A stretch of DNA of 41,246 nt, taken from a virus. Its lineage: Duplodnaviria; Caudoviricetes. The stretch lies in the IMG/VR virus record IMGVR_UViG_3300016672_000074, positions 1 through 41,246 of that record; one strand, given 5' to 3'. Within the stretch, counting starts at the first letter, position 1. Each line of letters begins with the position of its first letter. Of the stretch, positions 1-41,246 are shown one piece after another. The translations under genes and the position numbers were made by a program. The notes under the pieces are model-generated. The model was not told where the DNA came from. It ran no database searches and saw nothing but the letters and a program-made list of their open reading frames with translations.

Positions 1-819
1 GGCGTGTTTGTCGACGCCGAGCCTTATGCGGCCAAACCTTCGCAGGATGAACAGTGGAACCGTGGCGCTTACCTCGTTCAAGGCGCCGGGCACTGCGGCA
101 GTTGCCACACGCCGCGCGGGCTGGCGTTCAACGAGAAGGCACTGGATGAATCCGGTAAACCGTACCTCGCCGGGGCCTTGCTCGATGGCTGGTATGCGCC
201 GAGCTTGCGTGACGATCACAACACCGGGCTGGGCCGCTGGAGCGAGCCGGAGATCGTGCAGTTCCTCAAGACCGGACGCAACCAACACGCGGTGGTCTAC
301 GGCTCGATGACCGAAGCGTTTAACAACTCCACGCAGTTCATGAGCGATGATGACTTGGCCGCTATTGCCCACTACCTGAAGTCGCTTCCCGGCGATCGCG
401 AACGAGATGGCGCGCCTTGGCAGTATCAAGCGGTTTCGGCAGCGGAACGACTGGACTCGCCCGGTGCTCATACCTACGTAACGCGCTGCGCTTCGTGCCA
501 TGGTCTGGACGGCAAGGGCCAGTCCGAATGGATGCCGCCGCTGGCGGGCGCCACCTCGGCGCTGGCCAAGGAAAGTGCCTCGGCGATCAACATCACCCTG
601 AATGGCTCTCAACGAGTGGTCGCGGCCGGCGTGCCCGACGCCTATCGCATGCCAGCCTTCCGTGAGCAGTTGTCGGATCAGCAGATCGCCGAAGTACTGA
701 ACTTCATGCGCAGCACCTGGGGCAATCAGGGCAGTGCTGTCGATGCGCAGACGGTTGGCGAGTTACGTGAACGCACCGATCCGGCCAGCAGTAGCCCGAT
801 CATTCTGCAGATGCGCTAA
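1..819 (+). CDS. Multi-haem cytochrome c subunit of a membrane-bound dehydrogenase (gluconate 2-dehydrogenase/aldehyde dehydrogenase cytochrome c type), 5' end outside the window
   Basis: Frame is open from base 1. Two CxxCH motifs (CGSCH, CASCH) and family-typical RGAYLV...GHCGSCHTPR and MPAF segments; next to an XdhC gene. Confidence 0.85.
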   Translation, partial: GVFVDAEPYAAKPSQDEQWNRGAYLVQGAGHCGSCHTPRGLAFNEKALDESGKPYLAGALLDGWYAPSLRDDHNTGLGRWSEPEIVQFLKTGRNQHAVVYGSMTEAFNNSTQFMSDDDLAAIAHYLKSLPGDRERDGAPWQYQAVSAAERLDSPGAHTYVTRCASCHGLDGKGQSEWMPPLAGATSALAKESASAINITLNGSQRVVAAGVPDAYRMPAFREQLSDQQIAEVLNFMRSTWGNQGSAVDAQTVGELRERTDPASSSPIILQMR

Positions 820-831
820 GAGGAGTTTCTG

Positions 832-1654
832 ATGGAAAGCATCGACTTGCTGGTCCTGCGCACGGCGCGGGACTGGCTCGCTGCCGGCGAGCGTGTACTG
901 CTCGCCACCGTGGCGCGCACTTGGGGTTCATCACCACGGCCGACAGGTTCAATGATGGCCTTGCGTGACGACGGTCGCGTGGTGGGCAGCGTGTCCGGCG
1001 GCTGCATTGAGGACGATCTGATCCATCGCTACACCACGGCTCATGGCGGCAGCGCTTTTAGTGACAGCGCGCCAGAAATGGTGCGCTATGGCGTCAGCGC
1101 CGATGAGGCGCATCGCTTCGGCCTGCCATGCGGTGGCACGCTTGAATTGATCCTCGAGTTCACCCCGGCGTGGCAGTCTCTTGATGAGTTGCTGACGCAA
1201 CTGGACGCCGGGCAACTGGTTCGTCGTTGCCTGACGCTGGAGTCCGGTCAGGTCATGCTCGAACCGACTGCGACGCCGGAACAGTTCAGCTTCGATGGCG
1301 CGCAAATGCTCAATACCTTGGGGCCGGGCTATCGGCTGCTGATGATCGGTGCCGGCGCACTGGCCGAGTATCTGGCGACCATGGCGTTATTCAACGGGTT
1401 CAAGGTGGCGGTGTGCGACCCGCGTCCCGAATACATCGAGACCTGGGCGGTAGGCGGCGTGGAGTGCATCGTCGGCATGCCGGATGATGTGGTGCGCGAC
1501 TTCGCGGTGGATCTGCGCACCTGCATCGTCGCCTTGAGTCATGACCCCAAACTCGATGATCTGGCCTTGCTTGAAGCGCTGCACAGCCCGGCGTTCTACA
1601 TCGGTGCCATCGGCTCACGGCGCAACAGCCAACTGCGCCGCGAACGCCTGATCG
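832..1654 (+). pseudogene. xdhC: XdhC/CoxI-family molybdenum hydroxylase maturation factor, C-terminally truncated
   Basis: RBS AAGAGGAG before ATG 832. Motifs TWGSSPRPTGS, GSVSGGCIE, GLPCGG, SHDPKLDD, YIGAIGSRR. After RRERLI the expected GP(I/V)G..IG..TP.EIA C-terminus is missing, and the rest of the 640-aa ORF is the antisense of the phage gene. Confidence 0.85.
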
Positions 1655-4600
1655 GTCATCTGGTCGATGAACCGGGCCTTCATGTTGCGCTTGTCGCCGC
1701 CCGCCTTCGCCGCCTTCTGGTCGGCCTCGGCGGCGATCATGGCGTTCACCATGTCCTCGGCAGAGGCGAACCCTGCGCGCTCGGCGATAACCTCGGGATC
1801 GACCCCGGCCTCGGCGTAGAGCGGCGGCACGCGCGAGGGAAGCTGGCCCACCACGTCCTCGCCGAACCGCTCCACCAGCGCGGCGCGATCCATGCGCTCT
1901 TCGCGCAGCAGCGCCAGCGCCTTGAACAGCGGCACGTCCTCTGCGGCCTTCGTGACCTGATCCTTGATCTGGCGGCGGCGCTCGCGGCCAAGGCGCGTCT
2001 CGCGCTTGGCGATGTCGGCCATCACCTTCTCGATCACCTTGCCCTGCGCTTCGGCGCGGGCCGAGGCCACCTGCTCCTGATAGTTGGCGAACTCGTCGGG
2101 AGACATACCGGCCTCGACCGCCGTGTTGAACAGGGCGTCCATGCCCTGCATCTGGCGGGCTTCGGCGATCTCTTCGTCGGTCGCAAGCAGCCGGTCGAAC
2201 ACCTCCCTGATCTCCGGGGTGATCGGCGAGTTGAGGCCGCGCACGGTCTTGTAGAGGCTGACCAGCCACGAGCGGAACGTCTCGAACGCGCGCTTCAGGC
2301 CGACGCTCGGAGCCTTGCCCTCGCGCATATACCGCTCGCCTGTTCGTGCGAACATTTCGTGAGCGCCAGCCGGGATGACGCCGTTGCGAACCTCGTAGCC
2401 GTTGGCCTTGAACCAGTCGAGCAGGGTCTGCCAGTCGCGCTTGATCTGCTCCGGCGCGTTGGGATCGGCGGCGTCGGCCTTCAGTTCCTCAAGCCACAGG
2501 TGCGAGCTTTCGTGGATCAGGGTCGAGAGATCGCGGCCTTGGAACAGTTCGATCACCGCGCCCTGATCGTCGTTGCCGGGGAACAGGATGCGGCCTCGCG
2601 GCATATTGCGGTGGTCGGGCTGGAACAGCGGGAAGCCCGAAGCAGCGGCCTCGCGAAGCTCCGGCGTAATGTCGAAGCCAAGGTTGGTCGGAAGCTCGAA
2701 CATACGCTGGCGCTGTTTCTGAAGTGCGGCAAGCTCCCTCGACGCGGCGGGTAATTCGAGCGATGCCGGGTAGGCGATCTCGAAGGCGCTCACCTGATCG
2801 AACATTTGCTGGAACTCGGCCTTCTCGCGGCGCAAGCGAGCAATGCTGTTTTCTTCGGAAGTGATGCGTGCATCGTCGGCGGTGACGGGGTAGGTCAACC
2901 CTTCAACGGCTGCGGTTTCTTCGCCCGCCGCCTGCGCCGCGCGAACCGCAGCGATAACCCTCTCGTGAAACTCGATGTTGCTGTCAAACGACAGAAGGCG
3001 CGCATTGGCCTTGCGGATGGCATCATCGTAGACCTCGCGAGCGCCAGCTTCATCACCAGTATATCGCTGCATGAAGTCGGCCTTGCTGCGCAGATCGACC
3101 ACCTGCGCAGAAAGTTCCCGCACCCGCTCATCGAGCGCCATCAGGCCCGGAATGTAGGCTTCCTGTGCGGCGAGATAGCGGGCCTTCAGACCAGCCCGGT
3201 CGGCTTGGAACTCTTCCTTTGCGATCTTGTCGTTATTGATGCGAGCCTCATACCGGGCTACCTCGCTGACGCTTTCGTCATTCCTGACGATCTCGGCAAG
3301 CTGGCGCTGGTTGCCGCGCAGGCGGCGGTCGAACATTTCTTCGGCTTCATCGAACGCCTGTTCGAGCGCGCCATCGCTCATGCCGAGCGCGACGGTAACG
3401 CCGTGCTGGCGCATTTCCTCAAGCACCGCGTCAAAAGCAAGGGACTGCGGCGTCTCGGGGCGTTCAAGACCATCGACGAACACGCCCTTCACCTTGCCCT
3501 TGTAGGGCTTCAGCAGCTTGTTCACCATGTTCGGCAGGTTGCGACCGTAGAACCAGTCCACGTCATCATCCATGCCGCCGTTGTTCTCGCCCTGCTTGAT
3601 CCACGCGATCTGGTCGTAGCCCTCGGCTGCGGCTTTCGCGATCATGCGCTTCACCGCGACAATCGGCCATGTGTCCTTGAACGGGGCGTCGGGGATGCCG
3701 CGCGAGTTCTTCACGACATCAAGTTCGCGAGCGCGTAACTCCACGTCTCTCTTGGCCTTGTCGGTCGCCGCGAACAAATCCCTCAAGGCCAGCCCGCCAC
3801 CGGACTTTTCGCTTTCGCCCGCGAACTCGCCAGAGACGGTGCCGACAGGCTTGCCCTCAAGTTCGGCAAGAAGGTTGGCTGCTTCATTCACGCGATCCAC
3901 CAGCCCTATGGTCACGCGGTCATTGGTCGCGAGCACGAGGGTCGAGAGGTCTGCGTTGATCTCATAAGCTCGGCGAGCCTGCGCCCTCAAGGCCTCCGGG
4001 GAAACATCGGGTTCATTTCGCATCAGACCAAGCGCAACCCACTCGGTCCGCTCAAGCGTTTCAAGTTTCCCGCGCAGGAAGCGAACATTGCTGTCAGGGA
4101 ATTGGGTGCTCAAGGCACCGCCTTCGATTTTGACGCCATACTTCTCGCCAAAGGCCACAATGGCCTCGGTAAGCTGCGCCATCTTGGCGTCAAACTCGCT
4201 GCGGGCTTCATCCAGCGCCCCTTCTGCTTCGGCCACCTTCTCGGGGTTCGGCGGCGCGCGGTAGCCACGGTTCGCGTCGGCGACCGATTGCAGCAGGGCG
4301 GCACCGGCCTCGCTCGGATTGGCCTCAAGCCACTTGGCGATGTCGGGCCACGCGCGGTGAGACTTCCCCTCATCAATCGCATCGCCAATGCTTTGCAGCA
4401 ACTCATCGGGGACATTGAAGAAGGTGTCGCCGCCGCGCTGCGCAGAGCGAAATGCCCGCACCGCCTCGGCCTTCGCCTCGGTGAACCGGCTCGCGGCCTG
4501 CTGGTGCCAGTCGCTCTGGATTTCGTCGAGGAACAGGATGCGCTTGCCATCGGCCCCGTCGCGGCGGTGGCCGCGAACGTGGATCACCACGCCGCTGTCG

Positions 4601-7600
4601 TTCCAGTGCGTGCGCGGGCTGCTGTCGGGGTTCGCACCCTGACCAGACGGCAGGCGCATCAGCCACTCGAAGTAGGTGTCCTCGTGGCCGCTGTCCTCGG
4701 CGAGCGAATAGCTCTTCCACTGGACGGTGCCGCCCTCATCCATGAGGGCGCGGCGAGCCTGCTCCCATGTGTCCTGATATTCAAGCCAGTCGTAGAAGGC
4801 TTCGTTTTCGGCTTCGGCGTTGAGTTCGTCGGCGGCGGCTTGGGCGTCATCTTCGCTATCGTAAAACTCGCCGCCAGCGCGCCCGTCGCTGTTTGCGATC
4901 AACTGCCATTGCGGCCCGTCAAGGCCGTCAAGGTCTTCTTCGGGAACCTGCTCGACAGACCACTCTGTTTCATAGCTGCCATAGAACTGATCGCGCAGTT
5001 CCTCTTCGATCTCGTAAACCTTCTCCTGAATGGCATCGTCATCAGGCTCGTTGCCGAGTTCCTTTTCGACCACCACGATCCCGCCGCGCTGGATCGTCTC
5101 GACCACCTGCGACTTGTCCACCGGGCCAGTCTGCGCTTCCAGCCAGTCGATGATGCCCGTCCACTCAAGCTCTTCAGCCTTCACGCCGGGTGCGTTCTTG
5201 AGGGTGGCGATCCACTGTGCAGCAGGCGCGCGCTCTGTCTTCACGCTCTCGGCGGCGCGCTCAAGGGCAGAGTAGAACCATGTGGCCTGAAGGTAGATGC
5301 GCGGGTCTTCAGGGTCGAACGTGCCGATGTTCTCGGTCGCTTTGATGAGGCGCGGATCAGAGAGGACGATGGCAACATCAGTCGCGCCGGAACCTTCGTC
5401 CACGTCGGTAATCAAGGTGACATCGTGGCCATCTGCGGTGTCGTCCTCGGCAACCCGGTCGGTCGAGCGCCCGCCAGAGAGGTATTCCTTCTCCTGAAGC
5501 TCCCACCAAGTCGTATCGTCGCGCAGTTCTTCCTCGAAGGTCATGCGCTCGCGCTCAACGGCGTCGTCATAGTCGTCGCGCGCCGCGCCTTCGTTGTCGA
5601 ACTCGTTGTATTCGTCATTCACCGCGTCAAAGACGCGCCACGTCCCGTCGCTCTTTTCCTCAATGGAACTGGTCGGCTCCCAATCCGCGATCTGGTCGGC
5701 GATGTAGCGATCCATCGCTTCGTCGATCTCGTATCCCTCTGGCTCGTAAACCTGATCCCACATACGCCCTTCGGCGTCGTGCTCGGCCAGCCGCTCGGCG
5801 CGGATATAGACCTTGAACACCGCATTATCGCCAGCACCGAAGTCACGGGCCGTGCGGTAGTCGGACGCAAAGAAGTTGGTGGCGGACTCGCGGAACGCCA
5901 TCGTGCGGTCTTCGACCGTCATCGAGCGCGATCCGTGATACCAGACGCGCGGGCGACCGTATTCGTCCACCAATGGGCTATCGCCGAACCAGCGCCAGAA
6001 GTTCGTGAGGCCAGCCTTGTTAATGGCTATCAGTTCCTCGTCGGCGTTCTTGGTTGGCCGCTCGATGCCGTCGATCTCAATGGTGTCCTGATCGTCGCGG
6101 ATCACGAAGTCGGGCGCGTCCCCAAGCTCCTCGCCGGGGAACATTTCAACCTGCTCGACCGGCCACGTTTCAAGTCCTTTGAGGTAGTTCGTGATGCGCT
6201 CGCCCTCATCGGCCAGCGCCAAGGCTTCAGGCGTCCCAATGCGGCGAAGATCGGCAACAGGCCCGGTGCCCGCAGCGTCAGCGCCCATCGCCATCGCACG
6301 GCGATGCCAGTCGCGCCAGCTATCCCAAGCGGCATTGATCGCCTCGCGGTAGGTGTCAGCCTCGGCGTTGTAGCGAGTGGAGAACGGGCTTTCCTGAAAC
6401 AACTCGCGCCCCTGCCCGAACTCCTGTGCCAGCCGCTCGCGGTTTGCGTAGCTGATCGGCACCATGTTCTCGAACAGGGCTTCGGTGTCGCCGGTCGCCA
6501 CCTGATCCGAGCGCGAACGCTGCGGCGAGGCATTGGCGGTTTCGGGAATGTCTTTGCCACGGTTCTCCTGCACAATGACCACAACAGGAACACTGGTCAC
6601 ACCAGCGGCCTTCAGCATGGTCATGCGGTGACGGCCCTCGTGGCCGACCACGCGCAGCGTCACCGGGACTTCGGTGCCAAAGACGTTGGTGAACCCGCCC
6701 TCGACGGCGACAATCAGGAACGGAGCCTGCGGGTTCTCCCGCATCTTATCAAAGTCGATGCCGTCGCCGTATTCCTCCATGCCCTCGACGCGCTCGGCGA
6801 TCAGCCTGCGCCCCGTGGCAGAGGCGGTCAGGCCGAGGAACTGGTCGGGACTGATCCTGACTGCGAGCGCCTTGCTGCGCTCCGGCTCGCTTGCGTAGCC
6901 GTGCGCGCGGAGGAGGTCTTCGATGCGCTGCGGCGACCATCCGATCTGGATGCTTCCGTCTGCGGCAAGACCCGCACTTTCCCCGTCGATAAGAGCTTCA
7001 TCAAGTCGTCCATCGGTCGGCTCCATATCAGGAACCACGTTCTCCGTCCACGCCCACGAGGGGAGCAGGCCCGCCTTCTGGTCGGCGAAGGTGGTGTCAT
7101 CAAGCACGGCAAAGCGGTTCTCATCGCCGCGCGGGCCCCAATTCAACCATGAGTTCTGGCCGCGCGTCTCGCTGGTCAGCGCCGGGAGCGCGGCGGGCGA
7201 GAACAGGCGGGCGTGCGCCTGCCATGCGTTCTCCTCGCCATCGTAGCGGAAGCCAGCACCCTCAAGCCCGTGGCCGAACGCATCATGCACTGCGCGGAAC
7301 AGATCGTTCGCCAGCACCTTGACCGGCTGGCCGTTCTGGTCGGGCCACTCAAGGCCGGTGTCCGCAAGCAGCGGGTTGTCGTCCACTGCCGCCTCGCTGT
7401 AGCCAGAGCCGTAACCGGCGATGGTCGAATAGACGGCCATCGTCTTGTTGTCGCGCAGATCGCGCATGGCGTTGAACGGGTTGCCCGCATAGGGGTCATC
7501 ATCATTGCCGAAGAAGGTGAAGCTGTAGCCGAACTCGACCAGAACGTCATACTGCGCCCGCGTCTCGGCGATCATCGCCTCATAGGCAGCGCGCACAGCC

Positions 7601-9930
7601 GGGTCATTCGGCGCGTGCTCCATCGCCTCGTAGGCGTCGGCAATCCGGCGAGCGAACTCCTCGTCGAACCGCTCCTTGGTGATGAAGTAGGCTTGGCGCT
7701 TCAGGTCGATCCCGGCTCGGCGGGCGTATTCGTCGGCTGCATCGACGAGTTCCCTGACCGGGCCATGCCAGCCGCGAGCTTTCGTCGCGCCATCAAGCGG
7801 CGCATATTTTCCGTCTGCACCGCCGCCGCTTCCTCGTCCTGCTCCATCGCCTGCCCGGTATTCGCGTCCATCGTTCTCTCCTGCGGACGCCATGCGCTCG
7901 ATCACCTGACCAAGCTGCTCGTCCGAAAGCTGCTCGGGCGTCCACCCCTGACGCGCCAGAACCGCCTGCAATTCAGCAGCGGCGGCACGAGCGCGGCTGG
8001 TGGCCCCCTTCGTGTTACCACGCAGGACGGCAACCACCATGTCCCGCTCCTGCGCAGCCATAGCACGCTGAAGCTCGGGCGGCATCACCTGCCTGATCCG
8101 CAAGTTCTCGACCGCATTGTCCACGGCCTGATCGTCGCGCCCCATGCGCGCGGCGCGGGTGGTCATGCGGGCCACCAGAAGCTCTGCCTGCCGCTCGGCT
8201 TCAACCGGGGCGAACCCGCCGTCCTCTTCGAGCTTGGCCTTGACCTTGGCGATCCGCGCCTCGCGCGAAGCGGTCTGCTTCTTGGCCTTGGCGTCGGTTT
8301 CCTCGGCCTGCTTGCGGAACTCTTCGAGCATCGCCTGCTCGCTGTCCTCAAGCGCCTCGGCCTGACGGCGGCTCATGCCGCCCGCCGTGAGGCGCATATC
8401 GTCCTTCAAGGCTTCCCACGCCTTCGACCCCGGCAGCACGGTGAGTGCCGTCTCGATGGGGATGGCGATGTCGTTGCCCGCCGCCGCCGCTTCGAGCGCG
8501 GCCTGCTGGTAGGGCGCGAGCGGATCGTTCTCGCCCTCGAACGCGCTCGATTGCAGGTAGTCCCGCACGGCCTCGCCGGGAACCAGCACGGTCGAGACGC
8601 CGCGCTCGGTCGCCATGTCGCGCATCAGGTTGGCGAAGGCTTCAGGATCGCCCTGACGCAGCGCCGATCCGCTGACCGCGTTGCCCATCATGTCGAGCCA
8701 GTCGCCCTCGAACTTGCCGAACGCGGCCATTTCGCGCTGTGCAGCGCGGCGGCGGGCGAAGCTCTCAAGCCTGCGCCCTGCGCTGTCGAAGCCCTTGAAC
8801 GCTCCGGCCAGCGCGCCGCCACCGACAACCGTTCCGATAACCGTCTGCGCCCATGCTTCAGGCAGGGTTGATGCCCAATCGGCAAAAGTGCGATCACTGT
8901 TTTCCGGCAGCATCGCCCAATCGGTGAACGACTGAACCGTGGTGGTGGCAAGCTCGCCGGGAACCTCTTTCATCAAGAAGCGCCCCACGCCCGACACAAA
9001 ACCACGCCCGCCGAGCTTGAGAAGCTCTCCCATTGGAGCCTTCTCAAAAACGTATTCCGACAATCCTTGCGTGGCCCCGTAAGCATAGGCCGAAACGCCA
9101 GTCAGACCCTTGGCTTTAGCCGATTGCACACCTTCAGCGCCGACGCCGAGGCCCAAGATCGACGCACCGACATTCGGGTTGCGGGTTGCGATGGTCGAGA
9201 TACCCGCGAGAATAGACGCAGGAACACTGTCGAGGCCACCAAGGGCCGCTCTGGTGAGGGCGTTGTCGGAGCCGTAGATGCCGCGCTGCCTCTCCATTTC
9301 CGCTTCGGTGAAGGCAATGCGCCTGCGGCCCTCCTGAATCCAGCGGTCAACCCCTGCGGCGAACTCATCCGCGTCACGAATGTTCTGCTCAACGCCAGTG
9401 AACCTTGCCTGCGCCCGGTTCAGTTCGGCAAAGGCAGGCAGCACCAATTCCTGCACCTCTTGCGAAACCGATTGTGTCCACTTCTGCACAACCCCGCCGC
9501 CGACATTGGCAATTCGCCCCGGCGCATTGCTGACGAACTCGGAAACCACCTCAAGCGCGTTGCCGCGCTCACCGGGCGCGCGCGTGAGAAACGCCTTGAA
9601 CGCGCCGCCCAGCGTCTCAAGCTCGTCTTCCTCGCCGAGCATATAGCCAGCCAGCGGCGGGTTCTGGTTGAACGCGCGACCGATGGCCGGATACTTCTCG
9701 CGAAGCTCCATCTGGCGGCGGGCCGCGATCTGCCGCTCGGCCCACGACACGTCCATGATCTCGGAGGGCTTCAGGTTCAGCGCGCGAGCAGCGGCAGCAC
9801 GGCGCTTCGCGTCGGCAGGCGTCTCCTGAAGGCGGCGCATTTCAAGGCGCTTCTCTTCCTCGCGAGCCAGTCGCTCGGCGCGGGCAAAGGGGCTTTCGCC
9901 GGAGTTCATCTGGTAGGGGTCGGTCGCCAT
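1615..9930 (-). CDS. Giant polyvalent internal virion (ejection) protein, C-terminally truncated at the left junction; modules include HDxxGH, ParB/Srx-like, ADP-ribosyltransferase-like and HExxH
   Basis: 2771-aa ORF in the last internal-virion-protein slot. Motifs LFRAVHDAFGH, GHEGRHRM..L...G...VPV, NFWRWFGDSPLVDEYGRPRVWYHGS, FYSALERAA...EIQSDW, DLSTLIHESSHLWLE. The stop codon lies within xdhC-derived DNA. Confidence 0.8.
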   Translation of the reverse strand: MATDPYQMNSGESPFARAERLAREEEKRLEMRRLQETPADAKRRAAAARALNLKPSEIMDVSWAERQIAARRQMELREKYPAIGRAFNQNPPLAGYMLGEEDELETLGGAFKAFLTRAPGERGNALEVVSEFVSNAPGRIANVGGGVVQKWTQSVSQEVQELVLPAFAELNRAQARFTGVEQNIRDADEFAAGVDRWIQEGRRRIAFTEAEMERQRGIYGSDNALTRAALGGLDSVPASILAGISTIATRNPNVGASILGLGVGAEGVQSAKAKGLTGVSAYAYGATQGLSEYVFEKAPMGELLKLGGRGFVSGVGRFLMKEVPGELATTTVQSFTDWAMLPENSDRTFADWASTLPEAWAQTVIGTVVGGGALAGAFKGFDSAGRRLESFARRRAAQREMAAFGKFEGDWLDMMGNAVSGSALRQGDPEAFANLMRDMATERGVSTVLVPGEAVRDYLQSSAFEGENDPLAPYQQAALEAAAAGNDIAIPIETALTVLPGSKAWEALKDDMRLTAGGMSRRQAEALEDSEQAMLEEFRKQAEETDAKAKKQTASREARIAKVKAKLEEDGGFAPVEAERQAELLVARMTTRAARMGRDDQAVDNAVENLRIRQVMPPELQRAMAAQERDMVVAVLRGNTKGATSRARAAAAELQAVLARQGWTPEQLSDEQLGQVIERMASAGENDGREYRAGDGAGRGSGGGADGKYAPLDGATKARGWHGPVRELVDAADEYARRAGIDLKRQAYFITKERFDEEFARRIADAYEAMEHAPNDPAVRAAYEAMIAETRAQYDVLVEFGYSFTFFGNDDDPYAGNPFNAMRDLRDNKTMAVYSTIAGYGSGYSEAAVDDNPLLADTGLEWPDQNGQPVKVLANDLFRAVHDAFGHGLEGAGFRYDGEENAWQAHARLFSPAALPALTSETRGQNSWLNWGPRGDENRFAVLDDTTFADQKAGLLPSWAWTENVVPDMEPTDGRLDEALIDGESAGLAADGSIQIGWSPQRIEDLLRAHGYASEPERSKALAVRISPDQFLGLTASATGRRLIAERVEGMEEYGDGIDFDKMRENPQAPFLIVAVEGGFTNVFGTEVPVTLRVVGHEGRHRMTMLKAAGVTSVPVVVIVQENRGKDIPETANASPQRSRSDQVATGDTEALFENMVPISYANRERLAQEFGQGRELFQESPFSTRYNAEADTYREAINAAWDSWRDWHRRAMAMGADAAGTGPVADLRRIGTPEALALADEGERITNYLKGLETWPVEQVEMFPGEELGDAPDFVIRDDQDTIEIDGIERPTKNADEELIAINKAGLTNFWRWFGDSPLVDEYGRPRVWYHGSRSMTVEDRTMAFRESATNFFASDYRTARDFGAGDNAVFKVYIRAERLAEHDAEGRMWDQVYEPEGYEIDEAMDRYIADQIADWEPTSSIEEKSDGTWRVFDAVNDEYNEFDNEGAARDDYDDAVERERMTFEEELRDDTTWWELQEKEYLSGGRSTDRVAEDDTADGHDVTLITDVDEGSGATDVAIVLSDPRLIKATENIGTFDPEDPRIYLQATWFYSALERAAESVKTERAPAAQWIATLKNAPGVKAEELEWTGIIDWLEAQTGPVDKSQVVETIQRGGIVVVEKELGNEPDDDAIQEKVYEIEEELRDQFYGSYETEWSVEQVPEEDLDGLDGPQWQLIANSDGRAGGEFYDSEDDAQAAADELNAEAENEAFYDWLEYQDTWEQARRALMDEGGTVQWKSYSLAEDSGHEDTYFEWLMRLPSGQGANPDSSPRTHWNDSGVVIHVRGHRRDGADGKRILFLDEIQSDWHQQAASRFTEAKAEAVRAFRSAQRGGDTFFNVPDELLQSIGDAIDEGKSHRAWPDIAKWLEANPSEAGAALLQSVADANRGYRAPPNPEKVAEAEGALDEARSEFDAKMAQLTEAIVAFGEKYGVKIEGGALSTQFPDSNVRFLRGKLETLERTEWVALGLMRNEPDVSPEALRAQARRAYEINADLSTLVLATNDRVTIGLVDRVNEAANLLAELEGKPVGTVSGEFAGESEKSGGGLALRDLFAATDKAKRDVELRARELDVVKNSRGIPDAPFKDTWPIVAVKRMIAKAAAEGYDQIAWIKQGENNGGMDDDVDWFYGRNLPNMVNKLLKPYKGKVKGVFVDGLERPETPQSLAFDAVLEEMRQHGVTVALGMSDGALEQAFDEAEEMFDRRLRGNQRQLAEIVRNDESVSEVARYEARINNDKIAKEEFQADRAGLKARYLAAQEAYIPGLMALDERVRELSAQVVDLRSKADFMQRYTGDEAGAREVYDDAIRKANARLLSFDSNIEFHERVIAAVRAAQAAGEETAAVEGLTYPVTADDARITSEENSIARLRREKAEFQQMFDQVSAFEIAYPASLELPAASRELAALQKQRQRMFELPTNLGFDITPELREAAASGFPLFQPDHRNMPRGRILFPGNDDQGAVIELFQGRDLSTLIHESSHLWLEELKADAADPNAPEQIKRDWQTLLDWFKANGYEVRNGVIPAGAHEMFARTGERYMREGKAPSVGLKRAFETFRSWLVSLYKTVRGLNSPITPEIREVFDRLLATDEEIAEARQMQGMDALFNTAVEAGMSPDEFANYQEQVASARAEAQGKVIEKVMADIAKRETRLGRERRRQIKDQVTKAAEDVPLFKALALLREERMDRAALVERFGEDVVGQLPSRVPPLYAEAGVDPEVIAERAGFASAEDMVNAMIAAEADQKAAKAGGDKRNMKARFIDQMTDQAFAAQLAVAP

Positions 9931-9932
9931 AC

Positions 9933-12158
9933 CTACTGACCTTGCATCAACCGGAGCCTGCGTTCAATCTGCTCGGGCGTGGGAGCTACACCATTCTGCC
10001 GGATATATTCACTGCGGATGCCGGTGATGAGCCGGTTGCGGGTGCGCGCTGCTGCACGCTGCGTCTCTGCCTCGGCGTTGCGCGAAGCGGCGGCTTCGAC
10101 CGTGCCGGTGATCTCGTAGCGCGGCGCTTCGCCTTCGGTCTGCATGAACAGGGTGTCGATCCCGCGCGAATACTTCGCAGGCACCTTGGCGGTGGCGTAG
10201 CGGTAGAAGTCCACGAAGTCGGCATCGCTCGGCAGCTTGCCGTTGTTGTCCCTGATGAACGCATTGGCACGGTCGGCCATAATGGTCGCGATGGCCCCGA
10301 ACTTGGCATCGCCTTCCTTGATCTTCTCTCCGTCGCCGATGCTCAAGGACGTGATCGTGCTCTTGATCTTCGGCCCCGGCAGGAAGTCGAGCGCGCCCTG
10401 ATTGCGCTTCTGAAGCATCTGCGCACGCTTCGACGCCAGCGCAGCCCACTGTTCCGGCTCGACCATGCCCGCATAGGTGGTCGGATCGAGCGCCATGAAC
10501 GCCTCTTCGTCGTAGGACATCATGCCGGTCAGGCGGGCGTATTCCATGTCGCGCATCTGCTTGAGCGCGGCGGTGTTGGCTGTGGCCTGCGCGGCCTCAC
10601 CCTGACGCGCCACCTCGACGAACCGCAGCGCCGTCTCGGGCTTGAAGCCCGCGCGGATATTGGCCGGAAGCTGCTCGTAGCTGGTGAAGTTGTCGAGGTT
10701 GCCGGGAACCAGCATCCACTCCTGCACCGCCGTCACCGCCTCGGCATCGCGGCTGTCAATGATCGACTGGTCGATATTAACCCTGCGCTGGAACCGGGCG
10801 CGAAGCTGGTCGGCGCGCTCCGGCGTGATCTTGCCCGCGTCCTCGTCGCGCTTGATGGCTTCGAGCACGGCGGCATTATTCCACGCGCGCGGCTCGCTCG
10901 GCGCACCAACGGGCGATGCGCCCTTGAGGTATTCCTCGGGGTCGATCTGACGGCCCTGCGCGTCCTTTACCTCAAGATGCAGGTGAGGGCCGCTTGCGCG
11001 ACCCGTCGATCCGACAGTGCCGATTACGGTGGACTGTGTAACTCGGTCGCCTTTCTTGTAGGCTGGCGGCTGACCCATGTGCATATAGGAGGTCAGGGTG
11101 CCGTCCGCGTGGCGGATGCGGATGAAGTTGCCTCCGGTCTTCCCGGTGCCAGCCTCTTCCACCACGCCATCAGCCACAGGTTTGATCGCACTGCCGCGCG
11201 GCGCGGCGATGTCGAGGCCAGCAGAGCCTCGCGCCTGATGCCCACGGAAGTCGTCGGTGACAGGGCCGGTCGCCGGGGTCTGGCGAGGTGCGGTGCCGGT
11301 GGGAGCGGAAGACGCTACACCCCCACCGGCATCCGCGTCAGCGACGGGAGAAATGCCGCTGACATAGCCGTCCAGTTCATTATCGAGCGCCCGGTCGAGC
11401 CGTGGCCGCGCCAGCACGCCCGCAAGCTCCGACACACCCTTGGCCGAAAGCAGGTCGCGGTTCTGCTCATAGAAGTCGAGCACCAGATCGAGATCGACAT
11501 TCGGGTCTTTGAGCATCCCGTCGATGGCCGTGGTGATGACGACATCGTTCGCAGAGCGCAGGCGGTTCTCGGCGACCTCCGGCGTGTCCCCGGCCAAGAT
11601 CGACAGGTTCTGCGACACGGCGGCGATCATGTTCAGCCCCTGCTCGAACTTGGTCTTGTCGAGCGGGTTGAGCGCAACATCGGTCTGCACCTGCGCCAGT
11701 TCGGCGGTGGTGGTGTCCCAATCCGACTGCCACTGCTCCTTGAGGCCGTGGCTCACGATGTCGCCATCAAAGGCAACAAGCTGCTCATCGGTCTTGAGCG
11801 AGAACAGTTCGCGCTGCCGCGAATTGCCCGCGCGCTCGGCGTAGGTGTCGCGCAGTTCAGCGATCCGCTTGCGGACACCCTCTGCCTCATCGACAGCGGC
11901 ACTTCCTCGCAAAGTGCGATACTGCATGATGAGTGGCTGCGCTTCCTTGCGCCATTCGAGCGCCAGCCGCCGCGAGGAAATGTCGTTGTGCCGCTCCTGA
12001 ATAGCGAACTCGGCTTCGGCATACTGCCCGATCCCGCGCGCCGCCGACTGAAGCCCGCGCGCGACCCCTGCCCCGACACCGCTGGTGTCAGGCGCTTGCA
12101 GGCGAACCTGCGAACCGCTCGGCGCATTGGTCTGCGACTGGTAGGTGGGCGCGCGCAT
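9933..12158 (-). CDS. Internal virion protein with central M23 (LytM) peptidase-like domain
   Basis: GLDIAAPRGSAIKPVADGVV...GNFIRIRHADGTLTSYMHM...IGTVGSTGRASGPHLHLEV, flanked by helical regions; located among ejection protein genes. Confidence 0.85.
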   Translation of the reverse strand: MRAPTYQSQTNAPSGSQVRLQAPDTSGVGAGVARGLQSAARGIGQYAEAEFAIQERHNDISSRRLALEWRKEAQPLIMQYRTLRGSAAVDEAEGVRKRIAELRDTYAERAGNSRQRELFSLKTDEQLVAFDGDIVSHGLKEQWQSDWDTTTAELAQVQTDVALNPLDKTKFEQGLNMIAAVSQNLSILAGDTPEVAENRLRSANDVVITTAIDGMLKDPNVDLDLVLDFYEQNRDLLSAKGVSELAGVLARPRLDRALDNELDGYVSGISPVADADAGGGVASSAPTGTAPRQTPATGPVTDDFRGHQARGSAGLDIAAPRGSAIKPVADGVVEEAGTGKTGGNFIRIRHADGTLTSYMHMGQPPAYKKGDRVTQSTVIGTVGSTGRASGPHLHLEVKDAQGRQIDPEEYLKGASPVGAPSEPRAWNNAAVLEAIKRDEDAGKITPERADQLRARFQRRVNIDQSIIDSRDAEAVTAVQEWMLVPGNLDNFTSYEQLPANIRAGFKPETALRFVEVARQGEAAQATANTAALKQMRDMEYARLTGMMSYDEEAFMALDPTTYAGMVEPEQWAALASKRAQMLQKRNQGALDFLPGPKIKSTITSLSIGDGEKIKEGDAKFGAIATIMADRANAFIRDNNGKLPSDADFVDFYRYATAKVPAKYSRGIDTLFMQTEGEAPRYEITGTVEAAASRNAEAETQRAAARTRNRLITGIRSEYIRQNGVAPTPEQIERRLRLMQGQ

Positions 12159-12652
12159 CAGGTCTGCTTCATCTTCTTGTATTGGGCCGCGCCGCCAAGC
12201 AGCGTGGAACCGGCCTCGAAGAACGAGCCGATCAGTGCGCCTTTGCCTGCCGCGCGCGCCGCGCGACCTTCGGCCCTGAAGTTCGACACGGTGCGATCCA
12301 TGCCGCGCACGTTCTGGAAGGTCTGGCCGTAGATGTTGCGTGCGTCCTCGCGGGCGAGCGTGTTGGTGTCCGTCACGATGTCTTGCGCCGTGCCAAAGTC
12401 GGTGCTCACCCCGTTCGCCGCAGCAGCAGCCCGCTGCTGGCCCTTCAACTGCGCGACCTTGCGGTAGTGCAGCAGAGCCTCGCGCGCGCCGCGCTCCTGT
12501 TCGAGCCTGATGTTCTCGCGCTCGTTGGCCGCGTTGGCTTCAGCCACGCGCTGCTGATACTTGCCCTGTGCGTTGGCGGCCATGCCGCCATAGACCGAGC
12601 CGACAGCGGAAACGACAGCGCCAGCGGCAACGAGGGCAGCGGGGCCACACAT
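12158..12652 (-). CDS. Small internal virion (ejection) protein
   Basis: MCGP start, hydrophobic Ala/Gly-rich N-terminus, G.QRAAAAANGV motif; coupled to both neighbours. Confidence 0.75.
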   Translation of the reverse strand: MCGPAALVAAGAVVSAVGSVYGGMAANAQGKYQQRVAEANAANERENIRLEQERGAREALLHYRKVAQLKGQQRAAAAANGVSTDFGTAQDIVTDTNTLAREDARNIYGQTFQNVRGMDRTVSNFRAEGRAARAAGKGALIGSFFEAGSTLLGGAAQYKKMKQT

Positions 12653-13113
12653 CAGGACGGCTCCTTCACGAACTCACGGAACATGACGCCTCTGATCTCC
12701 TGCTCATCCGCGCTGACCTCGAAGCCCCACTTTTCCAGCAGCCGGATCGCGCGTCGGTTCTCGCTGGACACTAGGTTGCGCAGCGTCATCCTTGAATCAT
12801 GGAGCCGGTCGATCATCCCCGGCCCCCACATCAGCAACTCGCGACCGTGGCGATAGACCTCATCAGTGCCGAGGAACCACGGGATCGCCGCTCCGCTCAA
12901 CGCGCTCTCGATCACCACGCCGAACATCGCCTCGGGGCGATCATCGACCAGCGCAGTCCACGCTCTGACCGATTGCGCCAGACCGGCGCGCAGCGCGGCC
13001 TTTGGGGGTCGCCCCATCGCCTCGCACTCGCGCCGGTCGATGTCGCGCATCATGTTCGCGATGCGCCCGACATGAACGCTGCGCGCAGGCACCAGCCTGA
13101 CGCTACTCCGCAA
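12652..13113 (-). CDS. T7 gp13-like / GNAT-fold virion assembly protein
   Basis: MRDIDRRECEA, PWFLGTD and N.V...NRRAIRLLEKWGF motifs; position after tail tube B. Probable TTG start at 13113 after GGAG. Confidence 0.7.
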   Translation of the reverse strand: MRSSVRLVPARSVHVGRIANMMRDIDRRECEAMGRPPKAALRAGLAQSVRAWTALVDDRPEAMFGVVIESALSGAAIPWFLGTDEVYRHGRELLMWGPGMIDRLHDSRMTLRNLVSSENRRAIRLLEKWGFEVSADEQEIRGVMFREFVKEPS

Positions 13114-14908
13114 CGGCAGGCTCCATCGCGATTGCCAGAAGCTCAAAGTTCGAGGGCAGGGTCTGCTCGACCACGATTTCGATGTCCTCGCCAGCCTTGT
13201 TCGCCATCGTGAGCGGGTCGGTGAAGCCGTCGATGGGTCGAAGCGGGTCGCCCCCCAACCCAAGTTTCTGCTTCACGGCGTAGAGCTTTCCGGGGATGCC
13301 CGCCTTGATGTTGCTGGTCTGGCGCACCTGAAGCACGACATCACCGGGCTGCTGCCTGCGCCCGAGGTTGGTGCCTTGCTGGCCGTTGTAGCGATAGGGC
13401 AGGGTGTGGATGCGGGTGGTGTAGGGCAGGCCAATTGTCACCTTGGACGCGGTTGCGCCGCCCGGCAAAGTTACGACACCATTCGTGACGGTCAGGCCCG
13501 AATACGCCGCGCCATCGGCCTGCACCGCCACCTCTTCCCCTTCAAGGTGAAAGAGGCCACCGAAGGAATTACGCGGCTCTTCGAACTCACCAGACACCGA
13601 GCAGTCCAGCCAGCAGGCGTCGGCGGGGTCTTCCCACAGGTGCGAGGCCATGCGCTCAATGAAGCGCCTTGTCTGGCCGTTGATGACGCGCTCGACCTCA
13701 AAATAGGCCCGATCCTCGCCCTCTTCAGTGATGACGGCGACACCTTTGTAGAGGCCCTGCGTCTCGCAGACAGTCCAGCCCCACACGTTCTGCTCCTGCT
13801 CCCATGTGAAGGCGAGCAATTTGCCATCGGATCGCACAACCCAAATGATCGAGCGCGGCTCTGCCGCATAGGCCCAATCGACGATCTGGTAGTCCTCGAA
13901 CAGATGCGGAGAGAAGATCGTGACATCGTTCGAGCGGTTGCCATCAAGCTCGAAGCTGTAGCCAATGGCGCGCACCGCAAAGCCAACAGCAGGCGCGTGG
14001 AAGATCGCATTGTCGATGGCGAGCGCGCGCAGGCGTGTCGCGCCCCGGCTGATCTCCTTGCGCGCGGCTGGCGGGGAATTGCCAGTGAGCACGCCACCAT
14101 TTCCATCGCCGTCCACAGTGAAGATCGCGTGCGTCGTCAGCGCGAGCAGGCTGGTGGTCGAGACAAGCTGATTGATCGCACTCACCTGACTGGACACGAT
14201 TGCCATAGAGAAAGCGTCGTCGGCCTGCGCGGGGCGCGCGCGATCCATGTTCTCAAGCTGGCTGACCCCGACGCGCGAGGCATAGATCGCGTTAGGAGCC
14301 GACCGGGTGCGCGCCCACAGCAGGCGCTGCTCGTGCAGGCACACGGTCGAGGGGCGATTGTCTGCGCCAGAAAGCGGGTTCTCCGCGTTCGGCGGAGCGC
14401 GGTCGAGGGCAGGGCCGATGTTGTCGTCCCGAAACGACAGGTCTTCGGTCGTCCCGATGTAGCCGTAGAACTGGTTGTTGTCGGCCTTGTAAACATTGTA
14501 ACGTGTCGCTCCGGTGACGGCGCTCCATGTGACCGTGTTGTAGTTCCGCTTCAGCGAGAGATCATTCGTCGCCGTGCTGGCGCTCGAAGCGCGACTCTCC
14601 TGCCCGGTTTCGTCGTTGATCGCCGTAACCACATAGGTCGCGGGCTGCGGGAAGTAATTTTCCCCGCTGTTTACGGCGTCCGTGTTCGGCGTTGTGGCGG
14701 TCGCATTCACGCCCGCCGGGGCGCTGATCGACGGCCCGAAGGTGATCGTGCTGAAGAGCCAGTCGGCGTGATCGTTGCGCACCAGCTTGCCCGGATCGTG
14801 GTCGATATGGGCAAGATACATACTGTCGGTCGTCTGCTCGTAGTCGAGATCGCCAACCTGTGAGCCGTTGTAGGGCACCGCCGCCCGATAGATGCGAGCA
14901 ACGCCCAT
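13103..14908 (-). CDS. Tail tubular protein B (nozzle), C-terminal part
   Basis: Starts MGVARIY at a TGATG overlap. Motifs PSTVCLHEQRL, EQNVWGW, FIERM, GLFHLEGEEVAVQADG, IGLPY. Confidence 0.8.
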   Translation of the reverse strand: MGVARIYRAAVPYNGSQVGDLDYEQTTDSMYLAHIDHDPGKLVRNDHADWLFSTITFGPSISAPAGVNATATTPNTDAVNSGENYFPQPATYVVTAINDETGQESRASSASTATNDLSLKRNYNTVTWSAVTGATRYNVYKADNNQFYGYIGTTEDLSFRDDNIGPALDRAPPNAENPLSGADNRPSTVCLHEQRLLWARTRSAPNAIYASRVGVSQLENMDRARPAQADDAFSMAIVSSQVSAINQLVSTTSLLALTTHAIFTVDGDGNGGVLTGNSPPAARKEISRGATRLRALAIDNAIFHAPAVGFAVRAIGYSFELDGNRSNDVTIFSPHLFEDYQIVDWAYAAEPRSIIWVVRSDGKLLAFTWEQEQNVWGWTVCETQGLYKGVAVITEEGEDRAYFEVERVINGQTRRFIERMASHLWEDPADACWLDCSVSGEFEEPRNSFGGLFHLEGEEVAVQADGAAYSGLTVTNGVVTLPGGATASKVTIGLPYTTRIHTLPYRYNGQQGTNLGRRQQPGDVVLQVRQTSNIKAGIPGKLYAVKQKLGLGGDPLRPIDGFTDPLTMANKAGEDIEIVVEQTLPSNFELLAIAMEPAVAE

Positions 14909-15582
14909 CAGGGGATCACCACGTCGGGGATGGCTCCATCCCACCCACCGCCGCCGCCACCGCCGCCATTGGGGGGCGTGGTCGGAGGGGGAGAGGGCGG
15001 CGGGGGCGGCGGTGGCACCGGGGGAGGCGGCGGGGGCGGGGGCGGTGCCGCCGTCCGCGTGATGCCGCCCGAGGCGGCGGTGAAGGTGGTGCCGATGGTG
15101 TTGGCGTTGATGGTGAAGGTGTTTTCGTCCACCACCGTGACGACGCGCCACACGCGCCGGTTGAGCCGCGCGCCCATCGGGCCTTCAATCCCCGTCAGGA
15201 AGACCGGATCGCCGACCTCGTATTCGTGGAACGCGGCGGTGATCTGCGCCTCGCTCGCCGCCGTGATGGCGGTGATCTCAAGCTCCTCTTCGAGCACGCG
15301 ACCACCGAGCGCCATCGGCGCAGCATATCCCTGACCGAACTCAAGCACGTAGGTCTGCTCAAGCGAGAACTCGAACGGGATCAGGCGCGTCGGCTCGCTG
15401 CTGTCCAGCACCTCGGCCACCAGCCGGTGCCCCGGCCTCTTGGACAGCCCGCCATACTTGAGGATCGTGACGTTCAGAGCTTCCTTGACGCCAGCCTGCC
15501 ACGCATCGACATCGAAGCGCCCATATAGCTGCGGGGCGATCTCGCCCTTGCTGAAGTTCACCTGCGGGACGCGAGGGTTCAT
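14908..15582 (-). CDS. Tail tubular protein B, N-terminal part with FCCH-like beta domain and poly-Pro/poly-Gly tail
   Basis: QVNFSKGEIAPQLYGRFD...GGLSKRPG...RLIPFEFS...LEFG is the usual tube B N-terminus. ATG 15582 overlaps the tube A stop. Confidence 0.8.
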   Translation of the reverse strand: MNPRVPQVNFSKGEIAPQLYGRFDVDAWQAGVKEALNVTILKYGGLSKRPGHRLVAEVLDSSEPTRLIPFEFSLEQTYVLEFGQGYAAPMALGGRVLEEELEITAITAASEAQITAAFHEYEVGDPVFLTGIEGPMGARLNRRVWRVVTVVDENTFTINANTIGTTFTAASGGITRTAAPPPPPPPPPVPPPPPPPSPPPTTPPNGGGGGGGGWDGAIPDVVIP

Positions 15583-16223
15583 TCCAGATACCCTTCGCGC
15601 GCCCACTCGGCGTCGGACTTGTAGTTCGGCATGATGCGCTCGTTGCTGTTCTCGGCGTCGGCAATGGCTTCCAGCTTGGCGACCAGCGCCTTCTGCTCAA
15701 GGCGCGCGACGGCATTGGCCGACAGCTTGCCGAGCGGAGTTGCGAGGCGCGCGGTCAGTTCGCTGACAAAGGCAAGGCGCATCGCTGGCGAGAGGTCGTT
15801 CGCGGTCATCGTGTTCTTGATGAAGACCAGCGTGGCGTCCTTGACGTTTGAATAGACCTTCCCCCCTTCAATCAGGAAGCCGATGCGCGCCCGATCCTGA
15901 TGCGGCAGGGTGAAGGGTGGCGAGTGCTCGGGCGCGATCACGAGGTCTTCCTCAACGCGCCGGATCGCGACGGGATTGGCAAAGTCGGCGGGCAGGGCGT
16001 AGGCGTAAAGCCATTCTGCGGGGCGGTCGTTCGGAACACCGGCCAGCACTTCCCTCTTCACCATGCTCGGCCAGTGGCACCAGTCAGCCATTTCCTCAAG
16101 CACCTCTGGTGCGTGGAGCGCGCAGTATTCGGCCTCAAGGCTCCCTTCATCGAGCGAGGTGATCGACCCCTTGGCGATGCGTGACAGGGCGAGGTTGCAG
16201 GCGGTGATAAGGGCGGCGCTCAT
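15579..16223 (-). CDS. Tail tubular protein A (adaptor)
   Basis: CNLALSRI...ITSLDEGSLEAEYC and WLYAYALPAD motifs; RBS CAGGAG before ATG 16223. Confidence 0.8.
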   Translation of the reverse strand: MSAALITACNLALSRIAKGSITSLDEGSLEAEYCALHAPEVLEEMADWCHWPSMVKREVLAGVPNDRPAEWLYAYALPADFANPVAIRRVEEDLVIAPEHSPPFTLPHQDRARIGFLIEGGKVYSNVKDATLVFIKNTMTANDLSPAMRLAFVSELTARLATPLGKLSANAVARLEQKALVAKLEAIADAENSNERIMPNYKSDAEWAREGYLE

Positions 16224-16234
16224 GCTGGCTCCTG

Positions 16235-16513
16235 TCAGGACGTGGTGGTGAGAGAAACCCTGCTGTTGCCGACGCCGCGCGTGCGAACCCAAATCTGTGC
16301 GGCGTTGAATTTGAAGCGTTCGCGCGGGCGGAAGATCATCCCGGTGGTGGAGGCCCGGTCGGGCGCGCTGCCGGATGCCTTGACGACAACCTCCACGTCC
16401 ACTGCGCCGACATTCTGAACTTCGCCATCGACGCTGGCAGCGTCCACAATGGTAGCGACGATGTTCTGGAAGGTCGGGGTCACATCGAAGTGGGGAAGGG
16501 TTGCGGTTGCCAT
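16235..16513 (-). CDS. Hypothetical beta-rich protein, possibly virion-associated
   Basis: 92 aa with strong RBS CAGGAGG, inside the structural operon. Confidence 0.6.
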   Translation of the reverse strand: MATATLPHFDVTPTFQNIVATIVDAASVDGEVQNVGAVDVEVVVKASGSAPDRASTTGMIFRPRERFKFNAAQIWVRTRGVGNSRVSLTTTS

Positions 16514-16534
16514 ATTGCCTCCTGTGTCGCGCCT

Positions 16535-16666
16535 CTATGGCTCTTTAGGCACAGGCGTTGAATCGTCTTCTGGCGGCGGCTCTTCGACGATGCGCGTGGG
16601 AGAGTTCTGCTGCGGCAACCGCACCGGCTGGCGCGTGCCGAGATTGAGGGTGCGTGACTGATACAT
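16535..16666 (-). CDS. Small hypothetical protein (43 aa, MYQSRTLNLG...)
   Basis: RBS CAGGAGAG before ATG 16666, just after a terminator. Confidence 0.35.
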   Translation of the reverse strand: MYQSRTLNLGTRQPVRLPQQNSPTRIVEEPPPEDDSTPVPKEP

Positions 16667-16679
16667 GGCGCTCTCCTGC

Positions 16680-16714
16680 AAAAAGGGGTCGGAAGCTGCG
16701 GCACTCCCGACCCC
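16680..16714 (-). terminator. Rho-independent terminator after the capsid/cement genes
   Basis: Minus strand reads GGGGTCGGGAG-loop-CTTCCGACCCC followed by TTTTT. Confidence 0.7.
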
Positions 16715-16740
16715 TCCCCGTGACGCCCCCGAGGGGGGGA

Positions 16741-17061
16741 TCAGTCTTCGGCGGCGTCCACCGGCTCCATCCACGAACCCTTCGGCTGCGTGGTGGTGAA
16801 GATCGTGCCAGCCGGGATGAAGCCCTGCGTGAGATCGGTGCCGTCCATCAGCGCGCGATAGGTCTTCGGCTCCTTCGAGCGCGCGGCGATGACGGCCTTG
16901 CTGGCTTCGTCGTTGTTGAGCACGGCGAACGGCTTGGGCTTCGGCTGCGCGGCGACCATTGCGGTCAGGGTTTCGATCTGCGCCTTGAGCGCGGCAAGCT
17001 CGGCATCCTGCGCGGCGTTTTTGCCAGTCGGGCGCGAGGTTTCGGCAGTCTTCTCGGTCAT
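16741..17061 (-). CDS. Hypothetical head-region protein with short coiled coil
   Basis: 106 aa, RBS GAGGA, ELAALKAQIETLTA heptads; follows the cement gene. Confidence 0.65.
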   Translation of the reverse strand: MTEKTAETSRPTGKNAAQDAELAALKAQIETLTAMVAAQPKPKPFAVLNNDEASKAVIAARSKEPKTYRALMDGTDLTQGFIPAGTIFTTTQPKGSWMEPVDAAED

Positions 17062-17131
17062 CGTGTTGTCCTCGATTGCGGGTTGCTGAAGCGGCGACCC
17101 CGAGGGCTATACCCCGAGGTCGCCTATGGCG

Positions 17132-17572
17132 TCAGAAGTGGCGCGCGAAGTTGGTCTGGCGGGCCGCGACGATACCGGCAGTGATCGCGCCGGTCGTCGG
17201 ATTGGTGCCGACGACATCGTAGAACAGACGAACGTAACGCTCGTCGGTGCCTTCGAGCAGGGCGTCGGGGAACGAAAGCTCCCTGCCTGCCGTCAGTTCA
17301 GCGAGCGCGAAGGTCTTGGAGGCGATCTCCTTCGGCGAGGCGAAGTTCTCGACGCTATCGCTCTGAAGCGAGATCGTGAGGCCGGTCAGCGTGTTGAAGT
17401 TCGCGGTGACGAACACGAACAGGGGGATTTTCTTTCCCTTGCCGAAGTCGGCCACGAGCTTGCGCCCACCGTGGGGCGTCCCGGTGTTGCCGAGATCGAC
17501 CACGTTGGTCGAGGCGGCATCCGCCGTGATCGCCTGCGCATCGCTGAAGAGCAGCGTGTTGTCGAAGATCAT
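17132..17572 (-). CDS. Bbp16-like capsid cement protein
   Basis: MIFDNTLLFSDAQAITADAASTNVVDLG...RYVRLFYDVVGTNPTTGAITAGIV, directly after the major capsid gene. Confidence 0.85.
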   Translation of the reverse strand: MIFDNTLLFSDAQAITADAASTNVVDLGNTGTPHGGRKLVADFGKGKKIPLFVFVTANFNTLTGLTISLQSDSVENFASPKEIASKTFALAELTAGRELSFPDALLEGTDERYVRLFYDVVGTNPTTGAITAGIVAARQTNFARHF

Positions 17573-17601
17573 GTTTCAGTCCTTTCCTGTCAGGCCGGGG
17601 A

Positions 17602-18627
17602 TCACGAGATCGCGGCTTCGGTGTTCAAAAGAGCGTCGGTTTCGCGGATCGGCACGCCGCGCCACGTCAGGACTTCCTCACCCTGAATTTCCATGCGCGA
17701 CAGGCGCAGGACGGAGTTCAGGGCCGCGCCGCCCGAGGGGCGGTTGGTCGCGAGGTTGTCGAGCACTTCGAGCATGGTGCGGTTCATGTAGATGACCGTG
17801 CGGCCCTGCATCGGCATCCCCGCGCTGTCGAACTTGTAGTGGCGACGGCCTTGCAGCTTGTAGAACAGGGCGGTCAGCAGGCGGTAGAGATCGACGCTAC
17901 CGGCCTGCGCGTCCGACACGTCGATGTTGGCGATGCGCCCGGTGTAGCGCCAATCCTTGACCGCGATGCCAACGTGCTGCTCGAACTTCTCTTCGCGCAC
18001 GTAGTAGGGGTTGTTGTTGGCATCGAGCACGCGCTGACGGCCCATGTCCTCCTGCGTCACCCCGGCAGGCACGCCCTCGGGGGTGATGATGCTGGTCATG
18101 CCGTCGCCGTGCGTGACCATCCAGATCGAGGTGTTGTCCGAGCCGACACCGCCGCCGCCGACCACACAGGGGTTGGCGAGGGTGTTGTAGCGCGGGGCGA
18201 GGCCGTGGAACTTCTTGCCGTTCACGCGAACGTCCGAATACCAGATCGAGCTTTCGACCTCCTGCGCGATGCTTTCGAGGAAGGCACGGCCTTCGCTCGC
18301 ACGCATCAGGCGGGCCTTCTCGCCGTAGAGCTTGAGCAGGCGCTCGTCCACGCTCGACAGACCCTCGACGAAGCCGGTGGTGTCTTCCACCTCGGTCATC
18401 TGGCTCTTCGACTGCGGGATGCCCTGATAGAGCGCGCCCCACGAGACGGCGGGCAGGCCGGTGCGGATCGCGTGCTTGTGCTTGGTGCCGCTGTTGCAGG
18501 TGATGACGTTCGCATCACGCATGAACGGCGAAAGCTGGTGCAGAGCCTCGACGATCTCGTAGAGGCCGTTTTCGCCCTTCTTCATCTGGTCGATGAGGTT
18601 CAGGTAGGTGGTGCCGAGAGTTGCCAT
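17602..18627 (-). CDS. Major capsid protein (BPP-1 Bbp17/epsilon15 type)
   Basis: 341 aa with RTGLP, FHGLAPRYN, DNTSIW, DWRY..RIANID and GVPIRETDALLNTEA. Confidence 0.9.
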   Translation of the reverse strand: MATLGTTYLNLIDQMKKGENGLYEIVEALHQLSPFMRDANVITCNSGTKHKHAIRTGLPAVSWGALYQGIPQSKSQMTEVEDTTGFVEGLSSVDERLLKLYGEKARLMRASEGRAFLESIAQEVESSIWYSDVRVNGKKFHGLAPRYNTLANPCVVGGGGVGSDNTSIWMVTHGDGMTSIITPEGVPAGVTQEDMGRQRVLDANNNPYYVREEKFEQHVGIAVKDWRYTGRIANIDVSDAQAGSVDLYRLLTALFYKLQGRRHYKFDSAGMPMQGRTVIYMNRTMLEVLDNLATNRPSGGAALNSVLRLSRMEIQGEEVLTWRGVPIRETDALLNTEAAIS

Positions 18628-18641
18628 TTCGATGTTTCCCT

Positions 18642-19337
18642 TCAGTCGTCTTTGTAGAGGTCAGTGTGGCCGACCGTCTTGGTTTCACTCACCCCACCGG
18701 GGTCTGCGAAGTTGCCTTCCTCGGACAGCAGCGAGCCGAGCCGGAAGAACGTGGCAATCATGTCAGGGTGGTTGCCGAACCCGGTCGCGTCGAGCAGCGC
18801 GCGGAACGGATGGCCCTGCGTGAAGCCAAGCGCATCCATCGCCTTTGCTGCGGTGTGCAGTGTGGCCGCGGCCTTCGCGCCACCAAGCTCGCTGGCGTTG
18901 AACTCGTCGAGCCAGAGCTTCTTCGTTTCGGCAAGCATCTGCTCATTCGCGGCCTCAACCGCCTGCTGGCCGCGCTCCATGAACTTGACCGCCAGCGGGG
19001 CCAGCTTGTTTACCGCCTCGTTCGAGAGGCCGAGTTCTTTCAGGACAGGGGTAGCCTCGTTCAGCGCGTCGGCGTCGAGCGCGATCTCGTTTCCCTGCGC
19101 GTCCTTCAGCGCGATCTCGTAGGCTTCGGGCGGGCCAGCAGCCTCGCCGCCTTCGCCCGGATCGCCGCTTCCACCTTCCGCCGCTTCCTTGCCCGCGCCG
19201 CCCAAAAGGGAGGTTTCATCTGCGCCCGCCTCCGCTGCCGTTTCAGTTGCGGTGCTGGTGTCAGTCGTCTCGGTCGCGACCGGATCGGTCGGCGTCGAGG
19301 TCTGCGTATCGGTCGTCATTTCGGTTGCGTCTGCCAC
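18642..19337 (-). CDS. Capsid scaffolding protein
   Basis: Acidic T/E/A-rich N-terminus, PEAYE motif, GFGNHPDMI..F.RLG..LSE. GTG start after AAGGAG; directly upstream of the capsid gene. Confidence 0.75.
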   Translation of the reverse strand: MADATEMTTDTQTSTPTDPVATETTDTSTATETAAEAGADETSLLGGAGKEAAEGGSGDPGEGGEAAGPPEAYEIALKDAQGNEIALDADALNEATPVLKELGLSNEAVNKLAPLAVKFMERGQQAVEAANEQMLAETKKLWLDEFNASELGGAKAAATLHTAAKAMDALGFTQGHPFRALLDATGFGNHPDMIATFFRLGSLLSEEGNFADPGGVSETKTVGHTDLYKDD

Positions 19338-19629
19338 GGGTCTTCTCCTTGGGGTTGATGGCTTCATGGATAACTGCGTTGAGAGTCATCAGAGGCAGGC
19401 CGTCAGGGGAGCGCAATGCGTCCGGCTGGCCCTGCTCGATCATCAGCAGTTGTTCATGCCCCAAGCTGCGGCGTCCCGAGTGCCATTCGAGGCTCTGGTC
19501 ACGCACTGTTCGCCCATCGGCTGCTTCGTTATTGCCGATGATGCCTGCGCTTTGAATCACGGCGTAGAGATACCGCAGGAACTCGGGGCGGGAGAGCAGG
19601 AACTCTGCGTCCTGTTTGTCGAAGCTCAT
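19261..19629 (-). CDS. Bbp19-like protein
   Basis: D..FLLSRPEFLRYL...GI and GRRSLG motifs, between portal and scaffold. Confidence 0.65.
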   Translation of the reverse strand: MSFDKQDAEFLLSRPEFLRYLYAVIQSAGIIGNNEAADGRTVRDQSLEWHSGRRSLGHEQLLMIEQGQPDALRSPDGLPLMTLNAVIHEAINPKEKTRGRRNRNDDRYADLDADRSGRDRDD

Positions 19630-21326
19630 ACCGGCAACTGCGTCGGCAGTTCACCGCGCCCAAGGTTGGCATCAGCTTCGGACAGAAGGCGCGCTGCTTC
19701 AGCGCCATCGCGCATGGCCGGGGCCATTTCCGCCATCTGCGCCATCTGCTGCGCCTGCGCTCGGGCGTTGCGATCCTCTTCGACTTCCTTGGCCGAGCGG
19801 ATGATCCGTGCCGGAGCGCCAGCGCGGTCGGCGTAGTCGTCGATGAGTTCGTCCACGTCGAGCTTGTCGAGCGCGTTGGGATTGACGCCAGCGAGGTTGC
19901 CGATGAAGGCGGAGGTGCGTTCGAGGCTCCCGATGCCCACCATGCGCTGCATCTGCGTGAGGATCGAGATGAACTCGATCTTGATCTCGCGATCAGCCAG
20001 TTCCTCCGGCACAGGCGGCAGCAGCCCGCCGCGCAGCATGATGCCGTAGGTGCGCTCGATGATGGGGCGCAGCTTCTCGTTCGATACGCGCTCGATCACG
20101 GGGCCAAGCTGCGTCAGCTTTTCCTCGTTGCGGGCTGCGATCTCTTCGACCGTGCGCGGCTGGATGCCCTGCATATTGGTGATCGCATTGAACAGTTCGG
20201 CGTAGGTCAGCGCGTCGATCTCGCGTTCCAGCTTCTCACGCTCTTCGCGCAGCGCCTGCACCGCCTGCCACTCGGGGACGTAGGGAACGACGAAGTTCTC
20301 CTTGGTCATGCCGGATGCCGACACGACACGCCCCGGCTGGCCGGTCAGGCGCACGCTGGCCGGAGCGACCATTTCGGGCCTCACCAGCTTGTCCACCAAC
20401 TCATTGCGGCGGCGGGCCTGAAGCTGAAGCTCGCGCACGGCAGGCAGGGCTTCCATCCCCGGCGAGGTGCCGTAGGTTTCGCCGCTCGCCACGTCCCACC
20501 GCGCGGCCCAAAACGGTTGGTCGTAGAAGCCCCTGACCGAGACGATCCCGCCGCCAGTGCCATCGCTCGCGGCCTGCTTCTGGTCGTCGGCGTCCCAATA
20601 GACCGAGCGCCACGGGAACTGCCCGAACTGGCCAGAGAAGTCGCTGTTCGGCTCGATGGCTTGGAAGTAGTTGACGATCTGCGTGTATTGGGAGTTGTCG
20701 TAAAGCTGGCGGATGCGCTGCGACACGCGATTGCCGAACATCTGCACCGCCTCGCGAACGGTGAGCGGGCAGGCGCGGTAGAGCACGTCAGGCTCGCGGT
20801 GGTCGCCGCAAGCGATCCAGTATTCGCCGAAGGTGAAATTGTGGCACACCATGCCGCGATCCCGATGCTCCATCATCAGGCAGGCTTCGGTGCCGAACAG
20901 GCCGTTCTCGGCGTAGCCGATCTTGGCAGCGCCGTAGAAGTTGCTCTTCGCGAGGAAGGCATACATTCGGCGCTCGACCTCGGAGAGCCAGTCGCGCACG
21001 CCGGGGCGATCCTTCAGGTTCTCGTCTTCGAGGCCGAGCACGAACCACGGGCGCGAGGCGCTGGTGAGGCCGCTGGTCATGCCGTGCGTCAGGGTGCGTG
21101 CGGCCTTCAGGCCGTAGGTGTCGGCGAGCTTGCTGTTCCAGTGGCGGCGCACGCCACGATTGGTCTGGTTGCGGTTGCCAGCCGCGCCCCGGTCGCTGGT
21201 GAGGAAGCGCGAGCGGTGGGGCTGCATGAAGCGCGCGATCTCAAGGCACTCGGGATCGTAGTCCTCGCGCAGCCTCTTGAGCGATTGCAACCGCTCTTCG
21301 CACTTCTCTCGCAGGTTCTTCGCCAT
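19626..21326 (-). CDS. Portal (head-tail connector) protein
   Basis: 566 aa with GMTSGLTSASRPWF, SNFY, RWDV..GETYGTSPGMEAL, EKLTQLGPVIER. Confidence 0.92.
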   Translation of the reverse strand: MAKNLREKCEERLQSLKRLREDYDPECLEIARFMQPHRSRFLTSDRGAAGNRNQTNRGVRRHWNSKLADTYGLKAARTLTHGMTSGLTSASRPWFVLGLEDENLKDRPGVRDWLSEVERRMYAFLAKSNFYGAAKIGYAENGLFGTEACLMMEHRDRGMVCHNFTFGEYWIACGDHREPDVLYRACPLTVREAVQMFGNRVSQRIRQLYDNSQYTQIVNYFQAIEPNSDFSGQFGQFPWRSVYWDADDQKQAASDGTGGGIVSVRGFYDQPFWAARWDVASGETYGTSPGMEALPAVRELQLQARRRNELVDKLVRPEMVAPASVRLTGQPGRVVSASGMTKENFVVPYVPEWQAVQALREEREKLEREIDALTYAELFNAITNMQGIQPRTVEEIAARNEEKLTQLGPVIERVSNEKLRPIIERTYGIMLRGGLLPPVPEELADREIKIEFISILTQMQRMVGIGSLERTSAFIGNLAGVNPNALDKLDVDELIDDYADRAGAPARIIRSAKEVEEDRNARAQAQQMAQMAEMAPAMRDGAEAARLLSEADANLGRGELPTQLPV

Positions 21327-21514
21327 CAGACCCCGAGGGTGGGCTTCGCCACGTTGGGGTTGCCGAGCGCGCCCGCTGCTGCCCCCTTGAGGCCAGCGAA
21401 CATGGCGCGGCGCATCATGCGCTTGCGGTCATCGGCGGTGACGGGCGAGCCGCTGTCGGGCAGCTTGGTCTGCTGCCGTTCGGGCACCACGGCAATGTCG
21501 GGGGTCGAGCAGAT
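21326..21514 (-). CDS. Small pre-portal protein (62 aa, xCSTPDIAVVPER...KPTLGV) with apparent ATC start; absent from the ORF track
   Basis: CAGGAGG-CCACC-ATC-TGC-TCG opens a frame whose TGA overlaps the portal ATG. Confidence 0.65.
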   Translation of the reverse strand: MCSTPDIAVVPERQQTKLPDSGSPVTADDRKRMMRRAMFAGLKGAAAGALGNPNVAKPTLGV

Positions 21515-21595
21515 GGTGGCCTCCTGTGGCTGTCGCCGGGAGGATTACCTGTCGCGGGTGGCGGGTTGAATCAGTGGCGCGCTCGGGGAAGCTCG

Positions 21596-21739
21596 TCAGC
21601 CGTTCTTGAGGTAGTCCACGGTCAGCGCGACATCGCGGGCCGAAAGCACCACCTGATCCTTCTCGTCATCGCTCATCGGGTAGCGCGGCAGCGAGCCGTG
21701 CAGCCGTTCGATCAGTTCCTGTCGTTTCTTGTCGGCCAT
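21596..21739 (-). CDS. Hypothetical protein (47 aa)
   Basis: MADKKRQELIERL..., RBS GAGGTG. Confidence 0.5.
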   Translation of the reverse strand: MADKKRQELIERLHGSLPRYPMSDDEKDQVVLSARDVALTVDYLKNG

Positions 21740-21740
21740 G

Positions 21741-21962
21741 TCACACCTCGCTGTAGCGGTCAGGCACCGGGTTCGGTTCGACGGGTGGCGGCGCGGGGAG
21801 CGGGCTGTCGTCCTGCCTCCACCGCCTGAACAGCGCGGGCCGGTTGCGCTGAAGCCACATTCGATCATGCCCCGCCATAGCCTGCCGCGCCAGCCACTGA
21901 TCGAAGGGGTGCTCGGGCAGCAGGATAGGGCCGGGAGGTGGGGGGGTCGAGGGGTTGGTCAT
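21741..21962 (-). CDS. Hypothetical Pro-rich protein
   Basis: 73 aa; ATGA overlap with the upstream gene. Confidence 0.5.
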   Translation of the reverse strand: MTNPSTPPPPGPILLPEHPFDQWLARQAMAGHDRMWLQRNRPALFRRWRQDDSPLPAPPPVEPNPVPDRYSEV

Positions 21963-22486
21963 TTCGGTTCAAGCCTGACCACGTTGTCGCCCCCGCCCCC
22001 TTCAGGCGGTGAAGTTTCAATTGACGCATAGAGCGGATCGACAATTCCCTCGCCGTCCAAGAACGCACTGATGGCGGCGTCAGCGTATTCGCAGACCAGC
22101 GTGTGAATGTCGCCATGATCGAGGTGCGGCTCTGCGGCCATCTTGATCGGGAGCCAAACAGCATAGGCCGTCGCCCACACCGTTGCCTTGATCTGCATTT
22201 GGCGAAAGGCGATCTCGTCGTCCAGCGTGGCGGTGTAGCTCATGCGTTCACTCCCACGATCTCCACGATGCTCGACGCGCCGTTGCGCTCGCACATGATC
22301 GTCCCCCATTCGGCCTTCGAGCACCAGCACCACGATCCCGCCGTCACTCTGCTCCGATCCGATGATCTCGAACGGGCAGATCGTGGCGAACATGGGCAAC
22401 ATGGAAGGGCTGACCTTCACCTTGATGCGGGTGCGGTTGGGTTCAATGATGGGCAGGTGGCCCCCGATGATAGGCAGGTTGGTCAT
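21959..22486 (-). CDS. Hypothetical protein
   Basis: 175 aa; RBS GAAGGAGA. Confidence 0.6.
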   Translation of the reverse strand: MTNLPIIGGHLPIIEPNRTRIKVKVSPSMLPMFATICPFEIIGSEQSDGGIVVLVLEGRMGDDHVRAQRRVEHRGDRGSERMSYTATLDDEIAFRQMQIKATVWATAYAVWLPIKMAAEPHLDHGDIHTLVCEYADAAISAFLDGEGIVDPLYASIETSPPEGGGGDNVVRLEPK

Positions 22487-22504
22487 GCGTCTTCTCCTTC
22501 GTCT

Positions 22505-24103
22505 TCAGTCAAGCTCGGCGTAGCGATCCCCCTCGATGCGGGCCTGCACCATTTCCTCATACGTCTCATGCTTCAGCGTTGCCATGTTGGCAAGGCAGCA
22601 GGCGTCCCCGTCATCCGGCGAGCGCCCGAGTTCTTTCTTCTGCTGCTCCTTCGGCATGATGAAGATGCCGCCCGGTCGAAGCTCCCATTTGTAGCTCGCC
22701 AAGTCCTGCGCCAGCTTAGGGTCGGGCGGTAGGTAGGTTGGGTGCGGGTTGGTCGGATCGAGTGCTTCGCGCATCCGCCAGATCACCTCGGCGCGCTTGT
22801 TGAAGAAACCGAGCGTCCCGTCTGCTGTTCGCTCGATAGAGCCAGAAGCGAAGTTCACCGGCACCGTCTGCACGTCATTGGCCGTGAGGAAGTTGCACAT
22901 GGACAAGCCCCATCCGATCACGTCAGCATGGACTGGTGCCTTGTTGGTGCGATGCTGGATCACCTTGGCTGCGGCCAGCGGGCCAGCGCGCTCCTGCGGC
23001 AACTCGTGGCCGGGGACGCGGATCGGCTCGTCGAACCAGTTACCGTGGCGGCGGTAGATCGGCATAACGTCCTTGCCGCCAGCCACAGGGTCAACGCCCA
23101 TACTGTCCATCACGCCCTTGTCATCGCGCGGCTTCCAGCGAGCCTGCGCGGCCTCGATCCAGCTTGTCGGGATCACCTGCCACGGGTCATCCTCAATGCC
23201 AGCCTTGAAGTCGCCTTCCAGCATCTGCGAGCGCAAAGGCTCGGGCAGGGCTTGCAGCGTGGCGATGTAGCCAGAGCGAACGTAGAAGTAGTTGTCCTTG
23301 GTGCGCGAGGGGATGAAGGTGCGCGAGCGCGGAGTGATGATCTTCTCAAGCCCGAAGTCAGCCGGGTCGAAGTCGTAAAGCGGCTCGCCCTTGAAGATCA
23401 CAAACGGGTCTGGTGTCTCAACCCACACGTCCCTGCCGCCAATCGTGGTGACATAGCGAAGCTGGCCGGGGTCAGCCTTGAAGGGGTGCGCGTCATCCAG
23501 CCACGGGCCAAAGTATTGCAGAACCCACTGCCCCTCCTTTGTGGTCGGCGGGTTGAACCCCATGAGCACGCGACACCGCTGCGCCGGATCAGATGAGCGG
23601 TTCCAGCCCTTCGTGAAGCGCACCTGAAACTCGCGCATTTCGGTCACTTCGTCGTAGTATTTCAGGTCATGCGCGCGGCCCTGCCACCGCTGGTGGTCGA
23701 GGGGATTATCGAGGCCACCGAACTCGATGATGCGGGTTTTGTCCTCGCCCTTCAGCGTCCAGATGCCCTTCTGCGAGTTGAGGCCGCGCGAGTGGCCGAC
23801 AATCTCGATCATGCGCTGCACGATGCCTTCGGTCTGCGCCTTCTCGCGACGGAAGATCGCAGACTTGGTGTGATCGGTCAGGGCAAGGCCCGCGCCAAGG
23901 TCAGTCTTCCCGCCGCCAGCCGCACCGCCGTAGCCAACCTCATCGGCGAGGCTGTCTGCTGCTTCGGACTGCCTGCCCACCTGTGCGCGCCAGATATGCT
24001 GGCGCAGGTCGCTGTCGAGCAGCCGGTTGATCTCATCCCGCTCTTCGGGCGTGGCAACCTGCCACAGCGCGTCCATCATCGCGGGATCATAGAGGTTACT
24101 CAT
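22505..24103 (-). CDS. terL: Terminase large subunit
   Basis: Walker A YGGAAGGGKT, Walker B YYDEVTE, GFNPP coupling motif, nuclease residues MGVDPVAGGKD and GRSPDDGDA. Confidence 0.92.
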   Translation of the reverse strand: MSNLYDPAMMDALWQVATPEERDEINRLLDSDLRQHIWRAQVGRQSEAADSLADEVGYGGAAGGGKTDLGAGLALTDHTKSAIFRREKAQTEGIVQRMIEIVGHSRGLNSQKGIWTLKGEDKTRIIEFGGLDNPLDHQRWQGRAHDLKYYDEVTEMREFQVRFTKGWNRSSDPAQRCRVLMGFNPPTTKEGQWVLQYFGPWLDDAHPFKADPGQLRYVTTIGGRDVWVETPDPFVIFKGEPLYDFDPADFGLEKIITPRSRTFIPSRTKDNYFYVRSGYIATLQALPEPLRSQMLEGDFKAGIEDDPWQVIPTSWIEAAQARWKPRDDKGVMDSMGVDPVAGGKDVMPIYRRHGNWFDEPIRVPGHELPQERAGPLAAAKVIQHRTNKAPVHADVIGWGLSMCNFLTANDVQTVPVNFASGSIERTADGTLGFFNKRAEVIWRMREALDPTNPHPTYLPPDPKLAQDLASYKWELRPGGIFIMPKEQQKKELGRSPDDGDACCLANMATLKHETYEEMVQARIEGDRYAELD

Positions 24104-24635
24104 CGGAGGATGCCTCAATCCTGCTCTGCAAGCTCTGCATCAAAGCAGCAAGCCGGGTGGCGCGGGTCACGTCATCCAGTTCATCAGAGGGGCGCGTCAG
24201 GGCAATCTCGCCCTCGTGATGCACGTCCACCTGCTTCACGCCATACTTCCGGGGCGCGATCATCTGCGCATACTTGAGGCGCGTCTCGATCTGAAGGCGG
24301 CGGTGGCCGAGAGCTTCCTTGATCGACCGCTTGCGATACGGCCCCTTTGGGCCAATGCCCTCTTCAACCTCGACCGCCTCGACCGGCGTGTCTGCAATCT
24401 GGCGCACCTCCTCCAAGATGGCCTCGACACCGTTCTCTCTGGCGCGCGCGAGATTGTCTCGGATATTTTCGTCAGCCATGTGCCAGCGCCAGAACGTCGC
24501 TTTACTCGGCATCCCCTCATCTTCCGAAAGGACGCTGTTGAGTGAGCGCCCGGACGCTACCTCCACATAGATATGCTGAAGCTGCTCACCCTTGGTGAGT
24601 TCGCGGGGGACGTATGGGACGAGGGCGCGAGACAT
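24096..24635 (-). CDS. terS: Terminase small subunit (Sf6-like)
   Basis: ASGRSLNSVL..EGMPSKATFWRW...ARARE and RLQIETR.KY....APRKYG; overlaps the terL start. Confidence 0.85.
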   Translation of the reverse strand: MSRALVPYVPRELTKGEQLQHIYVEVASGRSLNSVLSEDEGMPSKATFWRWHMADENIRDNLARARENGVEAILEEVRQIADTPVEAVEVEEGIGPKGPYRKRSIKEALGHRRLQIETRLKYAQMIAPRKYGVKQVDVHHEGEIALTRPSDELDDVTRATRLAALMQSLQSRIEASSDE

Positions 24636-24877
24636 CAGTCCACCCTCACCTCGCCATAGGGGATGGTGTATTCGATTTGGATGGGCAGGCCAGCGAACTT
24701 GTCGGGATCGCCGCTGACGATGGGCGCGGGGCGGAAATACTGGCCCATCTGGCGCTCGGTCATCTGTTGCAGCATGAGGCACTTCGTATCGAAGCTCATC
24801 GTGATCGAGGCCGGGAGCCTGCCGCTCTCTCTGATGGCTTTGATCTGGCGCGCGATCTCGGGGACGATCTTGGTCAT
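24635..24877 (-). CDS. Hypothetical protein (80 aa)
   Basis: MTKIVPEIARQ...; coupled at both ends. Confidence 0.55.
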   Translation of the reverse strand: MTKIVPEIARQIKAIRESGRLPASITMSFDTKCLMLQQMTERQMGQYFRPAPIVSGDPDKFAGLPIQIEYTIPYGEVRVD

Positions 24878-25215
24878 GTCATCCTCCGGCTGGCCTTGGC
24901 GAGCCTGCCGACTGCGGAGCCGGAGCCGCGAGGGACGTGCGATCTGGTCGTCTTGCGCTGCGGGTGACGGGCGGTGCTCAAGCCCGTGCTGGTGACGGTG
25001 ACTTCGCGGGCGCGCTGGTATCGTGTCACTCTGATGTATCCCTTCTCTTCGAGGCGCTTGACGACAACCGGGGCGACACTGGTGGAGTTGCAACCAAGCT
25101 CCATTTCAATGTCGAGGTTTGACGGGCAGGGATCACCCCTGAACGCGGCTTTCTCGATCATGGCGAGCACGATGGTTTCGTAGCGCGTGAGGGGTTGCAT
25201 GGCCGTCTTCTCCAT
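24874..25215 (-). CDS. LexA-N-like winged-helix DNA-binding protein
   Basis: LTRYETIVL..I......PCPSNLDIEMELGCNSTSVAPVVVKRLEEKGYI; no peptidase domain. Confidence 0.7.
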   Translation of the reverse strand: MEKTAMQPLTRYETIVLAMIEKAAFRGDPCPSNLDIEMELGCNSTSVAPVVVKRLEEKGYIRVTRYQRAREVTVTSTGLSTARHPQRKTTRSHVPRGSGSAVGRLAKASRRMT

Positions 25216-25263
25216 GCCTGCGGGTGATATAACGGGAGCGGTTTCAAGGCAATCCCACCAGCA

Positions 25264-25638
25264 TCACTCACCACCCTTCTCCTTCCGATAATCGCCGCGC
25301 TCGATTGCGTCGGCGGGGTTCGCCAGTTCAAGCAGCACGTCGGCATGGCAAGGTTGATCGAGCGGACACCAGCAAGCAAGATTCTTGCCGCGAATGTCCT
25401 TGAGCAACTGCTGCATCACCGCCCCAAACAGGCCGACGCGGCTGTTGATCGCGCTCTCCCATTGCTCGCGGAACTTGGCGATGCACTCATCCCGGTCGCC
25501 GTCCTTGCCGATCACGAACGGATTGGCGTAGGGCCTCCACCCCGGACCGCGCGCCACGCTCACCGTGTTCGGCGGCATCCGCCAGCCCTTGCGGCGAGAA
25601 AGCTGGATGCGCTTGGGTTTGTCGGTCAGGTCAGTCAT
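25264..25638 (-). CDS. DUF4326 domain protein
   Basis: PKRIQLSRRKGWRMP, YANPFVIG, RGKNLACWCPLDQPCHADVLLELAN. Confidence 0.85.
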   Translation of the reverse strand: MTDLTDKPKRIQLSRRKGWRMPPNTVSVARGPGWRPYANPFVIGKDGDRDECIAKFREQWESAINSRVGLFGAVMQQLLKDIRGKNLACWCPLDQPCHADVLLELANPADAIERGDYRKEKGGE

Positions 25639-25904
25639 GCGTCACCTTTGGCGCGGAGGGCGGCGATGTAGGCATCAAGAAACTCCTCTCGTTCTTGCGC
25701 GCCGTGAAAAAACAATTGCACGTAGGCGACCCCGCGATTGTCGCGTGACGATGTGAAACTGTGTGATTTAAGCAGCGCCTTCGTCAGCCCCGCCGCCACT
25801 TCCTTTGCATCAGCTATTGTCAGGGTTCCTTTCGGGTGCGCGCCGGTTCCATGCGGCGAGCAACGGTTTTCCCGTGTCGCGGCAGATGATATGCGGCGGG
25901 GCAT
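25635..25904 (-). CDS. Hypothetical protein (start uncertain)
   Basis: Stop overlaps the DUF4326 ATG. Confidence 0.4.
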   Translation of the reverse strand: MPRRISSAATRENRCSPHGTGAHPKGTLTIADAKEVAAGLTKALLKSHSFTSSRDNRGVAYVQLFFHGAQEREEFLDAYIAALRAKGDA

Positions 25905-26040
25905 AGTCGTCGTTCAGGCAATGTGGCGCACGATCCTGCCCGTCACGGCAAGAGGGAAGCTGCGGAAAGCCGTTTGTGCAAACCAGCTTGCCCGCCTGAT
26001 AGGCGATGCACGGCTTCAGAGCCACTTCCGCCGCGCTCAT
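25810..26040 (-). CDS. Small Cys-rich protein, Lar-like ends (LKPC...AAWNRRA)
   Basis: LKPC start and WNRRA end resemble Lar-family small phage proteins; the CPFCG motif is degenerate. Confidence 0.4.
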   Translation of the reverse strand: MSAAEVALKPCIAYQAGKLVCTNGFPQLPSCRDGQDRAPHCLNDDYAPPHIICRDTGKPLLAAWNRRAPERNPDNS

Positions 26041-26321
26041 GGCTGCGTCCTTTCGGGCTGCGTCTCCACCTCGGGAAACCTAGCAGTTGCTTGGGCTTCG
26101 AGAGAAAGCTCAACTTGCGCTTTGTCGCCGTGCCGCCCTTCATGCCAAGTCATTGTGACTTTGGTGGCGTCCCAATGATGCTCATCGGAATTGAGCACTT
26201 TCGACGATGCACGACGAAAACTCAAGGTCACGTCACCGACACCATGCTCTCGGGCTATAGCGACGACAGCACGCGCAAAAGCGACGTGATAGTCTTTGAT
26301 GGGTTGCGGGTTGTCTTTCAT
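26037..26321 (-). CDS. Hypothetical protein
   Basis: MKDNPQPIKDY..., RBS GGAG; ATGA overlap downstream. Confidence 0.55.
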   Translation of the reverse strand: MKDNPQPIKDYHVAFARAVVAIAREHGVGDVTLSFRRASSKVLNSDEHHWDATKVTMTWHEGRHGDKAQVELSLEAQATARFPEVETQPERTQP

Positions 26322-26329
26322 AGCTGCGT

Positions 26330-26581
26330 CTCCACGAGGGCGGTGCGTTGAATGTTGAAGCCGGTCATCATACTCTCTCCATACGGTTGGCAGGTTCGAC
26401 ATGGACTTGGCCCAATGCGCCTTCGGCAACACACTCAAGCACCAGCCCTTCCGGCGTGAACGTGCTGCTGTAATAGCCAACCACCTTGGACAGCCATTGC
26501 GGGCCGCTTGGTCGGCGAACAGTGCAGCCGAGCGGGAAGCGATCTTGCAGGCTCTTCATTTCATTTGCTCCACGAGGGCGG
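26330..26581. repeat. 14-bp direct repeat CTCCACGAGGGCGG at 26330-26343 and 26568-26581 flanking the DfrB-like gene
   Basis: Exact copies read from the sequence; each contains the minus-strand GGAG RBS of the following gene. Confidence 0.8.
26368..26559 (-). CDS. DfrB / R67 dihydrofolate reductase-like SH3-fold protein with divergent active-site motif
   Basis: F..G..VRRPSG..W...VVGYYS..FTPEG...E......G.VHVEP...MER aligns by eye with R67 [53 protein letters not shown]. Confidence 0.8.
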   Translation of the reverse strand: MKSLQDRFPLGCTVRRPSGPQWLSKVVGYYSSTFTPEGLVLECVAEGALGQVHVEPANRMERV

Positions 26582-26939
26582 CATGGAGGCGGTGAATGGA
26601 CAACGAGCCAAAGTCCTCCAACGCTTTTTGATGCGCCTTCGCCACCATCTCCCGCGTCAGCGGCTTGGGCTGCGCCAGTTCCTTGCCGCGCTTGAGGGCA
26701 GCGAGGGCGATTTGAACAACTGGTGCTTCATCATCAGGATGCTTAACGTAATCATGCCCGAATTTGGCGGAATGTTCGGTTGCAATCTCCCGCGCTTCCA
26801 GCAAGTCAGGATCAACCGGCTCTGGCGCGATAAGGCCGCGTTCGCGGAGCTTGGCGACAAAAAAAGACGTATCGCACTGGCGAGCTACGCGCGCAAAATA
26901 CCGTGCATCCGCCTCGGTCAGTGGCTTCGGTTCAGTCAT
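26556..26939 (-). CDS. Hypothetical protein with PKPLT repeated twice
   Basis: MTEPKPLTEA...QPKPLTRE; coupled at both ends. Confidence 0.55.
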   Translation of the reverse strand: MTEPKPLTEADARYFARVARQCDTSFFVAKLRERGLIAPEPVDPDLLEAREIATEHSAKFGHDYVKHPDDEAPVVQIALAALKRGKELAQPKPLTREMVAKAHQKALEDFGSLSIHRLHAALVEQMK

Positions 26940-27208
26940 TTCCCATCTCCCCGAATGTTGGCGAGGGCTGCATAATGGTCGCGCAGTTCCATCCACGTCA
27001 TCACGCCGTCGGCATCTGAGCAGAAGAAGCCGGTTGTGCCGCCCTTGCGCGTGTCGTATTTGTAGCCGAACGGAGCCTTGCGACCTTCATGGTCAAAAAC
27101 GTCATAGACGCCCATGCCCCCGTCGCTGCCGAAGTTCATGTGCAGGGTCATCTTGCGCGTCCAGCCTTCCGGCTTTTCGGGCAGCGATGAAAGGTCGATC
27201 TCACTCAC
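26936..27208 (-). CDS. Hypothetical protein
   Basis: 90 aa, GTG start, coupled. Confidence 0.55.
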   Translation of the reverse strand: MSEIDLSSLPEKPEGWTRKMTLHMNFGSDGGMGVYDVFDHEGRKAPFGYKYDTRKGGTTGFFCSDADGVMTWMELRDHYAALANIRGDGK

Positions 27209-27339
27209 AATCCAATCCCTTCCAATATCTCGCTTGCAGCCGCCTCGTATTCAGCAAGGTCAGCAGCAGGCACTAGGTCTAAGGTCGGTCAGCCATCATC
27301 GCGGGCGAGCCATTCTGTCCATGCGCGGTGGGGCGTCAT
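27205..27339 (-). pseudogene. Small ORF interrupted by an in-frame TGA at 27289-27291
   Basis: MTPHRAWTEWLARDDG*PTLDLVPAADLAEYEAAASEILEGIGL*; start and final stop both overlap neighbouring genes. Confidence 0.45.
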
Positions 27340-27491
27340 GCAAACACCGCATAAATCAGCGCCCACATTGCGAGCGATCCAATCACGGCCATGCCTTCGC
27401 GCATCGAGAACGGGATGGCGCGCAGATCACGCCACATTGACGGGCGCGCAGGGCGGTGGGAGCGGACGTAAAAGAGGGCGAGGTCACGCAT
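27336..27491 (-). CDS. Small membrane protein (51 aa)
   Basis: MRDLALFY...MAVIGSLAMWALIYAVFA; coupled at both ends. Confidence 0.5.
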   Translation of the reverse strand: MRDLALFYVRSHRPARPSMWRDLRAIPFSMREGMAVIGSLAMWALIYAVFA

Positions 27492-27796
27492 CATAGAGAC
27501 CTCATAACGAGCGCAATCTCGTCCAAGCCATCGACCTTTGCCATCGGCACTTTGTTGTCGAAGTAGTGCAGCGCGTAGCTGTTCGCGCCGACGATCTCGC
27601 CATCGCAGTCAACGGTTACGGTGCAGTAGCCCGAATAACGGCAGCACCCTTGCACCTTGTCGTAGTGAGCAATGATAACGTGCATGTGCCCATTGCGAGC
27701 ACCAACGCCACCCCGCACGGGATAGACGTTGCCAACCATATCCGGGCCGGGCGCTGGAATTGGAACGTCGGTGTTGATGTTGATCTTCATCATCAT
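27491..27796 (-). CDS. Hypothetical protein
   Basis: 101 aa, coupled. Confidence 0.55.
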   Translation of the reverse strand: MMMKININTDVPIPAPGPDMVGNVYPVRGGVGARNGHMHVIIAHYDKVQGCCRYSGYCTVTVDCDGEIVGANSYALHYFDNKVPMAKVDGLDEIALVMRSL

Positions 27797-28194
27797 TCCC
27801 CTTCGCTAGTGCTGGCGAGAGCGGCGCGGGCGTGAACGCGGCCATCTTCGAGCCGGTCAAAGCTGTTGTGCAGCCCGCTCCACTGCCCAAAATCAATCTG
27901 GCCATCAAAACGCACCATAATGGTTGATCGCCATTGGCAGACCATGCTGGCTGCGTTATCCAGTTTCCGCAAAGCCTCCCGCAGCGCGTCCCTCTCGGCT
28001 GTCAGCGCCTCTACCTGCGCGGTGAGGGTGGCGGTGGTGGCTTCGCGGTGGCGGGCGAAGGCTTGGACAACATGGTTGCAGTCAATCAACCTAAGGATCG
28101 CTCGCTCGGCTTCACGATAATCGCCACTCATGCCGATAATGCGAGCCGCCGCCTCGCGATCAGCCCCCGTTACCGGCGTGTTGCTCTCGGTCAT
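27793..28194 (-). CDS. Hypothetical protein with coiled coil
   Basis: VTGADREAAA...VQAFARHR...LTAERDALREAL...ARAALA, a mosaic pattern common in small phage genes. Confidence 0.6.
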   Translation of the reverse strand: MTESNTPVTGADREAAARIIGMSGDYREAERAILRLIDCNHVVQAFARHREATTATLTAQVEALTAERDALREALRKLDNAASMVCQWRSTIMVRFDGQIDFGQWSGLHNSFDRLEDGRVHARAALASTSEGE

Positions 28195-28391
28195 GCGGAA
28201 TACCTTTCGCTCGCGGTTTTGCTCGGGAGGGGGCGCGGAACGGCATAGTGCTCTTCCATCCCGAGCACGTCCTTCGTGACGCGATAGGGCCGGAAGCGAA
28301 AGCGGTTGCCCGACCTCGCCCTGATCTCGTTGATCTGGTCGATGAAGCGCAGAAGCTCATCGTTGCCGATCCCGTTGTGGAACGCGCTCAT
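28191..28391 (-). CDS. Hypothetical protein
   Basis: 66 aa, ATGA-coupled. Confidence 0.5.
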   Translation of the reverse strand: MSAFHNGIGNDELLRFIDQINEIRARSGNRFRFRPYRVTKDVLGMEEHYAVPRPLPSKTASERYSA

Positions 28392-28867
28392 TCCGGGTTC
28401 ACCAGCACGTTGCCATGATCGTCGCGGATCAGCGCGCCACAGGTCAGGCCCATCCTCACAAGCTCCGGCGTCATCGTATCGACATCAGCCTGCGTCAGCT
28501 TGGGTGAGGCGAGGCGAGGGAGGTCGGGCGCAGGCAGGGCCGAGCACCTTGCCCATGCAAACGGGTCAGGCGGTGGCGCGTTCCGCTCGCAGTGCGCCAC
28601 CATCGCCGGAACAATGTGCGAGTGATGGGTGCAAGTCCTCTGCGCCTCACGAGCCGCGCTGCGCAGATAGACGGCGGGATATTCGATCACCACGCCGACC
28701 GCCACCGAGAGCCAGTCCTCGGCCTCATTCGCGGTCATACCGACCGGGCGCACCAAGGCGAGGCACGATGTCAGCAGAGCCACCACTTCCTGCGGCGAAG
28801 CGGGCTGCAACGCGCTCCCCGATCTGGCGTGTCGTGCTTGGTTCAGGTCGCGAATGTTGTCTGTCAT
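28388..28867 (-). CDS. Replication-associated protein in the lambda P/helicase loader position
   Basis: Helical segment LTSCLALVRPVGMT..EAEDWL; follows and overlaps the initiator. Function inferred from position only. Confidence 0.5.
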   Translation of the reverse strand: MTDNIRDLNQARHARSGSALQPASPQEVVALLTSCLALVRPVGMTANEAEDWLSVAVGVVIEYPAVYLRSAAREAQRTCTHHSHIVPAMVAHCERNAPPPDPFAWARCSALPAPDLPRLASPKLTQADVDTMTPELVRMGLTCGALIRDDHGNVLVNPE

Positions 28868-29609
28868 CGTATTTCCCTTCAAGAATGTTGAGAACGCTGT
28901 CGGGCCGCAGCAGGAAGTCAAAGCTGGCCCCCCCCCAATCGCCGCTCTCACCACGCAGAAACTTGGTTTTGGGGACATGGGCAATCGCCATCAGGATCGG
29001 CTCAAGCCCGTGATCCTTCAGTCGAGCCTTGAGCGATGCCATGCGCTTCGGGGAAAGGGTCTGACAGCGACCGAGCATGAGCGGGAGAGCCACCCTGTTC
29101 CACGCTTCGACAACCTGATCCATCTGCTCTTTCAGGCCATCGCCAGCAGGCTCGTTCGCGGGACGACTAGAAGAACCGTTAGGTTCTTCTTCTCTTGTTC
29201 CCTTGTTCCCTTGTTCTTTTATGTCCCGCTGCTGTCCCGCTGCTGTCCCGGCTGCTGTCCCGCTGCTGTCCCGGCCATCGTCTTCCTGATCCTGATATTT
29301 GCTGTAGTTACAGATGGTTATGACAAGCCTGCCGTGTCCCGCTTCCGTCTCGATCATTGTCTCGGTTTTCAACCGGGCCAAAAACCGATCAACAGCGCTT
29401 TTCGACCAGCCCCATTGCTCGCCAAGCTGGCGCACAGACGCGCAGACTTGGCCGCGCTGAAGCGTCACCATCTTGCCGTTGACGTTGAACTGCGTTGGAC
29501 GCCAGCACGCCTTGCCGACCAGCCAGAGCCATGCGCCAAGACGGCTTGCGTCGCCCTCGAAAAGCGGGTGGTCAAACACTGTGCGGTGGGTCAGGGCAAA
29601 GCCACTCAT
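28725..29609 (-). CDS. Phage replication initiator (lambda O-like replisome organiser)
   Basis: N-terminal wHTH LQRGQ...SVRQLGEQWGWSKSAVDRFLARLK...ITICNYSKYQ; C-terminal FLRG....W..SFDFLL......ILEGKYD; internal iterons. Confidence 0.85.
   Translation of the reverse strand: MSGFALTHRTVFDHPLFEGDASRLGAWLWLVGKACWRPTQFNVNGKMVTLQRGQVCASVRQLGEQWGWSKSAVDRFLARLKTETMIETEAGHGRLVITICNYSKYQDQEDDGRDSSGTAAGTAAGQQRDIKEQGNKGTREEEPNGSSSRPANEPAGDGLKEQMDQVVEAWNRVALPLMLGRCQTLSPKRMASLKARLKDHGLEPILMAIAHVPKTKFLRGESGDWGGASFDFLLRPDSVLNILEGKYDDRQHSRPEPSTTRQIGERVAARFAAGSGGSADIVPRLGAPGRYDRE
29169..29276. repeat. Putative replication origin: five tandem TGTCCCG(G)CTGC-type iterons (29222-29276), CTTGTTC repeats and a 9-bp inverted repeat (29169-29190)
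   Basis: Repeats read directly from the sequence, in the interdomain linker of the initiator gene as in lambdoid origins. Confidence 0.7.
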
Positions 29610-29671
29610 GCGCGCGGCCCCGCGTATCGAGGCTTGCGAAAGACAGCTTGTGTCGGTATTGAACTCTTCAT
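29606..29671 (-). CDS. 21-aa leader ORF (MKSSIPTQAVFRKPRYAGPRA) coupled to the initiator
   Basis: RBS AAAAGGAG; its TGA overlaps the initiator ATG (ATGA). Confidence 0.5.
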   Translation of the reverse strand: MKSSIPTQAVFRKPRYAGPRA

Positions 29672-29733
29672 CGACGGCTCCTTTTCAGCCAGTTGGTCGG
29701 GGGGCGGGCTGTTTGCGCAGCGCCGTCCCCAAA
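29669..29733 (-). promoter_or_regulatory. Structured RNA leader, copy 1 (two hairpins, the second covering the RBS)
   Basis: Close match to 39317-39380 with compensatory changes; preceded by TTGCCA-N16-TAAGAA. Confidence 0.6.
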
Positions 29734-29753
29734 CTTCTTATCACACATTGCCT

Positions 29754-30212
29754 TCATGGCAAACGCCGGTTCGATCTCGCGATCTCACGGCACCGTGTAA
29801 CACTGTCGCGCCAGAACGGGTGCTCTGGCTGACCCCACCTCTCCCGCGCCTCGGTGGCCCATGCCACCAGATCGACGCCGTGGAAGGCTAGGAACTGCGC
29901 CTCTCGACCAAGGCCGTGAACGCCAACCCGGCTATCCTGATGATGGATTTCGCAGAGCGGAGTCACAAACCAGTGGTCGCGACGAGTGCTCTTGCCGGGG
30001 CAGCGATCAAGGACGTGGTGAACGTGGGCCGGTCGGCCACAGACAAGGCATCCGAGGCTGGCGATCCAGTCGTGGTATCGCCGCTGCTCTTCAGTCTTGC
30101 CTGTGGCCTTGGGCTTGATGCGGGCATGGGCAACCCGCCCCTCCGAGCGTCGAGGCGTCTCGCGCTTGCGCTTGAGAGGCGTCTTGGCCCGAAGGGGTGA
30201 GCGCCGGAGCAT
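29754..30212 (-). CDS. Ref/DUF968-like HNH-type nuclease
   Basis: Basic N-terminus; WIASLGCLVCG..AHVHH...PLCEIHHQ....GVH. Confidence 0.75.
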   Translation of the reverse strand: MLRRSPLRAKTPLKRKRETPRRSEGRVAHARIKPKATGKTEEQRRYHDWIASLGCLVCGRPAHVHHVLDRCPGKSTRRDHWFVTPLCEIHHQDSRVGVHGLGREAQFLAFHGVDLVAWATEARERWGQPEHPFWRDSVTRCREIARSNRRLP

Positions 30213-31276
30213 CAGACGTTCTCGGGGTTGCCGTAGAACACCTGCGCCGGGGTTTCGTTGCGGATGCGCTCGATGGTCTCGTTGAAGGCGTCCATGAACG
30301 AGCGGTCGCTGCGCCACAGTTCATACCAGAAGGCAACGCCAGCCCGATCCTTGCGGTAGCGCAGGCGCACCGGGAGGCGGTAGAACGCGCCCTCGCGGAA
30401 GATCGGGATTTCGATGAAGAACATCGTCGGCACCTTGACCTTGATCCCGCCGACTTCGGTGTCGTGCGTGTTGCTGATCGTCAGTTCTCCCTCGCCCGAA
30501 GCCAGCGTGACCGCTTCAGAAACCGTGCTGCTCTCGTCGATCTTCAGGCCGCGCGCCAGCTTGGTGAGCATCTGCCAGTCGGCGATGTTCTTCGGCCCGC
30601 CATTCTGCTCGACGAACCGGCTGGCGCTCTCCGGCACCTTCTCGATCTCGGCGATGTCGAGCACGTTGTCTTCGAGGAACACGGCAAAGTCAGCCATGCT
30701 CATCACGGTCTTGTTCTTCAGGTGCCACGCCTTCCATTCCTCGGAGAGCGGGAAGCGGAACTGGCTGCGGTGCTTGCCGTGCCGGTATTCGCCGTGAACG
30801 GTCGAGCCGGTCGCCTCATCTTCCTCGCTCGCCAGCCGGTCGGCCCGGTGGTAGTCGAGCACCGCGAGGACGTAGGGGTCGGTGCGGTCATCGCAGGCGA
30901 ACACGGCGCTGTCAGTATCGCCGAAGCGATTGACGTGAGCGATGAAGCTGTCCAGAGCGGTCAGCGTGGCGGTGCCACGGCGGAAGCGCGGGCGGTCGCT
31001 CTGTGCGTCGATCACAGACTGGTCGGTGAATTTGAACGTGCCGTCAGGCAGCGTCGCCACTTCGGCAAACCGCCCATTATCGCCTTCCACGAAGCCGAGC
31101 CTCGCAAAGCTCTGGTCTTCGACGTGCTTGCGGGTCGCTGCCAGCAGATCGGCCACGCCCTGCGCGGTGTCGGGCTTCGAGTTGCTGTCCCGCATCGCGC
31201 CGAACAGCATCGAGCCAAGCTCGTGCAGTTCGCTCTCGTTATGTTCCGGCAGGTCGGGAATGGTGTCTTCGGTCAT
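30212..31276 (-). CDS. DUF2303 (YfdQ-like) protein
   Basis: PRFRRGTATLTALDSFIAHVNRF, AVLDYH, LSEEWKAW, FAVFLEDN, IPIFREG..Y....RLRYR. Confidence 0.85.
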   Translation of the reverse strand: MTEDTIPDLPEHNESELHELGSMLFGAMRDSNSKPDTAQGVADLLAATRKHVEDQSFARLGFVEGDNGRFAEVATLPDGTFKFTDQSVIDAQSDRPRFRRGTATLTALDSFIAHVNRFGDTDSAVFACDDRTDPYVLAVLDYHRADRLASEEDEATGSTVHGEYRHGKHRSQFRFPLSEEWKAWHLKNKTVMSMADFAVFLEDNVLDIAEIEKVPESASRFVEQNGGPKNIADWQMLTKLARGLKIDESSTVSEAVTLASGEGELTISNTHDTEVGGIKVKVPTMFFIEIPIFREGAFYRLPVRLRYRKDRAGVAFWYELWRSDRSFMDAFNETIERIRNETPAQVFYGNPENV

Positions 31277-31324
31277 GGGATTGTCCTTGTGTCAGGTGCG
31301 CGGGGAACCGCCCGCGCTCGGAAC

Positions 31325-31783
31325 TTATGCCTCGCGAACTTCGCGCCGTTCGTCGATCTCGCGCACCGGGCGCTGCTCGCCGAACAGGGCGCGCTGACCG
31401 GGCGGGTTGACGCCGAGCGTGAAATTGGTGCCGACGAACAGCGGGGTGCCGCCGCGCTTGAACTCGGGTTCCTTCACCTTGAACTTGGGCGTCAGAATGT
31501 AGATGCCGTTCCCGAGCATGAAGTCGAGTTCGAGCGTGACGCGCCCCTTCGAGACGCCCTTGTTCTGCTTGGCGTGGCGCTCCATCGTTTCGAGCACCTT
31601 GCGCATCGCCTCGCTGGCGTCGAGGTTAAACTGGCCCTCCTCGGCCATGCGGATCACATCAGCGATGAGGCCGCTGCGCTTTGGCTGCGGGTTGCCATCG
31701 GCGGCGATCACGTTGCGAGCGTATTCGCCGCCAGCCTCGTCGTCGCCGAGGATTTCCCCGGTGTCAGGGTCATGTCGTTCCAT
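31325..31783 (-). CDS. YfdP-like protein (usual partner of DUF2303)
   Basis: KGRVTLELDF...K.KEP...LFV...L..NPPGQRALF; directly upstream of the DUF2303 gene. Confidence 0.6.
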   Translation of the reverse strand: MERHDPDTGEILGDDEAGGEYARNVIAADGNPQPKRSGLIADVIRMAEEGQFNLDASEAMRKVLETMERHAKQNKGVSKGRVTLELDFMLGNGIYILTPKFKVKEPEFKRGGTPLFVGTNFTLGVNPPGQRALFGEQRPVREIDERREVREA

Positions 31784-31801
31784 GCGTCTTCCTTCCTTGC
31801 T

Positions 31802-32308
31802 TCAGCATCCGCCCAATGCGGATTGCAGAATGTCGTGCATGGCGGCAGCGGCGCTGTCGTTTCCGCTCATGCTGTCGTATTCGCGAATGGCTTTCCGCAT
31901 CGCGTGCTCATAGCCCTTCAGCTTGGCTTCCAGCAGCGCGATCTGCGTCGAGCGGCTGACCACCGGCTCCGGCTCTTTGCGCGGCGGCGGCGACCTGTGG
32001 TGCTCCCGGTGAAGCCACACAATCGTCTCGCGCCCTGCACTGGTCAAGCGACGGACGCCGCTGTCCAGAATGATGTTCTCGAAGCCAAGCTCCGAGCGCC
32101 GGGTGCGGAGCGTCGAGGGCGTCTTGCCCGGAAACGCAGCCATCATTTCTTCGTCGATGAAGCCGCGCGGGCCAGCATCGAGGGCAAACTGCTCCACCTG
32201 CTGCCGGATCGTGAACCGCACAGGCATGATCGCTGCCGCCGCCTTGTGGCTTGTCTCGCGGTCGCCGGATCGGGCGCGGGTGTGCGGCTGGTCGAACAGG
32301 TCGCTCAT
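31802..32308 (-). CDS. Phage winged-helix-like protein
   Basis: ARSGDRETSHKAA...STLRTRRSEL....I.DSG.RR....GR...VW. Confidence 0.6.
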   Translation of the reverse strand: MSDLFDQPHTRARSGDRETSHKAAAAIMPVRFTIRQQVEQFALDAGPRGFIDEEMMAAFPGKTPSTLRTRRSELGFENIILDSGVRRLTSAGRETIVWLHREHHRSPPPRKEPEPVVSRSTQIALLEAKLKGYEHAMRKAIREYDSMSGNDSAAAAMHDILQSALGGC

Positions 32309-32550
32309 GCCGCCGCCTCGCGCTGCCTTGCCTCGTAATCGCGCGCCGCCTGCTCAAGTTTGGCGAGCGTCGTGGTGCGGGCCGAGACAGGCGAGTGATA
32401 CTTGTTCGCGCTGCTGCGGTTGCGCCAGTAGGTCTGGTAGCTGACAACAGGGTTTGCTTCGATAAACTGCGCCGGGGTCAGGCGAAGCTCCACCAGCTTG
32501 AGGTGAAACTTCTCAAATGCCTCGTCCAGCGCGCGATGCGCTTCGTCCAT
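32305..32550 (-). CDS. Cro-like small regulator
   Basis: First gene of the leftward operon, 81 aa, RBS AAAGGAG. VSYQTYWR and TTLAKLEQA resemble a degenerate Cro/XRE HTH. Confidence 0.5.
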   Translation of the reverse strand: MDEAHRALDEAFEKFHLKLVELRLTPAQFIEANPVVSYQTYWRNRSSANKYHSPVSARTTTLAKLEQAARDYEARQREAAA

Positions 32551-32565
32551 ATCACGCTCCTTTCA

Positions 32566-32640
32566 TCCAGCCATGTAGAGTCAGGGCAATGTTTTTGCAA
32601 TAGCCCTGTTGACACAATGTTGGAAATCACTATGTCTGGT
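32566..32640. promoter_or_regulatory. Back-to-back sigma70-like promoters with operator-like repeats
   Basis: Rightward TTGACA(32609)-N16-TATGTC; leftward TTGCAA-N17-TACATG; imperfect palindrome CAGGGCAAT...ATAGCCCTG; CAATGTT twice. Confidence 0.6.
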
Positions 32641-32695
32641 GTCGGCGGTTCGCTCGACCCGCCATCCACCAACCGGCGACAAACAGGAGATCGCC

Positions 32696-32893
32696 ATGTC
32701 ACTTGACGCACAATACGCCGCGCAGATCGCGCTCGAAGCGACCCTCATCATGGTCGCGGCCACCAAGGCCACCAACCTCCACAAAACCGCTGCCCACTAC
32801 TGCCGCGAAGCGCAGGGCCTACGCCGCCAGATCGAGGGGCGCGCGTGGAGGACTGGTGTGAGAAGGCGCAGCCTCACCAGCTTGGCATCGTGA
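32696..32893 (+). CDS. Hypothetical early protein (65 aa)
   Basis: RBS CAGGAGA before ATG 32696. Confidence 0.55.
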   Translation: MSLDAQYAAQIALEATLIMVAATKATNLHKTAAHYCREAQGLRRQIEGRAWRTGVRRRSLTSLAS

Positions 32894-33043
32894 TCCACGC
32901 CGCCGCGCAGCGGTTGCAGGTTATTTCACAGGAGCAGGAGAGCCGCATGAAGTAGAGCCATCACGAGGGCCGGTCTGTCCCCCGGCCTTCCTATGGCTTT
33001 ACCGCCAACCGGGCTTTGCCCGTCATCCCACAGGAGAAGACAA

Positions 33044-33505
33044 ATGAACAACCTTGAGCAAGTCCAGCAGTTCGCAGTCGGCGCAGTCACCATCGCCGCC
33101 ACCCGCAACGAGGCTATCCGCGCAGAAGTGCTGAAGGTCGGCGATGCCGTGCGCGTCCTCGTCAAGCCCAGCTACGGCGACATGAAGGTTCACACCGGGG
33201 TCATCGTCGGCTTCGAGCCGTTCGCGGCCAAGCCGACCATCATCGTTGCCTACATCGAGGCGGAATACAGCAAGGCCGAAATGAAGATGCTCTACTTTGG
33301 CGGCGACGACACCAAGAACGCCGAAATCCTTGCGGCCCCCGAGGGCTTCGAGATCGAGGTGGAGCGGCGGCGCGTGCTCGACTGGTTCGACAGCGAGCAG
33401 CGCAAGGCCGAGGCGCAGATCGACGAGATCAAGGCCAAGCGCGCTTACTTTATCCGCTACTTCGGCAGCGTGATGTCGGAAGTCCCCGCGCAGATCGAAG
33501 CCTGA
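33044..33505 (+). CDS. Hypothetical early protein (SH3-like beta region plus coiled coil)
   Basis: RBS CAGGAGA; LKVGDAVRVL motif. Confidence 0.7.
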   Translation: MNNLEQVQQFAVGAVTIAATRNEAIRAEVLKVGDAVRVLVKPSYGDMKVHTGVIVGFEPFAAKPTIIVAYIEAEYSKAEMKMLYFGGDDTKNAEILAAPEGFEIEVERRRVLDWFDSEQRKAEAQIDEIKAKRAYFIRYFGSVMSEVPAQIEA

Positions 33506-33537
33506 CCGCCCCAACCCCTCCCTCAAGGAACATTCCC

Positions 33538-34668
33538 ATGACTGCCATGACCAACACCACCACCCTGACCGCCGCCTCGCGTCAGTGGGCCGTGCGCCCC
33601 GATGACCAGCGGTTCACCTCGCTCGACGCCATGCTCGACAAGATGCTGGCCGATCGCGCCAATAGCCGCGCGCTCGCGATCAGCAGCCGCCAGATCGAGG
33701 CCCGCCCGGTCGAGGACGACAGGGGCCGCATGACCGGCCTCGCGATCATGGGGCCGGATGGCGCTGCCGCGCTGCCGACCAATTGGGCGTTCGGCCAGAT
33801 CGCCGCTCGCGCCGAAGCCCCGGCTGGCTACCTGCGCAAGCTGCCGAGCGATGTCGCCTCGGACTGCCTCAACTACGGCTTCAAGAAGCGCGGGATCGAG
33901 GACGTGGGCGTGCTGCTCCGCAAGGGCGAGGTCGCGCCGGAAATGTCCTGCATGACCGGCCCCAACTACGGGCGCGTTTGGAACGCTGACGTGGTGGCCG
34001 CGCTGATCGAACGCTTCGGTGACGGCATCAACGGAGAGTTCCGCGTCCCCGGCGAGTTTGGGCGCGAGGTGGACGTGACCAAGCGCAACACCACCCTGTT
34101 CGCCAGCGACCGCGATATGTTCGTCTTCCTCGCCGACGAAACCAACCGCCTGTCGATCCCCAACCGCCGCAACGGCGAGCCGGGTTCGCTGGCGCGCGGG
34201 TTCTTCGTGTGGAACAGCGAGGTCGGCTCTACCACCCTCGGTATCGCCACCTTCCTGTTCGACTACGTGTGCTCGAACCGGATCGTGTGGGGCGCTCAAG
34301 GGGTGCAGGAAATCCGCATCCGCCACACCGTCTCCGCCCCGGATCGCTTCATTGAGGAAGTGACCCCGGCCATTGAAGCCTACCGCGAGAGCAGCGCCTT
34401 CGGGATCGAAGAGCAGCTTCGCATGGCGCAGGCCAAGCGGATCGGTGATGCTGAAGAGGTCGAGCACTTCCTGACTAAGAAGCACCGCTTCACCAAGTCG
34501 CAGGCAACCGCGATCAATCTGGCCCACCTCAACGAAGAGGGACGCCCCATCGAAACCCTGTGGGATGCCGCCACCGGCATCACCGCCTACGCCAAGGGCA
34601 TCAAGTATCAGGATGCCCGCGTGGACATCGAGCGCGCCGCTGGTCGCGTTCTGTCGATGGCCGCTTGA
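33538..34668 (+). CDS. DUF932-family phage/plasmid protein
   Basis: QWAVRPDDQRF.SL, WAFGQ, GFFVWNSEVG, VCSNRIVWG...IRIRH, TLWDAATGITAYA. Confidence 0.8.
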   Translation: MTAMTNTTTLTAASRQWAVRPDDQRFTSLDAMLDKMLADRANSRALAISSRQIEARPVEDDRGRMTGLAIMGPDGAAALPTNWAFGQIAARAEAPAGYLRKLPSDVASDCLNYGFKKRGIEDVGVLLRKGEVAPEMSCMTGPNYGRVWNADVVAALIERFGDGINGEFRVPGEFGREVDVTKRNTTLFASDRDMFVFLADETNRLSIPNRRNGEPGSLARGFFVWNSEVGSTTLGIATFLFDYVCSNRIVWGAQGVQEIRIRHTVSAPDRFIEEVTPAIEAYRESSAFGIEEQLRMAQAKRIGDAEEVEHFLTKKHRFTKSQATAINLAHLNEEGRPIETLWDAATGITAYAKGIKYQDARVDIERAAGRVLSMAA

Positions 34669-34741
34669 CCAGTTCTGACCAGACCCCCGCGTTTCGGCGC
34701 GGGGGCGAGGATGAGCACTGGTGCTCAACGTGGAGAAGACG

Positions 34742-35020
34742 ATGGACAACCCGAACAAGACAGAGGCGATCTTCGAGGCGCGCAAGCGGTTCCTGATCGC
34801 GCACGAGCGCGAGCGCGAGGCCATGAAGGCGGCTGACGAGATCAGGCTCGACATACGGCTCGCCGAGCGCGAGGGCCAGCCGACCGAGGCGCTGAAGGAG
34901 CGGAAGGCCGAGCACAACAGCAAGGTCTGGCACCCCGCCTACTGCGAGTGGCGCGATGCCGCCAAGGCGCTGTGTGAAGCCCTCGACATCGAGCCGCAGG
35001 CTCTGAAGAGCGCGCTGTGA
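34742..35020 (+). CDS. Hypothetical helical protein
   Basis: RBS GGAG before MDNPNKTE. Confidence 0.6.
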   Translation: MDNPNKTEAIFEARKRFLIAHEREREAMKAADEIRLDIRLAEREGQPTEALKERKAEHNSKVWHPAYCEWRDAAKALCEALDIEPQALKSAL

Positions 35021-35331
35021 TCTGGTCGCTCGAACTGGTCAAGGCTGGCGCGCGCATGAGCCGCGAGGGCAGCGCCCTCGAACAGAGGCTTGCCGGGATC
35101 GACTACGGCAGGGAAGCGATGACCGAGGCGCGCGAGCGTGCCAGACGGATCGCCGACAAGCTCTGGCCTCTCGGCCCCAAGGCGCACGGCTTCTATCAGC
35201 CCGCCGACTTCATGGAGCGCGCATACCGGCGCGGCCAGAACAGGCGCGTCTTTAAGCGGGCGTTCGAGCGGCTGCTCGGCGTCATCATCAAGCGCGACCG
35301 GCTGCTCGAAGAGGAATACCGCGATGACTGA
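35017..35331 (+). CDS. Hypothetical protein
   Basis: GTGA-coupled, 104 aa. Confidence 0.55.
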   Translation: MIWSLELVKAGARMSREGSALEQRLAGIDYGREAMTEARERARRIADKLWPLGPKAHGFYQPADFMERAYRRGQNRRVFKRAFERLLGVIIKRDRLLEEEYRDD

Positions 35332-35542
35332 AGAAATGAAGGCTAGGGACGCGACCCGCTACGTGGTTCTGTCGCTTGAAGACATGAATGTTGTTAGCGG
35401 GCCGTTCGGGAGCGAGGGTGCTGCTCGCGCAGACGCCGAGGCGTATGCGCGCCGTAGCCCCGGCATCGAGTTTGGCATCTACCAGAGGGTGCTCACGTCC
35501 GTTGCCACGCTGACCGTCGAGACGAAGGGGATCGTGGGATGA
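35324..35542 (+). CDS. Hypothetical protein (72 aa)
   Basis: MTEEMKARDATRY...; overlaps both neighbours. Confidence 0.55.
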   Translation: MTEEMKARDATRYVVLSLEDMNVVSGPFGSEGAARADAEAYARRSPGIEFGIYQRVLTSVATLTVETKGIVG

Positions 35543-35694
35543 TCCAGCTTTTCGACGAACTCACCATCCGTGACCTGTTCGCCATGATGGCGATGCAGGG
35601 CTTCGTTCAGAGTGGCATCAACGCCAGCCCCGAACAGATTGCTAAGGCGTCCTACAAGTTTGCCGACGCCATGTGGAAGGAAAGCCGCCCGTGA
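35539..35694 (+). CDS. Small conserved phage protein of the xRDxFAxxAMQG...AYxxADAM type (51 aa); absent from the ORF track
   Basis: MIQLFDELTIRDLFAMMAMQG...IAKASYKFADAMW; coupled at both ends. Confidence 0.7.
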   Translation: MIQLFDELTIRDLFAMMAMQGFVQSGINASPEQIAKASYKFADAMWKESRP

Positions 35695-35957
35695 GCGACA
35701 GCCGCAAGAGCATCCACCAGTTGAAGGTGGAGCACGACGAAGATCGGTCGATGTATGGCCGGTCGTTCATGCACAACACCAGCGGCGAGGACTATCAGCT
35801 TCTCTTTTGCGCCTTCGACGAGGCGACCAACGAGAAGCAGGCGGTCTATGTCCTGTCGGCGATGCCGTGGATGAAGTTCACCCGGCCCTTCGCCGAGTTC
35901 AAGGAACGCTTCACCGAGGGCCGCTCGGAAGACTTCAAGAGGAAGGAACAGGAATGA
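35691..35957 (+). CDS. DUF1653-like small protein
   Basis: H..SG..Y.LL..A.DEAT.E..AVY......KFTRPFAEFKERF. Confidence 0.55.
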   Translation: MSDSRKSIHQLKVEHDEDRSMYGRSFMHNTSGEDYQLLFCAFDEATNEKQAVYVLSAMPWMKFTRPFAEFKERFTEGRSEDFKRKEQE

Positions 35958-37351
35958 ACCAGCGCACCCCCGAAGGCGACAAGCACGGCTATGTCGGCCA
36001 GATCATCGACCCGGACTGGATGCCGGAAGAGCAGATCGCCATGCCGGTCATGCCGCCCGAGCACCCAGCCTACCTGCCCTTCCCCGAACCGGGCATCTAC
36101 TTCGGGATGCCCGAGGAAGACTACCACCGCGTTAACGCCTGCTCGACCAGCGAGTTGAAGCGCATGGGCGTGTCCAGCATGGAGGCGTGGGCCTACAGCC
36201 GCCGCAACCCCGACTACGAGGACAACGGCACCCGCTATCTCGATCACGGGAAGGCGGTGCATTGCCTCGTGCTCGAAGGCCGTGACGCCTACCAGAGCCG
36301 CTATGCGGTGGAACTGGATGCCTCGGACTTCGAGGGCGTGCTGATCTCGACCGACGAGATCAAGGCCGCGATCTCGCGCTTCACTCGGCGCGGGCCGGTG
36401 TCACCGACCGGCACCACGAAGCAGGAACTGCTCGACCAGCTTGTTGCCCTCGGCGAGCGTCACGGGCGCGAGGTCAATCGGGAGGGCACCGTGCCTGACC
36501 TGAAGGCCCGCATCCGCGAGTTCGAGGAAGAGCAGCCGGTCACGCCGGTCACGCGCATCGCGGTCGAGGAAGACGGCGTGGTGTCCACCCGGCCTGCCTC
36601 CAAGGCTGACCTGATCGACCAACTTCTGTCGCTCGATCCCGAGGCGCGTGTATGGGATCGCATCATCAGCGCCCACCTGTCCGAGCACGAAGGCAAGACG
36701 ATGATCTCGCCCAAGGATGACCGGCGCGTGCAGGTTGCAGCGGCGATGATCGCCAAGCACCCGGATGCTGGCAAGCTGCTGACGGGCGGCTACGCCGAGG
36801 TGTCGCTGTTCTGGTATTGCCCGCGCACTGGTGCGCCGATGAAGGCGCGCGTGGACTACCTGAAGCTCTCGGCGATCATCGACCTCAAGACGCTCTCGAA
36901 CAAGACCGGCAAGCCGATTGACCGGGCCATCGAGCACGCCATCGCCAGCTACCGCTACAACCTTCAGCACTGCATCTACGACGAGGGCGTGCGCGAGGTG
37001 CGAAAGCTGCTGCGAGCGAAGGGGCCGGATTGTGTGCATCAGCCGGTTCACGCCTACGACAAGAGCGTTCTGGCGTGGTGCGAACAGTGGGCGATGCAGG
37101 ACGATCCCCCGGCCTTCATCTTCATTTTTCAGCAGTCGGGCATGGCACCTGTCACGCGGGTCAAGGTGATGCCCCGGCAGATGGTGTTCTCGGTCACGAA
37201 CGCGCAGGCCGAGAAGCTGAAGCGCGCGTGGGTCGAGTGTGTGCAGACTTGGGGTAACGATCCGTGGGTTGATATGCAGTCCATGACTGAAATTGACGAC
37301 ACCATGATCCCCGGATGGGCCACCGAGCTTGGCGACGACTTTCAGAATTAA
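35954..37351 (+). CDS. RecE/exonuclease VIII-like PD-(D/E)XK nuclease with internal helical insertion
   Basis: PGIYFGMPEEDYH, STSELK, GKAVHCLVLEG, AEVSLFW, KARVDYL, IIDLKT, YRYNLQ..IY. Confidence 0.85.
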   Translation: MNQRTPEGDKHGYVGQIIDPDWMPEEQIAMPVMPPEHPAYLPFPEPGIYFGMPEEDYHRVNACSTSELKRMGVSSMEAWAYSRRNPDYEDNGTRYLDHGKAVHCLVLEGRDAYQSRYAVELDASDFEGVLISTDEIKAAISRFTRRGPVSPTGTTKQELLDQLVALGERHGREVNREGTVPDLKARIREFEEEQPVTPVTRIAVEEDGVVSTRPASKADLIDQLLSLDPEARVWDRIISAHLSEHEGKTMISPKDDRRVQVAAAMIAKHPDAGKLLTGGYAEVSLFWYCPRTGAPMKARVDYLKLSAIIDLKTLSNKTGKPIDRAIEHAIASYRYNLQHCIYDEGVREVRKLLRAKGPDCVHQPVHAYDKSVLAWCEQWAMQDDPPAFIFIFQQSGMAPVTRVKVMPRQMVFSVTNAQAEKLKRAWVECVQTWGNDPWVDMQSMTEIDDTMIPGWATELGDDFQN

Positions 37352-37423
37352 CGGCTAGACAGGCGGATTGCATTTCAGCACTACGCCAATGTCAAAAAGT
37401 CAGAAAATTGAGGGCAAGCTAAA

Positions 37424-37960
37424 ATGGATCAAGCCACACTGAAAAAGCTCTTAGATTACGATCAGGCAACGGGAAAGTTGTTCTGGCGTGAGCGCAGTAA
37501 ATCGGGGCGCAGAGGGAGTGCATCGTGGAACGCGCGGTATGCTGGCCGCGAGGCATTCACGTCCAAGAACCGCAAGGGCTATTGCATCACAACCCTGATG
37601 GGGCGTTCTGTCATGGCTCACCGGATTATCTGGATAATGATGACGGGGAGGGAGCCGAACGGTCAAATCGACCAGATCAACGGAAATCCGGCAGACAATC
37701 GCTGGAGCAATCTTCGCGAAGTAAGCCCCGCTGGCAATTCACGCAACAGGGCGCAGAGGCGCGACCTTCCTCTTGGGGTTTACCCTCGCCGGGATGGTGT
37801 CGATGGCTTTGTCGCCACGATAGGATACCGGCTCAAGGGGAAAAAGGTAAATCATCACCTTGGTAGCTTTGCGACCTTGGAGCAGGCAGTTGCTGCCCGA
37901 AAGGCGGCGGAAGACCGTTTCGGATTTCACCCCAACCACGGAAGGGTTGCTCATGCCTAA
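37424..37960 (+). CDS. HNH homing endonuclease with C-terminal AP2-like domain; catalytic His replaced by Gln
   Basis: LDYDQATGKLFWR, AHRIIW, IDQINGNPADNRWSNLR, HLGSF.....A.AARKAAE..FGFHPNHG. Confidence 0.85.
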   Translation: MDQATLKKLLDYDQATGKLFWRERSKSGRRGSASWNARYAGREAFTSKNRKGYCITTLMGRSVMAHRIIWIMMTGREPNGQIDQINGNPADNRWSNLREVSPAGNSRNRAQRRDLPLGVYPRRDGVDGFVATIGYRLKGKKVNHHLGSFATLEQAVAARKAAEDRFGFHPNHGRVAHA

Positions 37961-38147
37961 GCCCGCCCGTGACCTTCCTGTCGGGGTGTATCACCGCCCC
38001 GACATGGGCGACAAATACACTGCCAGCATCTGCCGGTGGACGCCGACCGGCAAGATGCAGAAGCACCTTGGCACTTTTGGCACGGTTGAAGACGCATTGG
38101 CCGCGCGCAAGCGGGCTGAACAAGAACGAGAGGAACACCATGACTGA
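37953..38147 (+). CDS. Stand-alone AP2-like DNA-binding domain protein
   Basis: RDLPVGVY...KYTASI...KHLGTFGTVEDALAARKRAE, similar to the C-terminus of the upstream HNH protein. Confidence 0.7.
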   Translation: MPKPARDLPVGVYHRPDMGDKYTASICRWTPTGKMQKHLGTFGTVEDALAARKRAEQEREEHHD

Positions 38148-38901
38148 CCAGAGCACCGAGATCGCTGTCGCGGAAACCCCGCGCAACGAGACGAGCCAGA
38201 TGCTGATGGACGTGATCCGCCTGTCCATGTCGCCTGACGTGGACGGCGCGAAGACCACGGCCCTCGCCGAGCTTGCGATGAAGATGCAGGATCGCGAGGC
38301 CGAACGCCGCTACCGCATGGCGAAGCACAAGGCCATCATGGAAATGCCTTCGATCTCGAAGGCTGGCGCAGTCATCAATCACAAGACCGGAGCCGTGCAG
38401 TCGCGCTACTCGAAATTCGAGGACATTGACCGGATTGTGCGCCCGATCCTTGCTCGCCACCACCTCGTCATCGGGTTCAATGTCGGGCATCAAGGCCAGA
38501 TGGTCACGGTGCAGCCGATCCTGTCCTACTCGGACGGGGAAATGACCTTCACCGAATACGGAGGTGAAATGGTGCTGGCGGTCGATACCACCGGGGCGAA
38601 GAACGCCACGCAGGGCGCAGGCTCTGCGGCCAGCTACGGCAAGCGCCACTCGATGAAGGCGATGCTCAACATCATCGAAGAAGGCGAGGACGATGACGGC
38701 GGGGCGACGATCAAGCTCGATCCCGAAACCACCGGCCTGATCGACGCTGGCCGCGAAGCGGCGCGCAAAGGCAGCGCGGCCTACGCCGAGTTCTTCGGGG
38801 CGCTTAACGCACAGCAGAAAGGCTTTCTCGTGGGGGTCGCTGGCCCGAGCGGAAAAACCTATCACGAGGCCAACAAGGAAGCAGCAAAGGCGTTCGACTG
38901 A
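38140..38901 (+). CDS. erf: ERF-family single-strand annealing protein
   Basis: YSKFEDIDRIVRPILARH, KNATQGAGSAASYGKRH, EDDDG; RBS GAGAGGA. Confidence 0.85.
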   Translation: MTDQSTEIAVAETPRNETSQMLMDVIRLSMSPDVDGAKTTALAELAMKMQDREAERRYRMAKHKAIMEMPSISKAGAVINHKTGAVQSRYSKFEDIDRIVRPILARHHLVIGFNVGHQGQMVTVQPILSYSDGEMTFTEYGGEMVLAVDTTGAKNATQGAGSAASYGKRHSMKAMLNIIEEGEDDDGGATIKLDPETTGLIDAGREAARKGSAAYAEFFGALNAQQKGFLVGVAGPSGKTYHEANKEAAKAFD

Positions 38902-39080
38902 TGTTCATTGCATCCGAGCAGCAGGCGAACGAGATCGCCGCCCTTCACCCCGGCAGCAAGGTGTTCTGGTATGAACAGCGCCCCTTGCGCCTCACCCTTT
39001 TCATGGTCGTGCTGCCGAACGGCACGCGGCTTATGCAAGACCCGCGCGCGGCGGAACCGCGCAACCAGAACGGAGAATGA
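38901..39080 (+). CDS. Hypothetical protein (59 aa)
   Basis: TGATG coupling to erf; MFIASEQQANEIAALHP... Confidence 0.5.
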   Translation: MFIASEQQANEIAALHPGSKVFWYEQRPLRLTLFMVVLPNGTRLMQDPRAAEPRNQNGE

Positions 39081-39084
39081 AGGC

Positions 39085-39291
39085 ATGGCGACATACCTTA
39101 TTGTGCAGGCCGATGCGCCTGAAGGAACCCTTCCGAGCATGGTCGAGGCTCGCACCAAGCAGCAGGCGATCAACCACGTTTCCGCCAACAAGTTTGGCGC
39201 GCAGGTTCTTTCCACTCGCGAAGCTCTTTCTTGGGCCAAGCAGGGTGTTGAGCTTGAGATCGCTGGCGAAGGGGCGGGCGAGGAAGGTTGA
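39085..39291 (+). CDS. Small phage protein (68 aa)
   Basis: MATYLIV...MVEARTKQQAINHV...GVELEIA. Confidence 0.65.
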   Translation: MATYLIVQADAPEGTLPSMVEARTKQQAINHVSANKFGAQVLSTREALSWAKQGVELEIAGEGAGEEG

Positions 39292-39316
39292 TGCGCCAAC
39301 CGCTTTAGCCTAAGGG

Positions 39317-39380
39317 TTTGGGGGCAGCGGTGCGGAAACACCCTGCCCCCGACCAACAGCTATTAGGAGTAGCGTCGATG
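39317..39380 (+). promoter_or_regulatory. Structured RNA leader, copy 2, in front of the HNH remnant
   Basis: Close match to 29669-29733; preceded by TTGATG-N17-TAAGGG. Confidence 0.6.
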
Positions 39381-39485
39381 CCTCGCTCTGTAAGGCCCAT
39401 CCGCATTGAAGGCAATATCGCCTATGTCCCGCTGACGAAGGGATACGAGGCCGTGATTGATGTCGCCGACATCGGGCTTGTCGAG
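39378..39485 (+). pseudogene. N-terminal remnant of an HNH-AP2 homing endonuclease, truncated by the IS
   Basis: IRIEGNIAYVPLTKGYEAVIDVADIGLV is a typical N-terminus of this family; the IS terminal repeat starts at 39486. Confidence 0.7.
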
Positions 39486-39569
39486 GGCTATTATCCCCTA
39501 GGAGCACGTAATGAACAGATGTAGGGTCAAGGACTCCCAAACCTACGGGCGCGGTGCTATCCCAAGTTC

Positions 39570-40187
39570 ATGGGGAAAATCGCAGAAACCTACGACAAGT
39601 TATCCGGGCGCATCGCCAACTCGTACCAGTTGTGGGCGCTACTGCCGACCAGTCTGGTGGCCGCTTTAATGGCTTGGCTGTCGACAACGGTTCAATGGAT
39701 CAACCAGTTTGGCCCGTTTGGGTGGGCCTCGGTTGGCCTGATAAGCTTCGTCTTGCTTAGCATCGGGCTGGCCTCTCTCGGAACTTGGAGAGAGGCGCTA
39801 GCGAACGCCCGTGCTGCGAGAGAATGGAACCTGCGCACCGATTCCATAAACCCTTTAAGAGACAATTTTGACCGCGAGCGAATAAGAGTTGGGGATCTAA
39901 CCCATCCGGTCAAGCGAAGCATTGCGAAGAAAACATTCTCAAACTGCCAACTGGTAGGCCCCGCAAATGTTACATTTATGCGGTGCAACCTTAACGGAGT
40001 GAGTTTTAGCGATTGCGATATAGTCGTCGCAAAAGATGGGGCTTTCGTGCGAAACGTGATCGCCTTTGAAGATTGCGCAATGATCGGTGGGGAAATTATC
40101 AACGCAACGCTTTTCGTACCGCAAGCATTGTTCGATCATATGCGGGCGTCAGTGCCATCCATCGAGGCAGTAACTAGGCATGACTAA
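39570..40187 (+). CDS. IS passenger: membrane protein with two N-terminal TM segments and a beta-helix/pentapeptide-like C-terminus
   Basis: Hydrophobic stretches, then KTFSNCQLVGPANVTF..C......FSDCD...FEDC. Confidence 0.7.
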   Translation: MGKIAETYDKLSGRIANSYQLWALLPTSLVAALMAWLSTTVQWINQFGPFGWASVGLISFVLLSIGLASLGTWREALANARAAREWNLRTDSINPLRDNFDRERIRVGDLTHPVKRSIAKKTFSNCQLVGPANVTFMRCNLNGVSFSDCDIVVAKDGAFVRNVIAFEDCAMIGGEIINATLFVPQALFDHMRASVPSIEAVTRHD

Positions 40188-40353
40188 AAACGCAGAACAC
40201 AAGTTCGACCGCCTGCTAGGCGCAATGGCTCACGGCCAAGCGCCTAGCGCGGGAAAGAAACCAGCAACTCAGTCAACATCGTCGCAGGACGGTCACGACG
40301 GTTGTGACGGAACTCAAACTCCCCCAGATACTTCGGAAGATGCTTCTGGCTGA
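40180..40353 (+). CDS. Small IS-internal ORF (57 aa) overlapping the transposase 3' end in antisense
   Basis: MTKNAEHKFDRLLGAMA...; ATG overlaps the passenger gene end. Confidence 0.45.
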   Translation: MTKNAEHKFDRLLGAMAHGQAPSAGKKPATQSTSSQDGHDGCDGTQTPPDTSEDASG

Positions 40354-41122
40354 CGTGAATGTGGGTGCCGTTGATTGACCGCTTAAGCTGCGCCCAGAAC
40401 CCCTCAACGGTGTTCACGGTCGCGCCGGTGTTGCGGTTCACATACTCGCCCTTGGAGTGGTTCACGGTCTTGTGCCGGTAGTTGTTCCACATGGCGACCT
40501 CACGATAGCCGTGCAGCTCGTCCGTGTGGATATGGGTATGCGGCTTCACGTGGTTGATGATGTGCGGGACTAGCGAGACGGTCTTGCGATCCTGCACGAT
40601 ACGAGTGGTGATGCGGCCATGGCGCTCTTGCATCCCCATGACGATGGTTTTGCCCTTGCCGCCGAAGCCACCCTTGTCATAGCCGCCGATGAAAGTTTCA
40701 TCAACTTCCACGACCTTGAACGGCCCGCCCATAGGCTCGTCACCATCCACGATTGCCATATACTTGCGGACTTCATGGCACATGCGCCACGCGGTCTTAT
40801 AGGTCACGCCGATCTGGCGCTCGACTTCCTTCGCCGCCACGCCGTTGCGGGTCGAGCAGAACAGAAACATCACAAAGAACCAGTCACGCAGGCTTGTGCG
40901 GGTCGCATGGAACGGGGTTCCGGCGGTCGGGTAGACCTGATGCCCGCAATACTCGCAGCCGTAGGAACGGCGCTTGGCGATCCGGTAGAACTTGGCCGAC
41001 TTGCCGCACTTCTCGCAATCGTGACGCTCGCCGAAGCGCACCAGCTTGAGGTGTTCAAGGCAGCTTTCTTCCGTAGGGAAGCGGTCTTGGAATTGGCGAA
41101 GGGTGGGGGCTTTCTGCGTCAT
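40244..41122 (-). CDS. tnp: IS1595-family DDE transposase
   Basis: Zn ribbon CEKC...CEYC, HTH GVTYKTAWRM, catalytic VEVDETFIGG, IHTDE, NTVEGFW, YLGEFEFRHNRR. Confidence 0.95.
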   Translation of the reverse strand: MTQKAPTLRQFQDRFPTEESCLEHLKLVRFGERHDCEKCGKSAKFYRIAKRRSYGCEYCGHQVYPTAGTPFHATRTSLRDWFFVMFLFCSTRNGVAAKEVERQIGVTYKTAWRMCHEVRKYMAIVDGDEPMGGPFKVVEVDETFIGGYDKGGFGGKGKTIVMGMQERHGRITTRIVQDRKTVSLVPHIINHVKPHTHIHTDELHGYREVAMWNNYRHKTVNHSKGEYVNRNTGATVNTVEGFWAQLKRSINGTHIHVSQKHLPKYLGEFEFRHNRRDRPATMLTELLVSFPR

Positions 41123-41246
41123 AGGAATTGTATGCCACAAAGCCCTACGTGTCGCAAGGGGATAATAGCCACAAGGGGCTTGAGGAAGCTGGCCACACCG
41201 GGCCGCAAGAGGTGCTGATAATGACCGAGCGTTTCGGCGTTTGGCC

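Follow-up and report, generated by a model that had tools for sequence, protein, structure and literature searches.

Two SymR/RepX-related two-hairpin elements in a phage genome, each likely a cis-antisense cassette at a gene start

We found that a 41,246-nt stretch of caudovirus DNA (IMG/VR record IMGVR_UViG_3300016672_000074; hereafter the window, 63% GC) carries two copies of a two-hairpin element related to SymR and RepX. Each copy is likely a cis-antisense cassette that restrains translation of the adjacent gene. The copies lie where a preliminary description had placed them, at 29733-29669 on the minus strand (copy 1) and 39317-39380 on the plus strand (copy 2), and they are real and related to each other. 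Local alignment of copy 1 with copy 2 scored 72, compared to at most 47 window-wide for 40 shuffles of copy 1. No third copy was found in the window (next-best tile 44.5). Of 23 base pairs, five show two-sided changes and one a change between G-U and G-C. The compensatory swaps previously proposed for hairpin 1 (G-C/A-T and C-G/G-C) are real, and three further two-sided swaps lie in the upper stem of hairpin 2. The loops and upper stems of the copies are unlike; the letters around CGACCAAC and GTCGATG are common to both, and were not seen in combination with the hairpin among 90 viral and 23 metagenome pattern matches. The sequences and swaps of the preliminary description stand. Copy 1 as the initiator's own leader, copy 2 before an HNH gene, of which only 36 codons remain, and the unpaired CAAC were not confirmed in the form described.

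Structure prediction favors reading both copies on the strand that opposes their genes. The predicted cis-antisense RNA of copy 1 is ~65 nt long (29670..29734, plus strand, 3' end approximate), with a 10-bp SL1 and a 13-bp SL2, and folds at -34.0 kcal/mol (z -3.45). Its SL1 loop contains the anti-SD, and the RNA is complementary to the predicted 5' leader in full and to most of the start codon. Copy 2 would give a ~64-nt RNA (39316..39379, minus strand, 3' end approximate) that folds at -33.3 kcal/mol (z -5.13). The 5' end of the antisense RNA is predicted on the T of the ATG, with the SD and start codon covered. The two antisense folds are identical, and their four and three G-U pairs correspond to A-C mismatches on the mRNA strand. 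The CAAC described as invariant and unpaired is paired on this strand (AUCGAC/GUUGGU, with two G-U pairs). Over a longer stretch of copy 2, the strands are nearly equal in fold (-33.9 and -33.7).

The same strand preference was observed in the wider family. Among 73 dereplicated relatives, the antisense strand folds better in 72, with a mean z of -5.5 compared to -3.0 for the mRNA strand, and G-U pairs number 373 on the antisense and 39 on the mRNA strand. The proposed check for covariation in more homologues gave a family score of 0.326, which none of 500 shuffles reached (slid controls at most 0.14). These results support a conserved, covarying regulatory RNA at translation starts, as first proposed, but its conserved fold is on the strand opposite the mRNA. 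The genes downstream include endonuclease, Icd-like, antirestriction and antirepressor genes; 72 downstream proteins were scanned, 25 had a Pfam match and 21 of these were endonuclease-type. A GUG-UU-NN-GCAC hairpin tip repeats across unrelated genes, beyond the need of cognate pairing. One pattern alone retrieved an estimated ~490 IMG/VR stretches, roughly nine in ten of which looked real. Scans with patterns of the version seen in the window returned mostly chance matches (one real in 27): none was recognisable among 67 matches in genome contigs, none of 23 in metagenomes was real and none of 90 in viruses was convincing.

The link to SymR and RepX was obtained with family models whose training set was picked by a pattern fixing loop and linker letters. 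When phage matches alone served for training, the resulting model recovered SymR where it is annotated (45.3 bits) and also RepX, on the strand opposing the start of repA (31 bits); by itself it detects only hairpin 2 of the RNA in the window copies (17.2 and 10.7 bits). In a genome search the same model gave matches in at least three of 151 genomes, with 31 candidates scored per genome, which yields no frequency estimate. A second model, built without the window, finds both copies at full length (49.3 bits for copy 1 and 48.3 for copy 2); its link back to SymR is weak (14.4 bits), as is a third window match at 28189-28255 (12.1 bits, E 0.17), which we did not count. A third model, from whose training the window, SymR and RepX were all withheld, scores E. 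coli SymR at 47.9 bits, plasmid RepX at 36.3, copy 2 at 22.9 and copy 1 at 21.6, the last as a partial alignment (29687-29736). When aligned directly, copy 1 and RepX score 43, equalled by one of 2000 shuffles, and copy 2 and SymR are equalled by 6 of 2000; copy 1 with SymR (116/2000) and copy 2 with RepX (165/2000) were not significant. Since this third model alone detects all four sequences, both copies share sequence-structure homology with SymR and RepX, through intermediates and with low scores in the window.

Rfam searches of the window and of each copy gave chance-level matches only, and no family, including C4 and c4-a1b1, reached its curated cut-off. Neither copy matched RF01809 (symR; gathering cut-off 61), and the best RF00043 (Plasmid_R1162) match was 13.5 bits on copy 1 (E 4.9; cut-off 55). 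Strict membership of either family was rejected; the cognate genes are an HNH stump and a 21-codon ORF instead of symE, and the target is not IncQ repA. Of 20 relative loci, 9 do give a match to the Rfam symR model on the opposite strand, at 30-51.5 bits. The RNA first called possibly undescribed has no Rfam match at curated thresholds, but it is related to SymR and RepX and so is not of an undescribed kind. Our literature search found no paper joining SymR, RepX and the phage copies. Aca-bound 5' UTR motifs were also considered and set aside; there is no acr-aca context, and HNH is not mentioned in the available portion of PMC13551039.

We then located promoter-like motifs on both strands. 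Backward motifs of the form TTG-17-TA occur within the first 13 codons at both copies, in the same register, and at none of 34 other positions tested. The predicted antisense promoter of copy 1 (29634..29662, plus strand) has a -35 TTGCGA (29634-29639), 17 nt and a -10 TATTGA (29657-29662) that ends 7 nt ahead of the first base of SL1. That of copy 2 (39387..39415, minus strand), embedded in HNH codons, has TTGCCT (39415-39410), 17 nt and TACAGA (39392-39387). Both -10 hexamers are without the last T, a form common in Alphaproteobacteria according to an excerpt of PMC7703639; judged only from the named initiator relatives, the host may be alphaproteobacterial. Across the 73 relatives, an antisense TAnnnT lies at ATG+13/14 in 46 and at +8 in 12 more, the former matching the position at which the symR -10 was mutated in the part of PMC1891008 consulted. 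Among HNH-AP2 genes, the backward promoter motif was present in 8 of 10 with the element and in 0 of 14 without it. These carriers are not grouped together on the protein tree, with 7 changes where shuffling gives a mean of 6.8, and a single origin was not rejected (p-AU 0.44). The sigma70-like forward promoters proposed earlier correspond to plausible motifs, TTGCCA-16-TAAGAA at copy 1 (29735..29762, minus strand), from which the mRNA would start at the foot of hairpin 1, and TTGATG-17-TAAGGG at copy 2 (39288..39316, plus strand), but both are weak and neither is among the six consensus-scan sites. A forward -10 at copy 1's distance was found in 35 of 73 relatives; a control window of equal sample gave 12 of 73.

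Copy 2 stands before the start of an HNH gene, as described, but only the first 36 codons of this HNH_3-AP2 endonuclease gene remain (39378..39485, plus strand), cut by an IS1595-family element into which the frame continues to a stop at 39524. The stump has 192 relatives, mostly of ~170 aa with PF13392/PF00847 (best 84% identical), and the remainder of the gene is absent from the contig, where tblastn finds the 36-codon piece only. The insertion (39486..41170, minus strand) has perfect 14-bp terminal inverted repeats, a transposase (41122-40244; NF033547, 202 bits; PF12762 and PF12760) and passenger ORFs; no target duplication was found. Copy 1 had been placed directly before the replication initiator. 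It comes after the end of the upstream gene and instead heads a 21-codon ORF (29606..29671, minus strand), which opens at the copy's ATG, contains the antisense promoter motif in codons 4-13 and ends in a stop that overlaps the initiator ATG at 29609 (ATGA). The initiator (28725..29609, minus strand) is O-like/DnaD-like (phrog_345, E 1.4e-21; phrog_2514, E 4.8e-24), and its sequence has no AGGA-type SD of its own. An upstream stop codon overlaps the start in 34 of 38 initiator relatives found by alignment search, and none of the 38 has the cassette at its gene start; a search with the single initiator protein returned no viral loci. One guess is that the 21-codon ORF is an HNH remnant; tblastn found no such match, and comparison with 79 HNH N-termini fell short of significance, with 353 of 1000 shuffles doing equally well.

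These data suggest how a cis-antisense cassette would act. Transcription from the predicted backward promoter would yield an RNA of ~65 nt complementary to the whole mRNA leader. Pairing of the two would likely mask the start codon together with the ribosome site and keep translation low. The window copies are a shortened variant: their promoter motif lies 4 nt closer to the ATG than that of SymR does, which would leave the RNA without the basal AGCC/GGUU pairs. We infer that the cassettes arrived with endonuclease genes. Copy 2 would now guard a dead HNH stump and copy 1 the 21-codon ORF, from which control could be relayed to the overlapping initiator by translational coupling; since an intact endonuclease gene follows neither copy, both cassettes may be idle. 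A bolder proposal, which we hold only tentatively and consider rather doubtful, is that one large, portable antisense cassette family, heading hundreds of unrelated phage genes, counts both SymR and RepX among its members, and that the orphaned copy here was co-opted, its RNA setting initiator output through the coupled leader ORF in the manner of plasmid antisense replication control. Such a family would unite an antitoxin RNA of a toxin-antitoxin system with a plasmid copy-number RNA, which have been studied separately, and would take in phage genes of endonuclease, Icd-like, antirestriction and antirepressor type. It would also suggest, in general and testable terms, how nuclease genes can enter a genome and spare their carrier. 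Taken alone, the copies in the window say less because both cognate genes are stumps; what they add is the possibility that copy 1 now controls replication.

The preliminary description favored a cis-acting leader, in which a hairpin of the mRNA itself occludes the ribosome site, as in T4-type homing endonuclease genes. This has a precedent in the portion of PMC2988022 consulted and fits the prevalence of endonuclease-type proteins among those downstream proteins that had a Pfam match. The mRNA strands, too, are more stable than their shuffled versions (z -2.4 and -4.3), with the SD and AUG predicted partly paired. However, both mRNAs are predicted to leave three of the five SD bases unpaired (the AUG being partly or mostly paired), G-U pairs are nearly confined to the opposite strand, and neither the backward promoter that tracks the element nor the SymR/RepX match is explained, so we consider this reading unlikely. 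The facing promoter-like motifs across the family, and a hairpin tip that recurs more than cognate pairing needs, could instead point to DNA-level action, by promoter interference or by a protein bound to the inverted repeats, with the RNA fold secondary. We regard this as improbable: one-strand G-U tolerance and compensatory swaps indicate an RNA helix, and SymR supplied in trans represses, as stated in an excerpt of PMC1891008.

The letters shared by the two copies, and not seen with the hairpin in the pattern matches, would suit a C4-type regulator, one phage RNA targeting both leaders and coupling the two arms, as was first suggested. Predicted cross-binding is only about a third of cognate binding, however (~-24 kcal/mol, compared to -76 and -88), and the loops and upper stems differ. 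The C4 (RF01695) and c4-a1b1 (RF03163) models have no match in the window, whereas both fire in a control locus (L139). We therefore consider such C4-type regulation very improbable and find no support for coupling of the two arms. There is scarcely any chance that the copies resemble each other by accident or are GC-rich hairpins of terminator type that regulate nothing. The GC content and the location of copy 1 after a gene end would fit, but the similarity far exceeds shuffles, both models made without the window find the copies, no U-tract is present on either strand and the copies are absent from the terminator-scan matches. The shuffles and the full-length matches already largely refute this reading.

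The likely cis-antisense cassette can be set beside several known systems. C4 and c4-a1b1 resemble it as antisense control in phages and in lying near Icd-like genes (L139), but are elements separate from the cassette. In the T-even homing endonuclease genes I-TevI, segB and mobE, mRNA hairpins at the RBS are released by a late promoter (PMC2988022, in part). Endonuclease translation is likewise restrained at the ribosome site there, whereas the window has its conserved fold and second promoter on the opposite strand. In plasmid R1, the antisense RNA CopA acts on tap, a short leader ORF translationally coupled to the replication initiator gene repA. By analogy the same logic would hold for copy 1 if initiator translation depended on the short ORF. 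The ATGA overlap is present and is usual for this initiator, and the cassette arrangement is absent from its 38 relatives. RepX/ctRNA of the IncQ plasmids R1162 and RSF1010 is antisense over the RBS and start codon, as described in part of PMC8136791. It has two stem-loops, a short tail without a U run and a tie to a replication gene, and its SL1 is near that of copy 1 in sequence; in contrast, its SL2 loop is unlike, it belongs to plasmids and it covers the repA start itself, where copy 1 has the 21-codon ORF between. SymR of E. coli lies opposite the whole leader and start codon of symE, with its promoter inside the coding sequence (PMC1891008, same excerpt). The window copies differ in having no symE gene and a predicted RNA ~12 nt shorter, without the basal SL1 pairs. 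In common with SymR they have two hairpins, the promoter location, the GUGUU-NN-CGCAC tip and detection by the same phage-only and SymR-free models.

The phage contig (41 kb, 63% GC) carries epsilon15-like structural genes, and since those relatives of its initiator that have names belong to Altererythrobacter and Novosphingobium, we infer a Sphingomonadales host. Both copies of the two-hairpin element were found where the preliminary description had placed them and with the sequence it gave; the predicted antisense RNA of copy 1 spans 29670..29734, its mRNA lying on the minus strand, and that of copy 2 spans 39316..39379, its mRNA lying on the plus strand. Their local alignment scored 72 (shuffled maximum 47 in 40 trials), and of the 23 pairs common to both in register, 17 are identical, five carry two-sided changes and one goes from G-U to G-C. 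A third copy was not found in the window, and an Rfam scan of the window and the copies returned nothing near any cut-off. The element is real; it belongs to the strand opposite the mRNA leader as which it had been described.

To obtain relatives, we ran a looser pattern over a quarter of IMG/VR, which gave 121 loci (106 distinct); a hairpin and start-codon filter retained 94 and removed 12, and dereplication left 73. Because the letters of loop and linker were prescribed by this pattern, their invariance in the 73 is no evidence. In 72 of the 73 relatives the better fold lies on the antisense strand, with 373 G-U pairs across the set versus 39 on the mRNA strand. Scored on 70 of these relatives, the structure has a covariation of 0.326 (0/500 shuffles; slid controls ≤0.14). 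Of 20 relative loci, 9 have an Rfam symR match on the opposite strand, at 30.1-51.5 bits (cut-off 61), and 2 match RF00043. The RF00043 hits fall on the mRNA strand, although RepX is antisense to repA, and therefore this model may have been built on the sense strand. Both window copies share the same antisense fold. The CAAC described as invariant and unpaired is unpaired in the mRNA; on the antisense strand its complement, GUUG, is paired in a six-pair helix in both copies.

Next to Rfam, we built three covariance models. R1, from 70 phage sequences, matched SymR, the E. coli symE antisense RNA (RF01809), at positions 836-914 in the symE locus, where its annotation covers 836-912, and RepX, the antisense RNA of IncQ plasmids R1162 and RSF1010, opposite the repA start; it matched one hairpin only of each window copy. 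R2, from 12 members of the CCCGAYC subfamily with the window excluded, matched both copies at full length (49.3 and 48.3 bits; next 12.1), and its link to the main family is weak. R3, from 72 sequences excluding the window, SymR and RepX, scored SymR at 47.9, RepX at 36.3, copy 2 at 22.9 and copy 1, aligned in part, at 21.6 bits; E-values of all three models are rough. By direct alignment, 1 of 2000 shuffles was as good for copy 1 with RepX and 6 of 2000 for copy 2 with SymR; copy 1 with SymR and copy 2 with RepX were not significant.

Of the 73 relatives, 46 have a TAnnnT on the antisense strand at ATG+13/14 and another 12 have it at +8, and according to PMC1891008 the symR -10 was mutated at this position. 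In both window copies a TTG-17-TA motif ends 7 nt ahead of the first base of SL1, the first stem-loop of the antisense RNA; this was found at the same place in 0 of 34 other phage positions tested, three of which are mis-set starts. The final T is missing from the -10 boxes of the window, which is described as the case for most alphaproteobacterial promoters (PMC7703639). Within the HNH-AP2 family, both backward boxes occur in 8 of 10 element-bearing genes (window included) versus 0 of 14 without the element, leaving out 8 loci without anchor and 3 duplicates. Element carriers are scattered on the HNH-AP2 protein tree, which is poorly resolved (25 proteins, partial ones left out) and on which a single origin of carriers was not rejected. 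A forward -10 precedes the hairpins in 35 of the 73 relatives versus 12 in a control window. At the HNH-AP2 loci (L029-L061), 9 of 10 genes with the element have Asn directly after a conserved Gly, and its codon helps to spell the backward -35; in genes without the element this residue is mostly Asp. This bias appears to be promoter selection visible in the protein.

The ATG of copy 2 begins 36 codons of an HNH_3-AP2 endonuclease gene (192 relatives) that is interrupted by an IS1595-family element (39486-41170; 14-bp terminal repeats), and the remainder of the gene is absent from the contig. The target duplication is absent from this insertion, which suggests an adjacent deletion. The insertion carries a 205-aa passenger ORF (39570-40187; weak pentapeptide-repeat match, N-terminal half hydrophobic) and a second small ORF of 57 aa. 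Copy 2 may be idle. Between the exonuclease VIII and Erf genes, at 37424-38147, there is an HNH_3 gene that is intact, together with a fragment that has AP2 only; cassette and backward promoter are both absent there.

The ATG of copy 1 begins a 21-codon ORF whose TGA overlaps the initiator ATG. An upstream stop likewise overlaps the start in 34 of 38 initiator relatives (longest such ORF taken), and the cassette is at the initiator start in none of the 38. The 21-codon ORF may have arisen from an endonuclease gene by internal deletion, although its similarity to HNH N-termini does not reach significance. Within the initiator gene, 11-nt tandem repeats at 29222-29283 are likely origin iterons. 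The divergence point (32305-32893) holds two short ORFs, for which PHROGs and Pfam give no repressor or Cro match. A phrog_376 tail gene is matched in two overlapping frames (14908-15606 and 13103-15151; profile 2-109, 102-708), apparently a frameshift or split.

The same architecture, judged by eye, stands upstream of about 11 of 33 HNH-AP2 loci (9 distinct). Pfam matched 25 of 72 proteins downstream of the relatives, many of the other 47 being cut by the locus edge; 21 of the 25 are of endonuclease type, 16 of them HNH, and the remaining four are one each of Bro-N, ArdA, ArdC and GP88. Icd-like proteins make up 5 of 14 further downstream proteins in an eye-picked sample. Chromosomal copies (L394-L406, genomes G016, G017 and G092) number up to 8 in a single 1.9-Mb genome and often precede 17-25-codon ORFs or frames of uneven length; they look like repeated orphan cassettes, as copy 1 does. 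Six loci (L259, L265, L314, L346, L348, L361) keep the conserved hairpin, with CCCGACC as linker, but lack a clear start codon behind it. At L139 (378-744) the cassette stands in tandem with isrK, c4-a1b1 and C4 ahead of an Icd-like region, probably several antisense controls stacked in a satellite-like element. At L035 and L050, different hairpin leaders precede the same HNH family start, and our models give no match to them.

What we observed for the element is its sequence, fold, family membership and motifs. By the precedents described for SymR (PMC1891008) and RepX (PMC8136791), the mRNA would start at the foot of hairpin 1, the backward promoter would yield a stable RNA of ~65 nt, and this antisense RNA would pair with the entire leader and block initiation. 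In the window, the predicted promoter lies closer to the ATG by 4 nt than that of symR, which agrees with the absence of four basal pairs. Predicted binding energies are -88 and -76 kcal/mol for the cognate pairs and -24 kcal/mol for cross-binding, so each copy likely acts alone. In CopA-tap-repA, control reaches the replication initiator through coupling, and copy 1 could by analogy reach the initiator in this manner. One study cited in PMC10690425 reportedly concerns, by its title, an endonuclease gene of a cyanophage and its antisense RNA. A literature search on titles and abstract openings, with subscription papers outside its scope, found no report uniting SymR and RepX or taking either of them as far as endonuclease genes of phages. 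Supplement 5 of PMC10690425 contains unnamed candidates located upstream of HNH genes, and these may include the motif. In conclusion, the antisense mechanism is already known, and the element would be a variant of it.
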